Assembly (NCBI GenBank): GCA_005776395.1 | Contig: SXPJ01000003.1 | Location: 29,227 to 93,226, forward strand | Length of the DNA stretch: 64,000 nt | Direction: 5' to 3' | Origin: Bdellovibrionales bacterium | Lineage (GTDB): Bacteria > Bdellovibrionota > FAC87 > UBA2466 | Shown: in pieces, positions 1 through 64,000 of the stretch | How the letters are laid out: every line of letters starts with the position of its first letter | Position numbering within the stretch: the first letter of the stretch is position 1 | The notes under the pieces: generated by a model | Seen by the model: only the letters and a program-made list of their open reading frames with translations | Told to the model about the DNA's origin: nothing | Databases searched by the model: none | Made by a program: the position numbers and the translations under genes

Positions 1-1596
1 TTCAGCCACGAGAATAAACTTGGCCTCAACAGAATTTAAAGGAGTAGGATTAGCTTCCTCTTCAGATTCTTTAATTTTAGCTGTGTTACTTTTTGAGATC
101 TCTGCTAAACCGGCTTTTTTTCTAAGATTATTCATCTCTTTATCAAGAGCATTTAAAGCATAATGAATAGAATCCAAACGCAGGTTCCCGGCGGTTGGAG
201 ATCTGTAAACTGAATAATAGTTGTCAGCGGCAGCAACAAAGATCCCTTGTTTATAAAGAATTTCTGCTAAATAGAACCGAATTGTTTGGGCGTGAGTGGC
301 ATTGGTAAAGAACTCCAGATATTTTTGATATAAGGAGCGAGCTTGAACATAGAGCTTTTCATTTTTTGTTTTTTGACCTTCAGCATGAAGCTCGAGCGCA
401 TATTTTCGAGCCGTTTCCTCAAAACGTGTAGCTGCAGACTTAACAGTTCCGGGTGAGGCTGAGTTTAACTCAAACCAACTTGACCCTTGCATGTAATTGG
501 GCAATTGAGTGAATAACCGATTAATTGCCTTTTCGGTGTTTCCACTTAAGCGTAGAGATTCAATAAGAGCAATGTCATAGTCTGGATTTTTAACTCCATT
601 GTTATCAAGATCTAGTAATTTTTCATTTAGGAGAATGCTGTTCTTGTAATCGGCCTTTTCAAGGAACAGATTTGCCATAGATTCAAGGCCAGTCCTGTTG
701 AAGGGCTCTCCTTGAGATTGAAAAAAAGCAATGGCTTGGTTTGCCATGTGAAGTTCAACGAAGGGAAGGGTGATATCCCTTAGAGCTTCATTTTTTAAAC
801 GCATGAGATAGTTGGAGTTTTCCGAGCTCTCCCACTCTACGATTGACTTAAAGAGTTCGAGTGAATTTTGAAAACGTTGATTATTGTAAGCACACCAGGC
901 TTTTTTGTAAGTGGCGTAGGGCAGAGTCTTGGGGTTTTTTATAGAGATTACTTTATTAAAATAATCTTCTGCAACTTGGAAGTTATTGTTATCGAAATAA
1001 TGATCACCGAGTTGAAGCAGGGCCTCGGAGGCATATTTAGATGAGGGGCTCTCTCGAACCAATCGTTGTAAATAATTCACCGCCTCCTGAACTCCTCCCT
1101 TGTCCTGACTCAGGATGGCTAGGAAATAGATCATTTCATCTTTTCTGGGGTGTGAAGGAAATCGGATTAGTAGATCTTTGTAAATAACTTTAGCCTTTTC
1201 TAGAGAGGCCATAGCTTCAGAAGTATCAAGGGAAGGCGCGACCCCTTTTTTTCCTTTGGTGGATTGCGAAAGGATCGATTCTTTCTCAAATCGGGATTGA
1301 GCTTTTGCCATTAAAAAGTGATATTCCTCCATGTAAAGACTTCCAAGTCTTAGATTGAGCTCGGTCTTTTGGTCGGTGGATCTAGCTTCACGGATAAACT
1401 TTTTAATATCATTAATGAGAGTCACCCGTTTTTTATTAAGAAGAGTTTGTTTCTCTTCATTAAAATCTTCAGAAGAGATGTCTGGAAGTTTTAAACTACT
1501 CTTTTTCTTAATTCGAATACGGTTATCAACTGAGGAGGCCATTAGAGATTGAGTGATAAGTATTAGAATGAATCCTAGTCTAAGTATGTGTTTCAT
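1..1596 (-). CDS. Secreted TPR-repeat protein, partial: the N-terminus with signal peptide is in the window and the C-terminus runs off the left edge
   Basis: Hand translation of the minus strand gives an open frame from the ATG at 1596-1594 to position 1 with no stop. The ORF track lists only closed ORFs, so this one is absent from it. The N-terminus MKHILRLGFILILITQSLMASS looks like a signal peptide. The body has TPR-like helical repeats (AxxxY/FxxA patterns). Frame checked by translating 1-60, 601-660 and 1501-1596. Confidence 0.55.
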   Translation of the reverse strand, partial: MKHILRLGFILILITQSLMASSVDNRIRIKKKSSLKLPDISSEDFNEEKQTLLNKKRVTLINDIKKFIREARSTDQKTELNLRLGSLYMEEYHFLMAKAQSRFEKESILSQSTKGKKGVAPSLDTSEAMASLEKAKVIYKDLLIRFPSHPRKDEMIYFLAILSQDKGGVQEAVNYLQRLVRESPSSKYASEALLQLGDHYFDNNNFQVAEDYFNKVISIKNPKTLPYATYKKAWCAYNNQRFQNSLELFKSIVEWESSENSNYLMRLKNEALRDITLPFVELHMANQAIAFFQSQGEPFNRTGLESMANLFLEKADYKNSILLNEKLLDLDNNGVKNPDYDIALIESLRLSGNTEKAINRLFTQLPNYMQGSSWFELNSASPGTVKSAATRFEETARKYALELHAEGQKTKNEKLYVQARSLYQKYLEFFTNATHAQTIRFYLAEILYKQGIFVAAADNYYSVYRSPTAGNLRLDSIHYALNALDKEMNNLRKKAGLAEISKSNTAKIKESEEEANPTPLNSVEAKFILVAE

Positions 1597-1604
1597 AGTG
1601 TTCC

Positions 1605-1976
1605 TTATATAATCTTTAAAGCGTTTTGCACTTTGTTCTCGTAGATCAAAGTTTGAATCGAATCTCTTGCTTCCTGGGAAATTGAGGTGAACTCTATTGC
1701 TAATCCCACCCGATCTTCTTTTTCAATTCTTACGACAACCCCTTTTGCCTGTATTGGAAATTGAAGTCTCTTAGAGCGTACTACAATTTTTACTTCAGAA
1801 CCTTTAGAGATACAGTGAATCTTCTCAACAAAACATCCTCCAGCGCTTAAATTAAGAAGAGGGACGATGTAGAGCTCTTCTTCATCGTGAATTAAGACCT
1901 CTCCGGATAGCTCAACTCGGGCATAGGCTCTTAAGCGTTGTGAAGCCATTATTTTTACGTTGGAATTTGAGTTCAT
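1605..1976 (-). CDS. PilZ-domain c-di-GMP receptor protein
   Basis: RxxxR motif (RLRAYAR) followed by a D/NxSxGG motif (NLSAGG), a small beta-barrel-sized protein of 123 aa. It is co-directional with, and immediately upstream of, the TPR protein gene. Confidence 0.55.
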   Translation of the reverse strand: MNSNSNVKIMASQRLRAYARVELSGEVLIHDEEELYIVPLLNLSAGGCFVEKIHCISKGSEVKIVVRSKRLQFPIQAKGVVVRIEKEDRVGLAIEFTSISQEARDSIQTLIYENKVQNALKII

Positions 1977-2308
1977 AAGACACCTCGTTAATCCAGAATC
2001 TTAACTCCACCTTCATTGTAGGCGTTTTGCTGAAGGGGGGTCAAAGATCCAAATCTTTCTTATTTTTCAAAAAACTCAATAAATACATCACCTAAAATTA
2101 TGAAGATTATTGTTTGAAAAAAACTACAACTTTAAATTCTTGAACGCTCTCCAATACTTTTAGGACCTAGTAATTACTATTTCGGCAAGGCGCGAAAAAA
2201 AACTTATAAGCGGTGTATTATGAATTTGAGATTAGAGTTCTTTAACCCGCTGTCCGTAAGCTCCTACGACCGATTAATAACAAATTTATAGAATCTTAGG
2301 ATTGAACT

Positions 2309-3331
2309 ATGAAAAAGTGTCTAAAAGTCATTTTTTGTTTGTCATTGGCGCTCATGACAACCCGCTGTAATTCAAAAGATAAGGTCTATTCAAATCTTTT
2401 ACGCAGTGATGTCTTTGTGCAGTCTTATAACGAAAATAAGTATGATTTTTTGTTTGTTTTCGATACCTCCGGAAGCTTCAAATCTAGGCGTGACTACGTT
2501 AAAGATAATATGCAGAGCTTCCTCAATGTTCTAAATAGCCGCAAGGCGGTCGACTACCAGATTGCGGTTACGACTCTAGACATGTTCGGAGGGGTTAACC
2601 CTATTTTACCTGATAGCAAAGGGGTTAGAGGAAATCTTGTGGCCGCTAGCTCTGGATTAAAAGTTGTCAAAAGTGATGCTGCAAATCCCGCAGCCGATTT
2701 TGCAGCTATCATGCAAAATATTGATGAGTCGGATACCTCATTTTGGGAGCAGGGGCTAGAATCGGTCTACCAAGTTATCTTTCAACATGGCAGTGAATTT
2801 AGTCGTCCTGGAGTCTCTCTAGTTGTTATTTTTATGACCGACTCTGATGACTGGTCCTGTCAAGACCAATGCTGGGGAGAACAACCCGAAAACAATACCC
2901 ATTGGATTGCTCAACCGTTAAGTCGATATACCGATTTTTTTCAAACGATCAAAGCTAACGAAAATGCGGAAATTCTAGCCTTCCCGATTGTGGGGTTAGC
3001 AAGTGCAACTTGCGAAGTTGAATTTGCAGGAAGTCGATACATAGCTCTGCAAGAGGTCTTAGGTGGCATCAGCAAAAGCTATAGTGTTTGTAGTGCAGAT
3101 GTTGCTGTAAGTTTTAATGGCGTAGCTCAGGTCATAGCCGATCGAGGTAATGTATTTAAGCTAAATCGACCTGCAAGCGGAACAGGTTTTAGCGTCTTTG
3201 TCGATCAGCAATTGATTCCATTTGCCCCTGAGAATTACGAGTATGATGCAGCCGCAAATGCAGTTGTATTTACCGGCCTTGCACCTAAAAAAGGTTCCGT
3301 TATTGAAATTATTTACTCGGAAAAAACTTAG
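2309..3331 (+). CDS. Secreted von Willebrand factor A (vWA) domain protein
   Basis: N-terminal signal peptide, and a MIDAS motif DxSxS in DFLFVFDTSGSF near the start of a Rossmann-like fold. The gene lies 22 bp upstream of the large lipoprotein gene, so a two-gene operon is likely. Confidence 0.6.
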   Translation: MKKCLKVIFCLSLALMTTRCNSKDKVYSNLLRSDVFVQSYNENKYDFLFVFDTSGSFKSRRDYVKDNMQSFLNVLNSRKAVDYQIAVTTLDMFGGVNPILPDSKGVRGNLVAASSGLKVVKSDAANPAADFAAIMQNIDESDTSFWEQGLESVYQVIFQHGSEFSRPGVSLVVIFMTDSDDWSCQDQCWGEQPENNTHWIAQPLSRYTDFFQTIKANENAEILAFPIVGLASATCEVEFAGSRYIALQEVLGGISKSYSVCSADVAVSFNGVAQVIADRGNVFKLNRPASGTGFSVFVDQQLIPFAPENYEYDAAANAVVFTGLAPKKGSVIEIIYSEKT

Positions 3332-3352
3332 TGTTGTGAAGTAGGAGGAAGT

Positions 3353-5686
3353 ATGAAAAATCAAGGAACGAAAATATCGGTTATCCAAGTGATAATGACC
3401 CTAGGGGTATGTTTAACCTTAATTTCATGTGCTAAAGGCGGTTCTCAGAGAAGCGCTGAAGAGTCTCTCGTCTTAGGCAATAGCACTTTTAATCCTGGCG
3501 AAAAGGCTCCTGGCGTCGAGCTTGAGCCTCAAAGCTCTAATTCGATTTTAGAGCAAAGCCAAGATGCTAATCTTGCCTCCTTTTCAGTTCTTTCACCTAG
3601 TGGAATTTCTGAGGGAGGTTACATTCCTGGCAGTGGTAGTGGAGGCGGAGGATCGGATAGTGGAAGCATTCCCCCTCCTGGTGGTGTAAGTAATCCCGTA
3701 AGCACCCCCTCAACAACAATTCCAAGTTCTAACACTGCAACTCCAAGTCCGTCTGAGCCTACAATCCCATCTGGAACTTCGAGCGATGTGAGTCCAAGTC
3801 CTACGACAGGGGATTCAAGTCAAGGAGGCAGCTCTTCAACAGTTTCCGACGGTACTAGTAGCTCGACCGATCTTTATCCTGGTGGAAACGATGGTGGAAT
3901 TATCCCCGGTTCAGGCACGGCTTCAGGTACAGATAATGGCTCTCTTCCTAATTCTGGCACCCCCTCGACAGGAGATGGGGGAAATACTCCAAGTTCAGGA
4001 ACAGGAGCTGTGGCCGATACTGGAACAGGATCTAGTTCAGGCTCCAGTTCAACTACCGATCAAAATTCAGGAACGACCCCTGGAACAGATTCTTCGACTA
4101 CAAATTCCGGCGGGTCCGATGTGAACTCAGGAGGTTCTACAGGTCCAGTTGCGGACAATGGAACTTTACCCAACTCTGGAACCCCAAGTGATTCAGGTAC
4201 AGATAATGGCTCTCTTCCTAATTCTGGCACCCCCTCGATAGGAGATGGGGGAAATACTCCAAGTTCAGGAACAGGAACTGTGGCCGATACTGGAACAGGA
4301 TCTACCTCTCCAAATCCAGGAACTTCGGGTGGGGAGACTCAAGTAATTTTATGCCACTATCCTCCAGGAAATCCTGCTAACAGCATTACTATCATTATTG
4401 GACAACCCGCTGTAACCGCACATTTAGCTCACGGGGATAAATTGGGTGATTGTCCTCCTAGCAATGGTTCCAGTGTTAATAACGGTGGAAATAATAATCC
4501 CAATCCAACTCCCCCTGTAACTCCAGATCCAGATTTAGATGATCACAATGATACCTGCTCGTGCCACCACTCAGTTCATCCCACTCCTTGTCAGCCAAAC
4601 AAGAAAAAACTGACAATTAATTTAGGGCGTGTTTGCAGTATAAGAAGATCGAAAACAAGTGATCTTTTCTTTGAAGAGGCTAAGAATCCGATTCTCTCAA
4701 TAGAAGCCATCGTTCCCAAAGGTAGAATCGCCTATGGAAGCCAATCTTCTAATCCTTATGCAACACTGTTTTTTTCCAGACAGCCTAATGCAACTCAACA
4801 ATGGGGAGTTCTCTCGGCCTCAAATCAAGCTAAAGAGAGAGTATTGATTGCGACCTTCAACTTAAAAGGTATTGATCTAGTTGGAAAGAAACAGAAGCGT
4901 TCAGCTGCATTTAATCTAAAGGAACTTAAAAAACAATTGGGAGGGGATTGGACAAAGGCCGCTATTGTAGCAAGTGTCTGCGATGATCCTAATAACGACG
5001 GAAGTTGTTACGCAACACCTAAGTCCAGTTTATTAAGTGTCGTTCCGGCTACATTTAAGGCTAATCGTGTTCCTTCTCAGGTAGGGCTTGATATTTGGAG
5101 TGGTCGCGGGCTATCGCAATCTCTCGACAGTACCAAATGCGATAAACAATATAGCCCCATTGTTCTTGATTTGACGGGGGAAGGGATTAAATTATCAGGT
5201 CCTGAAGAGGGATTAAAATTTGATCTTAATGCAGATGGAAATGAGATCTATACCGGTTGGATCAAAGGCACAAATAACGCCTTTCTAGTGCGAGATATTA
5301 ATCGTAACGGAAAGATTGATAGTGGAGCTGAACTCTTTGGTTCTGCCACATTACTAAAAAACAATAAACGGGCGGCTAACGGCTTTGAGGCCCTTAAAGA
5401 TCTTGATTCTAACGCTGACGGTCTACTAAGTCTTAAAGATCTTGAATGGAAGAGTTTACGACTCTGGTTTGATCGCAATTATGATGGGTTTAGTCAGTTT
5501 TCTGAACTAAATCGATTAGAACAGTACCAAATCCAATCGATCAATCTAAATTATGTAGAGCTCTTAGAAATGGATGAGTTCGGCAATCAAACCCGTGAAA
5601 GGTCAACCTATACACGTCGAATTGGAGGCAAAGATAAACCATTACTTGCTGTAGATGTATGGTTTAGAACGCTTATAGAGCAATAA
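3353..5686 (+). CDS. Large lipoprotein with a Ser/Thr/Gly/Pro-rich mucin-like linker and a C-terminal domain with EF-hand-like Ca-binding loops
   Basis: Lipobox LTLISC after a hydrophobic N-terminus. About 300 aa of low-complexity S/T/G/P repeats include two near-identical 112 bp DNA repeats. C-terminal loops DLNADGNEI, DINRNGKIDSGAE and DLDSNADGLLSLKD fit the EF-hand DxNxDGxIxxxE pattern. Confidence 0.6.
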   Translation: MKNQGTKISVIQVIMTLGVCLTLISCAKGGSQRSAEESLVLGNSTFNPGEKAPGVELEPQSSNSILEQSQDANLASFSVLSPSGISEGGYIPGSGSGGGGSDSGSIPPPGGVSNPVSTPSTTIPSSNTATPSPSEPTIPSGTSSDVSPSPTTGDSSQGGSSSTVSDGTSSSTDLYPGGNDGGIIPGSGTASGTDNGSLPNSGTPSTGDGGNTPSSGTGAVADTGTGSSSGSSSTTDQNSGTTPGTDSSTTNSGGSDVNSGGSTGPVADNGTLPNSGTPSDSGTDNGSLPNSGTPSIGDGGNTPSSGTGTVADTGTGSTSPNPGTSGGETQVILCHYPPGNPANSITIIIGQPAVTAHLAHGDKLGDCPPSNGSSVNNGGNNNPNPTPPVTPDPDLDDHNDTCSCHHSVHPTPCQPNKKKLTINLGRVCSIRRSKTSDLFFEEAKNPILSIEAIVPKGRIAYGSQSSNPYATLFFSRQPNATQQWGVLSASNQAKERVLIATFNLKGIDLVGKKQKRSAAFNLKELKKQLGGDWTKAAIVASVCDDPNNDGSCYATPKSSLLSVVPATFKANRVPSQVGLDIWSGRGLSQSLDSTKCDKQYSPIVLDLTGEGIKLSGPEEGLKFDLNADGNEIYTGWIKGTNNAFLVRDINRNGKIDSGAELFGSATLLKNNKRAANGFEALKDLDSNADGLLSLKDLEWKSLRLWFDRNYDGFSQFSELNRLEQYQIQSINLNYVELLEMDEFGNQTRERSTYTRRIGGKDKPLLAVDVWFRTLIEQ
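3922..4303. repeat. Two near-identical 112 bp direct repeats (3922-4033 and 4192-4303) inside the lipoprotein CDS, encoding GTDNGSLPNSGTPS(T/I)GDGGNTPSSGTG(A/T)VADTGTGS
   Basis: Direct reading: the two copies differ at 2-3 positions and are offset by 270 bp in frame. Confidence 0.8.
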
Positions 5687-5700
5687 GAGCTTAAGTTAAG

Positions 5701-5751
5701 AAGGCACTACACCTACGTAATGGCTAAGAAACTGTAAGTGTGTAGTGCCTT
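5701..5751 (+). other. Perfect 12 bp inverted repeat (AAGGCACTACAC ... GTGTAGTGCCTT) with a 27 nt loop, 15 bp after the lipoprotein stop
   Basis: Seen directly. No U-tract follows, so it is not a canonical intrinsic terminator. It could be an RNA stability element, a processing site or a protein-binding palindrome. Confidence 0.4.
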
Positions 5752-5992
5752 AAATTCCTTACCCTCTACCCTAGAATTAAGCCTGGTCCTTTACATAATG
5801 TTACTTATACGACGTAATAAAAAGAATAATAAAATCCTCATTACCAACCCTATAAAAATAGACCCTGTAAAATTTTAGGGGCTTAAAATCCTTCTAAGTT
5901 TAACAACTGATCCCATAAGAGTTATTGAATTAAGCTCTAGCATTGAATCCAATTAATTAAAGCGATAAATTTTAATTAATCAATTCTACTTT

Positions 5993-6340
5993 ATGAAACT
6001 TTGGGTTCTATTAAGTTTTTTGTTAGCTTTTTTTACTTCAATGGCAAAGCCCTGTTCTTGTGAATCTTTAATTATTAATACTGAACTCAAATCTAATGAA
6101 CATTCTTGTTGTCCAGAAAAAAAAAATATCAAGAGCGACCTGACTGAATCCTCTCAAAATTCACAGCTCCAATTTGAACATGCTTTTTCTTGTGTAAGTT
6201 TTTGTTGTGCCACTTTTAGTCACCGCGACAATGCAAATCTATTTTTTCATACTTTTTCCACGCAAGATTTCACTCATAAAATCCGATATCCTTATGTAGT
6301 TTTTTTACCCGTTCTTAAACGTCCCCCTCGAACGGTTTGA
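5993..6340 (+). CDS. Small secreted Cys-rich protein (CSC, HSCCPE and SCVSFCCATFSH motifs)
   Basis: Signal peptide MKLWVLLSFLLAFFTSMA. It sits in a very AT-rich islet and no homology is recognised. Confidence 0.35.
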   Translation: MKLWVLLSFLLAFFTSMAKPCSCESLIINTELKSNEHSCCPEKKNIKSDLTESSQNSQLQFEHAFSCVSFCCATFSHRDNANLFFHTFSTQDFTHKIRYPYVVFLPVLKRPPRTV

Positions 6341-6396
6341 TGTTTTTTTTAGCTTTATATAAACAACACATCGTTTAATTCCTTAAGGAGAAAATC

Positions 6397-6867
6397 ATGA
6401 ATTATATCATTCAATTACCAAGGCTATTAGCATTGCTTTTGGCCTTATCTGTTTCAACAAACACGCTAACAGCTCAAACCTTGAGTCACAAATCTGATTC
6501 GCAGGTTAAGCACTCTCATAAGACAGTTAAAAAGGTTAAGGCTGTGGAGGCTGGAAAATCTGACTGCCAGTGCGATTGTGACTCTTGTCAAGATGGCTCT
6601 TGCGATGATTGTGACTGTAACGGATGTGAGTGTTCTAAAGACAATGCTAAAGTAGGTTCTTGTCACGATTGCGATTGTGACCATTGCCAAAATGGCTCTT
6701 GCCATGACTGTGACTGCGGATGCGATTGTTCCCACGACACTTGCAAATCCGATAGCTGCTGCGATAACTGCAATTGCGGATGTGATTGCACTCAAGGTAG
6801 CTGTAACGACTGTGACTGTGATTGCGATCATTGTCACGACGGAAGTTGCACAGATAGCAAAGAGTAA
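6397..6867 (+). CDS. Secreted Cys/Asp/His-rich tandem-repeat protein (metallothionein-like, with about 40 Cys in the last 100 aa)
   Basis: Signal peptide, then a Lys/His-rich segment, then five or more GSC(H/D/N)DCDC repeats. The underlying DNA shows degenerate tandem repeats between 6560 and 6840. SD-like AAGGAG lies 8 nt upstream of the start. Confidence 0.55.
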   Translation: MNYIIQLPRLLALLLALSVSTNTLTAQTLSHKSDSQVKHSHKTVKKVKAVEAGKSDCQCDCDSCQDGSCDDCDCNGCECSKDNAKVGSCHDCDCDHCQNGSCHDCDCGCDCSHDTCKSDSCCDNCNCGCDCTQGSCNDCDCDCDHCHDGSCTDSKE

Positions 6868-6894
6868 TAAAGCGTTGCTTTAATAATAAAAATG

Positions 6895-6930
6895 AGAGCG
6901 AAGTAATCTCAATGGGGTTTACTTCGCTCT
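6895..6930. terminator. Bidirectional hairpin terminator between the convergent Cys-rich gene and tsaE
   Basis: A perfect 12 bp stem (AGAGCGAAGTAA / TTACTTCGCTCT) with a 12 nt loop. T-rich sequence follows on the minus strand (CATTTTTATTATT). Confidence 0.55.
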
Positions 6931-6932
6931 AC

Positions 6933-7385
6933 TTAAAGTATTTTATATCGTCGACAATTTTCTTCGATCTCGATTTTAATCTCTGCAGTTAATTTAAGTA
7001 TTTTCTTATCCACACACAACTCAGGCCATTCCACAAATAAAAACCCCTGATTCTTACGAACCTGTTCCACTATTTCATAATATTCCAAATCCACAAGCAT
7101 CATCTCTGTCACAGAGTCCATTCGATAAAGATCAAAATGATGAACCGGGGGAATTAACATTTCATAACTTTGATGAAGAACAAAAGAGGGGCTTATTACG
7201 CGGTCTATTTTAATATTCTTCTTTTGAGAAAGAACTTTTATGATGGCTCGAACAAGCGTGGTCTTTCCGCTCCCCAAGTCACCTGTAAGCCCAATGATTC
7301 CTCCCTTGGAAAAAAAAGTTAAAACCTCCTCTGCGAAAGAGTCTAAGGCATCGAGAGAAATTAAATTTGTAGTTTTTAACTTCAT
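6933..7385 (-). CDS. tsaE: tRNA threonylcarbamoyladenosine biosynthesis ATPase TsaE
   Basis: P-loop GDLGSGKTTLVRAI, about 150 aa. The start overlaps the nnr stop, the usual nnr-tsaE arrangement. Confidence 0.75.
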   Translation of the reverse strand: MKLKTTNLISLDALDSFAEEVLTFFSKGGIIGLTGDLGSGKTTLVRAIIKVLSQKKNIKIDRVISPSFVLHQSYEMLIPPVHHFDLYRMDSVTEMMLVDLEYYEIVEQVRKNQGFLFVEWPELCVDKKILKLTAEIKIEIEENCRRYKIL

Positions 7386-8911
7386 ATAGATTCCAATTCC
7401 TTTAAAACCTCAGGAATCTGTGAAACGAGATCAGAGACTATAGTAGAACGAGGATGACCAAAAATCTGAGTGACACGCTCAGAAACTTTACCGTGAATAT
7501 AAACTCCTAAAGGAATGCCTATTTCAGGTGTGAGCCCCTGAGCCATAAAAGCCCCCAAAATCCCCGATAAAAGATCCCCCGTACCCCCTTTTGAAAGGCC
7601 TGTATCTCCTGATGAGATTACAATACAAGGGGATGAGGGAAGCTTCACCAAAGTCCCCTTCCCTTTTAAGACAATCGTAACACCAAATTTCTCAGTAAGT
7701 TTTTGAATGCTTTTATATCTATCTTTTTCGATATCGATCACTTCTTCCCCGAGAAGTCGCCCCGCCTCTTTAGGGTGAGGAGTTAAAATCACCTGATCCG
7801 ATTTAGCTTTTTTAAGAATAGAAATGAACCTCTTTTGATTTTTTGCAATTAGATTTAAAGCATCTGCATCGAGAATACATTTCCAGTTGTTTTCTAGGGC
7901 TTTCTCAAAATACTTAAAGAACTTTTCCTGTTGTTTGTCCAAACCCATACCAGGCCCTTGGATCCAAATAGCTGTCTTAGTTTTAAATAATTTTTCGCTT
8001 ACAACTTCAGTCATCACCTCTGGGGGCAATCTTTTTCGAAGGGAATTGAGAGATTCTTTCTCCCCCACCACGGTAACAAGACCAGCCCCTGTTCTTAAAG
8101 CTCCTAAGCTAGCCAATATACAGCCCCCCTGTTTGTCCTCCTCTGATGCCCAAACATAGACATGACCATAAGTTCCTTTATGACTTGCTAGTCTTCTCTG
8201 GGGTAGTTTTTGGGCGTCTTCTAAACCATAAAGAAAAGCATCAACTTCAAAAGGGATTAACCTTGGAATTTGAATTGGCTCTAAAGTAAGTTGCCCGACA
8301 TAATCAGCAGAGGGACCCGTGACTAGACCTTGTTTAATAAATCCTAACGTCACTGTCTCAGAAGCCATGACAGAGGCTCCTATCGGATGACCCGTATCAC
8401 TATGAAGTCCACTGGGTACATCGATTGAAATAATCCATTTTTTTTTCTGATATTGATTGATCTTTTCAATCCACTGACGATAGGGCTCTTTAATTTCTCG
8501 AGACAATCCTGTTCCAAAAAAACCATCAACTATCCAATCACAGCCTTCAAACAACTCTGGATCAGGACTCTTTGGCCAAAAAACTGGAACCCCTAATCGA
8601 CTTAAAATTTCACTTTGAATTTTAGTGGAGAGAGAAAGATTCTTTTCAAATCCCACTAGCCCCACAAACACTCTTTTAAGCCCTAAAGAATCCAAGATCC
8701 TAGCGACAGCTAAAGCATCCCCACCCTTATTTCCAGTTCCCGCAAGAATAATTCCTCGGGTATGACTGAAGGTGTGACGAAATCTATTTTGAAGGGCCTT
8801 TACAACTCCGAGCGCCGCATGCTCCATTAACAATAGCTCAGGCAAACCCATTTCAGAGATCGTCCTGCGATCGATCTCCTGCATTTGTGAGGCTGTAACT
8901 AGAGGCTGCAT
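7382..8911 (-). CDS. nnr: Bifunctional NAD(P)H-hydrate epimerase and ADP-dependent dehydratase (Nnr)
   Basis: N-terminal YjeF_N-like region (GNKGGDALAVARIL) and a C-terminal carbohydrate-kinase-like dehydratase region (GDTGLSKGGTGDLLSG), 509 aa in total. Confidence 0.8.
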   Translation of the reverse strand: MQPLVTASQMQEIDRRTISEMGLPELLLMEHAALGVVKALQNRFRHTFSHTRGIILAGTGNKGGDALAVARILDSLGLKRVFVGLVGFEKNLSLSTKIQSEILSRLGVPVFWPKSPDPELFEGCDWIVDGFFGTGLSREIKEPYRQWIEKINQYQKKKWIISIDVPSGLHSDTGHPIGASVMASETVTLGFIKQGLVTGPSADYVGQLTLEPIQIPRLIPFEVDAFLYGLEDAQKLPQRRLASHKGTYGHVYVWASEEDKQGGCILASLGALRTGAGLVTVVGEKESLNSLRKRLPPEVMTEVVSEKLFKTKTAIWIQGPGMGLDKQQEKFFKYFEKALENNWKCILDADALNLIAKNQKRFISILKKAKSDQVILTPHPKEAGRLLGEEVIDIEKDRYKSIQKLTEKFGVTIVLKGKGTLVKLPSSPCIVISSGDTGLSKGGTGDLLSGILGAFMAQGLTPEIGIPLGVYIHGKVSERVTQIFGHPRSTIVSDLVSQIPEVLKELESI

Positions 8912-8926
8912 AAAGAAGTTGAGATT

Positions 8927-10300
8927 TTACCCTAACTGGGCACGAATACTTTGTGCGATATCCGAAGCATATTCTTTGATCTTACTGTAGTCTTCGCCCT
9001 CCACCATCACTCTCGCTAAAGGCTCAGTTCCTGAGTATCGCACTAAAACTCTTCCATTTTCCCCTAATGCATCTTCCACTTTTTTGATGGAATTAATGAT
9101 TTTAGGGAATCTTTCAAAAGCATCTTTTTGTTTCACTATGACATTTTCCAAAACCTGAGGATACTGTGTCATCTGTCGTTTAAGTTCAGATAGTTTTTTA
9201 CCGGTCTTCTTCATGATAGAGAGAATTTTTAATGCAGCCATCATCCCATCACCGGTAGTATTGTGTTCTAAGAAAACCAAGTGCCCCGATTGTTCGCCAC
9301 CTAGGTTAAGATTTTCTTTTCTCATCATCTCAACAATATACCTGTCTCCTACTTGAGCATGAATTACTTGGCCTCCTGCTCGTTTCATTGCAACAGTAAG
9401 CCCCATATTGCTCATTGCAGTTGTGACAAGGGTATTTTTATTTAAGGTTCCCTCTCTCAACATATGTAAAGCACAAATGGCCATAATCTGATCGCCATCA
9501 ACCACTTCACCATTTTCATCAGATAAAATACACCGATCAGCATCCCCATCTAAAGCAATTCCAATTTCAGCGCGATGTTCGTGAACCGCTTTGCACATAG
9601 CCTGAGGATAGACGGCGCCACATTGATCATTGATATTTTCCCCATTAGGCTGGTTATTGATAGTAAAGACTTCAGCCCCCAGCTCCTCAAATACAATAGG
9701 GGCTACCTTATAAGCGGCTCCATTGGCACAATCCAAAACAACGCGAATCCCATCTAAAGTTTGCTCCTGAGGAAAGGTATCTTTGATATAAACAATGTAC
9801 CTTCCACTAGCATCTTCAATCCGTTTGGCTGTACCAATAAAATCCATGGTCGGGCGATATCGATTGAGTTCATCAGAGAACATTACCTGCTCAATCTCTT
9901 TTTCAGTGGTATCTGGAAGTTTGTAGCCCTGACGATCAAAAATCTTAATTCCATTATAGTGATAGGGATTATGACTGGCTGAAATAATCACACCTGCATC
10001 AGCTCTCATGCTTCTAGTGATAAAAGCGATTCCAGGGGTTGGAAGTGGCCCTACTAAGAAGACCTTGGCCCCCATGGAGCAAAACCCAGCGGATAAAGCA
10101 TTTTCCAGCATGTAGCCCGATCGTCTAGTATCTTTTCCAATAACGACTTTAGTATTTTTAGGGAGTCCACGATTGTCTTTTTGACAGAAAAGATAGGCGG
10201 TAGCCCTGCCAATAGCCATGGCGATTTCACTGGTCATGGGGTGCTGATTAGCTATTCCACGAACCCCATCGGTACCAAATAATTTGCTTTCCTTCGCCAT
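8927..10300 (-). CDS. glmM: Phosphoglucosamine mutase
   Basis: Active-site Ser motif GVIISASHNPYHYNGIK and alpha-D-phosphohexomutase architecture, 457 aa. Confidence 0.9.
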   Translation of the reverse strand: MAKESKLFGTDGVRGIANQHPMTSEIAMAIGRATAYLFCQKDNRGLPKNTKVVIGKDTRRSGYMLENALSAGFCSMGAKVFLVGPLPTPGIAFITRSMRADAGVIISASHNPYHYNGIKIFDRQGYKLPDTTEKEIEQVMFSDELNRYRPTMDFIGTAKRIEDASGRYIVYIKDTFPQEQTLDGIRVVLDCANGAAYKVAPIVFEELGAEVFTINNQPNGENINDQCGAVYPQAMCKAVHEHRAEIGIALDGDADRCILSDENGEVVDGDQIMAICALHMLREGTLNKNTLVTTAMSNMGLTVAMKRAGGQVIHAQVGDRYIVEMMRKENLNLGGEQSGHLVFLEHNTTGDGMMAALKILSIMKKTGKKLSELKRQMTQYPQVLENVIVKQKDAFERFPKIINSIKKVEDALGENGRVLVRYSGTEPLARVMVEGEDYSKIKEYASDIAQSIRAQLG

Positions 10301-10335
10301 TAAACTCTTCCTTGCTTCTTTAAGAGGAATTTCCC

Positions 10336-11046
10336 TTAATTTTCTAAATTCACCTTTTTTACTATTACCCGGACTTTGACCATTTTGTCTCTAGAAAGTT
10401 GAAATCCCTGGCTTGTATCCACTTCAGCATCTACCAACCCTTCATGGGTAGCAGTCAGCCCCTCAATATCCAGAGCCTCAGTCCCAATAAATTCAAGGGA
10501 GTCTAGGAGCCCTTTGGGGCCTAAAACCGCAATTTTCGAAGGGCTCGATTTTACCGTAACCACCTCATATCCTGAAGCTAGCTTACCACTCACTGTTGCT
10601 TTAACAGGGATATATCTCTCTACCACCTCCTCTAAACGGATTAAGACCTGGGGCGGCGAAATATAGGTAACCCGAACACCTGAAGGGAGTTCCCCTAGAA
10701 GATCCTCAGTTAGCGAAAAACCATTGGTGGCCTGTCGGGTATGGGTCAAATCTAGTCGAATAGGTTGAATCCGCTTATTTGCAGCCTCTAGCATAACTCT
10801 TGGCCCCGATAACGTAAATTGAATCGAAGCAGGAATTTTATTAACTATCATCATCCCTGGAGGCAATTGAGGTTCAAGACGAACATTCCTTTTCAACTCT
10901 TCTCTGCGATATCCAAGAATTGTAACCCATAAGATCAAAGACAAAAGTAAACTCACAGCTTTCAGGGCTAAGCTCTCACTCCACTGAAAACTTCCATGGG
11001 TATTGAATAAGCTTTTAAATTTGGGTTGGAACTGAAACTCTTTCAT
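10336..11046 (-). CDS. cdaR: CdaR-like YbbR-domain regulator of diadenylate cyclase
   Basis: N-terminal transmembrane (TM) segment followed by YbbR-like repeats. It is positioned between cdaA and glmM in the conserved cdaA-cdaR-glmM operon order, and its start overlaps the cdaA stop. Confidence 0.55.
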   Translation of the reverse strand: MKEFQFQPKFKSLFNTHGSFQWSESLALKAVSLLLSLILWVTILGYRREELKRNVRLEPQLPPGMMIVNKIPASIQFTLSGPRVMLEAANKRIQPIRLDLTHTRQATNGFSLTEDLLGELPSGVRVTYISPPQVLIRLEEVVERYIPVKATVSGKLASGYEVVTVKSSPSKIAVLGPKGLLDSLEFIGTEALDIEGLTATHEGLVDAEVDTSQGFQLSRDKMVKVRVIVKKVNLEN

Positions 11047-11846
11047 GCCCCCGCCCCTTTCTCTAAAACATTCTCAAACCGCCTTAAACCCAATAATTGG
11101 AGCAATTGATTCCTGAGTCCATTAATATCTAAATCTCTTATAATCGTCCCATGATGAACTAGAGAAATTTCTCCGCGCTCTTCACTTACTACTATAACCA
11201 CCGCATCGGTCTCTTGAGTGAGTCCTAGGGCAGCTCTGTGACGAGTTCCTAATTCTTTATTAATTGAAGGGTCTTTTGAAATGGGTAGTAAACAGCCTGC
11301 ACTGGAAATTCTTGAATTCCTAACAATCACAGCGCCATCATGAATCGGTGAAGAGGGATGAAAAATACTCACAAGAAGATCTTCACTAACTTTGGAATCA
11401 ATGATGATTCCTGCCTCAATATAATTTTTCAGACCTGTTTCCCGTTCCAATACAATAAGGGCTCCCACCTTCTGTCCGGCCAACATAAGAGCGGCTCGGC
11501 AAATTTCATCGACAATACCCACCTCTTCAATCGTGTTAGTGGAGGTGAAAAAAGGATTTCTACCGACCTGTGTAAGGGCTTTTCTAATCTCATCTTGGAA
11601 TACGATAATCAAAATTAAGATTAGATTATTGAAAAACTCTATAAGAATCGTATGAAGCGTAAAAAGCTTGAGTTGCTCAGCAAGGTAATAAGCAATCAGG
11701 ATAATCCCAAAGCCAGTCAACATCTGAACGGCTCGAGTCCCTCGAATAAGGAGCAATACTCGATAGACGATAATACACACTAGCAGGATATCGAAAAGAT
11801 CCTGCCATCGTAGAATTTCACGAATATTACTTAGAAACTCAAACAT
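11043..11846 (-). CDS. cdaA: Diadenylate cyclase CdaA (c-di-AMP synthase) with an N-terminal membrane anchor
   Basis: Three N-terminal TM helices and a DAC domain with DGA (HDGAVIV) and RHRAA (GTRHRAALGLTQETDAVVIVVSEERG) motifs. Confidence 0.85.
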   Translation of the reverse strand: MFEFLSNIREILRWQDLFDILLVCIIVYRVLLLIRGTRAVQMLTGFGIILIAYYLAEQLKLFTLHTILIEFFNNLILILIIVFQDEIRKALTQVGRNPFFTSTNTIEEVGIVDEICRAALMLAGQKVGALIVLERETGLKNYIEAGIIIDSKVSEDLLVSIFHPSSPIHDGAVIVRNSRISSAGCLLPISKDPSINKELGTRHRAALGLTQETDAVVIVVSEERGEISLVHHGTIIRDLDINGLRNQLLQLLGLRRFENVLEKGAGA

Positions 11847-11946
11847 GAATTACCTTAAATATCATTACACACTACACCTGTACTACCTTTTCGACATAAT
11901 TGCTTAAAGTTGTGAGGGAAAATTATGAACTTACTTAGTAAGAACC

Positions 11947-13881
11947 TTAAGCTACTTCAGTATTAGACTTTATCTTTGGAAACACCTGTGGAACAGCTTC
12001 AATAGTAATACTAGCTGCATTGTGGTTTCCTGTGGATGGAGAGCTAGTTTCAATCACAAAAGGCGGAAGTGGTTTACCTTCTATTAGAAGATCGATTTCA
12101 TTTCGCTCTAAAGTTTCTCGCTCTAGGAGTGCGGCAGCCATAGCATGAAGAACATCCATCTTAGCTTTTAGTATTTCAACCCCTCGATCGTAATTTACAG
12201 TAATAAGCCTACGAATTTCACTGTCTACAACTTCAGCGGTCTTTTGGCTTAGGTCATGACGTTGAGAAAATTCTCTTCCTAAAAAGACATTCTCTTCTTT
12301 CTTTGCAATAGCCACAGGACCGATGGCATCACTCATTCCCCACTCACAAACCATTCTTCGTGCAAGGTCGGTTGCGCGCTCAATATCATTACCTGCACCC
12401 GTTGTTTTTTGACCAAAGACTAGACTTTCAGCAATGCATCCTCCCATTAAGAAGGAGATCATGTTTTCAGCTTTTTCTTTAGACAGGGTCAGTTGATCTT
12501 CTGTGGGAAGAGTTTGAGTCACACCTAAAGCCATTCCTCGAGGAATAATAGTCACTTTATGAACAGGATCTAACCCTTTTAAGTTTTTACCTACAATGGT
12601 ATGGCCAGCTTCGTGATAAGCAATAGATTTCTTCTCTTCGATGCCAATGAGTAGGGATCTCCTCTCAGTGCCCATCAAAACCTTATCTTTAGCAAACTCA
12701 AACTCTGTCATATTGATAACATTTTTATTTCTTCGTGCAGCAGCTAGAGCCGCTTCATTCACCAAATTCTGAAGATCAGCGCCAGAAAAACCAGGAGTTC
12801 CTCTAGCGATAATGGCAAGATTCACATCACTTCCAATGGGAGTTTTACGAGTGTGAACCTTTAAAATACCTTCTCTTCCTCGAACATCAGGTTTAGCTAC
12901 AACTACAGTTCTGTCAAAGCGTCCAGGACGTAACAAAGCGGGATCTAAAACATCGGGGCGATTGGTCGCTGCAACAAGAATGACCCCTTCTTTAGAATCA
13001 AATCCATCCATCTCAACTAGAAGTTGATTTAAGGTTTGCTCTCTTTCATCATGACCGCCACCTAAACCCGCTCCTCTTTGTCTTCCTACAGCATCAATCT
13101 CATCGATAAAAATAATACAGGGGGCATGTTTTCGACCCTGTTCGAAAAGATCTCTCACTCTTGAAGCTCCCACTCCCACAAACATCTCCACAAAGTCGGA
13201 GCCGCTAATACTAAAGAAAGGCACCATCGCTTCACCGGCAACCGCTTTAGCTAATAATGTTTTTCCAGTTCCGGGACCTCCCACCAGTAAAACACCTTTA
13301 GGAATGCGCCCCCCAAGTCGGGTAAACTTTCTAGGATCTTTTAAAAATTCAACCACCTCTTTAAGTTCCTCTTTAGCTTCGTCACAACCGGCTACATCGG
13401 CAAACGTAACTTTAGTATGCCCTTCCGTAAGCAGTTTTGCTCTGGAACGACCAAACTGCATAGCTTTTCCACCGCTGGCCTGAACCTGACGCAAGAAGAC
13501 TACAAGAAGTCCAAGTACAAAAAGCATGGGGCCCCAACCAATTAAAAACTGCATCCACATGGATCCGTTTTCATCTACATCATAATTAGGAATAAGACCG
13601 TGTTCATTTAACAATTTCGTATAGAACTCAGATGAAGTATCTCCAATACTTTCAAAAACCTGTCCTTTTTCGGGCTCAGGCGCTGAGGTATTAAACCTTC
13701 CCTCGATTTTGCCATGGGATTTGTAGATCACACTTTCAACTTGATTCTTTTTCACCGCATCAATAAAGCGATTAAAAGTGATCTTTCTATCGTTATGAGC
13801 GACTCGCGCTGTTTGAAATAAGACCAGAGCCATCATAGCGAGTAAAAACCAAGCAAAAATCGTTTTCTGAGATGATTTCAT
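11947..13881 (-). CDS. ftsH: ATP-dependent zinc metalloprotease FtsH
   Basis: Walker [19 protein letters not shown], the second region of homology, and zinc motif HEAGHTIVG. Two N-terminal TM segments, 644 aa. Confidence 0.95.
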
Positions 13882-14080
13882 AAACCTATTTCCCGAGAGT
13901 TTAGTAGTTAATAAATCGGCTCCTTAAACACTTTGCCTTAACCAAATTTTTTAAATTAATTTGAGCTTCCTTAATTTGTTATTAAATAAAGTACTTTGTA
14001 GAATTAAAACAACACCCTAACCCAAAGCGTCACCCCTTAAGTTTTGCCCCAAACATTCCGAAAGACTTAAGAGGTTTAAA

Positions 14081-14407
14081 ATGGAAGAGAATAGAAGACA
14101 ATTTTTTCGACTGGAATACCCAGGGAACACGGGTCCAAGGTTTATTTCAGGAGGCGTTAACTTCCAGGTTCTTGATTTATCAGAGTATGGATTAAGGCTT
14201 AAGATTAAAAGCAATATCGGTTATCAATCTGGAACTAGCTTTGTGGGATCACTCACCTTTACCAGTGGAGAATCCTTCTTGGTTTTTGGAACTATCAAAC
14301 GAATTACTGAAGATAGCCTTAGTATTGAATTGAAAAAAGCTGTTCCTTTAAGAATCATTATGGCCGAACAGAGAAGGCTTATTCAATTGTTCCCCAAAAG
14401 AGCCTAA
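14081..14407 (+). CDS. PilZ-domain protein (second standalone c-di-GMP receptor candidate)
   Basis: RRQFFRL (RxxxR) followed by DLSEYGL (DxSxxG), 108 aa. Confidence 0.5.
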   Translation: MEENRRQFFRLEYPGNTGPRFISGGVNFQVLDLSEYGLRLKIKSNIGYQSGTSFVGSLTFTSGESFLVFGTIKRITEDSLSIELKKAVPLRIIMAEQRRLIQLFPKRA

Positions 14408-14417
14408 ACAACCGTTT

Positions 14418-15680
14418 CTACTTTTGAATAGCAAATGGAAAACTTAACTGTTCCACCAGAATCCTAGGATTCAATTCGGGGTAGATCCATTCCAATTCAT
14501 TGGAATCTTTTTTAGCTAGAACCGGAATAAAACTTCGTTCCCACTTGGGGATTCTTTTTTCCAAAAAATATTCCTTCACTTTTTTACCACGAAATCTATC
14601 TCCAGGCCGGTAGTGTCGCCACTCTACCCCCTCTAATTCCCCCTTAATTTTTAAACTTAAACCCAACAGATCACAAATCACCCGATTATCGAATGTTCGA
14701 TACTCAAGTTTAATCTTTTTTTTACTCTCACTCTGTTTCCTAAAATAAAGAAATCCACATGACTCGCTCACTTCAATGCCAGGGCCACAGTAGTTTTTTT
14801 TGCGAGCCTCAAGAGCGGTTTCCAATCTCTTTAATTCTACAATCGAAAGGGTTTCCGCCCCCACTTCAGAGAGAATCATTCTCAAAGCTCTTCTTCTCTC
14901 TAAAGATGTAAAGATATCCATAGTTACCTTAGAGATTCTGCTCCAGAAAGCAGTTTGAATCCAAGAGGAAGAGAGGCTCTTTTTTATTTTTCGATTCAAC
15001 TCCTTTTTTGTCCACTGAATCTCTTCAAACATAGGCTCTAATCGTTGAAGCCACATCTCTTTTCCACCATAACGTTCGGATAATTTCTCCATAATAGGCA
15101 GCAAATTTAAACGAACTTCATTTCTAAAATTTTGAGGTTCAAGATTTGAAGAGTCTAATCTAAATTTTAAATCTCTTTTGCTAATCTCTTTTTCCAAGGA
15201 TTCCTTAGAAAATTTTAGCAATGGACGTATCCATCCCCCCTTAAGAGGCTCCATAACTCCCAATCCATCAAGCCCTGTGCCTCTAATAAGTCGCATTAAA
15301 AATGTTTCCAACTGATCTTGAAGATGGTGAGCAAACACAATGTAATCGCAATTATGGCGCCTTCTTACCTGTTCTAGGAAATCATACCGCTCTTTACGAA
15401 GAGCCGTCTCTGAAAGTTTATGCCCTTCTCTATGGCCCAACTCAAAAGTAAGTTGCTGTCTTAAAGCACACTCCTCAACAAATTTAGCATCCTCTATTGA
15501 TTGTCCGTGGCGAGTTCCGTGATCAAAGTGAGCGATAACAAGCCTATCTGACGAGACCAATTCACTCATTAGCTCCAGAAGAACTATAGAATCCATTCCT
15601 CCGGAAATAGCTAGAACATACTTAAAATCCTGAAAGTTAGGGAGAATTTTAGAAAGGTTTTGGGTAAAGAGTTCTAACAT
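14418..15680 (-). CDS. tilS: tRNA(Ile)-lysidine synthetase
   Basis: PP-loop SGGxDS in LAISGGMDSIVL, N-type ATP pyrophosphatase, 420 aa. Confidence 0.85.
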   Translation of the reverse strand: MLELFTQNLSKILPNFQDFKYVLAISGGMDSIVLLELMSELVSSDRLVIAHFDHGTRHGQSIEDAKFVEECALRQQLTFELGHREGHKLSETALRKERYDFLEQVRRRHNCDYIVFAHHLQDQLETFLMRLIRGTGLDGLGVMEPLKGGWIRPLLKFSKESLEKEISKRDLKFRLDSSNLEPQNFRNEVRLNLLPIMEKLSERYGGKEMWLQRLEPMFEEIQWTKKELNRKIKKSLSSSWIQTAFWSRISKVTMDIFTSLERRRALRMILSEVGAETLSIVELKRLETALEARKKNYCGPGIEVSESCGFLYFRKQSESKKKIKLEYRTFDNRVICDLLGLSLKIKGELEGVEWRHYRPGDRFRGKKVKEYFLEKRIPKWERSFIPVLAKKDSNELEWIYPELNPRILVEQLSFPFAIQK

Positions 15681-15723
15681 TCTTAGGTGCTATCATAGTT
15701 TTAGCACCGGGCGAAGAGATCTC

Positions 15724-16761
15724 TTATTCGTTTTCTGTTGGGGCTTCAGACTCGTTAGCTAGATTACTATCCTCTTCTTGCCTTAGTTTATCCTGCTCAG
15801 CCTCCATATCCTCTGCTAACATTCGTTTTTTAGCCTTACCTAATTTGCCTTTTTTCTTTTTCACCCGTTTAAGAGGTAACTCAATCTCAGCATCGGAAGA
15901 ATCTCCTTCAGCCACCTCCTCCTCATCCCCTTCACCGTTTGAATCGGCTATTTTTTCCGACTCCTCTCTTTCCCTTCGGCGATCCTCTTCTTCCAGTCTA
16001 TCTTTTTCAGCTCTCTCGGTTTTAAGCTTTTCATACTCTTCTAAAGAAATTTCACTTTTATCCGGCAATCGGGGAGTTTGTTTCCCTGTTAAGACAGGTG
16101 CAGGATTTAAATTTGAATTGGGCTTCGCTAAAGGGGGATTATTGATTTTAAAATCAGGCTTAGTGACTGGAGAGGTAACTCTAGCTGGATCTCTTATTCC
16201 CTCTTCAGTTCTGATGGGAGACACCACATCTCCGAAGCGGCCCAAAAGCCCCTTTACATAAATGCCGCCCACGACAAGTAGACTTACTAGAACGGCGTAA
16301 CCCCACCCGCCCTTTCGGGAATTGGGCGAAGTATAAGGTAAAATATCAACCCCATCTTGTGTTGATTCTGTAAAGAAGGAGTTGATAGTTTTTAGTTTGT
16401 TTTTTTTACCAGATATGATTAGGTCTTCGGGGTTAATCATCGCAATGGCATCAGGAAGACTCTCAATCGCTTTAGCTTTTACTTCTTTAGAGTCAAGAGA
16501 AGCTCTTTTCTCCTCTATACCCTTGCTTATATCACTTCCAGGATTGGATGACTTTTCTCTGAGATCAAATTCAGGATATTGCCACAGAAACTTCCACTCT
16601 GATTTTTCCTCTTCACTGTTTTCAGTTACTTTAAGTGCCAAGTCGGTGCGACTTAGTATCTTTTCGGAAAGAAGGGTTGAAACCTCTTCAAACGTCAGAG
16701 GTCCTCGAGGGGACTTATTAACAAGAACTATCCAGTGTTTTCCCATGTGACTCTCGCACAA
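15724..16761 (-). CDS. Hypothetical protein with a DUF4339/GYF-like N-terminal domain, one TM helix and a highly charged Lys/Glu/Asp-rich tail
   Basis: N-terminal HWIVLVNKSPRGPLTFEEV resembles the GYF-like DUF4339 fold. TM helix GWGYAVLVSLLVVGGIYV. The C-terminus is poly-E/K/D/R low complexity. The real start is probably the internal Met, MGKHW. Confidence 0.4.
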   Translation of the reverse strand: MCESHMGKHWIVLVNKSPRGPLTFEEVSTLLSEKILSRTDLALKVTENSEEEKSEWKFLWQYPEFDLREKSSNPGSDISKGIEEKRASLDSKEVKAKAIESLPDAIAMINPEDLIISGKKNKLKTINSFFTESTQDGVDILPYTSPNSRKGGWGYAVLVSLLVVGGIYVKGLLGRFGDVVSPIRTEEGIRDPARVTSPVTKPDFKINNPPLAKPNSNLNPAPVLTGKQTPRLPDKSEISLEEYEKLKTERAEKDRLEEEDRRREREESEKIADSNGEGDEEEVAEGDSSDAEIELPLKRVKKKKGKLGKAKKRMLAEDMEAEQDKLRQEEDSNLANESEAPTENE

Positions 16762-16790
16762 TGAGACCTGAAACGTCCTTGTTTAGGGGT

Positions 16791-17588
16791 CTACTTTTTA
16801 ATTTTGCTTACCACAGACTTCATCCGTTCGTGAATTCGTCCATTGGTCGCTAAACAATATCCATCATATATCGAAGTCTTCTCTCCTTGGTAATCGGTCA
16901 CTTTTCCCCCAGCCTCTTCTACCAAGAGAAAACCCGCAGCAACATCCCAAGAGGAAAGACCTCGTTCCCAAAAACCATCAAATCGACCACTCGCAACACA
17001 AGCCAAATCTAAAGCTGCACTGCCAGGCCGTCTAACCGCTAGAGTTTGTTCATTCATCTCTTGAAATACTTTAATCTCAGCTGCCAGCGATTTGGATTTC
17101 GAGTAATAAAATCCGGTTCCTACTAATGCCTCATCTAACTTTTTTGTCTGAGAAACTTTAATCCGTTTCCCATTCAAAAATGCCCCTTTACCCTTTTCTG
17201 CATAATAGAGTTCTTGGGTAAAGGGCTGATAAATAACCCCTGCCCTAGCCATTCCCTTTGAGTACAAACCAATTGAAACACAAAACCAAGGAAACCCATG
17301 AGCATAGTTTGAGGTGCCATCAAGAGGATCGGTAATCCATAAGAGATCCGAATCCCCGTGATACTCTCCTGTTTCTTCTGTAATTATCGAACTTTTAGGG
17401 AATTTTCTTAAGATGTTCTTTATTAGATAAGCTTCAGCTGCTTTATCGGCTTCAGTCACAATACCGGCATTGGGTTTAATCTCAATCTTATGCTTTTTGT
17501 TGAAATACTTCATTAATATCGCCCCTGCCCCTCGGGCCAGGTCGATTATAAATTTAGCTGAAGGTTCGCAAGGTTTAGCTGATCTCAT
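16791..17588 (-). CDS. suhB: Inositol monophosphatase family protein (SuhB-like)
   Basis: IMPase motifs WITDPLDGTSNYAHGFP and the FIG family signature, 265 aa. Confidence 0.8.
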   Translation of the reverse strand: MRSAKPCEPSAKFIIDLARGAGAILMKYFNKKHKIEIKPNAGIVTEADKAAEAYLIKNILRKFPKSSIITEETGEYHGDSDLLWITDPLDGTSNYAHGFPWFCVSIGLYSKGMARAGVIYQPFTQELYYAEKGKGAFLNGKRIKVSQTKKLDEALVGTGFYYSKSKSLAAEIKVFQEMNEQTLAVRRPGSAALDLACVASGRFDGFWERGLSSWDVAAGFLLVEEAGGKVTDYQGEKTSIYDGYCLATNGRIHERMKSVVSKIKK

Positions 17589-17592
17589 AGCT

Positions 17593-18162
17593 TTAAGGAG
17601 CCTTTACTTGATTTTTGGCCCTCTTCGAAATTTTTCTAACTTTGGCCTCGGCCTGTTCCTCGGCCTCCATTTTCATCGCTTGAATCAATTGTTGATTTTT
17701 CTCCACAATTTTTTCAAATTGTTTTCGTTGAGCTTCATCCAATTCCCACTGAAAAACAACCTCATCAACTTTATTTTCCAATTCATTCATTGATTGGGTT
17801 AGATAAGAAACGAAGTTAGCATCATCGTAGGTCACAGGTTTTAGTGGCTCTTTTTGCTCGCGGTAGTAGCACAATGTCTTTCTAATTAGTTTATCAACAG
17901 GATGTTGATCTCTCTGCCTATCCACCGCATCTATAACTTTTTCACGAATGGCTAAAATCTTAAAAATTCTAGAAGACAGTTTTCGGTTTGAAGTCACAAG
18001 CCCCCTTCCGACCGCTTCAAAATAGTTAATAAAAGGAGAGGGATCGGGTAAAAGCTCGACACAGTTCATAGGCAACGAATAAACTCCCGGTTCTGAAAGC
18101 GTTGCGCTGTATACGGAGCTGCACGTCAAAACACTAAAAAGAACTAAAAAGAGTTTTGCCAC
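17593..18162 (-). CDS. Secreted hypothetical protein with a coiled-coil C-terminus
   Basis: Signal peptide MAKLFLVLFSVLTCSSVYSA. The protein is co-transcribed with the suhB-like gene, with a 4 bp gap. Confidence 0.4.
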   Translation of the reverse strand: MAKLFLVLFSVLTCSSVYSATLSEPGVYSLPMNCVELLPDPSPFINYFEAVGRGLVTSNRKLSSRIFKILAIREKVIDAVDRQRDQHPVDKLIRKTLCYYREQKEPLKPVTYDDANFVSYLTQSMNELENKVDEVVFQWELDEAQRKQFEKIVEKNQQLIQAMKMEAEEQAEAKVRKISKRAKNQVKAP

Positions 18163-18228
18163 GGGAGGTTCCTTTCCATTTGATATTAACTATACTATCT
18201 TACAGAGTTTAATCGGGCTTAATACGGA

Positions 18229-19554
18229 ATGCAAAATATACCCCTAGAATTTGATCTTTTGGTTTTAGGAAATGAGCCTGGGGGTTTGTGGCTAATTCGG
18301 GAATTTTCAAAACTTTATTCTCATGAAGCCTCTATAAAACAGACAAATAAAACCCAAGCTAATTTGGGGTGGTTAAAACTAAGCGAGCCCCCTAGCGGTC
18401 TTTATTTGCCCAAAACCACCGCTCATCATTTTAACATTGAAACAAAAAATCTTTTTTCTGCTGAAATTGCTTCTACTCAGAGCCTATTTCGGTGGAGCCC
18501 TGAAAAGGTTTTTAACCACTTTTCTAGTCTACCCAAAGTTTTTAAAACCCGTTTTATGCAATCTCTAAGTCCCCCGAATTCCAAAGAGCGACAGGCGATT
18601 CGAGTGGCTTTAAATCAGCAACCAGAACTTTTAACTTACGCTCAGGCTTTGTGGAAAAAGATAGGACGTAGTCGCAAGATGACTCCTGAACTCATGGTTT
18701 GGGCGGCTCTTCAGGCCACAGAGCTTTCCCAATACGATCCCGAAAAACTAGTCTCTGAACTTACCCACTTAAAAACCTTTGACCTATCTGAGCACCAAAA
18801 ATGGGTTTCGATTGAAAAAATTTCCTCTCCCAATGTTCAATCCAAAGGAAAAATTTTTAAAATTACTCTCTCTTCCGGAGTGACACTGCTTACAAAGTTT
18901 TTAGTTCTTAACTTAAGCCTCCGCCAGCTTAGGACTCTTAATGCCAACTCAAATCTTATCTCTTGGGCTCCAGACATAGAGCCTATCCTAAGCCGTTTTT
19001 GCCATTATCCTATCACCCTGGAATTTGAAAACTATCGACTTCCTCAAAACGTACAACCCCTAACCCTTCTTTTAGATGAAGAGATCCTTCCCGAGCCCGA
19101 TATCGAGATGTGGCCTATGGCTGTAACCTCCTATCAGGACAAACAATCGATAACTCTTTGGACCACCGATCGAGCTGAGTTTTCCTATGAAGGGGTTAGC
19201 CAAAACATAAAAAAAGCTTTAGGCCGATTCCACTACCACTTTCCACAGGCTCTTAAAAAAACAATAAGCCAGTCAATCTCATTGGGGCTAGATTCTTGTT
19301 ATTGCGATGAACAACGGGCTATTACGATTCAACAGATTGAGAGGGATCGTCAAGAGCTCTATGGCGTATCGCTGCTACATGTTCGAACCCGAAAAAAAGG
19401 GATCTACTCCCTTCTTCCTGCGCTGCATTGTACACTCCCCTATCCCTTAGGGCCTCTCACTGGAGCTTGTGAGATTTTAAAAGACCTCTTTAGCAGAAAA
19501 ACTCTTAAGAACTATAGCCCTGAGAAAGGGATAAGTTCTTTAACCTCTCCTTGA
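18229..19554 (+). CDS. Hypothetical protein with a degenerate N-terminal dinucleotide-binding (GxGxxG-like) motif
   Basis: FDLLVLGNEPGGLW resembles the FAD/NAD-binding beta-alpha-beta of amine oxidase or phytoene desaturase-like proteins. The rest is unrecognised. Confidence 0.35.
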   Translation: MQNIPLEFDLLVLGNEPGGLWLIREFSKLYSHEASIKQTNKTQANLGWLKLSEPPSGLYLPKTTAHHFNIETKNLFSAEIASTQSLFRWSPEKVFNHFSSLPKVFKTRFMQSLSPPNSKERQAIRVALNQQPELLTYAQALWKKIGRSRKMTPELMVWAALQATELSQYDPEKLVSELTHLKTFDLSEHQKWVSIEKISSPNVQSKGKIFKITLSSGVTLLTKFLVLNLSLRQLRTLNANSNLISWAPDIEPILSRFCHYPITLEFENYRLPQNVQPLTLLLDEEILPEPDIEMWPMAVTSYQDKQSITLWTTDRAEFSYEGVSQNIKKALGRFHYHFPQALKKTISQSISLGLDSCYCDEQRAITIQQIERDRQELYGVSLLHVRTRKKGIYSLLPALHCTLPYPLGPLTGACEILKDLFSRKTLKNYSPEKGISSLTSP

Positions 19555-19585
19555 GTTCTTTCTGATAATTCGATAAAAGTTTCGA

Positions 19586-21316
19586 ATGCCTTTTTTCAAT
19601 TTAAAGCAGAAACTTGCAGAGCAAATCTCGACGGCACTTTCACACCCAGAGATTACAAATGAAACCATTCTTCAAGAGCTTGGGGCTCCGCCCAACTTAC
19701 AAATGGGCCATGTGGCCTTACCCTGCTTCAAACTAGGTAAACTCCTTAACAAGCCAGCGGGAAAGCTTGCGATTGAGCTCGCCGAAAAGTTTACTAGCCC
19801 TTTAGCTGTGGCTAGTGCTCTAGGCCCTTACACCAACTTCAGATTTAAAACGGCCCAGCTTTTTGAAACAACCCTTTCAGAAATACTGACTGAAAAAGAT
19901 CTTTATGGTTCTGAAAAACAACAATCTCCAAAGCTTATTGTATTAGAGTATTGTTCACCCAATATCGCAAAGCCCCTCTTCTTTCATCATATCCGAAGCA
20001 CACTGATTGGAAATGTCCTAGCTAATATCTGTGACTTTTTAGGTTGCAAAACTGAACGAATTAACTTTGTAGGAGATTGGGGGACTCAATTTGCTAGACT
20101 CTTGGCAGCTTTCGAACTTTGGGGTCATGAAGAGGAGCTTTCATTAAACGATCTAGACCGATCGATGAAGCATCTTCTTAAGATCTACATCAAATTCCAT
20201 CAAGAGGTGGAGAGTCACCCCGAATATTTAGACAAAACTTCCCAATGGCTCCAACGGCTTGAGGCCCAAGAGCCAAATGCAACAAAACTTTGGAAACTCA
20301 TTCGAAATATCAGTGTAGCCAATATGGAAAAGACCTTGAGCAAAATGAATGTCTTTTTCCATCATACTGAAGGGGAAAGCCTCTATATCCCCAAAATAGA
20401 GAGTTCGTTAAAAGAGATTAAAGCTAAAGCGGATGCCAAGCTCAGTGAAGGGGCCTATATCGTTGAGCTCCCAGATATTGACCCCCCCGCTCTAATTCAG
20501 AAAAAAGATGGCACGACGCTTTATTTAACTCGAGACATTGCGGCTGCTATTGAACGTTTCAATCGATTTACATTCTCTAAAATGTATTATGTTGTTTCTG
20601 AACAACAGAGACTGCACTTTAAACAGCTCTTCGCCGTTCTTAAAAAAATGGGCTGTGGCTTTAGTGACGCTTGTGAACATCTCTCCTTCGGCACTGTGCA
20701 TTTCGGAAAAGAGAGAATGTCGACTCGAGAAGGAAGAGTTATTTATCTTGAGGATGTCTTAAAAGAGGCTACAGATCTTGCACTTGAAGAGTGCACTAAA
20801 AAGAATCCTTCACTAGCCGGAAAAGAGGATATCGCTCAAAAAGTTGGAATCGGAGCCATTATCTTTGGAAATCTTTCAGCTCATAAACAGCGAGATATTG
20901 AGTTTCATTGGGAGCATGTTTTGGCCTTTGATGGCGAAACAGGCCCCTATTGCCAATATTCCGCAGTGAGATGCCAATCACTTTTGAAAAAGGCTCAAGA
21001 GGCTCAGATTGAATTTAAGATCCTAGCTCAAGTTCATAATTATATTTTTGCCTCTGAGGAAGAGGCTTTGATTCTGGAGTTAGCTAAGTTCCGCGGAGTT
21101 TTAAAAAGTTGTCTGCAAGATAATGAACCTTACCATTTAACCCATTATCTTATCGATGTTGCGAAGACATTTAACCGCTTCTACTATCAACATTCGGTTC
21201 TTCAAGCGACCGAGTTGATACAAAAACAGGTTCGACTTAATCTGGTCCAAGCGACTTATCAAGTTTTACATAATGGGTTAAAACTCCTTGGTATCGACAC
21301 TCCAAAGGAAATGTAA
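19586..21316 (+). CDS. argS: Arginine--tRNA ligase
   Basis: Class I HIGH-like motif region PNIAKPLFFHHIRSTLIGN and a C-terminal DALR anticodon-binding region, 576 aa. Confidence 0.9.
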   Translation: MPFFNLKQKLAEQISTALSHPEITNETILQELGAPPNLQMGHVALPCFKLGKLLNKPAGKLAIELAEKFTSPLAVASALGPYTNFRFKTAQLFETTLSEILTEKDLYGSEKQQSPKLIVLEYCSPNIAKPLFFHHIRSTLIGNVLANICDFLGCKTERINFVGDWGTQFARLLAAFELWGHEEELSLNDLDRSMKHLLKIYIKFHQEVESHPEYLDKTSQWLQRLEAQEPNATKLWKLIRNISVANMEKTLSKMNVFFHHTEGESLYIPKIESSLKEIKAKADAKLSEGAYIVELPDIDPPALIQKKDGTTLYLTRDIAAAIERFNRFTFSKMYYVVSEQQRLHFKQLFAVLKKMGCGFSDACEHLSFGTVHFGKERMSTREGRVIYLEDVLKEATDLALEECTKKNPSLAGKEDIAQKVGIGAIIFGNLSAHKQRDIEFHWEHVLAFDGETGPYCQYSAVRCQSLLKKAQEAQIEFKILAQVHNYIFASEEEALILELAKFRGVLKSCLQDNEPYHLTHYLIDVAKTFNRFYYQHSVLQATELIQKQVRLNLVQATYQVLHNGLKLLGIDTPKEM

Positions 21317-21318
21317 CT

Positions 21319-22350
21319 TTGGCAATTAAAAAAATTTTAATTCTCCGCTTTAGTAGTCTAGGGGATATTGTAATGACGACAGCCATGATTCGCTGTCTCC
21401 GCACTCAATTTCCCGAAGCTCAAATTGACATGGCGGTGAGAAAAGATTTTTTTGATCTTATTAAAGACAATCCTAGACTCACCCAAAAGAGAGCTCTTTC
21501 ACGTGGAGAGGGGCTTAAAGGTCTTTTAGACCTCAGACAATGGATTCAGACTCAGAATTACGATGTCATCTATGACGCTCATCGTTCTCTGAGAACACGA
21601 TTTCTCATGCCCTTTCTAAAGGCCCAACAGAAATTCTATTTTCAAAAGCACTACTTAAAACGATCACTCGCTCTTACTTTTAAGCTTCCGCTCTTAAAAA
21701 ACTGGGGCCGTTTTCTAGAAAGATATATTTTGCCCTTAGCTCCACTCGGAGTGAAGTACGATGGTAAAGGGCCCGAGCTTTTTATCTCAAGCGAAACACT
21801 TAGCCGAGTGGCTTTAAAGTTTCCAATCACCCAGACCTCTCAATTTAAGGTAGGACTGATTCCATCGGCTCAGTGGTCTGGTAAGCGCTGGCCCTTAAAC
21901 TACTTTCGAGAGCTTATCGAAAAAATGATCACTGAAACCTCTTATTATTTTATTCTTTTTGGAGGCCCTTCAGATAATTTTTGTGAGGAGCTTGCTAAAA
22001 ATATCCCTCCGGAAAGGCTCACCAATCTTCAAGGTAAATGTACGATTGAAGAATCGGGAGCTATTCTTAAATCCTGTTCATTCGTTATTGCCAATGACAC
22101 AGGTCTTATGCACATGGCGGATGCTTTAAAAAAACCCTCGATTCTTTTTCTAGGGCCCACCAGTCGAGAGATGGGTTGTCTCCCCTATCATCCCAAATCG
22201 ATAGTATTAGAAAAAGAGATGTGGTGCCGTCCCTGTTCTAAAAATGGACAATCCCCTTGCATTAGAAAAGAGAGATTTTGTTTAACCGAAATCACCCCTC
22301 AAATAGCCTTAGAGGCTGTTAAGAGAATGGGGCAAGCTTTAGCATTATGA
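21319..22350 (+). CDS. Glycosyltransferase family 9 (ADP-heptose:LPS heptosyltransferase)
   Basis: N-terminal KILILRFSSLGDIVMTT and a C-terminal GT9 fold, placed immediately upstream of waaA. Confidence 0.75.
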   Translation: MAIKKILILRFSSLGDIVMTTAMIRCLRTQFPEAQIDMAVRKDFFDLIKDNPRLTQKRALSRGEGLKGLLDLRQWIQTQNYDVIYDAHRSLRTRFLMPFLKAQQKFYFQKHYLKRSLALTFKLPLLKNWGRFLERYILPLAPLGVKYDGKGPELFISSETLSRVALKFPITQTSQFKVGLIPSAQWSGKRWPLNYFRELIEKMITETSYYFILFGGPSDNFCEELAKNIPPERLTNLQGKCTIEESGAILKSCSFVIANDTGLMHMADALKKPSILFLGPTSREMGCLPYHPKSIVLEKEMWCRPCSKNGQSPCIRKERFCLTEITPQIALEAVKRMGQALAL

Positions 22351-23639
22351 GCTTTTTAGGTTATCAGATCTTCTACTGTGCACTTTGGATACTAAGTTTT
22401 GGATTTGTTCCCTTTTCTAAAAAATTACGCGTAGGTCTTTTAGGGAGAAAAGGGTTAAGCCAAAGGCTTGAAAAGGCCAAAGAGTCTTGGTTAAAGCAGG
22501 GGCTCAATCCCCATCCTTATTGGTTCCATTTCTCTTCGGCAGGAGAATTGGAACAGGCTATTCCCATAGCTGAAGAGCTAAAGCGGCGAGATTCTAAAAC
22601 CGCAATTCTTTTCACCTTCTTTTCTCCTAGTGGTGAAAAGGGGATCAAACTTGAAACCGCTCGACGCGAAAAGGCTCAGCGTCCTTTACCTTGGGATACT
22701 GCCGATTATTTGCCTTTAGATCTATCTTGGAAGGTCGCTAAAGCTCTTACTATCGTAGATCCTAAAGCTCTTATTCTTATTAATAGAGAGTTGTGGCCAG
22801 CCCTGCTTCATGAAGCTCACAGGAGAGCTATTCCCACCTATCTGTTCTCCTCCTTTTTTTCAGTCTACAAAACTAAAATGCTTAAGGTTTGGCTGCCTTA
22901 TCTTAAACTCTTAAAGTGCATTGGAACTGTAGGGGAGTCCTCGACCCAAATTCTTCTTAAGACCGAATCCACCTTGAGGGTGAATTCTATCGGGGATACC
23001 CGAATTGAGAGAGTGCTTGAGAGAAAAAAACTTCAATTAGCCCCTCCAGCATGGGGGACTTTTTTAACTGCAAAATCCTTATTTGTAGGGGCTAGCCTCT
23101 GGGAGGAGGATTTTGAGGCCTTAAAACCCACTTTAATAAAGCTGGCCAAGGAATTTCCTCAATGGAGGATCTGTTTAGTTCCTCACGAACCCGAAGAGTC
23201 GATGATTTTGAAAATTAAAAGTTGGGGCAAGGAGAATGGGATTACATTTCGAAGATTTAGCCATTTTCTAAAGACTCCAGATGAAGTTTCTCCTCTTATT
23301 ATGGACTCTTTGGGACTATTGGCTGAACTTTATCGTTTTTCTGCTCTCGCTTTTGTCGGGGGAAGTTTTAAAGCAAGGGTTCACAATGTTTTAGAGCCTG
23401 CGGCCTATGAAAATGCAATCGTCACCGGCCCTTTTATTGAAAACTCTTTTGAGGCCATGGAGATGAATCGATTAGGCTTAGGTTTAGAGAGTGTGAACGA
23501 CTCTCAACTCCTTCTTAAAGTTATTTTAAACCGAATTAGCGACGTGTCATTCGCGAGATCTGAGGGGCTAAAGGCCTATCAATATCTTCTCGACCGCCAA
23601 GGGGCCTCCCGCCGATATTGCGAGCTCCTCCCTTGCTAG
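22347..23639 (+). CDS. waaA: 3-deoxy-D-manno-octulosonic acid (Kdo) transferase
   Basis: FHFSSAGELEQAIPIAEEL matches the KdtA N-terminal motif (H.ASVGE). The protein has the GT30 fold, 430 aa. Confidence 0.8.
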   Translation: MSFLGYQIFYCALWILSFGFVPFSKKLRVGLLGRKGLSQRLEKAKESWLKQGLNPHPYWFHFSSAGELEQAIPIAEELKRRDSKTAILFTFFSPSGEKGIKLETARREKAQRPLPWDTADYLPLDLSWKVAKALTIVDPKALILINRELWPALLHEAHRRAIPTYLFSSFFSVYKTKMLKVWLPYLKLLKCIGTVGESSTQILLKTESTLRVNSIGDTRIERVLERKKLQLAPPAWGTFLTAKSLFVGASLWEEDFEALKPTLIKLAKEFPQWRICLVPHEPEESMILKIKSWGKENGITFRRFSHFLKTPDEVSPLIMDSLGLLAELYRFSALAFVGGSFKARVHNVLEPAAYENAIVTGPFIENSFEAMEMNRLGLGLESVNDSQLLLKVILNRISDVSFARSEGLKAYQYLLDRQGASRRYCELLPC

Positions 23640-23663
23640 CAGGACATCTCTAGAAAAAGATAG

Positions 23664-24632
23664 TTATTTCCATTTCAGTTTTGTATATGGACCACGTACC
23701 AGGCTAAAAAGCGAATAACATATCGCGATAAGAAAACAGAACAACGCATAAGGCATGCGAAAAGGATTAACTATATTTTGCCGTCTAAGAGGCCCTTGCC
23801 TTAATATTTTAAAAAATTGCGCTACGAAATTAGGATTTGGCAGATTGTCTTGTTGGGCTCCTAGCGTTTTATGACGAAATAACATGATTAATGACGAAGT
23901 TGTAATTTTCCATTCTTGAAAATTGCTTTTCTTCCTCAACCGACAGCCACCTATTGGAGCTTTAAGATGTATTAGACTGACGTCAGAATAGAATTTAATT
24001 TTGCCTCCCGAAGAACGAATTCGAAAGGCAACATCGTCTTCCTCTCCCCATGACGGACCTATAAAAGCTTCGTCACTTCCTCCCACAGAAATAAAGACCT
24101 CTCTTCTAACACTACAATTACATCCCCTCCAGGTGGGTACCTCAGCCCCATTTTCGAATCGAAAGACACGGAACTCATCTGTCTCATAGTCTTGTAGACG
24201 GGCATACAAAATTTCGCTTGAGTACATTCCTATGGGCAATTCATAAACCTGCCCACATATTCCTGCAAGCTTCATGTCACTAAAAGGAACAATATGTTTG
24301 TTAATAAAACTGGGATTTAACAACACATCATCATCAATGAAAATCAATATATCGCAATGGCTTTCGAATGCCCCTCGATTACGAGCTTGCGTGACCGACG
24401 GAACATTTTGCTTAATTCTCCGAATGACACGATTTTGATGCCATTCCTGCAATTGTTTTTCCACATTTTCTGAATATTCTGGAGTCTGATCAATAACCAA
24501 TATTTCATCCGCTGGACGATCCTGTTTTAATAGGCAAGCTACTGTATTTAACAAAGTCTCTTCCCTTAAATAGGTCGGTATAACTACGCAGACCGAGGGA
24601 GGTTTATTTTTGTTTTCCTGAAGTTTGATCAT
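23664..24632 (-). CDS. Glycosyltransferase family 2
   Basis: VCVVIPTYLREETL and DxD in ILIFIDDDV. Confidence 0.75.
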   Translation of the reverse strand: MIKLQENKNKPPSVCVVIPTYLREETLLNTVACLLKQDRPADEILVIDQTPEYSENVEKQLQEWHQNRVIRRIKQNVPSVTQARNRGAFESHCDILIFIDDDVLLNPSFINKHIVPFSDMKLAGICGQVYELPIGMYSSEILYARLQDYETDEFRVFRFENGAEVPTWRGCNCSVRREVFISVGGSDEAFIGPSWGEEDDVAFRIRSSGGKIKFYSDVSLIHLKAPIGGCRLRKKSNFQEWKITTSSLIMLFRHKTLGAQQDNLPNPNFVAQFFKILRQGPLRRQNIVNPFRMPYALFCFLIAICYSLFSLVRGPYTKLKWK

Positions 24633-25803
24633 GAATATTAGTAATGATATCCAGCAGAGTCTTCCCTGGGTTATAATCTATCCAATTCAAAGTTTTCTCA
24701 CGCGCATTAAGGCCCAACTGCTCCCACTGATCTTTCCTCTCCCAAGCTCTTTCAATAGTAGCATCAATACTTTCTTCAGTTACCTTCAACGCAACGAATC
24801 CACTACTCCCATCTTTAACTAACTCCGTGTTTCCACCTATATCTGTTACGATAGCACACCTTCCACTAGTCAGCGCCTCTACAAGCGCTATAGGAAGTCC
24901 TTCCCGTCTCGACGGAAAGATAGCTATTTGGTTTTTGCTCCAAATTTTAGAAAGCTCAGGTTCATATCCACAAAATGTTACTCGCCCTTCCAAATTAAAT
25001 TTCGCAACCATTTCTTTTAGTTTTTTCTTGTCCGGCCCATCACCATAGAGGTTGAGTCTCCAATCACGATTAGACCACTTCGCTTTCCCCAATACTCTCA
25101 GTAAAATATCTTGCCCTTTATCTGCGATGCAAAGACGCGCAACTACAGCCAGTTGGGCCGGCTCCATTTTAGGAAACTGGATATAGCGAGAGCCCCGTTT
25201 AATTGGGTTTTTTATCAATGCGAATTTATTCAATGGTAGCCCTAGTTGCTGCTGTAAAAGAATTTGATGTCGGTTTGTGACAGTAAATATTGTTTTGGCT
25301 CCCTCATAGAAAGGCCGTGCTTTTTCAAGTGTTTCCGGATCGGGCATCTGTGTTTCATCATGGCTTTGGATAATCACGATATAGGGTCCATTAAATTCCC
25401 TGACTCGACGGAAGATATCGGGTGCCATCAATGCCGAATAGGACATGCCTTCACTAATACAAAGAATATCAGGGGAAAATTCGTTAAAGGATGGATAGCG
25501 GGCAAGAAAACGCCTGCATCTACTATACGCGGCTAGACACCAACCATATCTCTTCTTACTCCAGAGAACGTATCTAAAAATGATTTTAGCCCTCTTTTTC
25601 AACAAAGACTTAATTGAGTCGGAAATTTTGGGCCAGGAACTGACTTCAATGATTAGTTTGTGGTTTTCTGCTAAAGCGAAAGATGCCATTTCAAACCAAA
25701 GTTCCTCGCTTCCACCCCAGATTGCTCCACTCATTGTACTAAGAATATAGATTCTCACCTGTTTTTTTCCTGCTAAAGTTGATCCCATTAGGGACTGCTC
25801 CAT
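24604..25803 (-). CDS. Glycosyltransferase family 4 (GT-B, retaining)
   Basis: EX7E-type motif region EGLPIALVEALTSGRCAIVTDIGGNTELV. Confidence 0.75.
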   Translation of the reverse strand: MEQSLMGSTLAGKKQVRIYILSTMSGAIWGGSEELWFEMASFALAENHKLIIEVSSWPKISDSIKSLLKKRAKIIFRYVLWSKKRYGWCLAAYSRCRRFLARYPSFNEFSPDILCISEGMSYSALMAPDIFRRVREFNGPYIVIIQSHDETQMPDPETLEKARPFYEGAKTIFTVTNRHQILLQQQLGLPLNKFALIKNPIKRGSRYIQFPKMEPAQLAVVARLCIADKGQDILLRVLGKAKWSNRDWRLNLYGDGPDKKKLKEMVAKFNLEGRVTFCGYEPELSKIWSKNQIAIFPSRREGLPIALVEALTSGRCAIVTDIGGNTELVKDGSSGFVALKVTEESIDATIERAWERKDQWEQLGLNAREKTLNWIDYNPGKTLLDIITNIHDQTSGKQK

Positions 25804-25870
25804 TCAATAAAGGAAAATCCTGATCGATCATCGCTCATCCAACTGGCATACAATTCACAGAACGAATATA

Positions 25871-26659
25871 CTAAATACGCTCCAAAATAAAAGCATTGCT
25901 CAAATAAAAATTGGAGTTCGCATTCATTTCTATATTTCGCCTGAGAAAGGCTCCCCCCTTGCGAGATAGAATAATTCGTCTCAAGACTTTAAAAGCGGTG
26001 GCAGTGATCCAAGAAAACAGGCCGGGTCGTTTCAGTTTGAAATAACAAGAACCGAATAGAGTCGCCAAGAGATCCCAGTTATTACCCAACGTGAGAGATT
26101 GAATCACTTTAAAACCATGTGCCGCTGATGCCATCTTTAAAGCGTGTACAGTGGGACGCCAATAGTCATGGGGTTCCTCGTGAGGACGGAAAAAAAAGGG
26201 GCAGGTGATGATGACATGAGTGCCGGGTTTCGATAGTTCATAAATATTGGCAAAGGCAATATCCCAATTAAAAACATGCTCTAAAACTTCCGTACACAAA
26301 ATGAGATCAAAGGGGGCCTTAGTCCCAAATTTACCCATGAGTCCAGGATCCTCGAGCGATGCAACGACGTCCACACGCTCATTTTTATTCTGGAAATAAT
26401 CCATACTAAAGTATTTGGCATTAAATTGCTCAATATAGCCTCTAAAGGGCTGCCCACCGCAACCCAGGTCCAGAACGCGTTTGGGTAATGGCCCTTCGAT
26501 ATCCGACAATTCCTGCTTAAGCGAGGTTTCAATAAAGTTTCGTAAAAGTGGAATAATGGCCGTGCCCTCGTATTCAGCGCAAAGATAATTCGTCCTTTGC
26601 TCTAGCTGTAATCGGGGCTCTGAAACTGAATATGGGTCCTTTAAAGATTGCAAAGTCAT
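25871..26659 (-). CDS. Class I SAM-dependent methyltransferase
   Basis: Motif I VLDLGCGGQPF. SD AAGGAGG lies upstream. Confidence 0.7.
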   Translation of the reverse strand: MTLQSLKDPYSVSEPRLQLEQRTNYLCAEYEGTAIIPLLRNFIETSLKQELSDIEGPLPKRVLDLGCGGQPFRGYIEQFNAKYFSMDYFQNKNERVDVVASLEDPGLMGKFGTKAPFDLILCTEVLEHVFNWDIAFANIYELSKPGTHVIITCPFFFRPHEEPHDYWRPTVHALKMASAAHGFKVIQSLTLGNNWDLLATLFGSCYFKLKRPGLFSWITATAFKVLRRIILSRKGGAFLRRNIEMNANSNFYLSNAFILERI

Positions 26660-26797
26660 ACCTCCTTATCGGTGTCTCTACAGCTTGAGTTAAGCAGTGT
26701 TACAGATAGTAAGTTTAACTATAAAGCGAAAAAACACTTCAAAATAACGGCGAAAAACCGCCTAAAAAACTTTCATCCTTCGGTGTTTGGGTGATCC

Positions 26798-26851
26798 CAC
26801 CCAAAGTAAAGCCGTACCTTTGGGTGGTACCTTTGGGTGGTACCTTTGGGT
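26798..26851. repeat. Three tandem 13 bp repeats (GTACCTTTGGGTG) plus an upstream inverted half-copy (CACCCAAAG)
   Basis: Direct reading of 26814-26851 and 26798-26807. The array lies between the OM-protein terminator and the methyltransferase promoter region. Confidence 0.75.
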
Positions 26852-26882
26852 AAAAAAAAACGGCGAGCCTTACGGCCCGCCG
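26852..26882 (-). terminator. Rho-independent terminator of the OM beta-barrel gene
   Basis: On the minus strand a 9 bp GC-rich stem (CGGCGGGCC / GGCTCGCCG with one mismatch) and a GTAA loop are followed by T9. Confidence 0.8.
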
Positions 26883-26908
26883 TCCTTTACGCTAACTTAA
26901 CGAAATAA

Positions 26909-27985
26909 TTAGAACTTGGTTCCGAACATGATACGGAAATCGTGTTCGCGTTTTGGATCATTTGCTCCAGTGCCATGTAACTTCAAGTTTCTTGTAGTGA
27001 AGGCAGCACGAAGGCGTAGTTTATCCCATTCGTGAGTTAAAGCAGCACTGAGATTCCAGTTTGATACGGAATCAGCAGTAGCCACTTTAGTGCTTACCCA
27101 GTCAATTTTAGCACTGGCATTCACAACACCTAAGTCAACCATAGGCTCAACCCAAACGTTGTGAGTCTTAGTTGTACCAGCTTCGGAGTCATCTGTATTT
27201 TCTTTGGCATACATATACTCAACATTAGCTCCGAACATTCCCATCTTTAGATTAGCCCCTCCAGAGACGCCTAGATCCAAAGGACCTCCACGCCATCTGC
27301 CGGTGTAACCAGAGACTACAGGCGCAATGTTCATTCCGCCTGCCTTGGTGTCGGTACTCCATCTAGCTGCAGCTGCTGGCATATTGCTATGAGCTAAGCC
27401 ACTACGTCGACCTTCCAACACAGCAACCTCTAAGTTTCCTACATTGCTGAAGGTTGATTTGATTCCTAGATCCGCATCCCAACCATTATCTTTTTGGTTG
27501 GTGAACCCTGTGGAATAGTAGTAGCTATGGCTATCATAGCGTGACCACATATTTTCCATACCAAATGGAGTTCTCACAAAACCGAACTGAGAGGTCATGT
27601 GATCACCGCATTTATGCTCCACATAGGCCGCCTGAGTGGCCATAGAAAGAGCACTGAAAATGTCGCCATCAAGAGTCAAATTATCGAACACCTGCTCACT
27701 ACTGTTCCAGTTGGTAGCTGTTGTTGCGTTGCCTGTCGATGCTGCAGCCCAATGCTGATCTACAACAACTTTCACCTTGTCGGACACGTTAACGTTAAAC
27801 TTCATGTTAAGGTCATCAATGAAGAATTGGCTTCCTTTTGTAACCGAATCCCCCCATGAATGGGCGTAACCGCCCTCAAATGATCCTCCGATCATTAGAC
27901 CTTTTTTCTCCTCAGTGCCCTGTGCTTGAACAGCCAACACGAGACCTAGAGTTCCTAATGCTGCTAACTTCAAGTGTTTACTCAT
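26909..27985 (-). CDS. Outer-membrane beta-barrel (porin-like) protein
   Basis: Signal peptide MSKHLKLAALGTLGLVLAVQAQG, alternating amphipathic beta-strand pattern rich in G/Y/W, and a C-terminal Phe (…MFGTKF). Confidence 0.6.
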   Translation of the reverse strand: MSKHLKLAALGTLGLVLAVQAQGTEEKKGLMIGGSFEGGYAHSWGDSVTKGSQFFIDDLNMKFNVNVSDKVKVVVDQHWAAASTGNATTATNWNSSEQVFDNLTLDGDIFSALSMATQAAYVEHKCGDHMTSQFGFVRTPFGMENMWSRYDSHSYYYSTGFTNQKDNGWDADLGIKSTFSNVGNLEVAVLEGRRSGLAHSNMPAAAARWSTDTKAGGMNIAPVVSGYTGRWRGGPLDLGVSGGANLKMGMFGANVEYMYAKENTDDSEAGTTKTHNVWVEPMVDLGVVNASAKIDWVSTKVATADSVSNWNLSAALTHEWDKLRLRAAFTTRNLKLHGTGANDPKREHDFRIMFGTKF

Positions 27986-28284
27986 TATCCCCTCCTGTGT
28001 ATTTACTGCTTTTTTAAAAGATACTTTTTAACTACGTACTACATGTAAATGCTTCGTCGTTAAAAGTTAGTGTATGGTAACTCATAGTAATATACCTCAC
28101 GTTTTTCACTTGGCAAACTTTTCTAACTACTTACCGCGTCGAAATTTTCACCGCATCGCGCAGATATAATTACCATTCATGTAAAATGCTAAACCCTTTA
28201 AAGCAAAGAGTAAAATCTTTTTTTTTCTGCAAGTTCCCAAAACTTTTTAGCAAAATTTCTGGCCTTTTTTTTAAACATGAGTTG

Positions 28285-28944
28285 TTAAACGCGGAGTAGA
28301 TAGAAAGTGAAGAGACTGTCTTTTAAAAATTCATAGATAAATTTGTAGAGCCCCTCAACTGCGTGATCCATTTTCCCCTGAAGCGCTTCAGTAAATTCAC
28401 TTGGAATTGGATAGGCCACATATTCAATCTCAGAGGAAAATTTTTTGAATAACGCAAGCGATCGCGACATGTGATAATCGCTTGTCACTAAAATCACGCG
28501 CGTCACTTTTTTAGTTCTCAAAATTTTTGCGCATTCAATTCCATTCTCAATAGTAGAGGTCGACTGCGCTTCAAGGATAATTTTTTCCCAAATGGCTCTC
28601 AGATCTAATGAAGAGGCCGTTTGAGCATTAATCAGATCGGTCAGTGTCGCCCCTTTACCAATGCCTGAAATAATTAAAAACTGACTGCCCCGTTGAATGA
28701 GCTGTTCCAAAGCCACTCGAATACGATTTCGGTCCCCGGTCAATACCACCATGCCCTCATCAGGATTTGAAATCCCTGCATTGATCCATTCACCCATCGG
28801 GCGGTTAACTTTACCCCTGCTCTCCTCTTTAAGAGCTAGATCCGCATAATAACGGTAGTCCTTCCAATAAAGAAAAAACCTAGCCCCCACAAAGAGGATA
28901 AGAAGCGCTAAGAGAGCAAAAAAGGCCTTTTTAATCCATTCCAT
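28285..28944 (-). CDS. DUF218 (SanA/YdcF/ElyC) family envelope protein
   Basis: N-terminal TM segment and the DUF218 core with ILVTSDYHMSRS. Confidence 0.65.
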   Translation of the reverse strand: MEWIKKAFFALLALLILFVGARFFLYWKDYRYYADLALKEESRGKVNRPMGEWINAGISNPDEGMVVLTGDRNRIRVALEQLIQRGSQFLIISGIGKGATLTDLINAQTASSLDLRAIWEKIILEAQSTSTIENGIECAKILRTKKVTRVILVTSDYHMSRSLALFKKFSSEIEYVAYPIPSEFTEALQGKMDHAVEGLYKFIYEFLKDSLFTFYLLRV

Positions 28945-29066
28945 ATTAGGTAACCATCTTAGGTGAATTATGCTTTTTTACAACAATCCCCTTGAAATCA
29001 GGTCGTTTTTTAACTATGACTTAAGCCTTATTTTAAGCTAACAATAGCTAAACAGGAGTAGAAGCC

Positions 29067-29288
29067 GTGGCTAGAAGATGTGTCATTTGTGAAAAAATCC
29101 CCGTAACTGGTAATAAAGTCAGCCATTCCAATATTAAAACAAAGGTTCGCCACTTTCCTAATCTTCAAAAAGTTCGAGCAGTTATCGATGGAGTGACTCA
29201 AAGAGTTTATGCTTGCACCCGTTGCTTACGTTCAGGTTTCATCGCAAAGCCTGTCGTAATGAAACGTCCCGTTCAAGCAGCTAACTAA
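29067..29288 (+). CDS. rpmB: 50S ribosomal protein L28 (zinc-ribbon type)
   Basis: CVICEKIPVTGNKVSHSNIKTKVRHFPNLQ matches the L28 N-terminus. Four Cys residues (CxxC…CxxC) give a zinc-ribbon variant. Confidence 0.8.
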   Translation: MARRCVICEKIPVTGNKVSHSNIKTKVRHFPNLQKVRAVIDGVTQRVYACTRCLRSGFIAKPVVMKRPVQAAN

Positions 29289-29405
29289 TTTTTATCGGGT
29301 TCAGCCCCGACAAAAATTTATGCCTTCACGAAGCGAAGAATCTCGGCAAATTAAGTCCTCTTAATTTTCTCAAAAGCAGGACAAAAGCTCTTAAATTTTA
29401 GACAG

Positions 29406-29440
29406 GGGCGGTAGTTTTCAAGGCTACCGCCCTTTTTCTT
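29406..29440 (+). terminator. Rho-independent terminator, 118 nt downstream of rpmB
   Basis: Stem GGGCGGTAG / CTACCGCCC with loop TTTTCAAG, followed by TTTTTCTTTT. Confidence 0.75.
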
Positions 29441-29510
29441 TTCTCTTGGCCCGCCTTGCATTGAGGAGTCTTAAACTCTGACTTCAAAGTCTAAAAAGGA
29501 GAACTCTCTA

Positions 29511-30497
29511 ATGACTGAACTTATTTGCGGAAACTCAGAAAGCTTCCAAAAAACCCTAGCTAAAATAGAGCTCTATGCGCCCCACAGCTGGCCCGCTCTC
29601 ATCTTAGGGGAAACAGGAGTAGGTAAAGAGCTCATTGCTAAAAAGCTTCACGAACTCTCTCCCAGAAAATCAATGCCCTTTATCCCTGTTAATTGTAGCG
29701 CGATACCTGCTGGGCTTTTTGAAAGCGAACTCTTTGGCTTTGAGAAAGGGTCATTCTCAGGAGCTATGGCCCCCTCGAAAGGGCTTGCCCGTATGGCCCA
29801 TGGAGGGACTCTTTTTCTTGATGAATTAGGAGAGTTAGATATTAACCTTCAAGCTAAACTTTTGCGTCTTATCGACTCAGGGGAGGTCAGAGCCGTGGGC
29901 TCTCAAAGAATCGAATATATTAATATTCGAGTCATTGCCGCAACCAATGTAGATCTCTATACCGCTGTAAGCGCGGGCCATTTTCGTCAAGATCTCTTAG
30001 AAAGACTTTCGGTCTTAAGAATTCCTGTCCCTTCTTTAAAAGAGCGCAAAGAGGATATTCCACTCATTGCGACCGCCATTCTAGAGAGACTCGGGGCTAA
30101 ATTCAGTCCAGAAGATTTACAGATTTTGAATCTATTTGATTGGCCAGGAAATGTCCGACAATTACGAAATATTCTTATTCGTGCCACAGTGCTTGGAAAA
30201 ATGAAGGTGACCGACACTCTTTTGAAAACCCTCCTTAAAGAAGAGCTGCGAGACACCACTGTCACCGCTCCACCGCCTGAAAGAGAGGCTTTACTTCAAG
30301 GCCCCCTCGAGGCTATTGAGAGAGAGATCATTGTGGATCGCTTAAAAAAATATCATGGAAATCGTAAAGAGGCGGCAAAGGACTTAGGCATTGCAAAATC
30401 AACATTACATGAAAAAATACGACGCTGGAAAGAGGATCCCTCTATCAAGAAAACTTGGCCCATGGCTCGTTGGGCTAGTCCTCTTAACCTCGCCTAG
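29511..30497 (+). CDS. Sigma-54-dependent transcriptional activator with no N-terminal sensory or receiver domain (PspF-like architecture)
   Basis: Starts directly with the AAA+ sigma-54 interaction domain. It carries Walker A GETGVGKE, the ESELFG..GAFTGA-like segment ESELFGFEKGSFSGA, and a C-terminal Fis-type HTH (HGNRKEAAKDLGIAKSTLHEKIRR). It is 328 aa. Confidence 0.8.
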   Translation: MTELICGNSESFQKTLAKIELYAPHSWPALILGETGVGKELIAKKLHELSPRKSMPFIPVNCSAIPAGLFESELFGFEKGSFSGAMAPSKGLARMAHGGTLFLDELGELDINLQAKLLRLIDSGEVRAVGSQRIEYINIRVIAATNVDLYTAVSAGHFRQDLLERLSVLRIPVPSLKERKEDIPLIATAILERLGAKFSPEDLQILNLFDWPGNVRQLRNILIRATVLGKMKVTDTLLKTLLKEELRDTTVTAPPPEREALLQGPLEAIEREIIVDRLKKYHGNRKEAAKDLGIAKSTLHEKIRRWKEDPSIKKTWPMARWASPLNLA

Positions 30498-31341
30498 TTT
30501 GGCCAATACCGATCGTATCAGTTGGATTATTGAACAGATTGTTCTCCCCCCGCTTCCTCCCATTGCGGAGAAGGCGGGGTTTCAGGCCATGGCTCAAGGA
30601 GTGAACTATTCCGATGCCTTTTCAATTCTAGGGGACATTCTTTACGATACACGCCTCATCGATGTGGGAATTAAATACTCTGAGCGACTCTTTCCCGCCT
30701 GGACCGAAGAGGGGCAATCCCTAAGAATGGAAAGTTTAGGGCTTAAGAAAAGTTTTGCAGCTCAAATAGGACGAAGTTTTTTAACCCAAGAAAATCACTA
30801 CGGACGATTAAGTGCTGAGATTATCCAATTTGACCCCTCAACTTTTCGGCTTCTGCGTTTAGGTTTTAATACTGCGATTTTTGATACGATAGATGTTCCT
30901 TGGATTCTAAGAATTAATTTTCATGTTTTGATCCCCATAAGACAACCCACCCCTTCTTCACGAACTAGACTTTCAGAAACCATTCATGAGGGGGTTGTTC
31001 ACAACTCGTCATTTGAGATTGGGCAAAAAATAGCCATTGGAGACAAGGCCTCTTTTGAATTGGGGGGAATGCTTCATTGGACCTATCGAACTCGAAAAAT
31101 CCCAGAAGATTTAGCTCATATAGGACAGCCTTATGAGCACATGCTCTTCTCCTTGGGGCCATGGGCTCAGTATGGCAATAAGACAAGCCAAATCCGTTTA
31201 GCCATTCCTTGGCGACTTTGGCTAGATAAAGAAATTTTTAAAAGGGCTGTAACCACTTCAGGAAGTGAAGAGGTTTTAGTGAGATATCCTAATGTGATAT
31301 CCCTCCCCGATGTGTCTTTGGTGTGGGCTCTTGCCCTTTAG
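30409..31341 (+). CDS. Secreted hypothetical protein, possibly a beta-rich outer-membrane protein
   Basis: The ORF track starts at 30391, but the signal-peptide-like N-terminus (KRIPLSRKLGPWLVGLVLLTSPSLA) begins at the Met at 30409. It overlaps the 3' end of the activator gene in another frame and overlaps the convergent downstream gene by about 50 bp, so its ends are uncertain. Confidence 0.35.
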   Translation: MKKYDAGKRIPLSRKLGPWLVGLVLLTSPSLANTDRISWIIEQIVLPPLPPIAEKAGFQAMAQGVNYSDAFSILGDILYDTRLIDVGIKYSERLFPAWTEEGQSLRMESLGLKKSFAAQIGRSFLTQENHYGRLSAEIIQFDPSTFRLLRLGFNTAIFDTIDVPWILRINFHVLIPIRQPTPSSRTRLSETIHEGVVHNSSFEIGQKIAIGDKASFELGGMLHWTYRTRKIPEDLAHIGQPYEHMLFSLGPWAQYGNKTSQIRLAIPWRLWLDKEIFKRAVTTSGSEEVLVRYPNVISLPDVSLVWALAL

Positions 31342-32218
31342 GAAATGGAAACGTAATTTTAGGATCTTTACGATCAATAAAATTTTCATAAGGTCTTTTG
31401 CCTACTTTATCCATATCTCTCCACGAATGATTCACAAAAAGTTCCTTAGCATTTTTTACAAAGCCCTCATCGAATTCGTTCATTTGAGAAATAGTCTTTT
31501 CATTTTTCTTAAATAGATCTTTGGTTTTCTCGTAAGTTCTGTAATCACTTTCACTGAAAGGTTCTTGCTTAGTCGCTAATTTATCCATCTCCACCTTCAA
31601 ATCATCTCTCTTAATTTGAGCCTCAATAATCTCCTCTTGTGTCGCCTCCAGACTCTCATCTATAACTTCAGTCTCAGTAATAATATTATTCTCAATGGGC
31701 ATTGGGGGTCTCTCTTGGATGACCCCTTGAAAAGAGAGATCAGATCCTATTTTTCCAAAGGTAGATTTTCCAGTTGTAACTCCATAAGGAGTCCCGCCTA
31801 AATCCCCTAGCTTTTGAATCTGTAAATCTAGCTTCGAGAAATTACTCTCAGTCACTTTAGCAATGGGAAGTGGCAACATTCCTATGCCTTTAAGATCTCT
31901 AAGATTTTTAACCTGTTCAGCTAAGGTCGAATCTATCTTCTTGCGATCAATCTCGATACCTAGAGGTTTACCTAAAGAAATCTCTTCTGCCAAAACCACC
32001 CTGTTAGGAATGAGATTTTTAACTGAATGTTCAAAAGAGTTTAGCTCTTTAGAGAACTCACTAAGAGACTGCCAGGAGGATTGAGAGGGTTTAAGAAGAG
32101 ATGGCACAGACTCCACCTCTTGAGCATAAGAAAAGCTTGGATAGAGCCCACCTATAACGATGCTAAAGATAGCCCTAAAATAAAGTTTCTTTAAAGTGTA
32201 AAAATAGCCCAACAACAC
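31289..32218 (-). CDS. Secreted hypothetical protein
   Basis: Signal peptide (FRAIFSIVIGGLYPSFSYAQE). A sigma-54-type promoter lies upstream. No recognisable domain. Confidence 0.4.
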   Translation of the reverse strand: MLLGYFYTLKKLYFRAIFSIVIGGLYPSFSYAQEVESVPSLLKPSQSSWQSLSEFSKELNSFEHSVKNLIPNRVVLAEEISLGKPLGIEIDRKKIDSTLAEQVKNLRDLKGIGMLPLPIAKVTESNFSKLDLQIQKLGDLGGTPYGVTTGKSTFGKIGSDLSFQGVIQERPPMPIENNIITETEVIDESLEATQEEIIEAQIKRDDLKVEMDKLATKQEPFSESDYRTYEKTKDLFKKNEKTISQMNEFDEGFVKNAKELFVNHSWRDMDKVGKRPYENFIDRKDPKITFPFPKGQEPTPKTHRGGISH

Positions 32219-32272
32219 TCCATCCTCTCACACACTCAGGATACGCAACGAATACAGAATACACTTACAAGA

Positions 32273-32288
32273 TGCAAAGAGGCCGCCA
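32273..32288 (-). promoter_or_regulatory. Sigma-54 (-24/-12) type promoter TGGCGG-N5-TTGCA upstream of the 31289..32218 gene
   Basis: Minus-strand sequence TGGCGGCCTCTTTGCA has GG-N10-GC spacing that matches the TGGCAC-N5-TTGCW consensus. It lies about 55 nt upstream of the start codon. A cognate sigma-54 activator gene is 2 kb away. Confidence 0.45.
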
Positions 32289-32407
32289 GAGAAAAGAAAA
32301 CAGACCAAAGACTTTAAGTCTTCAGCTTAAGCTTACGAAACAGTACAGTTTTAAAAAGATGATTTGCTTTAAAATAGGAAATTTTATTTTGAAATATCGA
32401 CTAGAGT

Positions 32408-32881
32408 TCAGACCAATCGTCGCAGAGTAGCCACCATCTCAATCGCAGTATCAACGGCATCTTTACCTTTATGGCCGTGTTTTCCACCACAACGATCAAG
32501 GGCTTGCTCTTCATTTTCGGTCGTAAGCACTCCAAAAACCACTGGAATATTTTGAGCTAAAGCGACCTGGGAGCAACCTTGAGCTACCGTTTCACACACA
32601 TAATCGTAATGAGTGGTTTCACCTCGAATTACAGCCCCCAAACAGATAATAGCTGAATAAGAAGAGCGACGAAGAGCTAATCTCTGAGCCACTATAGGAA
32701 TCTCTACAGCCCCAGGAACCCAAACCACTGAGATATCGCTATTGGTAAAACCTTTCTCTTGGGCTCGGGCTAAAGCCCCCTCTAAAAGCTTTGAAGTTAT
32801 CTCTTGGTTAAAACGGCTAACCACAAAAGCTAATCTGCAATGAACATTAACATTCTGTGAATCAATAATTTCCATAATCAA
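32408..32881 (-). CDS. ribH: 6,7-dimethyl-8-ribityllumazine synthase
   Basis: Lumazine synthase fold, 157 aa, in the conserved position after ribBA. Confidence 0.9.
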
Positions 32882-34101
32882 TTAAAAGTAAGGAGATGCC
32901 CCATCTTATCCCTTTTAGTTGTTAAGTAATTTAAGTTTTTTTGATTAGGAGCCATCTCTATCGGGACTCGTTCCATAATTTTCAAACCAAAACCATCAAG
33001 GCCATATATTTTTCTGGGATTATTGGTCAGAAGCCTCATCTGACTGACTCCTAAATATCTTAGAATCTGCGAGCCAATGCCATAATCTCGATGATCCTCT
33101 TTGAACCCTAATTTTCGATTAGCCTCGACCGTGTCTAAGCCCCCATCTTGAAGATCGTAAGCTCTTATTTTGTTGGCAAGACCAATTCCTCGCCCCTCTT
33201 GCCTCATATATAAAAGAATTCCCCCCTCTTTTCCAATCATGGAAAGAGAGGCTTGGAGCTGAGCTCCACAATCACATCTCATAGAGCCAAAAGCATCCCC
33301 TGTAAGGCATTCAGAATGGGCCCTTACTAAAGTAGGTCTATCTTGGCTTATATCTCCTCGCACTAAAGCCACATGTTGAACGCCATCTAGAACGCTTTCA
33401 AAAACTTTCATCGCAAAATCGCCATGGGGAGCTAAAGGCAATTTAGAAGAGGCCACCTCTTTAACTAAACACTCTTTTTTCATTCGGTATTTGATGAGAT
33501 CAGCCACCGAAACAATTTTTAATCCATGTTCTTTAGCATAAGGAATAAGATCTTTTAGACGAGCCATTGTTCCATCGTCATTCATGATCTCGCAAATAAC
33601 ACCTGCAGGTTCAAGCCCCGCAAGTCGCGCTAAATCCACACTGCCTTCGGTTTGCCCAGCTCTCACCAGGACTCCCCCTTCACGAGCTCTTAAAGGAAAA
33701 ATATGGCCCGGCATCACCACATCTTTGGGGCCACTTTTGGAATCTGAAGCCACTTTAATAGTTCGTGCTCTATCGGCGGTAGAAATCCCTGTAGTAACTC
33801 CTGTGGCAGCTTCAATAGACACAGTAAAAGCGGTTCCGTAAGGAGATTGATTCTCTTTAACCATCATCGGAATATTCAAACGACTTAATTGTAGGTCGGT
33901 CATAGCAAGACAAATGAGACCTCGACCGTACTTAGCCATAAAATTAATATGCTCATGAGTGATCTTTTCTGCAGCAACAACAAGATCCCCTTCGTTTTCT
34001 CTATCCTCGTCATCCACAAGAATGATCATTCGACCTTCTTTAAGATCTAGAATCGCCTCTTCAATACTAGAAAGGGTCGAGTTTTTCTTAAGAGAATTCA
34101 T
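32878..34101 (-). CDS. ribBA: Bifunctional 3,4-dihydroxy-2-butanone-4-phosphate synthase and GTP cyclohydrolase II
   Basis: DHBP synthase N-terminal half ([12 protein letters not shown]) and GCHII C-terminal half with the Cys zinc cluster ([15 protein letters not shown]), 407 aa. Confidence 0.9.
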
Positions 34102-34730
34102 AAGGATTGAACTTTCTGACTAGGATTGTCTTGTATGCTTTTAAAAAGCTGTCTCACCTCATTCACTACCATTTTAGCCATCCAATCACATTCGATGTTA
34201 ACTTCGCTCCCCTCATTAAGTCGTGATAGATTTGTGCGTTCTAAAGTATGAGGAATTAGCATCACTGAAAAACCATTGGGCGTGACTTCATTCACCGTCA
34301 AACTAACCCCATTCACAGTGATACTCCCCTTAGGTGTTAAAAAAGAGAGTCGTGAGGATTCAATCCCCGTAAAATAGATCTCTTTAAATTCAGCTTGATT
34401 TTTAATGGAGGCAACTTGAGCCCTCTGCTCCACATGACCACTAACCCAATGACCTCCAAATCGATCCGATGCCTTCATGGCACGTTCTAAATTAACTAAA
34501 GAGCCTACAGAGTAGGAAGTAGTAGTGGTGAGTCTTTCGGTTTCAGAAGAGATCTCCACCGAAAAGGTACCCCCCTGAAATTCAGTAACTGTGAGACAAA
34601 CCCCATCAATCGAAATACTTTCGCCCAATGAAAGCTCTTGAAAGCGACTTTCGATTACTAGCGACATGCCTCGTGCCGATAGCTTACTTTCCCTAATAAT
34701 TCCGGTATGATCAACTATTCCAGTAAACAT
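34098..34730 (-). CDS. ribE: Riboflavin synthase alpha subunit
   Basis: [10 protein letters not shown] is the canonical RibE N-terminus. The ORF track extends 9 codons upstream to 34757, but the internal Met at 34730 matches family starts. It has two lumazine-binding repeats. Confidence 0.8.
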
Positions 34731-34800
34731 ACTTCTTACGTTTCCTTGAAGCCCCAAACTAAAGGTCCTGAACTCGTTTTTATACCTCTATGCCTCGCCT

Positions 34801-34978
34801 TATAGCACTAACCAGTTAACCCCGTACCAGCCCATATTAGATAAATGAGTTGATTTTAGGTAACAAAGCGAGACGCGTCGACAACCGTGTACTCTTGGTA
34901 CTCGTAGGAGGCGCAACAAAGCTTTGCAACAAAAGCAACCACCCAACGGGTGCGGGGTTAACTGGTTAGTGCTATATA
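34801..34978. mobile_element. Miniature inverted-repeat element (MITE-like), about 178 bp, in the rib-operon leader. Terminal inverted repeats of about 25 bp (TATAGCACTAACCAGTTAACCCCG...) are flanked by a possible TA duplication
   Basis: The left arm 34801-34828 and right arm 34951-34978 are reverse complements (about 25 of 28 matches, with 22 consecutive perfect). TA dinucleotides abut both ends. The interior has palindromes (CAAAGCTTTG, CACCCAACGGGTG). It was not found a second time in this window. Confidence 0.4.
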
Positions 34979-35056
34979 CCATAGCCTCTCTTTTTTTTGT
35001 GCTAAAATAAACCAGACTAATCTCCTCATAAAACCAGAGGTTTAACTCATTTAAAT

Positions 35057-36286
35057 ATGATCACTTCCCCTCTTAAAACCCCGCCGCTTAAAATTGCAAT
35101 GGTGAGCCCCACTCTGGGAACCGCCTTTGGGTTAGAGCAGGTTTTAATGCTTTCGGTTCAGGGGCTACGAGAACGAGGAATCAAAATCTTTTTGATAGGA
35201 GAAATCGCTCACAGCTCTCTTTCTGAAAACGAATCCCCAATTTTAGTTCCGGGTCTATTTTCTACGCCAGCTCTCATAGCCCCCAAAGCTCTACACCGAG
35301 TTTTAGAGAACTACAAAAAAGCTATCTCTCAGATTAAACCGGATCTTATTCATTTTTTAGATCAGCCTCATGCCGAAATCATAAAGTTTTCAACCGCTCA
35401 CTATCCCTGCGTATTAACAGCTCACACAGTTGCCCCCACCTGTCCTGCAAGCCATCGTTTGGCTGAGGAGACCTCTGTTTGCCATAAAAAAAGCGGGTGG
35501 AGCTGTTTAATACAAAATAAAACTTACGGCTGTCTCAATGGATTTAAAACCGATCTTCACCGCTCGCATGCTATCTACGATTTTAAGATTAAAAAAAAGG
35601 CGACTCAAAAGATACAGGCCATAGTGGCTATTAGTCGCTATGTAGAATCCGCTCTTTTAGAAAATGGTTTCTCCAAAGAGCAAGTAAAGCTGATTTACAA
35701 CCCCTTACCGGCTTTCAATTCAATTGGGAGATTTAGCTCTTCAAAACCTCTTATCGTTTCTGCCTGTCGCTTAGTCCCTTTAAAAGGGATTGAATATGCT
35801 ATTCGAGCGCTGAAACTTATTGAACCCCTCGATTGGCAATATTGGATCTTAGGAGAAGGCCCTCTCAAAGATTCGCTCACCAAACTGGTTCAAGAACTCA
35901 AGCTTGAAACCAGAATCTTATTCAAAGGCAAACAATCTCGCTCGGAGACTTTAGCCACTATTCAATCTGCCAAAGTTTTTTTACAACCCAATGTCGGACC
36001 AGAAGGCTTCGGGCTCTCGGTGGCAGAGGCGCTAAGCCTTGGGACCCCTGCTATTGCTTTTGCTACACCTGCTCTAGATGAAATTATTTTTGACGGCAAA
36101 AATGGTTTTCTAGTCCCATCAAAAGATGTGGCTAGTTTAAGTAAGGCTATCGAAAAACTTTTAAGTGATCCAAAAAAACATTCAGAGTTTAGCTCCTACG
36201 GAAAAAAAGATACGCCTGAGAGATTCTCAGAGAAAAACTTTATCGACTCTACACTATCTCTATACCAAACTATGGTGACGCGATGA
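35057..36286 (+). CDS. Glycosyltransferase family 4
   Basis: C-terminal EX7E-like region EGFGLSVAEALSLGTPAIAF, 409 aa. Confidence 0.7.
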   Translation: MITSPLKTPPLKIAMVSPTLGTAFGLEQVLMLSVQGLRERGIKIFLIGEIAHSSLSENESPILVPGLFSTPALIAPKALHRVLENYKKAISQIKPDLIHFLDQPHAEIIKFSTAHYPCVLTAHTVAPTCPASHRLAEETSVCHKKSGWSCLIQNKTYGCLNGFKTDLHRSHAIYDFKIKKKATQKIQAIVAISRYVESALLENGFSKEQVKLIYNPLPAFNSIGRFSSSKPLIVSACRLVPLKGIEYAIRALKLIEPLDWQYWILGEGPLKDSLTKLVQELKLETRILFKGKQSRSETLATIQSAKVFLQPNVGPEGFGLSVAEALSLGTPAIAFATPALDEIIFDGKNGFLVPSKDVASLSKAIEKLLSDPKKHSEFSSYGKKDTPERFSEKNFIDSTLSLYQTMVTR

Positions 36287-37497
36287 CAGCGATCTTTATT
36301 GCGGGCTCAATTGGAATCTTATTTCTAGCTGAAATCATTCAACCTCACCCCCAAGACCTACACACTTTTTACATTTGGATGCAGCTGGCTTTCGAACGGG
36401 GAATCTTCCATATTTATGAATGGACCCCTGAAGAGGTTTTAACTCGCTTCCAAGAATTTTCCCCAAACTATCCCCCCTTTATTTTTTCACTTTATCCCTT
36501 AGCTTGGCTGCTCCATCATTTTGACTCATGGCCTATTTGGCCCTCTATCTACGCTAATCTCTTTTTTAGAATCCCCTTACTATTAGGACATCTTTTTTTA
36601 TGCCTCGCAATTTTTCGACGCCTTAAAATAAAAGATCCTACTACCTCATCCACCTGGGCAATTATTTTACTATTTCTAAATCCTGCATTTCTCGTGGCAA
36701 GTCCCATCTGGGGACAACTTAATTTTCTTCTTTGGGGAACTCTTACCCTTAGCTGTTTAGATTGGGAAATAGACAAACCTTTAACTTCAGCTCTATGGGC
36801 TGCTCTCGGAGCGATAATCAAACCTCAATTTGTCATGTTTCTTCCCCTCTTAACTCTATTGCTTGTCAAAAAACGAAACCTCACTTTTTTTCTGAAGTGG
36901 CTCGGGACTTTTGCTGTAGGAATTTTTATTTTCTGTTCCCCCTTTATTTTAACTTCAGGACTGGACTGCCTCGCTAAAGGTTATATTCGCTTAACTGGCG
37001 GTCAATATGCGGTGGCTGACATAGGATATAACTTTTGGTGGACGCTATTTCAGGGGCTATCCCTTAATCTTGGCTCCCATCTCTTTGGTATTTCCTATGC
37101 TCTTATTGCAACTCTTGTAGGCAATAGTTTAGTGGCTCTCATGGGCTATTTTTTCTGTTTTAGAAGTTCTAAGATGGATTGGCTAAAACTTGCCACACTC
37201 TCTCTTCTAATCCTATTCTGTTTTTTACCTGGAATGAATCCTCAGTGCCTTGTTTTCGGTACAGCCTTTTTATCTTTACTAGCCATTCAAAAATCGGAGC
37301 TTAGATTTGCAGCTCTTCTTCTCTCAACCATTCAGTGCCTTAATTTAGCTTTCAATGCTTTCTGGACCCCCCATACTCGATTCTATCTATCTCTTCCTGT
37401 ATCGGTTAGCAAAGGCACTGGGATCGCCTGTTTTGTAGGTATTCTATGGATCTTAACGTTGATTATTCTAGAAAACAAAAAACTAAAGCACTCTTAA
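36283..37497 (+). CDS. Polytopic membrane protein, possibly an O-antigen ligase or GT-C-like envelope glycosyltransferase
   Basis: About 10-12 predicted TM helices across 404 aa. Translationally coupled to the upstream GT4 gene. No firm family assignment. Confidence 0.4.
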   Translation: MTAIFIAGSIGILFLAEIIQPHPQDLHTFYIWMQLAFERGIFHIYEWTPEEVLTRFQEFSPNYPPFIFSLYPLAWLLHHFDSWPIWPSIYANLFFRIPLLLGHLFLCLAIFRRLKIKDPTTSSTWAIILLFLNPAFLVASPIWGQLNFLLWGTLTLSCLDWEIDKPLTSALWAALGAIIKPQFVMFLPLLTLLLVKKRNLTFFLKWLGTFAVGIFIFCSPFILTSGLDCLAKGYIRLTGGQYAVADIGYNFWWTLFQGLSLNLGSHLFGISYALIATLVGNSLVALMGYFFCFRSSKMDWLKLATLSLLILFCFLPGMNPQCLVFGTAFLSLLAIQKSELRFAALLLSTIQCLNLAFNAFWTPHTRFYLSLPVSVSKGTGIACFVGILWILTLIILENKKLKHS

Positions 37498-37504
37498 AAA
37501 AGAG

Positions 37505-38086
37505 CTATTTTTTTGTCTCTTTTACAAACTGAAAGGTGTCAAAAATGGGTTTAATCTCATTTCGATAATCATTAAATTTTTCAGTTCTCGTGGTGGCTGT
37601 AAGAATGTAAGCCTTACCCTCATAAACAAAAATGACCTGTTTGAATTTCAAACCAAAATCCCTTTGATTCGCAACGATCTCAACTGTACTTTCTTTGATA
37701 TAAGGCAACTGAACAGGTTCTACCGATAGGATCTGAAACCTCTGGCTTTTTAGAAAATCTACTGTGTGCTTTTGATATTGAGCGATTAAAGGGGTTTTGC
37801 TGTCTTTAAACTTCTCTAAAGAATCGGCCACCACATGAAAACGGGCGTGATATTTTTCATCAGACTGTTTTCTCTGAATTGTAACCAATGTCTGCTGAGC
37901 CATATTCTTATCTACCAGCTGGGCCTCAGTTTTCTCAGTTCGACTGGGTAAGAGTTCCCAGTTGGCCTCTGGATATTCAAATTTAAAGTTTGGAGTGGGG
38001 GCTTGATTCGAGGACTGAAAGATCGCTCCAAAAACTGACACGGTGAAAAAGCTTAACAAAACAAATATTCGCATCTCTATCTCCAA
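37505..38086 (-). CDS. Secreted hypothetical protein
   Basis: Signal peptide MRIFVLLSFFTVSVFGA, 193 aa, no recognised domain. Confidence 0.4.
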   Translation of the reverse strand: MEIEMRIFVLLSFFTVSVFGAIFQSSNQAPTPNFKFEYPEANWELLPSRTEKTEAQLVDKNMAQQTLVTIQRKQSDEKYHARFHVVADSLEKFKDSKTPLIAQYQKHTVDFLKSQRFQILSVEPVQLPYIKESTVEIVANQRDFGLKFKQVIFVYEGKAYILTATTRTEKFNDYRNEIKPIFDTFQFVKETKK

Positions 38087-38688
38087 TAAGTGCCCGGAGA
38101 CTAAGGATTTACATGGGGTTTTTCAAGCATTTTCTCTACTAAAAAGAGAAAGAGTTTATTTTTAGATTCTTTATGCTGAATAGTGGAAGGCCGCTTTCCA
38201 TGGCTCAAAGACATAACCGACAGATTTGGCGTGTGCGTTAAAAAAATACGGTTTTCATAAAGTTCCGATTAAGCTCTAAGACAGATCATTCAAGGGCAGA
38301 ATGGATTTTTGTTTAGATTGCGGCGCCCCTATCTGTTTTCCTTTAGTACTAACCAGGATTAAAAAACTGCGTTTTTTTTCGAGGTTTATATTTTATAAGC
38401 CCTAAACTTTCTAGCTGGTATCGACAAGGCGTGTATGTTAATCCAGAACTAACTTTGAATGTGCTGAGCGGAAAAGCCCGCGAGTATATGCTAGCAGTGA
38501 GATCTTATTACCGTAGAGGTGGAACAATTGTATCCTCGAAGTCATTCGAACAGGTTCTCGATTTTGATATCTTAGCGAGAGCCTTCGGGGTTCCCGGTTT
38601 GAATAGTTCCCAACCAATCAACTATCAGGAACTAAGAAGAATTTCGCCATGACGTTTTCGTGGAACATTTCCAGAACACCGTCGGCAC

Positions 38689-39534
38689 TTACTTCTCTTC
38701 TAAATAGATGGTGTATTGAGCGGCAAATAGAAAAATTCGGGAAAGAAAATAGATCCATACCACGGCTAGTAAGAACGTAAAAAAGGGGCCATACATCCCT
38801 TCGTTGACCTTTTTAAAGTAGAGAGCGTACCCCTGATAACAAGCTCTTCCTAGAATAAAAAAGATAACAAAAAGAAGACTCCCTTTGAGTGCATTTAACC
38901 AATGAACCTTCTGGGTTGGCATCACTTTGTAGATCACTGTCACACTTCCTACGACACTAAAAAAGGCAATAAGTGCCGTCAAAGAATTTAAAAAAAGAGG
39001 GCTCAAATTATTAAGGTATTTTGGAAAGAGAACCGCCAAGATTTCAGCATCAGTGGTTGAAACTAGAACAAAAGCGGTACTGCCAAGAGTTACAATCAAA
39101 AAACAGAAAAAAGCCATTAAGGTAGCCCAAAAACGATTTCTCTCCCCCCCTAAAGTAGAGATTTTAGCAAAAGCAAATTGTAAAGAATCAAAAAGCTCAT
39201 GGGCTGACCAAATCAAAACCAGAACACTAAAAAAATCCCCAGCGGTATTTTGCTTTAGTACCACCACTAAGCCTTGGGTGACTGTAGGATCAAGAGAAGG
39301 AATTAAACGATGAATAAAATGGCCCAATTCCTCGGGAGACTGGTTCAGGGAACTTGTGTGCGAGATAAAAAAATGGCTAGAGATAAAACTTAAAATTAAA
39401 AGAGGCAACAAAGAGAATAAAGAGAAAAAGGCTACACTCCCTGCGATAATGCCAATATTATTTTCCGAGGCAAGTTTATGGGTTCCCTGTAAATCCCTAA
39501 ACAATCCTTTAAGTTGACGACTTAAGATCTGCAT
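38689..39534 (-). CDS. YihY/BrkB family inner-membrane protein
   Basis: Six TM helices with a YihY-like N-terminus (NIGIIAGSVAFFSLFSLLPLLIL), 281 aa. Confidence 0.7.
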   Translation of the reverse strand: MQILSRQLKGLFRDLQGTHKLASENNIGIIAGSVAFFSLFSLLPLLILSFISSHFFISHTSSLNQSPEELGHFIHRLIPSLDPTVTQGLVVVLKQNTAGDFFSVLVLIWSAHELFDSLQFAFAKISTLGGERNRFWATLMAFFCFLIVTLGSTAFVLVSTTDAEILAVLFPKYLNNLSPLFLNSLTALIAFFSVVGSVTVIYKVMPTQKVHWLNALKGSLLFVIFFILGRACYQGYALYFKKVNEGMYGPFFTFLLAVVWIYFLSRIFLFAAQYTIYLEEK

Positions 39535-39573
39535 ATTAACGGTCTTTATCCTTAAACAAAGCCCTCTTAATTC

Positions 39574-39942
39574 TTATTTTTCTTCAGGATAGTTTTTCTC
39601 TCTCCAAGATTTAATACCGCCATCCATAGAGACAACATGTGTGTAACCCATTCGCTGAAGGACTTCAGTAGCAAGAGCTGAACGAAAACCGCCCCCACAA
39701 TAAAGAACAATTTCGGACTCTTTATTAGGAATTAAAGCTTCGATATCTCGCTCAATGACCCCTTTTCCGATATGCTTAGCCCCTTTAGCATGACCTGATA
39801 TCCATTCGTTGTCCTCTCTTACATCTACAAAATGAAATTTTTCTCCATTGGAGAGCCTTTTAAAAACCTCTTCCACTGTCGATTCTTTAATCCTCTTTCT
39901 AGCCTCTTCACAAATCTTTAAAAATTCAGATGAATGTTTCAT
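39574..39942 (-). CDS. Rhodanese-domain sulfurtransferase
   Basis: Active-site loop YCGGGFRSA, a single rhodanese domain of 122 aa. Confidence 0.75.
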   Translation of the reverse strand: MKHSSEFLKICEEARKRIKESTVEEVFKRLSNGEKFHFVDVREDNEWISGHAKGAKHIGKGVIERDIEALIPNKESEIVLYCGGGFRSALATEVLQRMGYTHVVSMDGGIKSWREKNYPEEK

Positions 39943-39959
39943 AATACCCTCTTTTCTTG

Positions 39960-41357
39960 TTATGCCTCTTGAAAGGCTCTTCTTAAAAGCGGAATCAAGT
40001 CTATTTGAATTAATCTCTTAGCTTTCACTAAATCGACTTCACAAGCCTCTTTGATTCCACTGCACAACTCAGACAAAATTTCATCCTCTAACTTACCCGC
40101 TTCAAGTGCGATGCGATAGGGAATCCGACTAAACGATACCAAACGGTAACGCGACATATATTCCCCTGGGAATTCTTTCTCAAGTATCTTCTCAACCTCT
40201 TTCGCCATTAAAAATGGTTTATCCGCAACTTTATCCCGCATCTCCACAAAATTATTGACTGCGAGATCTGCAATCGCATCCCCATTGGGTTTTCTACTCT
40301 TGCTAAACTCTTCAAACAATGGGCCCCAGGAAATCTTTTTTAAATCAGGGGCTGCTTTTAAAATCATATTCCATAAAACTGCCACATCTTCAAATCCACA
40401 GTTCATCCCCTGCCCAAAAAATGGAACAATCGCATGAGCGGCATCTCCTAAAAGCACTACGTCATCCGAATGGTGCCAAGGATAGGCCTTAACTGTCACC
40501 ATTTGCCCCGTAGGATGAGTTATAAATTGTTCAACAAAATCTGGGATAAGGGGCACCACATCAGGGAACTGCTCTCTAAAAAAGGCTTCAATTTTCTCTT
40601 GGCTATTTAAGGTCTCAAAACTTAGCGACCCCTGATTAGAAAGAAATAACGTACAGGTAAAACTTCCTTCGTAGTTAGGCAGTGCAATAAGCATGTAGGA
40701 TCCCCGTGGCCAGATATGAAGCCCATGCTTTTCCATCTTAAAGCTACCGTGAGGTCCGCAAGCCATATTTAACTCTTTATAACCATGGCTTAACAAAGAC
40801 TCAGATTCTTCATGCCCGAAATCATCTCTCAAGGTGTGCCGTAGGACCGAAGCTGAACCATCGGTCCCAAACACCCTAACAAAAGGAGTTGTAATCTCTT
40901 TTTGTGTTTTATCGTTTTGAAAACTTAAAGTTTTCTTATCTAGATCCGCTTTAATCAATTTTTCCTGGAAATGAATTTTTACCTTTTCAGTAGATTCCGC
41001 ATAGGTCATCAGCATCTTATTCAATTCCCCTCTGGAAATAGAATAGATACATTCTGAATCGTCTTTCCCATAGCGCTGAAATACCGTTGGACCCGAAATA
41101 GGATGAATAATCCTCCCTGGCATCGCAATGGCTTTAGTCATGATCTGCTCATGAACTCCTAGCTTCTCTAAGGCGTAGAGTCCTCTCACTGACATCGCGA
41201 GATTAATAGATCTACCAGCGCTAATAGCCTCTTTTCTCATGTCGACACGACGCTCAAATAGATCAACCTCAAATCCTAGTTTTGCAAGAACAGTGGCCAG
41301 TAATGAACCTACTAAACCCGCCCCTACAACTGTCATTTTTGAGTCGTTATTTGACAT
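39960..41357 (-). CDS. kmo: Kynurenine 3-monooxygenase (FAD-dependent)
   Basis: FAD-binding N-terminus MTVVGAGLVGSLLATVLAKLGFEVDLFERR and the class A flavoprotein monooxygenase GD/DG motifs (LLGDAAHAIVPFFGQG), 465 aa. Confidence 0.85.
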   Translation of the reverse strand: MSNNDSKMTVVGAGLVGSLLATVLAKLGFEVDLFERRVDMRKEAISAGRSINLAMSVRGLYALEKLGVHEQIMTKAIAMPGRIIHPISGPTVFQRYGKDDSECIYSISRGELNKMLMTYAESTEKVKIHFQEKLIKADLDKKTLSFQNDKTQKEITTPFVRVFGTDGSASVLRHTLRDDFGHEESESLLSHGYKELNMACGPHGSFKMEKHGLHIWPRGSYMLIALPNYEGSFTCTLFLSNQGSLSFETLNSQEKIEAFFREQFPDVVPLIPDFVEQFITHPTGQMVTVKAYPWHHSDDVVLLGDAAHAIVPFFGQGMNCGFEDVAVLWNMILKAAPDLKKISWGPLFEEFSKSRKPNGDAIADLAVNNFVEMRDKVADKPFLMAKEVEKILEKEFPGEYMSRYRLVSFSRIPYRIALEAGKLEDEILSELCSGIKEACEVDLVKAKRLIQIDLIPLLRRAFQEA

Positions 41358-42621
41358 GTTTTTTTAATATCTCGCACAGTTCAAAAACATCTTGAAAGCT
41401 ATTATAGAGTGGCACAGGTGCAAACCTTAAAACTCCCGGCTCTCGATAATCGCACACAACCCCTTCTTCGCTTAATTTTTTCATTACTGCTTTACCTGTT
41501 TTTCCGAACTCTAAAGAAAGGGCACATCCTCGTTCCTTGGGAGTTGAAGGGGTCAGAATCTTTACCAACTTAAATTCATCCTGTTTTAATAAGGCTTCAA
41601 AGTAGTGAGTAAGAAGTTCACTTTTTCTTCTTAGATTAGCCATACCTACTTCATCGAAAATCTCCATTGAAGCTCTTAGAGTTGCCATGGGCAAAATAGG
41701 AGGATTACTCAATTGCCACCCCTCAGCTCCTGCCATCGGTCGAAACTCAGGCTCCATCAAAAACCGTTTTACTTTATCGTGCCCCCACCAGCCTTCAAGA
41801 CGAGGACGACTAAACTCTTCGGCGTGTCGCTCATGGACAAAGCAACCGCCTAAAGCCCCTGGACCTGCATTTAAATATTTATAAGAACACCAAACAGCGA
41901 AATCAACTTTGTCATCATGAAGTTGAAGCTCTAAATTTCCAGCCCCATGGGCCAAATCTACTCCAAATATAATTTGTTGAGTATGCGCTAGAGTCGCAAT
42001 CTCTTTAAGAGGAAAAGCTTGTCCTGTTCGATAGTTCACATCTCCAAGTAAAACAAGTGCAATGGAATCTCCTTCCGCCTGAATCAGCTCCTCAAGATCA
42101 CGAATATTTAAAAGGGTTTCATTCGGACGGGGACGCCATTCCAGAATAGTCTCTTTAGGATCCAACCCGTGAAGTTTTGCATGAGAAGCCACCGCATATT
42201 GATCCGAAGGGAAAGCACCTGCTTCGATCACAATTTTATATTTTTTCTTTGTAGGACGATAAAAGGAGATAAGCATTAAGTGAAGATTAACGGTAAGTGT
42301 ATTCATTACCACCACTTCAAGGGGTTTAGCCCCTACCAGTCGCGCCGTCGAATCGGTTAGAAACTCATGATAGGGATACCAGGGATGTTTTCCAACTTGA
42401 TGCCCCTCTACCGCAAGAGTTTCCCAATCATTTAAAACCTCATCTACATAGGCTCTGGCTTTTTTAGGCTGAAGTCCTAGAGAATTACCCACAAAATAGA
42501 GAACATTTCGCCCATCCTTTTGTTTGGGAAAATAGAATTGCTCTCGATACTTCTTTAGAGGATCAGCCGCATCCATTTTCGTCGCATAAGCAGCCCCTAA
42601 TTCAAATTGAGTCTCTTTCAC
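41347..42621 (-). CDS. kynU: Kynureninase (PLP-dependent)
   Basis: Aminotransferase class V fold with the kynureninase pattern (YLNAGPGA, conserved Lys region SYKYLN), 424 aa. Overlaps the kmo start. Confidence 0.85.
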   Translation of the reverse strand: MKETQFELGAAYATKMDAADPLKKYREQFYFPKQKDGRNVLYFVGNSLGLQPKKARAYVDEVLNDWETLAVEGHQVGKHPWYPYHEFLTDSTARLVGAKPLEVVVMNTLTVNLHLMLISFYRPTKKKYKIVIEAGAFPSDQYAVASHAKLHGLDPKETILEWRPRPNETLLNIRDLEELIQAEGDSIALVLLGDVNYRTGQAFPLKEIATLAHTQQIIFGVDLAHGAGNLELQLHDDKVDFAVWCSYKYLNAGPGALGGCFVHERHAEEFSRPRLEGWWGHDKVKRFLMEPEFRPMAGAEGWQLSNPPILPMATLRASMEIFDEVGMANLRRKSELLTHYFEALLKQDEFKLVKILTPSTPKERGCALSLEFGKTGKAVMKKLSEEGVVCDYREPGVLRFAPVPLYNSFQDVFELCEILKKHVK

Positions 42622-43635
42622 CTATTTAAACCTCTCCTTGGTGAGCCCCAACCATTGGAGAGCATTCATTCCCAACAGTTTCTGTCTTAATTGGGGCTTT
42701 AATCCCTTGATAGACTCAATAAGTCCCCCAGGATCAGACTCTCCAAGAGGAAAAGGATAATCGCTTCCCATAGAGACTTTATCTTCCCCAAAAGTCTGCA
42801 TAATATAGAGAAGAGCCATGGGATCATGAACTAAGGAATCGACCCAAAACTTCCCAAGATACTCTCGAGGATTAATTCGATTATCTAAGGCGCAAAGATC
42901 TGGCCTCACAAGCCAGCCCTGCTCTACTCTTCCTATAGTGATAGGAAACGCTCCACCTCCGTGAGCAAATGCCACTCGAAGATTAGGCAATCGCTCAAAA
43001 ACACCTCCGAAAATCATTGAACAAATCGCAAGAGAAACCTCGGCCGGCATTCCCACAAGCCACGGAAGCCAATACTTGGGCATTCGGTCCGTGCCCATCA
43101 TTTCCCAGGGATGAACAAAGATAGCAGCCCCCAATTTCTCTGCCTCTTGAAAAACAGGGAAAAGTTCACGGTGTTCCAAATTCCATTGATTAACATGTGA
43201 ACCAATTTGAATTCCGCATAGGCCAAGATCTTTAATACACCGATTAAGTTCCTGAATGGCTAATCCAGGATCTTGCATAGGAAGAGTTCCCAGCCCCACA
43301 AACCGCTTCGGATATTGAGCCACAACTCCAGCTATGTGATCATTTAAATATTTAGCAATCTCAAGATTATCTTTACCAGGGATTGCGTAATTAAACATAA
43401 CTGGAACTGTCGAAAGGACTTGGACATCCACATTGCTAGCCTTAGCCTCTTCGATCCTTTTTTCAGGATCCCAACAATTACTTTCAATGTCTCTAAAAAA
43501 CCTTCCATCATCCCAGAGCATTTTTGCAGAGCAGGTCGAAGTTTTAGCCAGTTCAATAAAACCCCCATACCCAAACCTCTTTTTAAAACTGGGAATTTCT
43601 GGAGGTAAAATATGGGTATGGATATCGATTTTCAT
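42622..43635 (-). CDS. 2-amino-3-carboxymuconate-6-semialdehyde decarboxylase (ACMSD, amidohydrolase-2 family)
   Basis: N-terminal metal-binding MKIDIHTHILP and the amidohydrolase_2 TIM barrel, 337 aa. Encoded in the operon between haaO and kynU. Confidence 0.7.
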   Translation of the reverse strand: MKIDIHTHILPPEIPSFKKRFGYGGFIELAKTSTCSAKMLWDDGRFFRDIESNCWDPEKRIEEAKASNVDVQVLSTVPVMFNYAIPGKDNLEIAKYLNDHIAGVVAQYPKRFVGLGTLPMQDPGLAIQELNRCIKDLGLCGIQIGSHVNQWNLEHRELFPVFQEAEKLGAAIFVHPWEMMGTDRMPKYWLPWLVGMPAEVSLAICSMIFGGVFERLPNLRVAFAHGGGAFPITIGRVEQGWLVRPDLCALDNRINPREYLGKFWVDSLVHDPMALLYIMQTFGEDKVSMGSDYPFPLGESDPGGLIESIKGLKPQLRQKLLGMNALQWLGLTKERFK

Positions 43636-44138
43636 TTTTTAGAATGGCCCCGGCCACATTTAGAACAGATCGTAGCTTTGGGATTAGAATAAAACCTATC
43701 AAAAACAGGTGGCAGATCTTTTACAATATCTGTCACGTAAAGAAACTCTTCGAAAAGTTTATGATTGCAGCTTTCGCAAAACCAAACAAACCCATCTTTT
43801 TCATTAGGCCATCGTTTTCTCTCAATAACTAAACCTACGCTATTAATAGGTCGCCTAGGAGAATGGGGAACCTTAGGAGGAAGTAAAAAGATCTCTCCAG
43901 CTTTGATAGGAAAATCGATAAATTCCCCCTGCTCTACCATCTTCAAGTTCATTTCTCCTTCTAATTGATAGAAGAACTCTTCCCCTTGATTGATATGGTA
44001 ATCGGCACGGCTATTAGGCCCCCCTACAATCGTAATCATAAACTCTCGATCGAGCCAAATCTGCTGATTCCCTACTGGAGGCTTAAGAAGAGCTCGATTA
44101 TCTGAGATCCATTTTTGTAAATTAATTGGGGGGAACAC
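43632..44138 (-). CDS. haaO: 3-hydroxyanthranilate 3,4-dioxygenase (cupin) with a C-terminal rubredoxin-like Cys4 site
   Basis: Cupin core VGGPNSRADYHINQGEEFFYQLEG, with C-terminal CESC…CSKC. Confidence 0.8.
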   Translation of the reverse strand: MFPPINLQKWISDNRALLKPPVGNQQIWLDREFMITIVGGPNSRADYHINQGEEFFYQLEGEMNLKMVEQGEFIDFPIKAGEIFLLPPKVPHSPRRPINSVGLVIERKRWPNEKDGFVWFCESCNHKLFEEFLYVTDIVKDLPPVFDRFYSNPKATICSKCGRGHSKK

Positions 44139-44280
44139 TCTTAATTCTCTCCTTTTAAAGTGTATAAACCTCTTTTATTTTAAGTGCGAACCCCCCGATT
44201 TTCAAGGAGAAGTTCCTCTTGTCGAAAAAGCTCGTCTTAAGATATACTTTTTTCAAACAAACAAATTCTTCGGAGAATTT

Positions 44281-44835
44281 ATGGCCCTTACCCCCTCCAA
44301 CATGCTTCCCTTAGGAACCCTTGCTCCTGAATTCAAACTTTATGACACTGAGGGTAATTTAGTTGGGCTGGACTATTTCCCAGAGGCCAAGGGCTATCTC
44401 GTAATGTTTATTTGTAACCACTGCCCCTATGTCATTCACTTAAAAGAGTCTCTAGCGAAATTAACCTGTGAATATTTAAAGAAGGGAATTGCAATCTTTG
44501 GGATCAACTCAAATGATTACCTAAATTATTCTGATGACAGTCCTGATAAGATGAGAGCCGACACGAAAAAATTTCATTACAATTTTCCTTACTTAATAGA
44601 TGAAACTCAAGAAATAGCCAAAGCTTATCAAGCCGCCTGTACTCCAGACTTCTTCCTTTTCGATCAAAACAAAAAGCTAGTGTACCGTGGACAATACGAT
44701 AGTAGTCGCCCCAAAAATGGGTTTCCAATTACAGGCAATGATTTAAAGAGGGCTCTAGATGCCGTTCTTACTCATTCGATGATAAGCCCTGAACAGATAC
44801 CCAGTATCGGATGTAATATTAAATGGAAAGATTAA
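44281..44835 (+). CDS. Thioredoxin-fold protein (AhpC/TSA/TlpA-like) with a CxxC motif
   Basis: LGTLAPEFKLYDTEGN…VMFICNHCPYV matches the peroxiredoxin/TlpA N-terminal pattern. Confidence 0.55.
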   Translation: MALTPSNMLPLGTLAPEFKLYDTEGNLVGLDYFPEAKGYLVMFICNHCPYVIHLKESLAKLTCEYLKKGIAIFGINSNDYLNYSDDSPDKMRADTKKFHYNFPYLIDETQEIAKAYQAACTPDFFLFDQNKKLVYRGQYDSSRPKNGFPITGNDLKRALDAVLTHSMISPEQIPSIGCNIKWKD

Positions 44836-44884
44836 GTGGAATCAATCTAATTTCGATATGAATCTAAGTGGTTAGACGAAGTTT

Positions 44885-45226
44885 TTAGAGCTTTTTAAAA
44901 AGTTCACTAAATTTGATTCCATACAAATTACAAATCTTCCATAGCGTATAAATGGTAAAATTTTGTCCTGCTTCGATGCGCTGTAAATGGCGCCAGGACT
45001 TCCAGCCATGCTCTTCGGTTCCTTCTAAAGTCCAACCTCGATCAGTCCTTAATTTCTTAATTCTTTCTCTTAGAATCTTCTGAAACAGAATAAATTCTTC
45101 TTCTTTCTTTTCCATGGCAAATATCCCGATGCTTGACCTGTTGTGGTTATGATTTTTATTATTCTTTCTTGTTTTCACCTTAATCCTCTTTATTATTTTG
45201 TGTACTCCAGATAAGATGTATTCCAT
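44885..45226 (-). CDS. Small XRE-family HTH DNA-binding protein
   Basis: C-terminal Cro/C1-type HTH (…LQRIEAGQNFTIYTLWKICNLYGIKFSELF). The N-terminus is basic, so the true start may be the internal Met (MEKKEEEF). Confidence 0.45.
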   Translation of the reverse strand: MEYILSGVHKIIKRIKVKTRKNNKNHNHNRSSIGIFAMEKKEEEFILFQKILRERIKKLRTDRGWTLEGTEEHGWKSWRHLQRIEAGQNFTIYTLWKICNLYGIKFSELFKKL

Positions 45227-45250
45227 TTTTTAATTCCTACCCCCATTTTT

Positions 45251-47023
45251 TTATCTAACTTTCTTAAGAGTTATCTTACTAATTCTGCGCTGCCCCGAAA
45301 GGATGTAAAAACCTTCAAACTCAAGTTCATCCAAAGAAAACTGTCCTTTAATTTGAGCCCATTTATAACTGTCTAGCTCGCCACTAGTCAGAACTAGAGC
45401 TCCATCGGATTTTCTAAAGGTTCCGTAATTAAAAGGAAGATTGATGAATTGAGTTACTAATTTTCCCATACAGCTATTGGGTCCGTCTTTAGTGATGGTA
45501 AGCTCAACGGGTTTATCATCTAAAAAACCTTGATAGGTCCCTGAAAGATTTTTTGGGATCTTTCTCTTCTCAGTAATAAGAGGGGAAAACTTTAAAATCT
45601 GCTTCCCCAAAAAAGGCAGATTGACCAAGTTATTAGTCACTTTTCCCTCAACAGATGTCTGATTATCCTGCATCGTAATTTTAAATATCATATCCCAAAT
45701 TTGATAGGCCCGATGAGAATAGATCGGAGAACCCTGTGCAAAATGATGTGCTTCAAACAGATCTTTCTGTCCTTCAAAGGCCACATAAAAAAAACCATAA
45801 TCAACGGGATATGAAGAGTTCCCATTCTGATACATAGTGAAGGCAATGATATATTTTCCATCTCCCGTAGAGGATAAGATAAAAGTCCCTACCTTATCTC
45901 CAATCGTTATGTCGTAAATTCCCTCAGCATCCTTCTCATTAATGGCTCCCATCACTGCAATTCGATTGCCTAACTGAGTAATAAATTCGGTTCTCTCGCT
46001 AATTCCAAAGTCTTCATACTTTTGTTTTAAAACCCCCAAAATATTTTTAAGAAAACTTAATTGCTCTTTTGGGACCTCCTGTTCACGATATAGAGAAAAG
46101 AGCATATTCCCTAGCTCCACCCATTGAGTAGGCATCATGGCATCAAAAGCAGATTTCAATCCTTCAAATTCAATGCTCCCGCCTTGAATCAATACCTTCC
46201 CTAGCCCGTCGATTAAAAGGTTCCCGGGAAATAGCTTAATAGCTATGGATAAATTACCAGGGTACTTAGATAAATTTACAGCAAGCTTTGCTATCCAATC
46301 GAGCTGCTCAAGTAAAGAGCGGAGCTCTTTAGTCACAACCATTCTCTGCTGAATAAAGTTAAACACCTCTACCATAGCTATCTGTCCCTGAACTCGATGA
46401 ATAACCTCCCCCAATTGTGCTACTGAAAACTCTCTACTTTGCTTGAGAATAGCCTTAACTGTCTCAGCCTGCAGTTCTTCATATTGACCGATCACAAAAG
46501 CTTCACTCTTAAACTCTCTAATAACCTCAAGTGAAATTGAGATCCCCACATTCAACTTCATAAACTCATCTACTGTAGAGGCTCTTTTTAAAAGATCAGA
46601 TTGTACCTGTGCCGCTAAGTACCGAGTTTGATTATCCGCATACTGAAAAAAAACTCTCAAAAACTCTGGGGAATCCGAAGCAAACCTCACCCATTTAATA
46701 GCACTCTTTGTTAAGGCTTGAGATAAAGACAATACCGGATTAGCACCATAACTCTCAAAATCCAGTTTAATCCCAACCTGTAAAAGCTTAGGGATAATTT
46801 CAATTAAAGGAAATAACTCCTCTTTTGTAGAAATTTGAGAAGCTATTCCTTGAAGCTCACTCGTTACCTTAATGAACTCGAGACGCCCTAATGATGCACG
46901 TTTCAACACCTCCTCAGCTGTAGGAGTAGCTGCGACAAGATGCTGAGTTATTCCAAAAACAAAAAGCATCCCCATCTTAAGAAATAATTTAAAAGTAAGT
47001 CTTCTAGCCATAATAATATTCAA
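45251..47023 (-). CDS. Secreted hypothetical protein, last gene of the NfrB-like envelope operon
   Basis: Signal peptide, 590 aa, no recognised domain. It is co-directional with the NfrB-like operon, 28 bp downstream of the 598 aa gene. Confidence 0.4.
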   Translation of the reverse strand: MNIIMARRLTFKLFLKMGMLFVFGITQHLVAATPTAEEVLKRASLGRLEFIKVTSELQGIASQISTKEELFPLIEIIPKLLQVGIKLDFESYGANPVLSLSQALTKSAIKWVRFASDSPEFLRVFFQYADNQTRYLAAQVQSDLLKRASTVDEFMKLNVGISISLEVIREFKSEAFVIGQYEELQAETVKAILKQSREFSVAQLGEVIHRVQGQIAMVEVFNFIQQRMVVTKELRSLLEQLDWIAKLAVNLSKYPGNLSIAIKLFPGNLLIDGLGKVLIQGGSIEFEGLKSAFDAMMPTQWVELGNMLFSLYREQEVPKEQLSFLKNILGVLKQKYEDFGISERTEFITQLGNRIAVMGAINEKDAEGIYDITIGDKVGTFILSSTGDGKYIIAFTMYQNGNSSYPVDYGFFYVAFEGQKDLFEAHHFAQGSPIYSHRAYQIWDMIFKITMQDNQTSVEGKVTNNLVNLPFLGKQILKFSPLITEKRKIPKNLSGTYQGFLDDKPVELTITKDGPNSCMGKLVTQFINLPFNYGTFRKSDGALVLTSGELDSYKWAQIKGQFSLDELEFEGFYILSGQRRISKITLKKVR

Positions 47024-47051
47024 TCAGAACTTTTCTAACGGAACTCCTTTC

Positions 47052-48848
47052 TCAAAACTCCTCTAGCGCTTCAGGGGTTCGAAGTAAGGGCTGACTACCG
47101 ATCCATTTCTTTAGATCGACAAACTCATATCCAGCCTTTCGAGTCCCTTCAATTAATGCTTCAATCGCTGAGACATCTCCTACAAATCTTGCCAACCCTT
47201 CATTACTGGTCTCTTCAAGAAGAAAGGGGTGGAGAAAGAAGGAGGCCCAAGCATCTCTCATCTTTCTATTTCTCTTCATAATTCGTACCATGTCATGAAT
47301 AGTAAGAGTTCTTAAGACCTGTTCGTTAAGGTAAGCTTGCACATTTCCTACATTCTCTGGAATAATCCTCTGTCCATAAACATCTCCAAAGACCTCATAA
47401 GGATAAAATTGCCCACTGGGGAGAAGAACTTTTGGAAACTCCACCTTGAGATCGTCAAAATATTTAAGCCTCTGCCCTTCGAGGGAGCGGTCAGGAGACT
47501 CAATATTTAAATTAGCAGGCAATTTTAAACTCCCAGTTTTACTAAAAGGGAAGTAGATCATTCGTCCAATACTCCAGTTAAAAAGTCGACTAAATATAAG
47601 GTAGTCCAAAGGGGAGGCCTGATAGTGAGGGGTCACCCATGCAATCGGATTAATTCCGACATCAGAGAAAAGATGTCGACCTTCCTCTATACGATTAACT
47701 ACATAAGAGGCTGAATCTCTATCCACAGGAATATTATGGACTCGATCCCAGAACTCAAAATCATCCCCTGACATCGCTGTAAAAGGATTGGGACGAGTCC
47801 CATATTGATGAGTCACCCCATGAAAAACGACACTCCCTCCACGCTCTTCAGCATACTTCAAAAAATCCACAAAATTTCTATTTTGCGTAATAGGAACAAA
47901 TCGATCTTCAATCTTCTCCTCCGCAACTCCTAAGGGATCGGTAAAAATAGGGATCACAGTCATACTAAAAGGGACTTTGTGCTTATAAAGAAGATCGGTC
48001 ATTTGATAGAGCTGCCATAATTGAAGCTTCGGATGAATATCCTCCAATCGAAAAAGAGCGGGCCGGTTATTGTCCTGTCTTCTAGGTTTTTCATTCAATA
48101 CATCAAATAAAATATCAGCCAAAATTAGATAACGATCTTCCTCGGTTGCAAATGAGAATGGACTATCAGCGACATACCAATGATTTTGATTCTTCAAAAT
48201 GTATGGGGATTTCACCCCCTCTTGAGTTGAATGCTGCGCCCAACTAACCACATATTTCGAGCTTTCGGCATTAAGAAGCTTAAATAGAACAATTTCGAAA
48301 GATGCTAGGAACGACTTTCGATTCTGAAGATCAAAGTCTCCAAACTTATTAAAAACCTCCTCTTGATAGGTAAAAGATTTAAAAAAACCGGGGCGACCTT
48401 TGGCGTCCAATTTCTCATAGTCCAACGCAGACAATCCCGTAAACTCCACACCCCACAAGCTAGCCAACTCCTCTTTAGGAATCTTCCAAATTTGATATCC
48501 CGCCCACACTACATTTTTTTTCGTTTTAATATAGTCTTTGATAAATGCATCTGGAATTTCGGCATCATAATAGGTCCCAAGATAAAAACTGGCCTCACAA
48601 TTCTCTAGCTGTCCGCTCTTATAGTTTTCAATTGGACGAATGACCTGTTGATAATTTGGAAAGTGGCCCAAAAGATTCTGCAATAGGATAGTATGAATTC
48701 TTCCAAAGTAATACTTAGAGGAAGCCTTATCAGCTCTGTCATAATACAGCTGTATGCATTTCATGCTCTCGGCATTACTCTCAGAAAATCGACACCCTAT
48801 AAACACAAGTAAAACCGTAATTATAATATATCCTATTATTCGATTCAT
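47052..48848 (-). CDS. Membrane-anchored hypothetical protein, possibly a polysaccharide-modifying (deacetylase-like) enzyme
   Basis: N-terminal TM segment, then a His-rich putative metal site (VVFHGVTHQYG). Its start overlaps the NfrB-like gene stop (ATGA coupling). The family assignment is tentative. Confidence 0.35.
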   Translation of the reverse strand: MNRIIGYIIITVLLVFIGCRFSESNAESMKCIQLYYDRADKASSKYYFGRIHTILLQNLLGHFPNYQQVIRPIENYKSGQLENCEASFYLGTYYDAEIPDAFIKDYIKTKKNVVWAGYQIWKIPKEELASLWGVEFTGLSALDYEKLDAKGRPGFFKSFTYQEEVFNKFGDFDLQNRKSFLASFEIVLFKLLNAESSKYVVSWAQHSTQEGVKSPYILKNQNHWYVADSPFSFATEEDRYLILADILFDVLNEKPRRQDNNRPALFRLEDIHPKLQLWQLYQMTDLLYKHKVPFSMTVIPIFTDPLGVAEEKIEDRFVPITQNRNFVDFLKYAEERGGSVVFHGVTHQYGTRPNPFTAMSGDDFEFWDRVHNIPVDRDSASYVVNRIEEGRHLFSDVGINPIAWVTPHYQASPLDYLIFSRLFNWSIGRMIYFPFSKTGSLKLPANLNIESPDRSLEGQRLKYFDDLKVEFPKVLLPSGQFYPYEVFGDVYGQRIIPENVGNVQAYLNEQVLRTLTIHDMVRIMKRNRKMRDAWASFFLHPFLLEETSNEGLARFVGDVSAIEALIEGTRKAGYEFVDLKKWIGSQPLLRTPEALEEF

Positions 48849-50269
48849 ACCGCCTGCCTCTCCTGAGCTTTGATATTTATAGATAGAATCGGTTCGACAC
48901 CAAAACCCAGAGGTAACTCATGATCAGTTTTGACCCATTTTACTGGCTCTTTACGCATTCGAGAGGTCACTGAGTGTAAAATCGCATTGAAACAGGCGAC
49001 TGAATTAACAAAAACAGAAAGAGGCCATCTGATGGGTAAAAGCCAAAGAGCACGAACCCCGTAGACTCTGAACACACAAGCGGATCGCTGTACCAGTCTA
49101 TTTAACATCAACAGGGAGTTGAACCCTAAGGCAGTTCCAATAAAAATCAATTCCGTTTTCGAGAGGGGCAATTGTTGCATGGAATGGTTCAAATAGAACA
49201 GTGCCATCAGCATGGCTGTAGGATATCCAATAAAGGCTAGTATATTGGTCGCAAGGCCTCGTCGATCTCGATACAGAAAATACCGATTAATAAACGAACC
49301 ACACCATCCTAAGTTTCTCCAGCCCTGAATGGATATCCCCGTGGTCCATCTCGTCTTTTGACGAATAGAACGCATAACCTTTTTTGGAAAATATTCTCTG
49401 GTTGCAATATAGTGAGGTCGATGACTCTGAGGATCTTGAAACCAATAACAGGCAAATGTCCCCTTGAATTTTAAAGCATGACTTCTGATCCCAAGTTCAT
49501 AATCCTCTGTGAGACTATCTTCGTAAAATACCCATCCCTGCTTTCTATACAAGGAATCAGCAAGTTTGGCTGAAAAGGCTGTTCCTACCCCAGCAGAAGG
49601 AATCGCTGCCCCAAGATAATCTCTAACTAGAAGATCTTTTGTATGAGACTCGGCAAACTCATCTACATAGGTACCGGCCACCAATTCATGGATGTTGACG
49701 TTTAAAGAAAAAACAGGAATCTGAATAAAATCGTACCTCTGTAACTTATAATTAATAAGTTGTAATGCCCAAGGATCGATCACATCTTCAGAGTCGTGGA
49801 GTAGATAGGCATCAATATCTAAGACTTCAGTAGAATCTCTGATTCCATTCAAAATCTGGTTGAGCATTTGCCCCTTGGAGGTTGGCCCAGGCTTATTATT
49901 AATGAGAGGAATAACCCTGGAATCACTCTGTGATACATTTTGAACAGCTTTAATAGTGCCTGAATCATTAGGATAGCAACCCACATAAAAGAGATAGTTA
50001 TCATATCTAATCTGGGTTAGGTTTCCATATAGCATCTGCCCTATGATCTCTCCCTCCTTCCATGCGGGAACTAAGATCGCTATTTTTTTTTGCGGAAGTT
50101 CAGTGAGTAAATGCAGTTCAGAATGTTTTATTTTCTTGGGTTTAAGCCCCTTAAACATAGCAAAGAGATCTAAAATTAGATCTTCCGTGCCTATAATAAC
50201 GTAGATAAAACACAGCCCCATTGCTAATCCAAAAACCAGTACCCATAAGAAGTCAGGGGAAGAACTCAT
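48845..50269 (-). CDS. NfrB-like synthase-type (processive) family 2 glycosyltransferase, truncated form lacking the C-terminal MshEN c-di-GMP-binding domain
   Basis: Motif-by-motif similarity to E. coli NfrB: ILVPAWKEGEIIG, YVGCYPNDSGT, KPGPTSKGQMLN, LLHDSEDVIDPWAL, IPSAGVGTAFS, SLTEDYELG, and the QxxRW motif in REYFPKK…RQKTRWTTGISIQGW. It has multiple TM helices and is 474 aa, against about 745 aa for NfrB. Confidence 0.8.
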   Translation of the reverse strand: MSSSPDFLWVLVFGLAMGLCFIYVIIGTEDLILDLFAMFKGLKPKKIKHSELHLLTELPQKKIAILVPAWKEGEIIGQMLYGNLTQIRYDNYLFYVGCYPNDSGTIKAVQNVSQSDSRVIPLINNKPGPTSKGQMLNQILNGIRDSTEVLDIDAYLLHDSEDVIDPWALQLINYKLQRYDFIQIPVFSLNVNIHELVAGTYVDEFAESHTKDLLVRDYLGAAIPSAGVGTAFSAKLADSLYRKQGWVFYEDSLTEDYELGIRSHALKFKGTFACYWFQDPQSHRPHYIATREYFPKKVMRSIRQKTRWTTGISIQGWRNLGWCGSFINRYFLYRDRRGLATNILAFIGYPTAMLMALFYLNHSMQQLPLSKTELIFIGTALGFNSLLMLNRLVQRSACVFRVYGVRALWLLPIRWPLSVFVNSVACFNAILHSVTSRMRKEPVKWVKTDHELPLGFGVEPILSINIKAQERQAV

Positions 50270-51054
50270 ATCTCCCCTCCAAACACTGCTAAAACTCGTA
50301 CTCCACCGGAACGATCTTTAAGGAAATCAACATTCATAATCTTTCCAGAAACCGGAATGACATAGGCCCCGGTAACTCCCACATACATCTTCTTAAAAAT
50401 ATATTGAGCTCGTAAAGTAGGTCGTAATTCTATTCTACGGTTATAAAATCTCCCCTTAGTGTCGGAGCTTGCAAAAGGTTCTAAATAGAGATCAAAGTTC
50501 CATGGCGAAAATCCTTTTTCTCTCAATCCTAATCTTGCCCAACCCGATATAACTGTATTGTTTTCATCAGCAGAGGTAAGAATTCCCTCCCCATAAACCT
50601 CTTGATAAGAACTCAAGTGTTTTAAAATCTCATAAAACCATTGGCTGTTATAAATCACTGAGGCCCTTAAATCCCTACTGCTTTGAAAATCCGCAGTCTT
50701 ATAAAATGTACGTTGGCGCCATTCTAATAGAGCTGTGAAATGGAAAAGACTCCAAGAGACTCCGGGGCCGTAGTAAAAATAGGAGGAGCCTTTGTCGAGC
50801 TGATGCTGTACATTCCCCCGAGTCATGACTTCACTACCCAACTGGATAAAGGGTTCAATAACCAGCTCTACCGGAAAGATATTGCGAAGCCGCAATGAGC
50901 TAATCAAAGAATTTTCCTGACTCAAAAATCCCTGTTCTGAATAGATCTGGGTTTTAGCCTGAGAGGGCTCTATCCAAAATAAAGAGAACATAAAAATCAC
51001 AAGTATGAAGAGTCTCTTTTTTGATCTTTGTTTCATCCTTAAAAACAATTGCAA
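50266..51054 (-). CDS. Predicted small outer-membrane beta-barrel protein, first gene of the NfrB-like operon
   Basis: Signal peptide (MKQRSKKRLFILVIFMFSLFWIEPSQA from the internal Met at 51036). The body has alternating hydrophobic residues and is rich in Y/W/G. Its stop overlaps the glycosyltransferase start. Confidence 0.45.
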   Translation of the reverse strand: MQLFLRMKQRSKKRLFILVIFMFSLFWIEPSQAKTQIYSEQGFLSQENSLISSLRLRNIFPVELVIEPFIQLGSEVMTRGNVQHQLDKGSSYFYYGPGVSWSLFHFTALLEWRQRTFYKTADFQSSRDLRASVIYNSQWFYEILKHLSSYQEVYGEGILTSADENNTVISGWARLGLREKGFSPWNFDLYLEPFASSDTKGRFYNRRIELRPTLRAQYIFKKMYVGVTGAYVIPVSGKIMNVDFLKDRSGGVRVLAVFGGEI

Positions 51055-51226
51055 AAATCGATACCAGTATCTTTGTGACTCAACTGAAAGATTTCTCAGT
51101 ATTTACCAGGAGAAAACACCTACTCTCTTGCAACACTCTTACGATCCGGTCTGATCTTTGTTGCAAATTTAAACGATATAATTAACCCAATTTACGCCGC
51201 TAATCCCTAATTTTATTTCTAGTATT

Positions 51227-51242
51227 TGGAACGGCTCTTGCT
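51227..51242 (+). promoter_or_regulatory. Sigma-54 (-24/-12) type promoter TGGAAC-N5-TTGCT upstream of the 51264 gene
   Basis: TGGAACGGCTCTTGCT has correct GG-N10-GC spacing. It lies about 25-55 nt upstream of the candidate start codons. Confidence 0.4.
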
Positions 51243-51263
51243 TGTCACAGCACTTGATTATTA

Positions 51264-52583
51264 ATGAACCCAATAATTGAAGGGAGAAAGCCGATGCTTT
51301 CACGATTGACTAAGGTTACCTTTGTTTTATTAAGTATGTGGGGCACGTTTAGCTCAGCGGCCAATATAAAAACGGCTGGAGTCACATTAACTGAACTGGG
51401 CACTTATCTTTATGATGCTACTCAAGGTTCCCAAATAAAAACAGAGGCTCAGAAAAGAGTAGATGAGCTCTATGAGATTGGAATAAGACATATCGTCCTT
51501 TCTCCAATAGCCCACATGTCCAATCCTCGGAAATCAGAAATCACTCCAAAAACACCGCCCACAGATCGCCCTAGTGAAAGAAAACGTTATTTGAGACTTA
51601 TTAATTATATCCATGGTAAGGGAATGACGGTAGGCCTTAGGCCAATCTTTCTAGTCGTAGATTCCCAGGGAAAAACACCCCACATTGAAACATTGCCCGA
51701 TGGAACAAAAAAACATTGGTGGCACGGAAATATTCAACCCGATTCTCCTAATGCCTGGTTTGAATCCTTTAAAACCTATTTGGATATTTATTTGCCCATT
51801 GCTCAAGTTGGAAAAGTAGAACAGTTCACCATGGGAGCTGAACTCTACTCCATGACGGTAGGTATCGAAGACCAATGGAAAGAGAAGCCTCACGGATTTC
51901 CAGGGCGATGGTTAGAATTACTTCGCTATATAAAAACCAAACTTCCCTCCACCACCCAGGTTATGTACGACATCAATTTTACTGATGATAAAATTTCAGG
52001 ATCCGCGGGTGGCCTTGGAGAATTTGGGGGAGAGTTTGCAAGATGGAGATATCGTCTTGTGGATCTAGCTAATCCTATTAAACCTGAAGAACTTGAGATC
52101 TGGAAAAATCTAGTCAACTTTTGGAAAGAGCTCGATGCTATAGGAATTGATATGTACCGATCTCTTGCGACCGAAGGGACTAAAATTTCACCAGATACTA
52201 ATGAGCTTATTAAAACTCTAAAAGAGACCACAGATCGTTTCGCAACTCAGATCGATAACGGACTTTTTGAAATTGAAAACGCTGTAGGCCAATCCAAATC
52301 AATTATCCTCAAAGAGATCGGTTTTCGAAGTGTTGAAAAATCTTTTATCGATCCCTTTCTCTATGTTGATGCAGATAGAGGAACGGTAAATCTACAACAT
52401 CAGTACGCCGCTTATGATGCCATCATGCAATCTTTCTGGAAATCTAACTGGGATTGGTTTGGAGGTATTGTATTCTGGGATATTTCGGTCGATCCTAATC
52501 TGCATGGGGAAAAAGATGCTGGCTTTAGTTTTCTCCGTAAAGAACCCACCGAAAAACTGTTAAAAACATATCTTCTTCCTTAA
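51264..52583 (+). CDS. Secreted protein, putative TIM-barrel glycoside hydrolase
   Basis: Signal peptide (MLSRLTKVTFVLLSMWGTFSSAA from the internal Met at 51294). There are candidate catalytic Glu in MGAELYS and in ILKEIGFRSVE. The assignment is weak and rests on pattern only. Confidence 0.35.
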   Translation: MNPIIEGRKPMLSRLTKVTFVLLSMWGTFSSAANIKTAGVTLTELGTYLYDATQGSQIKTEAQKRVDELYEIGIRHIVLSPIAHMSNPRKSEITPKTPPTDRPSERKRYLRLINYIHGKGMTVGLRPIFLVVDSQGKTPHIETLPDGTKKHWWHGNIQPDSPNAWFESFKTYLDIYLPIAQVGKVEQFTMGAELYSMTVGIEDQWKEKPHGFPGRWLELLRYIKTKLPSTTQVMYDINFTDDKISGSAGGLGEFGGEFARWRYRLVDLANPIKPEELEIWKNLVNFWKELDAIGIDMYRSLATEGTKISPDTNELIKTLKETTDRFATQIDNGLFEIENAVGQSKSIILKEIGFRSVEKSFIDPFLYVDADRGTVNLQHQYAAYDAIMQSFWKSNWDWFGGIVFWDISVDPNLHGEKDAGFSFLRKEPTEKLLKTYLLP

Positions 52584-52611
52584 AGAGATATTAGAAGAAG
52601 GCGCATTACCT

Positions 52612-53760
52612 ATGGAATCAAAAAAAAATGTAATGGTTATCTTTGGCACACGTCCCGAAGCCATTAAATTAGCCCCGGTACTAAAAGAGTTAGAAAAGAG
52701 TACATCCATGAAACCAGTCAGTGTAGCCACAGCTCAACACCGTGGTCTCATGGATCAAGTTCTCGATTTTTTTAACATACAACCCGATTTTGATTTAAAT
52801 TTAATGAAACCCAATCAGGATCTTTTCTATACGATGACAGAGTGTCTCAATCGAATTAAAGATCTCATTGCAGAAGTGCAACCCTCTCTACTCGTAGTTC
52901 AGGGTGACACGACTACGGCATTTACTGCCGCTTTAGCTGCATTCTATCACAAGACACCCGTAGCTCATGTTGAAGCAGGACTTCGCACCTACTATAAATA
53001 CTCGCCTTTCCCTGAGGAGATGAATCGAAGGCTTATTAGCCCTCTTGCCGAGCTTCACTTTGCTCCTACAAAAGCTGCGAAGTCCAATTTATTAAGAGAA
53101 GGGATCTCTGAAAACTCAATCTCAGTTACCGGGAATACCAGTATTGATGCTTTACTCTTGGGATGCACCCAAAAATTACACCCGCCAAGAAACCTTATTT
53201 TATCCGAAGAGGCGCCTTTGATTATTCTTACTCTACACAGAAGAGAAAATTTTGGGGCCCCTCTTACTGAAATATTTTCAGCGATCAAGAAATTCGCCAT
53301 TAAATATTCCCATGTACAAATCGTCTACCCCGTTCACCCAAATCCAAATGTAAAAGAGACTGCTCACTCTTTGCTCAAGAATATTCCTAACATCTCTTTA
53401 ATTGAACCTGTCGACTACAAAGAAATGCTTTATTTAATGAAACGCTCACAATTTATTCTGACCGACTCTGGCGGGATACAGGAGGAAGCTCCATCCCTTG
53501 GGAAACCAGTACTGGTTCTACGGGAATCCACAGAGCGGGCAGAGGCGGTTGAAGCAGGTTGTGCTTACTTAGTAGGCCATCATTCAGAACTTATCTTTCG
53601 AATGATGGAAACATTACTGGATAAGACTTCTCAGTTTTATCTGAATATGTCCTCTGCTAAGAATCCTTTTGGGGATGGAACAGCCTCACAAAAGATCATT
53701 AACCGAATTGAGCACTTTTTTAGAGGGGTTGAAAGGAACAAATTGCCTTGGGCTGCTTAA
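52612..53760 (+). CDS. wecB: UDP-N-acetylglucosamine 2-epimerase (non-hydrolysing)
   Basis: N-terminal VMVIFGTRPEAIKLAPV and the conserved His/Glu region (QGDTTTAF…HVEAGLRT), 382 aa. Confidence 0.85.
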   Translation: MESKKNVMVIFGTRPEAIKLAPVLKELEKSTSMKPVSVATAQHRGLMDQVLDFFNIQPDFDLNLMKPNQDLFYTMTECLNRIKDLIAEVQPSLLVVQGDTTTAFTAALAAFYHKTPVAHVEAGLRTYYKYSPFPEEMNRRLISPLAELHFAPTKAAKSNLLREGISENSISVTGNTSIDALLLGCTQKLHPPRNLILSEEAPLIILTLHRRENFGAPLTEIFSAIKKFAIKYSHVQIVYPVHPNPNVKETAHSLLKNIPNISLIEPVDYKEMLYLMKRSQFILTDSGGIQEEAPSLGKPVLVLRESTERAEAVEAGCAYLVGHHSELIFRMMETLLDKTSQFYLNMSSAKNPFGDGTASQKIINRIEHFFRGVERNKLPWAA

Positions 53761-53828
53761 AAAACAATAAAATAAAAAAGAATTATTAAGGCTTTAACCC
53801 TTAAGCAAATTGACGGGGTATACCCCCT

Positions 53829-54365
53829 ATGTTACTCCTCAAAAATATGAAGGCTTTACTTTTAATCGCAGTATTTTTTTCCCTTAATATTTTTTCAGAA
53901 GACACTATCCTAGGACTCTGTCAGGTCTCCTCTGTTATGGCAGGCAGGCAAAACACCTATATCTACCTTGAAAACTGTAACGGAAATCTAGGTTTTAAAG
54001 ACAAAACTATGGTGCTCCCTCATCACATCCATAAAAGTTTTGAAGAAATTATCGATAACATTATTAATATTAGGACCGTGGACACCACGCCAGATGTTTT
54101 GGGGCAGAAACAGACAGCGGAACTAGCTTATCTGCATCAGTTAAAATTAAGAGTTCAATTAAAATACTCAGATGATAACACCCCTGTCTATCTCTCTCTC
54201 GCAGAGTCTTTACCTCAACCAAAAGAAGTAGCTGCACCTCAGCCTCTTCAACCCAATCCCTCATCTTCGAACTGCAATCCCAGTCAACCCACAAATCCAG
54301 ATAAGGACTTTAAACCTGTCCCTCCTCCGCCAGGTGGTTTTCTAAGATTTTTTCATCTCAAGTAA
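53829..54365 (+). CDS. Secreted hypothetical protein with a Pro-rich C-terminus
   Basis: Signal peptide MKALLLIAVFFSLNIFS. The C-terminus is PQPKEVAAPQPLQPNPSSS…PVPPPPGG. Confidence 0.4.
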   Translation: MLLLKNMKALLLIAVFFSLNIFSEDTILGLCQVSSVMAGRQNTYIYLENCNGNLGFKDKTMVLPHHIHKSFEEIIDNIINIRTVDTTPDVLGQKQTAELAYLHQLKLRVQLKYSDDNTPVYLSLAESLPQPKEVAAPQPLQPNPSSSNCNPSQPTNPDKDFKPVPPPPGGFLRFFHLK

Positions 54366-54532
54366 CTAATTTGGAATCCTAGTAGTTTTTCTCCTGCCCC
54401 ACCAAATCTTCACGATTTTAAAGGGTTACCACTTTAATTGGGTACCCTTAATAACCACGCCCCCCTATGCTCTATTGATCTTTATCTAAAAAAAAGGCTA
54501 TAACTCCGCTCGCTTTTTAGTCCGGGGGATAA

Positions 54533-55729
54533 ATGAACAAAGTTCTTAATATATTTAGTTTCAATCTCTTTCTTTTTGTTTTTACGATTTTATTGTCTGC
54601 CTGCCAAAACACCCCCCCTCTTGGAATGCTAAAAAAGAAAGATCAGGTTCTGTTTAAATCCTCCCCAATTACAATGCCCGAACCTAATCACTACCAAGTG
54701 CACTTAAGATGGGCTCCAATCGTTATAAAAGATACTCGAGGAGAAAATAAAACTTGGATGCTTTATAGAGCAATGGATTCACAACCCCTAGCCCCCTACA
54801 TGACCTTAAAACCCGAACAGACTGAAATTATCGACCCTGAAGTAGAGGCCGGAGCCACTTATACCTATTTATTGGGATTCTTAACGGGGGCAGAACTCAC
54901 AGGAAAAGAGAGCATCAAAGTCACAGTGCCTAAAGATCTCGTAGTTACTAAACTAATTAGGGCCAATACGCTTACTGAATATCGCCGAATCTTTATCGAA
55001 AAAGCTGGAATTATCGAAACAATGGGAGAGAGGCTCGAATTAATTGCGGATGAGCTCCATTCCGACTCAGGCACTATTCAAACCTACGGAAACGAAAATC
55101 TTGCTCCCCAGGGTTTCAATGGTCGAACCCCAGAAATCTTGGTTATCCAGGTAAAAAGAGCCTTTGGAAACTTAAATATCCAAGCTATAGGACAAACCGG
55201 GGGGAAGGGATTACCTGGTGATAAAGGGGCCAAAGGAGCCCCTGGAAGAAACGGGGAGCGAGCCGTTTCTACTGTAATGCGTTTTTCATCTAGGGATGGG
55301 GGAAGTACAGAATCTAACCCTATATGTGGTGACCTTGATAAAGCCGTAGGAAAGACAGGACACCAAGGAGGAGTGGGTAGGCAGGGCGGAATCGGTGCTA
55401 CTGGTGGAAATTCCCCTCGAGTTTATGTACGGATTGAACAAGTTTCCGAAATCGATATAAAAGTAGATAAAATTATAGGAAAGGGAGGAGAAGGTGGGGA
55501 TGGAGGCCCCGGAGGAGATGGAGGGGAAGGTGGCGAAAAGGGAATTGAGGATATCCATGGGGCTTGCAGGGCTCCTCGTAAAGGCGACACCGGCCCCAAT
55601 GGACCCCAAGGCCCAAAAGGCAATCCTGGAATGGGGGGACTCAATAATTCCCCAAGTTGCATCAAAATATCTAATAAAGAAGAAGGGGCCTGCAGCCTAT
55701 TTCTTGAAAAAAATGGGTTTGTTCTTTAG
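54533..55729 (+). CDS. Lipoprotein with collagen-like Gly-X-Y repeats
   Basis: Lipobox LLSAC. There are Gly-X-Y runs GKGLPGDKGAKGAPGRNGE, GHQGGVGRQGGIGATGG and GDTGPNGPQGPKGNPGMGG, and a Gly/Asp/Glu-rich block GGEGGDGGPGGDGGEGGEKG. Confidence 0.55.
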   Translation: MNKVLNIFSFNLFLFVFTILLSACQNTPPLGMLKKKDQVLFKSSPITMPEPNHYQVHLRWAPIVIKDTRGENKTWMLYRAMDSQPLAPYMTLKPEQTEIIDPEVEAGATYTYLLGFLTGAELTGKESIKVTVPKDLVVTKLIRANTLTEYRRIFIEKAGIIETMGERLELIADELHSDSGTIQTYGNENLAPQGFNGRTPEILVIQVKRAFGNLNIQAIGQTGGKGLPGDKGAKGAPGRNGERAVSTVMRFSSRDGGSTESNPICGDLDKAVGKTGHQGGVGRQGGIGATGGNSPRVYVRIEQVSEIDIKVDKIIGKGGEGGDGGPGGDGGEGGEKGIEDIHGACRAPRKGDTGPNGPQGPKGNPGMGGLNNSPSCIKISNKEEGACSLFLEKNGFVL

Positions 55730-55839
55730 CGATAGTGGCCACTAGACAATTTGGAAATAACTGATTAAGGTCTAGGACTTAATTGACAGCAATGGTCAGC
55801 TGATATCATTTCAACTAATCACTGCTGTGATCTCATTAT

Positions 55840-55912
55840 GGCTGGGTAGCTCAGTCGGTAGAGCAAGGGAATCATAATCCTTTGGTCGGGGGTTCAAATC
55901 CCTCCCCAGCTA
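55840..55912 (+). tRNA. tRNA with CAU anticodon (elongator Met, or Ile2 if lysidinylated)
   Basis: A cloverleaf was built by hand: acceptor GGCTGGG/CCCAGCT (G1-U72), D-arm GCTC/GAGC, anticodon stem AGGGA/TCCTT with loop ATCATAA, T-arm GGGGG-TTCAAAT-CCCTC, discriminator A, and no encoded CCA. Only 2 G-C pairs at the base of the anticodon stem argue against initiator identity. tilS is present in the window. A T-run follows the gene. Confidence 0.8.
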
Positions 55913-55924
55913 GTTTTTTCGGCT

Positions 55925-56938
55925 CTACTTTTTATGGAATTCAATAATGGTAATCTTTCCCTCAGGAGAATTGAGAAATCGGTAAGCAGTTTTGAGCTGC
56001 TCTTCGACATCGGCCGGACTGTTTCCTTTATTCCACTCGGTCTTAAAACTTTGCCCGAGTTCTTTTTCCAGTGTCCTCAACAAAACTATATTTTGTCGAC
56101 TTTTCCAATTTTTCACTAAGGAGGCGGTAAGTCGATTCGGACCCTCCTCGTCCATCTGCCAAAAAGAACCAGCCCCATAAAGTTCACCGTTAGGTTTGAT
56201 TTCAAAGTCATAGCTAGAGATTTCGGAATGAGGTTTTACAGAAAGGGCTTGGCTAACAGGATGAAAAAAATGTGAGTCCACTAAATCGCGAACTGCTATG
56301 CAACCCATAGGACTCCCATCTTTATTGAGCTCTATCAAAAAATTCTGTGCATTGGGTGTTGCCATCTGAATTCCATAACGGAGTATGAGTTTTGCCTTCG
56401 CACGCCCTAAGGCCTCCGCATAATTCGTCGCCTAGAATTTTTTAAAATCTTGGCCCCTGGGAACGAAATGATTACCAACAAAGGGAAGGCTGAAGGCGGG
56501 TAGGTACCGCTTCCCAGATTCCAACAAGGGAGTAAGATCTCGCACAATATAGCCATTACCACTTGTGTTGTATGGATGTCGGGGCCATCGCACTTTATTC
56601 CCAGGTAAAAAGAATCCAAGGAGCCCTGGAGACACTCCATCCGCTTTTTCCAGCGTTATTTCCTGTTGCCCCAATAAAACAACATCGATATTTACTGGAG
56701 CGATACTTTCACGATGGATTTTTAGATTTGCTATTAACTCCAATGCAATAGTTTCATCGAGCGCATCTTTGGATCGGGCTACAGGGCATTTAGCCGAGGA
56801 AACTCCATTCGAAACCTACTCAAGAGCCGTTCCACAACCCACTTTCTTTTTGGCGGCGAAAGCAGGAAAAACAATAGAAGAAACTAAAATTGCAACAGCA
56901 AAGTTACTTCTAAGTATCTTTGTGTTGTGTGGCACCAT
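55925..56938 (-). pseudogene. Disrupted secreted-protein gene, with an N-terminal signal peptide, an in-frame TAG at 56816-56818 and a frameshift near 56366-56431
   Basis: Hand translation from the ATG at 56938 gives MVPHNTKILRSNFAVAILVSSIVFPAFAAKKK…ALE then TAG. The same frame continues into the track ORF 56432..56743. The 55925..56365 ORF is in another frame. The gene lies immediately after tRNA-Met. Confidence 0.35.
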
Positions 56939-56940
56939 AC

Positions 56941-57378
56941 CTATCTCGTTGTCTCCGGCACAGTCATAAACTCAAAACTCACCCAATTCTTAATACGCTG
57001 AAAATCCGAAACATTCTCCGTAATCAACATCGCGTTATTTTCCTTCGCACTGAGTGCAATGAGAATATCCCACGTAAGTCGCCGGCGTGGTTTTGGTTCA
57101 AAGCGATGTTTTTTCTGCATTTGCGACATTAACTGGCCTGCTACTACAAACTGGTCATCTTGCATTCCAATTAGAGGAAATGATTTTTGGTGTTGGCGCA
57201 AAATATTTTCTTCGATACTTGTTTTTGCTCCTGCCCAGAGTTCCATTAGGATTATCTTATTCATAGTGTAGAGAAAGCCGCCACGTAGTAACGGTTCAAG
57301 TCGTTTTTGGTAGACTGGATCTCTAAGTAAATTAATGTAAACGTTAGAGTCAAAAAATAGGAGTTCAGCTTTCTTCAT
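56941..57378 (-). CDS. vapC: PIN-domain toxin VapC
   Basis: LLFFDSNVYINLL carries the first acidic residue and LITENVSDF is a distal acidic motif. It is about 145 aa from the internal Met MKKAELL. Its start overlaps the antitoxin gene end. Confidence 0.65.
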   Translation of the reverse strand: MKKAELLFFDSNVYINLLRDPVYQKRLEPLLRGGFLYTMNKIILMELWAGAKTSIEENILRQHQKSFPLIGMQDDQFVVAGQLMSQMQKKHRFEPKPRRRLTWDILIALSAKENNAMLITENVSDFQRIKNWVSFEFMTVPETTR

Positions 57379-57559
57379 CGAAGCCTTCCCATTTGCTTTT
57401 TCCCGTTGTTTTACGAAAAAGATCAATTGCCTGACGATTATTAATGAGATTCGTCAACGCTTTTTCGACTGTTGCTGTAGTCTCATCTTCGCCAAGTACT
57501 TTTTTGGCCTGTTCGAGAATTTCTTTATCCAATCGCATATTCACGCTTTGTTTAGCCAT
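57365..57559 (-). CDS. vapB: VapB-type antitoxin
   Basis: MAKQSVNMRLDKEILEQAKK has the MRxxLDxELL pattern of VapB-like antitoxins, 64 aa from the ATG at 57559. The track ORF begins at an upstream GTG. Confidence 0.6.
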   Translation of the reverse strand: MAKQSVNMRLDKEILEQAKKVLGEDETTATVEKALTNLINNRQAIDLFRKTTGKSKWEGFDEES

Positions 57560-57696
57560 AAGCCACCTCTGTGTATATACATTATACGTAACCGTAAATA
57601 CAAAATCAATCCTCTTAATTCCAAGTTGCCTAAAGAGGAACACTCATGAGTTTATGTATTCACCTTCCCAATAATCTCAGATAGATATACAGATCT

Positions 57697-57727
57697 TGGC
57701 CCGGGGTTCGTTGGTCTCCCCAGCTAT
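57697..57727 (+). repeat. Degenerate direct copy of the 3' end of tRNA-Met (GGCCCGGGGTTCGTTGGTCTCCCCAGCTA), a candidate att-site remnant
   Basis: It aligns with tRNA positions 55884-55912. The last 11 nt CTCCCCAGCTA are identical and the GGGGTTC block is shared. The mismatches cluster in the T-loop. Confidence 0.4.
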
Positions 57728-57849
57728 ATGTTACCCATTGTTTAAGATAAGACTCTCCCCCTCAAACAATTCCCAAGGTTGGAATGCGAGTAATAAAATT
57801 GGCAGCGCGCAAGACTGTCGGACTCTCTGATAACGCAAACACATGCGTT

Positions 57850-58395
57850 TTAGGAAAACGCTAAACAAGAGCTTGAGCGGCTTTTAGCGTATCGGCTATC
57901 AATGAGCTTTTGCAATTGAGACACCGGCAAGGACCCCCGCTTAGAAAAATCCGTAAGTGGCTTTCGGTTTAGTTCAGCAACCGTCATAGGCAACAATTCA
58001 ATATTATAAATTCGCCCAGTTAAAGATTCACGAATGGCTTTTCGGCTGGTGAAACGGACACTGCCAGTCAAAAGAAACTGGCCCGGGCACTTTGATTTCT
58101 GAACAACCAACTTCAACGCCGAAAAAAGTGCCGGTGCTTTTTACCATTCATCAATCGCTCCAAGGCCTTTGAATGAGGCCAAGAAACTCTGGGGTGATTG
58201 CGAAGCAGCTAATAGATTTGTATCGTCATCAAGTGTTGCATATTGTTTATTCGAGAGATCTTCAACTAGCGTTGTTTTACCCGTTTGTCGCATCCCTAGG
58301 ATTCCAACGACAGGAGAAAAGGCAACAGCATCTTTTACATGAACCCCTGCAAATCTATGCCTTAAATGAGCCATTAACCCCATGACATCACACAT
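57850..58395 (-). pseudogene. Fragmented AAA+ ATPase (COG1373/DUF4143 family) remnant
   Basis: Two adjacent out-of-frame ORFs: 58141..58395 carries the P-loop GMRQTGKTTL and 57850..58116 carries QFLLTGSVRF…ELLPMTVAEL. Together they cover under half of a typical ~400 aa family member. Confidence 0.5.
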
Positions 58396-58798
58396 GGAAA
58401 AAACAGCAATAGCACATAGGAAAAATCATTAATACACTTTAGGAAATTACTTAATCAACATTGTTTTATGAACGAAATTTCAATGTAAGGAGCAAATAGG
58501 CTATCGAGTTAAGGATTACATGTCCTTGGAGGGAGTATATCGATTTGGGCTAGGAAATTCCTTTGAATTAAGCAACAGTTCTCCGTGAATAAATTTTGAG
58601 GCTAATTGAAGAGCACTAGAAAAACCTTTTCGCAAAGTCTCGGTGTGCCATTAGGGTAATTTTATGAGGATTCATATTCAAAATCTTGAATAACTCCTCT
58701 TTTTACCATGCGCTATGGCTCACCGAGAATCGTTGATTACTTTCCTAATCTCTTCAATAATAAAAAACTAATTTTTCTTATTCACACTTTACAGACCA

Positions 58799-60199
58799 TT
58801 AATACCTATAAGAATCTGCCTTATAAGGTCCGTTAACCGAAACCCCAATGTACTTAGATTGATCTTCTCTCAGCACAGTAAGTTCAGCATTTAGCTTTTT
58901 AAGTTGGAGCCTGGCCACCTTTTCATCCAAGTGTTTGGGCAGAGTATAAACCCCTAGTGGATATTTGGAGGTATGGCTGTAGAGTTCAATCTGCGCAATG
59001 GTTTGGTTAGCAAAAGAAGAAGACATTACATAACTAGGATGTCCTGTTCCGCAACCTAAGTTCACTAAGCGCCCCTTAGCTAGTAGAATGATTCTCTTCC
59101 CGTTGGGAAAGATCACGTGATCCACTTGAGGTTTGATCTCCTCCCATTTGTATTTTTCAAGAGAGGCTACATCAATCTCATTATCAAAATGGCCAATGTT
59201 ACAAACAATTGCTTGATCCTTCATTTTAGCCATGTGGTCATGAGTAATTACGTTGAAGTTCCCTGTGCAGGTCACAAAGATATCTGCTTTATCATCAGCA
59301 TAATCCATAGTCACAACTCGGTAGCCTTCCATTGCCGCTTGCAATGCACAGATAGGATCAACCTCTGTGACCCAAACTTGAGCAGAAAGAGCTCTTAAAG
59401 CTTGAGTTGATCCCTTTCCCACATCTCCATATCCACAAACAACAGCCACTTTGCCCGCTATCATCACATCTGTTGCACGCTTAATACCGTCGACAAGAGA
59501 TTCACGACATCCATAAAGATTATCAAACTTGGATTTAGTTACAGAGTCATTTACGTTAATTGCAGGAAATTTCAGTTCGCCTCGAGCATGCATTTGAATC
59601 AATCGATGAACACCAGTAGTAGTCTCTTCGGTAACCCCTTTAATATGTGAAAGACGAGTAGAATACCAAGTGCGATCTACTGCCAATTTATTTTTAATAG
59701 CCGCAAATAGAACGGTCTCCTCTTCTGACGTCGGCTTTGAAAGAACACTGATATCTTTTTCAGCCTTGGCTCCTAAGTGCAATAGAAGAGTCGCATCTCC
59801 GCCATCATCCAAAATCATGTTTGAATATCCACCTTCGGTCCATTCGAAAATACGGTGAGTGTAATCCCAGTACTCAGCCAAAGTTTCCCCTTTAACTGCA
59901 AAAACCGGAACTCCACTAGCAGCCACCGCTGCAGCTGCATGATCCTGAGTTGAAAAGATGTTACAAGATGCCCAACGAACTTTAGCTCCCAAAGCCGTCA
60001 ATGTTCGAATAAGAACCGCAGTCTGAATAGTCATGTGTAAAGAGCCTGTAATTCTAGCTCCTTTAAGAGGTTGAGAAACCGCAAACTCTTCTCGAATGGC
60101 CATAAGTCCTGGCATTTCGGTTTCAGCAATTTTTATCTCCCTATGGCCCCAATCTGCAAGACTCATATCGGCAACGACATAATCATTTACACTGTGCAT
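58799..60199 (-). CDS. ahcY: Adenosylhomocysteinase
   Basis: NAD-binding and substrate motifs of S-adenosyl-L-homocysteine hydrolase. The preferred start is the second ATG at 60199 ([18 protein letters not shown]), which is preceded by AGGAG. The track start at 60223 lacks an SD. Confidence 0.9.
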
Positions 60200-60297
60200 A
60201 TTCTTCTCCTGTTTCTTATTCATTTTTAAAATTTAAAATCGAGGAATCACGGAAGGTGAACACTCACCGACTCTCTTCGTCATTCTCACGATTAGTT

Positions 60298-60364
60298 CAG
60301 TAAGCGCCGTTTTTCAATTTTTAATCCAAGCCTAGGGCAGAAGATGCCTTGCAGCGCTCCTTGG
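60298..60364 (-). promoter_or_regulatory. SAH (S-adenosylhomocysteine) riboswitch in the ahcY 5' leader
   Basis: Minus-strand RNA reads CCAAGGAGCGCUGCAAGGCAUCUUCUGCCCUAGGCUUGG…AACGGCGCUUAC. The conserved blocks AGGAGCGCUGC and AACGGCGCU are both exact. The P1 stem CCAAG/CUUGG and the P2 hairpin are consistent with the family fold. Confidence 0.65.
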
Positions 60365-60449
60365 GATTACTTCTTAGACTAGATGAAATTCTTATGTTTT
60401 TCCATGGGTTTTTAAGAGAAACTAAAAGGCTAAGAAATCTAGGTGTTTT

Positions 60450-61061
60450 ATGGCTAGCAATAAAATCAGTATCTATTCTTACAGAAGATGTCCCTTTGCT
60501 ATAAGAGTGCGCATAGCTCTTCATGAGAAGGAAATTCCCTTTGAAACCAAAGAAGAGGACCTTAAAAATTTCTCTACTGAATTAAAGGCCTTACATCCGG
60601 AAGTTAAAGTGCCGCTCCTCGTTCACGGAAACAGAGTTATTTACGAATCAGCTATTATTACTGAATACATAGAAGATCTATTGCCAAATAAAAATTCACT
60701 CATGCCTAATGATGCTGGACTAAGGAGCGAAGTCAGACTTTGGACCTACTGGTGCAATCAGCAATTTAAACCCGCTCTCGACCCCTTTAAATATGGCACA
60801 AGCCGTTTTCCAGAAAATGAATGCCAAGGATCTCGAGAAAAAGTCATTAAATGTTTAATTAAAATCGAAGAACAACTACAAAAACAAACTTGGCTCGTTG
60901 GAAGCTCTTTTAGCTTAGCAGATATTAATGTTTTTCCATTTATTCGACAGCTTATTCGTATCCAACCTGCTCCAGAGTTTTTAAATTCCTTTCCCAGATT
61001 AATGAATTGGATTCAGACAATTTCTAATCGCCCCTCTGTAATCAAAGCTCTACAGAAATAA
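60450..61061 (+). CDS. Glutathione S-transferase family protein (thioredoxin-like N-domain with Cys, omega/Grx2-like)
   Basis: ISIYSYRRCPFAIRVRIAL is a GST_N with a Cys active site, and a C-terminal helical GST_C domain follows. Confidence 0.65.
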   Translation: MASNKISIYSYRRCPFAIRVRIALHEKEIPFETKEEDLKNFSTELKALHPEVKVPLLVHGNRVIYESAIITEYIEDLLPNKNSLMPNDAGLRSEVRLWTYWCNQQFKPALDPFKYGTSRFPENECQGSREKVIKCLIKIEEQLQKQTWLVGSSFSLADINVFPFIRQLIRIQPAPEFLNSFPRLMNWIQTISNRPSVIKALQK

Positions 61062-61094
61062 AAACGATTACTTACTTATAAACTGATTAGCAAG

Positions 61095-62282
61095 TTAGGA
61101 GAGTGGGGAGGTCGCTTCCTCAACCCCATAGTCCACTAAAAAAGCTGCCGAGTTTTTTAAATCCTCTCGTCGTTTATCGTACCTTTGAATCATTAGCGGA
61201 GTAGACCATCCCGCCAGATGCTGAACCGACCTTTGAGTTGCCTTTCGATCAAGCGCATTGGAGATACAGGTAGCTCGACAGGAGTGAGGCGAAATTTTTT
61301 TTAAGATGCCGGCCTTTTTAGCATAGTGAATAACCATATAGGTGATCGCATGCGGATGCATTTTCTTAACAAGTTCCCCTGAGACCGGATTCTTAGTGGG
61401 AGTAAACATAGGCTCTTCTGTTCTCATTTTATCTCGTCGACAGGCGAAAAAATAATGGTCCAAGGATTGCTTCATTTGGACTGTGAGAGGCAATATTCTA
61501 ATTCGATGCCCTTTCCCACGCACTTTTAATACCGTAACCCCCCTCTCCTCGGTTAAATCCCCCATTTTCAAATTCAAGAGCTCACTTTTTCTTAACCCCA
61601 GATAGAGAAGGACATGAAGGACTGCTGAATGCAAAGCCCCTGCCCTTGTGTTTCGCTTGGGTAAATTCAAAATTTTACGGGCCTCATCATCTGAGAGCCC
61701 TTTTAAAGAAGACTCTTGGCTTTGAGGAAATCCTTTCACAAGCTGCGCGGGATTATCTCTAATAATCTGATTAACCTTAAGCCAATTTAGAAAACTTTTA
61801 ACCACTGCCAATTTTCGATTTACAGTGCTCTTCTCCATGATTTTTCCATTAAGACGCCCCTCTTCTAGATACTTTCTAAAAAGAATGATGTGATCTGGCT
61901 TTAAAGATTCAATTTCCCTGGCATTAATTCGCCCCTCCAAAAACTGAAAAAACTGTTTCAGATCTGTTTCGTAAGATCTTCGCGTATGCTCACTTAACTG
62001 ATTGGCCAAAAAGGTAGGAATTTCTCTAGCCCATTCTGGTAACGAAACCCTATCTTTTTGATGTTGCGAATAGTCATCTGAAGAGACAGACCCAACAAGG
62101 CTCTTCAGGCTCACCTCATTATTTGCTTTATAAACGCTTGAAACATTCCGACCTAGGGTAAGGGCCCTATTTTTCTCTATATCTGAAGAGAGTTTAAACC
62201 ATTTCTTCTCAGAATGGTTTTTTAACCATCTAGAGGACCAAAGGGCTAATTTAAAGACAAGTTGTTCGACTAGATGCTTCAT
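61095..62282 (-). CDS. Tyrosine site-specific recombinase/integrase (phage-integrase family) with a roughly 100 aa N-terminal extension
   Basis: Core-binding-like segment HTRRSYETDLKQF. The catalytic residues are R (LGLRKSE), K (KGHRIRILPL), HxxR (HSCRAT) and the H/W…Y box (HLAGWSTPLMIQRYDK). It is 395 aa. Confidence 0.7.
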   Translation of the reverse strand: MKHLVEQLVFKLALWSSRWLKNHSEKKWFKLSSDIEKNRALTLGRNVSSVYKANNEVSLKSLVGSVSSDDYSQHQKDRVSLPEWAREIPTFLANQLSEHTRRSYETDLKQFFQFLEGRINAREIESLKPDHIILFRKYLEEGRLNGKIMEKSTVNRKLAVVKSFLNWLKVNQIIRDNPAQLVKGFPQSQESSLKGLSDDEARKILNLPKRNTRAGALHSAVLHVLLYLGLRKSELLNLKMGDLTEERGVTVLKVRGKGHRIRILPLTVQMKQSLDHYFFACRRDKMRTEEPMFTPTKNPVSGELVKKMHPHAITYMVIHYAKKAGILKKISPHSCRATCISNALDRKATQRSVQHLAGWSTPLMIQRYDKRREDLKNSAAFLVDYGVEEATSPLS

Positions 62283-62380
62283 TTATTTAGGCTTAAAATC
62301 AAAAGTAGAGTGTTTATTAGCATTTTTTATTAGTGATAACTAAAATTATAGCTAATAAATGGCATTTTGGAAGGTTTTAA

Positions 62381-62893
62381 ATGAATCATTTTTCAATGTT
62401 TATTTCTCGATTCTTGATTTTTTGGATTATCCTAGCGGGGCTGACGGGTTGTGTATCGGCTCCAAAAACAGATCTCTTTTACACTCGCGTTTATGAGGGA
62501 ACTTATGACGAGATTTGGCTCGCAGCATTAAAGGCGGTTAATGATTACCCTTTAAAAGTTAGCAATAAAGATTCCGGAAAAATTGCATCAGAGTTGGTTA
62601 ACGGCCCTTATAATGACCTTTTTTTAACTCCAGCCGAGTCTATCGATTTGCCGGAAAAATATAGATATTCGCTTAAATTCAATTTTGCAAAGTTGGAAGC
62701 GGAAGATGGACAGCCCTTAGTCAGGGTTCGATTAGAAAAAAATTTAGAACAGTTTCATGATTTTTATACAGGATGGTTGGGATTTCCATCAGATGGTTTG
62801 GAGGAGCGTCTTCTTTTATATCGAATCGAACATATCCTAAAGATGGAGACTCAGTTAGTTAAAGAATTAGAAAAAGGTTCATCTAGCAAATAG
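62381..62893 (+). CDS. Lipoprotein of unknown function
   Basis: Lipobox LAGLTGC, 170 aa. Confidence 0.5.
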   Translation: MNHFSMFISRFLIFWIILAGLTGCVSAPKTDLFYTRVYEGTYDEIWLAALKAVNDYPLKVSNKDSGKIASELVNGPYNDLFLTPAESIDLPEKYRYSLKFNFAKLEAEDGQPLVRVRLEKNLEQFHDFYTGWLGFPSDGLEERLLLYRIEHILKMETQLVKELEKGSSSK

Positions 62894-62913
62894 TTCAATC
62901 TTAAGACTGGTTA

Positions 62914-63693
62914 TTAGGCCTTTTTTCTTTGGAGTTCTTTTTTCTCGGCGGTTAAGGCCTCAATTTCATTGAGGAGCCCCTCCAATCCAGAGTCAGATAC
63001 TGGAGTTATGGGGGGCACATTAGCTATTTCTTCTATTTTTTCTAAAGTCCCCTCTAAATTTGCTGCAGATGCCTCAATTCCTTGAACATCAGTTTCTATC
63101 GGATCAACCGAAGATTGCTCTAATATCTCTTGCTTAGGGGCTGTTTTGTTTTCTAATTCTAACTTCGAAATCTGAGCCTCTAAATTTGAGACAGCCTCTT
63201 TTAGATTCTGGTTCTCTATCTTCACTTGAGAAATTAAAGCAATTTCATCCTTTATAACTTCATATTCCAAAAGCTTGTTCTCTAGCCCTTGAACCTTTTC
63301 CGTAGTTTCTTGATTCAGTATTTTTAACTCTTCTATTTTTTTCTTCTCTTTTTCAAGATTTTTATAGGAATCAGAACTCATAAACTCTATTTTCTCTAAT
63401 TCCAAAGCCGAAATTTTTGCTTCCAAATCTCTAATAAGAGCTAAGTGAACCTCATTGATCTCATTCAAAGACTCGACCGAAGAAAAATTTTCCTCAGCTT
63501 GCAAGCCAGCTTCCTCGATCACAGTGTTTTTAAGTCGTTTGAAATACAACCAAAGTGCTGTGAGGGATAAAGTAGAAACAATGAGAACCTCTGTTCCTAA
63601 GAGAGTAAAAAACAGGACACTATCTTGAAGAGCTGAAATTAAAACTTTCATCATCAAATTATACCTAACTTTCAAAATCCTCTCTAGAGACAC
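62914..63693 (-). CDS. Membrane-anchored coiled-coil protein
   Basis: One N-terminal TM helix, then heptad-rich Glu/Lys/Leu sequence with low complexity. Its start overlaps the arfB stop. Confidence 0.4.
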   Translation of the reverse strand: MSLERILKVRYNLMMKVLISALQDSVLFFTLLGTEVLIVSTLSLTALWLYFKRLKNTVIEEAGLQAEENFSSVESLNEINEVHLALIRDLEAKISALELEKIEFMSSDSYKNLEKEKKKIEELKILNQETTEKVQGLENKLLEYEVIKDEIALISQVKIENQNLKEAVSNLEAQISKLELENKTAPKQEILEQSSVDPIETDVQGIEASAANLEGTLEKIEEIANVPPITPVSDSGLEGLLNEIEALTAEKKELQRKKA

Positions 63694-64000
63694 GACGAGT
63701 TTCTTTTTTCTTTGAAGCTATTTTCTTAGACGCTAGGCGCCGTTTCTTAGCTGATCGAGTTACTTTTGTTTTTACCCTTGCTTTAGGTTTGTGAAATAAA
63801 TTCTCTAATTTATTACTTAACCTTTCGAGCGCTGCCGATCGATTTTGTTCCTGAGATCTTCTCTCTGTAGCTGTAACTACGATTCCAGTAGGAAGATGCT
63901 TAATCCTGACCCCACTCATTCGCTTATTGCGATTCTGTCCCCCAGGCCCACTTCCCTTCAAGTGGGTCACCTCTATATCTTCATCTTTAATCTCTATCAT
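63665..64000 (-). CDS. arfB: Alternative ribosome-rescue factor ArfB (peptidyl-tRNA hydrolase, YaeJ family). It may extend beyond the window edge
   Basis: GGQ motif in GSGPGGQNRNK and a basic C-terminal tail (KKRRLASKKIASKKKETRR). The ATG falls exactly at the window boundary. Confidence 0.7.
   Translation of the reverse strand: MIEIKDEDIEVTHLKGSGPGGQNRNKRMSGVRIKHLPTGIVVTATERRSQEQNRSAALERLSNKLENLFHKPKARVKTKVTRSAKKRRLASKKIASKKKETRRVSREDFES

Follow-up and report, generated by a model that had tools for sequence, protein, structure and literature searches.

The 64,000-nt stretch of DNA analyzed here (the window) contains an orphan gene, ORF2, that lies in a short insertion adjoining the chromosome-dimer resolution site dif and encodes a protein with 31 cysteines in its last 100 residues. 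Our reading of the whole, which we hold tentatively and with somewhat less than even confidence, is that ORF2 specifies a Sec-exported, metal-binding sponge whose export, disorder, metal binding and metal preference are each predicted from sequence.

ORF2 (positions 6397–6867, + strand) begins with ATG and specifies 156 amino acids. The Shine-Dalgarno sequence AAGGAG (6385–6390, + strand) is located 6 nt 5′ of the start codon and is among the strongest such matches in the 51 ORFs checked. The N-terminus, as read from the residues themselves rather than by a dedicated predictor, resembles a Sec signal peptide (residues 1 to ∼26; 6397–6474, + strand): Arg9 is followed by a hydrophobic core from Leu10 to Val19, candidate cleavage points fall between SVS and T or between LTA and Q, and the signal contains no twin-arginine (RR) motif. 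A basic Lys/Ser/His linker (residues 27–56; 6475–6564, + strand; pI 9.9) connects to an acidic Cys/Asp/His domain (residues 57–156; 6565–6864, + strand; pI 4.05), which accounts for 10.5 kDa of the ∼13.8 kDa mature protein. AlphaFold2 run on the single sequence gave a pLDDT of 43.5, almost no helix and no confident fold. Upstream of ORF2, a weak σ70-like promoter match (TTTCCA-16-TAAAAT; 6255–6282, + strand) agrees at 9/12 positions; promoter-like matches near ORF2 are no commoner than in shuffled sequence. Between ORF2 and the convergent tsaE gene, an inverted repeat at 6895–6930 forms a hairpin with a perfect 12-bp stem and a T-rich tail on the minus strand, which is probably a bidirectional terminator.

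The last 100 residues of ORF2 comprise 31 Cys, 23 Asp, 11 Ser, 8 Gly, 6 Asn and 6 His, with no Phe, Trp, Tyr or Met; one Ala and one Val are the only aliphatic residues, and Phe, Trp and Tyr are absent from the entire protein after the signal peptide. Cysteine makes up 31% of the domain, or 24% if the whole mature protein is counted, as compared with an average of 1.2% in the genes of the window. The initial annotation had put the cysteine content of these 100 residues at about 40%, which is too high, and had described the remainder as mostly Asp or His, which form the largest share of it but less than half (29/69). Cysteines are mostly spaced 2–3 residues apart; CxC occurs nine times without overlap, and more often if overlaps are counted, and CC occurs once. 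The signal peptide noted in the same annotation stands, but its count of at least five GSC(H/D/N)DCDC repeats does not: four full motifs are present, at residues 67, 87, 100 and 134, followed by the partial motif GSCTD at residue 149. At a higher order, the domain is built of three units of ∼33 amino acids. Tandem Repeats Finder reported no DNA tandem array in ORF2, and a length polymorphism of the repeat, which had been suggested as a check, is not seen among five independent contigs, all of which are identical across ORF2. Codon choice departs from that of the host: ORF2 uses TGC for 52% of Cys and GAC for 44% of Asp codons, against a host preference for TGT (64%) and GAT (80%).

A second reading frame, ORF1 (5993–6340, + strand; 115 amino acids), precedes ORF2 and carries the features first ascribed to it, namely a signal-peptide-like N-terminus and the motifs CxC, CC and CxxxCC among its 7 cysteines. 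Its coding status is uncertain. Public assemblies annotate ORF1 as a gene; no Shine-Dalgarno site was found before it, and its codon score lies between those of shadow ORFs and real genes. The description of the region as an AT-rich islet applies to the intergenic DNA and ORF1 (5687–6396), where GC is 0.323 relative to a window mean of 0.409 (sd 0.027) and which is the most AT-rich 700-nt stretch in the window, but not to ORF2, whose GC of 0.437 is over the window average.

The claim that no described family matches these proteins is borne out by the database searches. ORF1 and ORF2 gave no credible match in Pfam, NCBIfam, PHROGs or PADLOC; the only E-values below 1 were weak and compositional (0.52 for ORF2 with an unrelated NCBIfam family and 0.034 for ORF1 with one PHROG). 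ORF2 matched no metallothionein model in Pfam or NCBIfam and no PDB sequence at E ≤ 10. Word-indexed protein searches gave zero matches for ORF2 and only the self-match for ORF1. A full phmmer scan of 1.84 billion representative proteins likewise returned 0 matches to ORF2, not even ORF2 itself, whose exact sequence is missing from that collection despite having been called by the gene callers of public assemblies on four contigs; the protein-database negatives for ORF2 are therefore weaker than they appear. The islet showed no similarity to phages or plasmids by tblastn or blastn. DNA-level scans with the motifs SC[DHN]DCDC and [DNQ]GSC[DHN]DCD yielded 23 pattern matches in viral DNA, of which 0 were confirmed, and 116 in metagenomes, of which only those from the same organism were confirmed. 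Samples ERZ27257034, SRR8894379 and SRR8894382 contain this organism. With no homologue found anywhere searched, ORF2 has no evolutionary conservation beyond one population. A relationship of ORF2 to the LDL-receptor class A repeat or to a myxococcal Cys-rich repeat, with which it has a DGS motif in common, was considered and dropped, as Pfam gave no match.

Variation among the repeats nevertheless indicates selection on the cysteine-encoding frame. In the four GSCxDCDC copies, the conserved codons vary at 7/7 third positions and at only 2/14 first and second positions, both of the latter resulting from a Ser-to-Ser switch between TCT and AGC (Fisher p = 3e-4). That the copies differ almost only synonymously argues for translation in the ORF2 frame, and the same changes would be non-synonymous in both shadow frames. 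Throughout the domain, 84% of third positions are T or C, so that Cys (TGY) and Asp (GAY) are preserved. This synonymous-site argument is partly circular, since the definition of the motif was itself based on protein sequence. Polymorphism offers no additional test of selection because all five contigs are identical. In the non-repetitive N-terminal part (56 codons), the ORF2 frame has the highest codon score, which exceeds that of 98% of shadow ORFs.

The Cys domain, by contrast, has a poor codon score, within the range of shadow ORFs, as expected from such a composition, and its repeat is open in two frames besides that of ORF2 (three of six in total). Together with the orphan status of ORF2, its absence from all relatives compared and from the clustered protein collection, and the borderline codon score of an ORF1 lacking a Shine-Dalgarno site, these properties would fit a non-functional ORF2, a fortuitous or decaying frame in terminus junk DNA such as a degenerate TGYGAY-type repeat, with ORF1 spurious as well. 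We regard this as unlikely in view of the strong and correctly spaced Shine-Dalgarno sequence, the non-repetitive signal peptide joined in frame, the terminator hairpin 3′ of the stop codon and the restriction of repeat variation to sites that are synonymous in the ORF2 frame only; the DNA-level tandem array expected of a young microsatellite is also lacking. If ORF2 is not expressed, it is just an odd ORF in terminus junk DNA. On balance, the most likely reading of ORF2 is a genuine gene restricted to its lineage (an orphan), and its product is probably a real exported protein.

With respect to function, we consider a thiolate metal sponge, periplasmic or extracellular, to be the most likely role of ORF2. 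The product would be exported by the Sec pathway and its signal peptide removed by signal peptidase I, leaving a probably disordered mature protein made up of a short basic linker and a 100-residue, very acidic domain. The three ∼33-residue units of this domain, dense with CxC, CxxC and CC motifs, could let it bind Zn, Cd or Cu in the manner of a metallothionein or of a gene-encoded, (Asp-Cys)n phytochelatin, with room for about ten divalent ions if metallothionein stoichiometry applies. Metal binding is plausible given a cysteine content of 31% over a background of 1.2%, the dense CxC motifs and the lack of aromatics. The metallothionein-like composition proposed in the initial annotation thus holds by sequence criteria (high Cys, CxC clusters, no aromatics and small size) and fails at the level of homology to the family models.

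An oxidizing periplasm would tend to convert the 31 closely spaced thiols of ORF2 to disulfides, which counts against a sponge. ORF2 might instead be an envelope protein rich in disulfides, with a structural, adhesive or redox-buffering role, whose cysteines cross-link within or between chains and do not ligate metal. The Sec signal would direct it into a compartment that is normally oxidizing, its odd number of cysteines (31) would leave at least one thiol unpaired and available to link separate molecules, and the search for a metal-sensing regulator, a metal-resistance or efflux gene, a Dsb-type gene or a maturase among the ∼45 ORFs of the window found none, so that metal-homeostasis genes are absent nearby. 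In that case ORF2 would be comparable to the small cysteine-rich envelope proteins of chlamydiae, which are disulfide cross-linked after export. Cysteines 2–3 residues apart without a hydrophobic core are, however, a poor basis for a disulfide-stabilized fold, AlphaFold gives no fold, and the strong acidity and His content of the domain suit cation binding. A disulfide-based role therefore appears rather improbable, and the metal sponge is retained as the preferred function.

The insertion that carries ORF2 is placed by a 28-nt site at 5788–5815 (− strand), which we identify from its sequence, position and conservation as dif, the site of chromosome-dimer resolution by XerC and XerD. The site reads ACGTCGTATAA-GTAACA-TTATGTAAAGG (XerC arm, centre and XerD arm) and matches the published dif of Geobacter sulfurreducens at 22/28 positions and that of Bdellovibrio HD100 at 21/28 (PMC2731167); its XerD arm, TTATGTAAAGG, agrees with the Geobacter arm at 10/11 positions. 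It is the single best dif match in the window (the runner-up scores 18), occurs there as a single copy and is intergenic between convergent genes. GC skew changes sign at the site, being positive to the left, where ∼5.7 kb of that arm is visible, and negative over 58 kb to the right. In seven relatives, whose Nnr proteins are 48–78% identical, the site is identical or nearly so while the flanks are unalignable, and there too the neighbouring genes point toward it. All of these features agree with described dif sites (PMC2731167), which have in common with it the 28-bp 11-6-11 plan, the inner ATAA...TTATG palindrome, the conserved XerD arm, and an intergenic, low-GC location at the GC-skew maximum with variable flanks. 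A promoter and a small RNA were also considered for this conserved intergenic motif and dropped in favor of dif; Rfam and RNAalifold gave no RNA family and no covarying structure for it.

On the left, dif is flanked by a gene (3353–5686, + strand) for a 777-amino-acid lipoprotein that contains a low-complexity S/G/T/P region and, at its C-terminus, an FrpC-type self-processing module (SPM; PF26745; PDB 6sjw FrpC, E 1.3e-31); this gene is syntenic in all relatives. An inverted repeat directly 3′ of its stop codon forms a hairpin with a perfect 12-bp stem (5701–5751, + strand) that is probably the terminator of the SPM gene; the relatives have GC-rich hairpins at the equivalent position. On the right is tsaE (6933–7385, − strand), the last gene of an ftsH-cdaA-ybbR-glmM-nnr-tsaE block.

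The DNA between dif and tsaE is very probably a lineage-specific insertion. This interval measures 1117 nt here and 41–100 nt in the seven syntenic relatives, none of whose contigs (0/7) contains ORF1 or ORF2. The inserted segment (5816–6932) is ∼1.05–1.1 kb long and extends from the XerC-arm side of dif to the tsaE stop codon; at most ∼12 nt, a flank shared with the relatives, separates it from the XerC arm. Two of the seven, the more distant ones, have different cargo beside dif. The absence of both ORFs from the relatives and the presence of other dif cargo in the distant two point to an insertion specific to this lineage at a hot spot in the terminus, and thus strongly support the earlier suggestion of acquired DNA, with dif and the terminus as a recurrent insertion spot. 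The window-lowest GC of the left part and the off-host codon choice of ORF2 also favor insertion. By blastn and tblastn, the islet resembled neither the loci of the relatives nor any other part of the window, and a scan of genome contigs anchored on Nnr returned distant genomes only (≤ 35% identity). In the proposed arrangement, ORF2 and the doubtful ORF1 would thus occupy a ∼1.1-kb insertion adjoining dif where related lineages have nothing or other cargo.

IMEXs, integrative mobile elements that exploit Xer, enter dif through a dif mimic (PMC9765430), and the islet might accordingly be the remnant of an IMEX integrated at dif by XerC/XerD. Like an IMEX, it directly adjoins dif, is absent from close relatives and has different cargo as its counterpart at the same dif of other lineages; a weak dif-like 28-mer (15/28) in the same orientation is also present at the far junction (6926–6953). 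A score of 15/28 is nonetheless at chance level, with ∼200 such matches in the window, and the 28-mer runs into the 3′ end of tsaE, where it covers the codons of a conserved Arg-x-Tyr (Arg-Arg-Tyr here). The left dif has the same two arms as the dif of close relatives. The islet differs from IMEXs in containing no replication, Xer-activating or phage genes, its sequence resembles that of no phage or plasmid, and a search of the window for a second dif-like site found chance-level matches only. Because no second dif-like site above chance level and no mobility genes were found, the islet cannot be called an IMEX, and we judge such an origin quite unlikely. Separately, the analysis places the replication terminus and dif of an uncultured lineage, which most resembles MAGs labelled Bdellovibrionota or Deltaproteobacteria. 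The different lineage-specific genes that gather at the dif flanks are useful for considering the ways in which orphan genes originate at, or come to, the terminus.

If ORF2 is expressed and binds metal, it would be a bacterial metallothionein-type sponge that acts outside the cytoplasm without modifying enzymes. It would then be the first bacterial metallothionein to be exported, and the synthetic phytochelatins of bioremediation would have a natural counterpart in it. As a compact natural scaffold for metal capture, it would offer ∼31 thiols in 10.5 kDa. In its most specific form, a Sec-exported, gene-encoded (Asp-Cys)n metallothionein sponge unrelated to known ones and captured at dif as a minimal cargo cassette, the proposal is one that we consider doubtful.

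Exported proteins rich in metal ligands are not undescribed, as the initial annotation had it; that statement was incomplete, since Csp1 and PcoE/SilE (PMC7558416) and the bufferins (PMC11626156) are known, although none is related to ORF2, which, if expressed and metal-binding, would represent a fourth solution beside them. It is highly improbable that ORF2 is itself a bufferin-like RiPP metallophore precursor, with cysteines converted to thiooxazoles or similar groups by enzymes encoded elsewhere in the genome: bufferin precursors likewise carry a Sec signal and contain Cys (PMC11626156), but no MNIO (DUF692), DUF2063 or radical-SAM gene is present within 8 kb or among the scanned window ORFs, ORF2 has no DUF2282 or other family signature, the two-ORF insertion has no enzyme gene, and the conserved Cys of bufferins number 4, 6 or 12 rather than 31.

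As an unmodified sponge, ORF2 is closest in composition to the metallothioneins, which are defined by small size, richness in Cys and the formation of metal-thiolate clusters (PMC7558416). In common with SmtA/BmtA and MymT, it is small and Cys-rich, with CxC, CxxC and CC clusters, some His and no aromatics, and is probably unfolded without metal. It differs in its Sec signal, the described bacterial metallothioneins being cytosolic, and in its 23% Asp arranged in alternating Asp-Cys runs and its internal three-unit repeat. The acidic residue-Cys alternation, which would provide both thiolate and carboxylate ligands, is in common with phytochelatins and (Glu-Cys)n peptides such as EC11 and EC20, from which ORF2 differs by having Asp instead of Glu, irregular spacing, and GSC and His positions. 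Natural phytochelatins are synthesized enzymatically with γ-Glu links and are not gene-encoded. Synthetic phytochelatins, (Glu-Cys)n, are designed metal binders, and engineered versions serve to capture Cd, Zn and Cu when displayed outside the cytoplasm (PMC4292183). The precursors of the bufferins BufA1 and BufA2 are Sec-signalled, Cys-containing proteins of 80–120 amino acids that chelate copper in the periplasm, where they are proposed to buffer excess metal (PMC11626156). ORF2 has the Sec signal and Cys as key residues in common with them, and its predicted location and metal-buffering role would be similar; bufferins depend on a neighbouring pair of MNIO and DUF2063 genes and bear a DUF2282 or BUF_6/12Cys signature, and ORF2 has neither. 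Csp1 and PcoE/SilE are exported proteins that soak up many metal ions, Csp1 through Cys thiolates and PcoE/SilE as disordered periplasmic sponges (PMC7558416). Csp1 leaves the cytoplasm by Tat and forms a rigid four-helix bundle that offers 13 Cu(I) sites, whereas ORF2 has no twin-arginine motif or predicted helices and matched no Csp family in Pfam; the ligands of PcoE/SilE are Met and His, whereas the ORF2 domain, with no Met, would bind metal mainly through its cysteines.

ORF2 (6397–6867, + strand) comprises 156 codons from an ATG start, with the Shine-Dalgarno sequence AAGGAG (6385–6390, + strand) located 6 nt before the ATG. This motif is among the best matches of 51 ORFs checked, about half of which have any match. 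Inspection of the N-terminus (MNYIIQLPRLLALLLALSVSTNTLTAQT) agrees with the signal peptide proposed in the initial annotation: Arg9 supplies a positive charge, residues Leu10–Val19 form a hydrophobic core (Kyte-Doolittle up to 2.9), and two plausible signal peptidase I sites with small residues are present (SVS↓T and LTA↓Q); neither a lipobox nor a twin arginine was found by inspection. A basic Lys/Ser/His linker (residues 27–56, pI 9.9) leads into an acidic domain (residues 57–156, pI 4.05) with the composition C31, D23, S11, G8, N6, H6, Q4, K4, T3, E2, A1, V1 and with zero aromatic or Met residues. Ordinary window genes contain only 1.2% Cys, and the enrichment is therefore far above chance. 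The domain is Cys-rich and repetitive as first described, but the counts are lower: 31% Cys rather than ∼40% over the last 100 residues, and four full GSC[D/H/N]DCDC motifs (starting at residues 67, 87, 100, and 134) plus one partial motif, GSCTD at residue 149, rather than at least five full repeats. With these numbers corrected, the observation is real. The motifs are accompanied by a higher-order pattern of three ∼33-residue units, and a 47-nt stretch of the gene is repeated 99 nt downstream at 87% identity; Tandem Repeats Finder reported no DNA array in ORF2. A hairpin with a perfect 12-bp stem (6895–6930) lies between ORF2 and tsaE (6933–7385, − strand), two convergent genes.

Indirect evidence from codon patterns favours translation of ORF2. 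Among the four GSCxDCDC copies, third positions vary in 7 of 7 conserved codons, whereas first and second positions vary in 2 of 14, both from a TCT/AGC change between serine codons (Fisher p = 3e-4), a test that is partly circular because the motif was defined on the protein level. Between the copies that start at residues 87 and 100, one codon is identical and the remaining seven differ synonymously. Throughout the Cys domain, T or C occupies 84% of third positions, a bias under which TGY still encodes Cys and GAY Asp; the same T/C changes would alter amino acids in two other open frames (68 aa on the + strand and 123 aa on the − strand). Codon usage was scored after training on 32 genes of the window. 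On this scale codons 1–56, which are non-repetitive, rank with the lowest-scoring real genes and exceed 98% of stop-free shadow ORFs. The Cys domain has a poor score, an inevitable outcome for any Cys/Asp repeat. A gene call identical to ORF2, independent of this analysis, is present on four contigs in public assemblies. We conclude that ORF2 is quite probably a real gene. It is identical in all five carrier contigs (the window and L007–L010), so the length polymorphism that had been suggested as a check is absent, as are sequence differences from which selection could be estimated.

The case for ORF1 (5993–6340, 115 aa, signal-like N-terminus) is evenly balanced. The CxC, CC, and CxxxCC motifs attributed to it are all present; no Shine-Dalgarno sequence was found, its codon-usage score is intermediate between the real-gene and shadow-ORF distributions, and a protein search returned a self-match only.

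Relatives were recovered via the neighbouring Nnr protein (68–78% identity) and their contigs were compared. The gene order ftsH-cdaA-ybbR-glmM-nnr-tsaE is kept in all of them, convergent with the SPM-domain lipoprotein gene (3353–5686, + strand), beyond which lie a VWA-like gene and then PilZ and TPR genes. The gap between tsaE and the SPM gene is just 87–208 bp in these relatives, and ORF1 and ORF2 are absent from it. Within this spacer a 25–28-nt sequence is invariant and its surroundings are unalignable. The sequence occurs once in the window (5788–5815, − strand; ACGTCGTATAAGTAACATTATGTAAAGG) and has no Rfam match or conserved RNA fold. Its minus strand, ACGTCGTATAA-GTAACA-TTATGTAAAGG, has the 11-6-11 architecture of dif, and it is identical at 22/28 positions to the dif site of Geobacter sulfurreducens (ACGTCCCATAAGATATATTATGTAAAGT) and at 21/28 to that of Bdellovibrio bacteriovorus HD100 (PMC2731167 Table 1). 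No other position in the 64 kb matches either published site as well, the runner-up scoring 18. GC skew is positive on the left and negative from ∼5–6 kb through the remaining 58 kb, and genes converge at this site, between tsaE and the SPM-lipoprotein gene. Published dif sites are intergenic and low in GC, lie at the cumulative-skew maximum, and are best conserved in the XerD arm and inner positions with variable flanks (PMC2731167). The location of 5788–5815 fits these properties, and we identify it as the predicted dif site, with counterparts in L011 (∼10055–10082), L013 (∼3421–3448), L014 (∼7985–8012), L015 (∼7568–7595), L017 (∼2216–2243), L018 (8035–8062), and L019 (7997–8024). Together with the skew switch, it places the replication terminus of an uncultured lineage.

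The interval between dif and the tsaE stop is 1117 nt in the window versus 41–100 nt in relatives, and by this comparison we judge that ∼1.1 kb (5816–6932) was inserted specifically in this lineage, on the side of the XerC arm of dif, at a terminus hot spot. The distant relatives L018 and L019 (Nnr 48–49% identical) keep synteny and the dif site (23/28 and 21/28, respectively) and have other genes separating dif from the SPM gene. These genes are lineage-specific, uncharacterised, orphan-like, and signal-peptide-bearing: they encode proteins of 200 and 398 aa in L018 (8089–9899, − strand), and a 141-aa lipoprotein-like protein with a 254-aa Flg_new_2 protein containing 10 Cys in L019 (8018–9332, + strand). 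Secreted orphan proteins seem to be typical cargo beside dif in this clade. The new contextual finding is that the islet adjoins the predicted dif site at the replication terminus, where insertions recur in the clade, and this supports the earlier idea of acquired DNA better than base composition does. AT-richness holds for 5687–6396 (GC 0.323, lower than in any other 700-nt stretch of the window) but not for ORF2 (GC 0.437). Codon choice in ORF2 departs from that of the host (TGC 52%, GAC 44%; host TGT 64%, GAT 80%), and comparisons of the islet with phages, plasmids, the relatives' loci, and the remainder of the window revealed no similarity. IMEXs integrate at dif via a dif mimic and end up between two dif-like sites (PMC9765430); such an origin is improbable for the islet, which is without mobility genes. 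The sole candidate second site (6926–6953, same orientation) matches at 15/28, a chance level reached ∼200 times in the window, and overlaps the conserved Arg-x-Tyr codons of tsaE (Arg-Arg-Tyr in the window).

Several other features of the window were recorded. The C-terminal domain (∼5150–5640) of the 777-aa SPM lipoprotein shows homology to FrpC of Neisseria, specifically to its Ca-dependent self-processing module (PDB 6sjw, E 1e-31). Where FrpC has its cleavable Asp-Pro bond, the clade conserves C(D/E)(K/R)QY-Ser-Pro (window, L011, L013, L018), and the clade module may be a variant that does not cleave or cleaves in a different way. The same gene contains ∼113-nt direct repeats (3900–4310, ∼96–98% identity) encoding NGSLPNSGTPS...GDGGNTPSSGTG segments; the only four differences between the window and the ORF2-carrying contig L007 (4228, 4230, 4237, 4239) all lie inside this repeat and could be real polymorphism or assembly ambiguity. 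A SAH riboswitch (RF01057, 52 bits, 60295–60368, − strand) is located upstream of the S-adenosylhomocysteine hydrolase gene (58799–60223, − strand), as expected. A cluster at 39960–44138 (− strand) encoding an FAD monooxygenase, kynureninase, amidohydrolase, and 3-hydroxyanthranilate dioxygenase of the kynurenine pathway suggests an aerobic de novo route from tryptophan to NAD, which is uncommon in bacteria. A 394-aa tyrosine recombinase (61095–62282, − strand; Phage_integrase and SAM-like N domains), a few kb from a tRNA (55840–55912, + strand) and a PIN-domain gene (56941–57426), may mark an integrated element or be Xer-like.

Searches of Pfam, NCBIfam, PHROGs, and PADLOC gave no credible match, all E-values below 1 being weak and compositional. 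With ORF2, a PDB sequence search was empty at E ≤ 10, and a word-indexed protein search, phmmer against 1.84 billion representative proteins, and tblastn against phages and plasmids returned zero matches, in line with the earlier statement that it belongs to no described family. These negatives are weaker than they appear, because the exact ORF2 sequence is missing from the clustered protein collection and was not returned by the 1.84-billion phmmer scan, though it is called on four public contigs and scores 327 bits in a local phmmer self-test; low-complexity proteins may be under-represented in or dropped from such collections. When JGI metagenomes were scanned at the DNA level for [DNQ]GSC[DHN]DCD, 116 pattern matches appeared, of which one was confirmed, from the same organism. 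AlphaFold2 without an alignment gave an uninformative model (pLDDT 43.5), compatible with a disordered chain resembling an apo-metallothionein.

The window carries heptosyltransferase and Kdo transferase genes, which indicate a Gram-negative source organism, in which a Sec/SPI substrate would reach the periplasm or beyond. ORF2 is predicted to follow this route to the periplasm or farther, and its mature domain would bind metal. Mammalian metallothioneins hold ∼2.9 Cys per divalent ion, and at this ratio 31 Cys would accommodate about ten ions of Zn or Cd, or a larger number of Cu(I). The domain's His and Asp residues point tentatively to divalent metals. The mature domain is small, Cys-rich, and aromatic-free with CxC/CxxC/CC clusters, as in the definition of the metallothionein class (PMC7558416). 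An oxidising periplasm would favour disulfides, against metal binding, and no metal-responsive regulator, efflux system, thiol-disulfide gene, MNIO, or radical-SAM maturase was found within 8 kb or among ∼45 window ORFs. As an orphan without conservation, restricted to one population of an uncultured organism, ORF2 could be a young gene or have no function. The metallothionein-like composition, export signal, orphan status, and acquired origin put forward initially are upheld; export, metal binding, capacity, and metal preference are what we infer from the sequence.

The initial generalization, which places bacterial metallothioneins in the cytoplasm, is reasonable, but exported Cys-based metal binders do exist, including Tat-exported Csp1 (PMC7558416) and Sec-exported bufferins (PMC11626156). 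ORF2 differs from the metallothioneins SmtA/BmtA in that no family model matches it, from bufferins in lacking their signature and MNIO and DUF2063 neighbours, from Csp1 in having no predicted helices and no Tat signal, and from PcoE/SilE in having no Met. Its alternating Asp-Cys runs are similar to gene-encoded (Glu-Cys)n "synthetic phytochelatins," which were designed as metal binders (PMC4292183). ORF2 would be an exported metallothionein-like protein acting like the exported metal buffers Csp1, bufferins, and PcoE/SilE yet unrelated to all of them.

Follow-up and report, generated by a model that had tools for sequence, protein, structure and literature searches.

A six-gene cluster with an NfrB-family synthase in a Bdellovibrionales bacterium: a putative Nfr-type exopolysaccharide system lacking a built-in c-di-GMP sensor

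Introduction

What kind of system does an NfrB-like polysaccharide synthase serve when its gene lies among partners other than NfrA and YbcH, and when the enzyme lacks its c-di-GMP-binding domain? This question is raised by a gene cluster in a 64-kb stretch of Bdellovibrionales DNA (64,000 nucleotides, hereafter the window). NfrB depends on WecB, whose gene co-localises with homologues of nfrB (PMC8669469; PMC8669472); the barrel of the NfrB partner NfrA has 16 strands (PMC8669472). Among other exopolysaccharides (EPS), that of Listeria is a beta-1,4-ManNAc polymer with the deacetylase PssB (PMC6307706), and ydaLMN are required for EPS in B. subtilis (PMC13274460). An earlier note on this DNA had proposed a variant Nfr-type system for the secretion of a ManNAc polysaccharide. 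We found that its observations were confirmed and its interpretation was largely supported: the six-gene cluster most likely makes, trims and exports a ManNAc-based surface polysaccharide, using a relative of NfrB with other partners and without a built-in c-di-GMP sensor.

Results

Gene organization

An ORF check of the window recovered all six reading frames described earlier, at the same positions (Table 1). On the minus strand, the gene for a small outer-membrane (OM) beta-barrel comes first, followed by those for the NfrB-family GT2 synthase, the YdaL-type DUF2334 protein and a secreted protein of 586 aa, while the genes for a GH113-like hydrolase and WecB are transcribed divergently from these four. 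The junctions agree with the claim of a translationally coupled four-gene operon, since the barrel and GT2 genes, as well as the GT2 and DUF2334 genes, overlap by 4 nt (ATGA) and a gap of 28-40 nt separates the DUF2334 gene from that of the 586-aa protein. No strong terminator was found between the genes; the scan returned 9 sites, where chance alone would give 9.8, and by comparison with the ORF coordinates all nine fall within coding sequence. An XRE-type HTH gene is found beside the operon here and, among the relatives, only in the two closest ones (L003 and L004, 84-88% identity); its membership is uncertain, and it may be co-transcribed with the operon or regulate it.

Table 1. Features of the cluster and its surroundings (positions in the window).
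Feature	Coordinates	Strand	Basis or remark
XRE-type HTH protein	44885..45226	-	Pfam HTH_3 2e-06; probably ~76 aa from ATG 45115; downstream of operon, same strand
Secreted 586-aa protein of an undescribed family, putative periplasmic scaffold/adaptor	45251..47011	-	signal peptide, predicted fold
YdaL-family DUF2334 protein, 598 aa, putative periplasmic polysaccharide de-N-acetylase	47052..48848	-	PF10096 5e-47
NfrB-family processive GT2 polysaccharide synthase, 474 aa	48845..50269	-	Pfam, NCBIfam, BLASTP
Small OM beta-barrel, putative polysaccharide export porin	50266..51036	-	signal peptide, all-beta model, orthologues
Divergent intergenic control region, barrel-synthase operon / GH113-wecB	51037..51293	.	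sequence, L003 alignment
Sigma-54-type -24/-12 match TGGAACGGCTCTTGCT	51227..51242	+	52 nt upstream of likely GH113 start
Secreted GH113-like TIM-barrel glycoside hydrolase, putative polymer trimmer, 429 aa	51294..52583	+	Pfam GH113
WecB, non-hydrolysing UDP-GlcNAc 2-epimerase	52612..53760	+	TIGR00236 7e-138, 460 bits vs cut-off 210

The synthase belongs to the NfrB family and ends before MshEN

The GT2 protein matches PF13641 (1e-34) and PF13632 (7e-27), and at E <= 0.01 its only NCBIfam matches are to models of the NfrB/PRK14716 type (E 6e-111 to 1.5e-75), with none to PgaC_IcaA or CelA. It scores 372 bits against PRK14716.1-3 (equivalog cut-off 409) and 333 bits against the NfrB model PRK11234 (cut-off 1170); these values lie under the equivalog cut-offs, and hence the protein is to be regarded as a member of the NfrB family but not as an equivalog. 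By BLASTP, residues 15-453 align with residues 18-478 of E. coli K-12 NfrB (34% identity, E 8e-74), including the pairs LHDSEDVI/LHDAEDVI, SLTEDYELG/SLTEDYDIG and RQKTRW/RQKSRW, which bears out the assignment of the protein to a processive NfrB-type enzyme. From the N-terminus, the protein has a TM helix, a GT-A domain on the cytoplasmic side with the motifs DxD (in HDSED), TED and QxxRW (as RQKTRW), and a membrane region at the C-terminus, which aligns with that of NfrB.

The earlier statement that the synthase stops short of MshEN also holds. The PRK11234 match extends over model positions 12-474 of 723, all up to the MshEN part, and the protein ends 21 residues after the equivalent of NfrB residue 478, without a PF05157 match in Pfam; the same model does match the synthases of E. 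coli (NfrB), Ralstonia and two further loci (L018 and L048). The orthologues at related loci (median 466 aa) are likewise without MshEN.

A small predicted barrel, a DUF2334 protein and a secreted protein with predicted helical repeats complete the operon

Translation of the barrel gene probably starts at ATG 51036 (MKQRSKKR..., 256 aa), as in the closest relative L003, rather than at TTG 51054, where the mechanical ORF (262 aa) begins. The 262-aa ORF has no Pfam or NCBIfam match. Its product carries a Sec signal peptide ending in ...EPSQA, followed by KTQ, and most orthologues end in a C-terminal Phe. The predicted structure is all-beta and matches OM channels, with an estimated 12-14 strands over ~230 residues, but its low confidence (pLDDT 55) weakens the proposal of an OM barrel, which the other features and the TPR fusions described below support. 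No TPR or NfrA_C match was found in the protein or in 39 small-barrel orthologues, the hhalign probability against Ralstonia NfrA is 4%, and homology to the NfrA_C, PgaA, BcsC and PelB barrels could not be demonstrated. The barrel does match a domain at the C-terminus of proteins that combine TPR repeats with a barrel and whose genes lie next to NfrB+MshEN genes (L018, Legionella; L048, a gammaproteobacterial MAG), which suggests that the export route is a rearranged form of the usual TPR-porin and not an unrelated one. The 256-aa protein is thus considered a putative export porin of the OM.

When the 598-aa protein was tested against CE4 and DUF2334, the match was to DUF2334. The protein begins with a membrane anchor or a possible lipobox (FIGC) and has 345 homologues that match over the full length and are named 'YdaL' by JGI. 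In the family alignment (A1), the Asp/His motifs RxED (270), H343xxxH347, PH408Y, RD532xW and FxH540 are invariant, an order of motifs that we take to be CE4-like. Since neither a CE4 Pfam model nor a PDB sequence was matched, the putative deacetylase role is based on motif inspection and annotation; the Streptomyces homologue is named a 'polysaccharide deacetylase family protein' by PGAP, and PssB of Listeria is presumably also a DUF2334 protein. Fusions of GT2 and DUF2334 occur in four cases (P0025, P0063, P0115 and L043). The description of the partners as non-canonical is correct in that no similarity to NfrA or YbcH could be detected, but it was overstated for DUF2334, which is also found in the NfrB(MshEN)-NfrA-wecB clusters of Ralstonia and in B. 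subtilis ydaJKLMN. As judged from its sequence, YdaL/DUF2334 is a common component of canonical Nfr clusters (Ralstonia), of the Yda EPS systems of Firmicutes and of the Bdellovibrio-type system.

For the last gene, the start is probably ATG 47011 (MARRL...) and not TTG 47023 of the mechanical ORF (590 aa), the homologues being 585-589 aa long. No Pfam or NCBIfam model matches the 590-aa ORF, which represents a small family without a Pfam model. The predicted fold consists of an ARM/TPR-like alpha-solenoid (~aa 18-348) and two 8-stranded beta-barrels (~aa 350-460 and 477-570), suggesting that the protein may be a detached scaffold; from this fold class and the gene position, it may replace the TPR scaffold that is fused to the porin elsewhere. 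An unrelated protein of 610-628 aa occupies the same gene position in 7 related loci, which counts against this role.

The divergent genes encode a GH113-like hydrolase and WecB

The hydrolase gene, originally delimited as an ORF of 439 aa (51264..52583, plus strand), probably starts at ATG 51294 according to the gene call and the L003 alignment. Its product was tested against glycoside hydrolase families and assigned to GH113 (PF22612, 8e-21, 75 bits against a gathering cut-off of 27). The match to the GH113 beta-1,4-mannanase 5yli in the PDB is weak, but the acid/base region aligns, and two Glu residues, E183 in GAEL and E341 in KExGF, are invariant in 27 orthologues. The hhalign probability between the family profile and YbcH is 1.5%. 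The wecB gene begins 28 nt past the GH113 stop and 1.6 kb from the operon start, and with its score above the equivalog cut-off (Table 1), the reported proximity of wecB to the operon is established. As a member of this enzyme family, WecB would supply UDP-ManNAc.

The control region contains a sigma-54-type site and no c-di-GMP riboswitch

With respect to the sigma-54 consensus, TGGAACGGCTCTTGCT is the best match in the 64-kb window and the only one with a single mismatch. Related loci show an enrichment of such sites ahead of the operon, with an NtrC-type activator gene adjacent, but in the alignment with L003 the match is not conserved, so that the earlier assignment of a promoter here stands only in part; a sigma-54 promoter ahead of the GH113 gene is plausible. 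No Rfam family, the GEMM riboswitch included, was found in the divergent control region. In agreement with the claim that the cluster has no c-di-GMP module, Pfam and NCBIfam showed no MshEN, PilZ or GGDEF domain in any of its proteins, and clustering of gene families across 79 loci revealed no conserved neighbour with a c-di-GMP domain. This suggests that transcription probably sets the output, possibly via sigma-54, or that an unlinked factor does so. The absence of such a domain may also be compatible with an unlinked receptor.

The arrangement recurs in dozens of genomes

Synteny in relatives is strong. The block is present in about 45 genomes, mostly of Bdellovibrionota, including B. bacteriovorus, and usually forms one co-directional string; in B. 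bacteriovorus Bd5, the order is barrel-GT2-YdaL-575aa-GH113, with genes overlapping or nearly abutting. The GT2 gene adjoins that of DUF2334 in 56/79 loci, GH113 was found in 34/79 and wecB in 33/79, the last count being made within the sequence stretches covered for each locus; DUF2334 occurs without a neighbouring GT2 in 8 loci. The 586-aa family was detected by HMM in ~46 loci and that of the barrel in ~43, and half of the fully covered loci (28/56) have GT2, barrel and 586-aa protein together. The families are thus neighbours in dozens of independent genomes, an arrangement far beyond chance. Linkage of wecB is seen in Bdellovibrionota, Ralstonia, Legionella, a Pirellulaceae MAG and Streptomyces, each time beside GT2/YdaL genes. 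As YdaL and wecB occur alongside canonical NfrB(MshEN)/NfrA in Ralstonia and alongside a PgaC-like GT2 in Streptomyces, the wecB-YdaL pairing extends across three phyla. In the literature, we found no description of this gene arrangement, in keeping with its proposal as an undescribed variant.

Discussion

A processive GT2, a predicted OM barrel and periplasmic modifying enzymes are encoded in one cluster, which is the layout of the Pga/Pel/Bcs/Alg/Nfr class. The porin-fused TPR scaffold, another trait of the class, is missing, and a separate secreted ARM/TPR-like solenoid protein is encoded in the operon. We consider it probable that the cluster is a synthase-dependent Nfr-type exopolysaccharide system, in which the sugar, its linkage and its deacetylation are inferred. 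WecB, by its family, would produce UDP-ManNAc, which the GT2 enzyme in the inner membrane would polymerise while threading the chain across the membrane; its motifs are those of such a synthase, and the substrate is suggested by wecB linkage and E. coli genetics. In the periplasm, the membrane-anchored YdaL/DUF2334 protein would modify the chain, most likely by partial de-N-acetylation, as its Asp/His motifs, annotation and analogy to PssB, PgaB and PelA suggest. The GH113-like enzyme, with its two conserved catalytic Glu, would trim or clear the polymer, and the chain would leave through the small barrel of 12-14 strands. Most speculatively, the 586-aa protein with its helical repeats and double barrel would act as the periplasmic scaffold, a role played in NfrA, PgaA, PelB and BcsC by TPR repeats fused to the porin. 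A more far-reaching proposal, which we advance only tentatively, is that a poly-ManNAc adhesin, partly deacetylated, is exported by Bdellovibrio-like bacteria along a so far undescribed route, made up of a minimal TPR-less OM porin of 12-14 strands and a new family of periplasmic adaptors (an ARM/TPR-like solenoid with two calycin-like barrels), that a sigma-54/NtrC-type switch is used rather than c-di-GMP acting on the synthase, and that YdaL is the common ManNAc-polymer deacetylase of the Nfr, Yda/Pss and Bdellovibrio-type systems.

It is possible, though rather doubtful, that c-di-GMP control persists through a receptor encoded elsewhere or a site in the synthase that escapes recognition, so that the sensor would merely be unlinked. 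In the canonical case, NfrB relies on one specific diguanylate cyclase (PMC8669469; PMC8669472), the receptors of related EPS systems are separate proteins (YdaK in B. subtilis, PssE in Listeria), an elaborate c-di-GMP network is described for Bdellovibrio (PMC6733907), and a DUF2334 gene on a Burkholderia plasmid is flanked by diguanylate cyclase genes. The lack of MshEN, PilZ and GGDEF in the cluster proteins, of a conserved neighbour of this kind in the 79 loci and of a GEMM riboswitch, together with the recurrence of sigma-54 sites and the NtrC-type activator, argues against it. We regard it as improbable that the polymer is not based on ManNAc, with the GT2 using another UDP-sugar such as UDP-GlcNAc and wecB serving an LPS or capsule glycan. 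The substrate specificity of the NfrB family was never shown in vitro, and the E. coli product is described as uncharacterised (PMC8669472); moreover, wecB was detected in fewer than half of the loci within the sequence covered, and the characterised GH113 enzymes are mannanases and not ManNAc-ases. However, linkage to wecB recurs from Bdellovibrionota to Streptomyces, the same rule was published for NfrB homologues (PMC8669469), and a hydrolase of a mannanase family suits a manno-configured backbone.

Very improbable, in our estimate, is a cluster that builds or remodels an envelope or periplasmic glycan, or secretes enzymes against the prey wall, without exporting a free exopolysaccharide. 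Most carriers are predatory Bdellovibrionota, Bdellovibrio deacetylates prey peptidoglycan, and the barrel lies below the size of known EPS porins (an estimated 12-14 strands versus 16 in NfrA). The module is nevertheless also carried by non-predators (Legionella, Ralstonia, Pirellulaceae, Elusimicrobia, Parachlamydiaceae and Streptomyces), the fusions of DUF2334 to the synthase in some genomes tie DUF2334 to the cell's own polymer, and a membrane region at the C-terminus, in combination with QxxRW, typifies enzymes that polymerise and translocate.

It was not until 2021 that NfrB-type synthases were recognised, and what they make is chemically undefined to date. As a variant of the Nfr system, the cluster shows the synthase core and WecB travelling with interchangeable modules for export and modification, and adds two uncharacterised families, the small porin and the solenoid/double-barrel protein, to the parts of EPS export. 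Since YdaL is common to the Ralstonia Nfr, Firmicute Yda and Bdellovibrio-type systems, it is predicted to be a ManNAc-polymer deacetylase. The cluster also points to a surface glycan, conserved and as yet unstudied, in predatory bacteria, for which prey adhesion matters, and a natural Nfr-type synthase without the c-di-GMP switch would be useful for learning what MshEN gates.

Comparison with known systems

With the Nfr system of E. coli, in which NfrB, NfrA, YbcH and WecB (also named NfrC) produce the glycan receptor of phage N4, the cluster shares the GT2 subfamily (34% identity, DxD/TED/QxxRW and membrane regions at both termini), the linkage to wecB (PMC8669469) and a synthase-dependent design that includes an OM barrel and, in the periplasm, an accessory protein of TIM-barrel type. 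It differs in that E. coli NfrB has MshEN and the synthase here does not, and in that NfrA combines TPR with an NfrA_C barrel, whereas the barrel here has ~230 residues and neither of these domains. YbcH is a DUF4434 protein (PF14488), a family without a match here, where a GH113 enzyme with no detectable relation to it is encoded instead; YdaL/DUF2334 and the 586-aa solenoid/double-barrel protein are missing from the E. coli nfrBA-ybcH operon.

A cluster on the Ralstonia solanacearum megaplasmid has an NfrB-family synthase (31% identical), wecB and a DUF2334 gene (33% over 542 residues) and, unlike the cluster here, MshEN and a true NfrA (TPR plus NfrA_C); its 19.5-kb stretch contains no GH113 gene and no gene of the 586-aa family. 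This NfrB+MshEN/NfrA/WecB/DUF2334 cluster is annotated, and we found no description of it in the literature.

In the YdaJKLMN system of B. subtilis and the PssA-E/PssZ system of Listeria, YdaL (DUF2334) is accompanied by a GT2 synthase and by a glycoside hydrolase dedicated to the system, as it is here. These systems are Gram-positive and have no OM component, their GT2 (YdaM/PssC) is PgaC/IcaA-like by description, as is the PgaC-like neighbour of YdaL in Streptomyces, whereas the GT2 here is NfrB-like without a PgaC_IcaA match. They further have a BcsB-like subunit (YdaN/PssD) and a receptor with a degenerate GGDEF (YdaK/PssE), neither of which was found here by Pfam, and the Listeria hydrolase PssZ belongs to GH126 rather than to GH113.

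The partners in the PNAG (PgaABCD) and Pel systems have no detectable sequence relation to those described here, their porin carries the scaffold as a fused part, and PgaCD or PelD serves as the c-di-GMP sensor. Their functional layout is nevertheless the same, with a GT2, a periplasmic deacetylase, a glycoside hydrolase, a helical-repeat scaffold and an OM barrel, and the expected chemistry is alike, namely the partial deacetylation of a hexosamine polymer.

Organization of the cluster

All six open reading frames (ORFs) that an earlier note had described from the sequence were recovered where it had placed them (table below). The same note had read the four minus-strand genes as a translationally coupled operon, and this reading holds: at the first two junctions (barrel/GT2 and GT2/DUF2334), stop and start codons overlap as ATGA and a GGAGG-like sequence precedes each overlap, and the third junction is a gap of 28-40 nt. 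A strong terminator between the genes would have spoken against an operon; a terminator scan gave no excess over chance (nine sites, 9.8 expected), and all nine sites lie within coding sequence, as judged by ORF coordinates. Better starts than the mechanical ones were found for three genes. The barrel gene probably starts downstream, at ATG 51036, where the closest relative (L003) also begins and which yields a classical signal peptide, MKQRSKKRLFILVIFMFSLFWIEPSQA; the fourth gene is better started at ATG 47011, giving 586 aa and matching the length of its homologues, and the GH113-like gene at ATG 51294.

Features of the window and of related loci (L numbers), with coordinates in each sequence
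Feature	Sequence	Coordinates	Strand	Remark
Barrel ORF, 262 aa	window	51054..50266	minus	mechanical ORF
GT2 synthase ORF, 474 aa	window	50269..48845	minus	mechanical ORF
DUF2334 ORF, 598 aa	window	48848..47052	minus	mechanical ORF
Fourth-gene ORF, 590 aa	window	47023..45251	minus	mechanical ORF
GH113-like ORF, 439 aa	window	51264..52583	plus	mechanical ORF
wecB ORF, 382 aa	window	52612..53760	plus	begins 28 nt past GH113 ORF
Sigma-54-type site TGGAACGGCTCTTGCT	window	51227-51242
Sigma-54 activator-like coding region	window	29598-30449	plus
Kynurenine-pathway cluster	window	41347-44138	minus	extends upstream
Proline-rich secreted protein, 178 aa	window	53829-54365
GxxG-repeat protein, 398 aa	window	54533-55729	plus
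PIN-domain protein	window	56941-57426	minus
NtrC-type activator	L009	15973-17358	minus
NtrC-type activator	L010	12046-13431	minus
NtrC-type activator	L013	about 15916-17274	minus
wecB and tandem-duplicated unit	L018	8764-20829

The window sequence is found unchanged in a 113-kb metagenome contig (ENA ERZ27257034), and the genomes closest to it are Bdellovibrionaceae/Bdellovibrionota MAGs. Since the base composition of the cluster equals that of its flanks, there is no sign of a recent import. Downstream of the operon lies a small XRE-type HTH gene, whose position is kept only in the two closest relatives. By their Pfam labels, the adjoining kynurenine-pathway genes encode a kynureninase (Aminotran_5/KYNU_C), an ACMSD-like amidohydrolase and a 3-hydroxyanthranilate 3,4-dioxygenase, with an FAD monooxygenase gene beyond them on the source contig. 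On the other side, the gene for the 178-aa proline-rich protein directly precedes that of the 398-aa protein, whose signal resembles that of a lipoprotein (LLSAC), whose long glycine-rich region consists of collagen-like GxxG repeats, and which has no match in Pfam or NCBIfam. The PIN-domain protein (Pfam label) is probably the toxin of a toxin-antitoxin pair and bears no relation to the exopolysaccharide (EPS) genes.

The synthase is of the NfrB type and ends before MshEN

The 474-aa protein matches two GT2 families in Pfam, and its NCBIfam matches are exclusively to NfrB-type models (PRK14716.1-3, E 6e-111; NfrB PRK11234, E 3e-99, over positions 12-474 of the 723 in the model), with no PgaC or cellulose-synthase model at E 0.01. 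Aligned with E. coli K-12 NfrB, it shows 34% identity (residues 15-453 against 18-478, E 8e-74). Junkermeier and Hengge mutated three catalytic signatures of NfrB, D169, D267 and W330 (PMC8669469), and the corresponding blocks are conserved between the window protein and NfrB (HDSED/HDAED, SLTEDYELG/SLTEDYDIG and RQKTRW/RQKSRW). In E. coli NfrB, the MshEN domain (PF05157) occupies residues 542-628. Pfam found no PF05157 match in the window protein, which ends 21 residues past the last aligned position, and it is therefore an NfrB-type processive synthase without the c-di-GMP module, as the earlier note had proposed. A PDB search with its sequence or profile gave no significant match.

The YdaL/DUF2334 protein is a candidate deacetylase

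For the 598-aa protein, which has one N-terminal hydrophobic segment, CE4 and DUF2334 had both been put forward; the DUF2334 assignment stands (Pfam, residues 264-556, E 5e-47), but no CE4 Pfam model matched. Many of the 345 relatives found by database search carry the JGI label 'uncharacterized protein YdaL', and three of them are GT2-DUF2334 fusions of ~1035 aa; a fourth fusion, of 1064 aa, occurs in one of the compared loci (L043). An alignment of 20 diverse members shows invariant RxED, HxxxH, PHY, RDxW and FxH motifs, in an order that we take to be that of the metal-binding and catalytic motifs of the CE4 NodB domain, and a Streptomyces YdaL homologue is annotated by PGAP as 'polysaccharide deacetylase family protein'. 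No member of the DUF2334 alignment matched a CE4 family in a Pfam scan at E <= 1, and profile and sequence searches of PDB sequences gave nothing significant. Because neither a CE4 model nor a PDB sequence matched, we infer, rather than assign, a polysaccharide deacetylase role for this family.

A small barrel and a solenoid protein may take the place of the canonical partners

The barrel protein has about 230 mature residues and matches no family in Pfam or NCBIfam. AlphaFold, given nine homologues, predicts an all-beta fold of 12-14 strands with a low confidence score (pLDDT 55). We claim no homology with NfrA: the matches by BLASTP, by the barrel-family HMM run on E. coli and Ralstonia NfrA and by hhalign were marginal, non-significant and within the NfrA_C region. 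No member of the barrel alignment matched an EPS-porin family in a Pfam scan at E <= 1, and a PDB search with the family gave no significant match. In two related loci, the C-terminal part of a TPR protein belongs to this barrel family, at residues 187-407 of 435 in a gammaproteobacterial locus (L018) and at residues 399-598 of 644 in Legionella wadsworthii (L048).

The secreted 586-aa protein has no relative among Pfam models or PDB sequences, and comparisons with NfrA, YbcH and NfrB were each negative. Its family is small: it gave seven word-based matches and has 105 representatives among 1.84 billion proteins. The structural model is confident (pLDDT 83) and shows an alpha-solenoid (residues 18-348) followed by two eight-stranded barrels. 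None of the loci with a TPR-fused barrel has a 586-aa gene, whereas most bare-barrel loci do; this distribution points to the solenoid protein as a detached scaffold. The exception to the pattern is seven bare-barrel loci in which an unrelated protein of 610-628 aa takes that position; hhalign rejected it as a distant relative of the 586-aa family (probability 0.1%). These loci (L054, L056, L057, L053, L058, L050 and L046; at about 11.9-13.8 kb in each) hold a second, paralogous barrel-GT2-DUF2334 operon, found in several Bdellovibrio and Pseudobdellovibrio genomes; HCB154, for example, has both operons (L041 and L054). There, the protein encoded after DUF2334 has Phe as its last residue and matches no Pfam family, and a search of the 10-kb flanks showed no GH113 gene in six of the seven.

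On the plus strand, the gene noted earlier as secreted and hydrolase-like encodes a 429-aa protein with a signal peptide, which Pfam places in GH113 above the gathering cut-off (75 against 27 bits). Its alignment with 5yli, a GH113 beta-1,4-mannanase, is weak and covers the surroundings of the acid/base Glu; one Glu in GAEL and another in KExGF do not vary among 27 orthologues. Neither BLASTP nor hhalign detected a relationship with YbcH. The neighbouring wecB was correctly named, being a clear equivalog of the non-hydrolysing UDP-GlcNAc 2-epimerase.

The cluster recurs in Bdellovibrionota and beyond

When species-representative genomes were scanned with the DUF2334 alignment, 327 relatives emerged, and the best 79 loci were compared. 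These are mostly from Bdellovibrionota, including the complete genomes of B. bacteriovorus Bd5, Bdellovibrio sp. HCB-110, HCB185ZH and qaytius, and Pseudobdellovibrio HCB154; further carriers are Legionella wadsworthii and MAGs of Coxiellaceae, Parachlamydiaceae, Elusimicrobia, Pirellulaceae and Oligoflexales. Searches by tblastn with the window proteins located an NfrB-like GT2 next to DUF2334 in 56 of the 79 loci, with GH113 as a neighbour in 34 and wecB in 33. Iterated HMMs run on all locus ORFs detected 45 barrel ORFs, almost always immediately upstream of the GT2, and 47 ORFs of the 586-aa family, almost always immediately downstream of DUF2334. Where two-sided coverage was full (56 loci), GT2, barrel and 586-aa protein occur together in 28 loci and GT2 with barrel only in 12. 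The commonest order is barrel-GT2-YdaL-586aa-GH113-wecB on a single strand (e.g., L009-L013), with five genes overlapping or nearly abutting in B. bacteriovorus Bd5, and the inversion of GH113(-wecB) is the sole departure of the window and L003 from it.

The public labels in Bd5 are 'glycosyltransferase', 'DUF2334 domain-containing protein', 'glycoside hydrolase family 113 / hypothetical protein' and two more 'hypothetical protein'. Literature searches (DUF2334; Bdellovibrio with N4 adsorption protein and with exopolysaccharide) found no paper describing the cluster, and no paper naming DUF2334 that deals with EPS. The cluster is widespread but lacks annotation and, within the literature that could be searched, is undescribed.

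Regulation of the operon

Neither MshEN nor PilZ or GGDEF domains were found in the cluster proteins or among the conserved neighbours in related loci. A c-di-GMP riboswitch in place of MshEN was likewise not detected, either in the window between 44 and 55 kb (Rfam, E <= 1) or, at gathering score, in six related loci.

The sigma-54-type promoter proposed earlier, TGGAACGGCTCTTGCT, is the sole match with one mismatch in the 64 kb, but the count of sites with two mismatches or fewer, 26, is that of chance (21.9 expected) and the site is not conserved as aligned in L003. Another candidate upstream of the barrel operon, TGGTATCGATTTTTGCA, was rejected, its GG-to-GC spacing being one base too long. 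Across the related loci, the barrel gene has a -24/-12 site shortly upstream of it in 8 of 45 cases, against an expectation of 0.032 per 360 nt, and one such site, TGGCACAAGGCTTGCT in L019, is perfect; AGGCAT-N5-TTGCA stands 29 nt upstream of the barrel ORF start in L009 and L010 and 11 nt in L013. In these last three loci, a convergent gene right after wecB encodes an NtrC-type activator (receiver, Sigma54_activat and HTH_8). Because related loci show both such sites and adjacent activators, sigma-54 control is a reasonable hypothesis for the operon family; for the window itself it is unproven. Within the window, the closest candidate for an activator is the sigma-54 activator-like region, which shows 38% identity to the L010 protein over 296 residues and lies ~20 kb from the operon.

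Proposed pathway and alternatives

We propose that WecB supplies UDP-ManNAc, which the NfrB-like synthase would polymerise while translocating the chain; YdaL would de-N-acetylate the chain, GH113 would trim it, and it may leave through the small barrel, for which the solenoid/double-barrel protein would span the periplasm. Taken as a whole, we consider this scheme probable. What was observed are the families to which the proteins belong, their motifs, the coupled genes, the conserved gene order and the fusions; the sugar used, the reactions, where the proteins reside and a scaffold role for the 586-aa protein are predicted.

Control of the system by an unlinked c-di-GMP receptor is compatible with the proposed pathway and seems to us possible, if somewhat doubtful. 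It is unlikely that the polymer is not ManNAc-based. Slightly less likely still is a product that is an envelope or predation-related glycan, not free EPS; the carriers are mostly Bdellovibrionota, and they also include Legionella and Parachlamydiaceae. If the proposed pathway is correct, the cluster would contain an Nfr-type synthase working without its c-di-GMP switch; it yields testable predictions on YdaL and offers a possible minimal EPS porin and a new periplasmic protein family.

Relation to known systems

YdaL also occurs with canonical Nfr components. Megaplasmids of Ralstonia solanacearum (136 records) encode a YdaL homologue (33% identity over 542 residues) in one gene string with wecB, an NfrB orthologue with MshEN (40% identity to E. 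coli NfrB; PRK15489, 1164 bits), an NfrA that carries TPR repeats and NfrA_C, and two small hypothetical genes. The view that the partners are non-canonical is thus overstated for DUF2334; for the barrel, GH113 and 586-aa proteins, no significant similarity to NfrA or YbcH was detected. In L018, an uncultured gammaproteobacterial MAG, wecB is followed by a tandem-duplicated unit of DUF2334, TPR-barrel (435 aa) and GT2 with MshEN (759 aa); a PelB-like TPR+barrel protein (947 aa) is encoded directly upstream. The L. wadsworthii locus has the order TPR protein, GT2, DUF2334, with wecB nearby and a weak MshEN match in the GT2 (E 1.5e-4, under the gathering score), and on a Streptomyces plasmid wecB, a PgaC-like GT2 and YdaL are adjacent. 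YdaL and WecB thus recur as a pair, together with a GT2 of one or the other of two subfamilies. On a Burkholderia vietnamiensis plasmid (L083, NZ_CP091982.1), a DUF2334 gene lies between two diguanylate cyclase genes with no annotated GT2 neighbour, in a PLSDB gene table that is incomplete and may have missed one.

In B. subtilis, YdaL belongs to the ydaJKLMN operon, of which ydaLMN are needed for c-di-GMP-dependent EPS (PMC13274460; PMC5422440), and YdaL is the only component that the window system has in common with the Firmicute Yda/Pss systems. With E. coli Nfr it shares the synthase family and the linkage to wecB, but it is without the three defining features MshEN, NfrA and YbcH. The Bdellovibrio-type operon is therefore best seen as an Nfr-type system without the sensor domain and with a porin that has no TPR arm, which would work in like fashion to the Nfr, Pga and Pel class.
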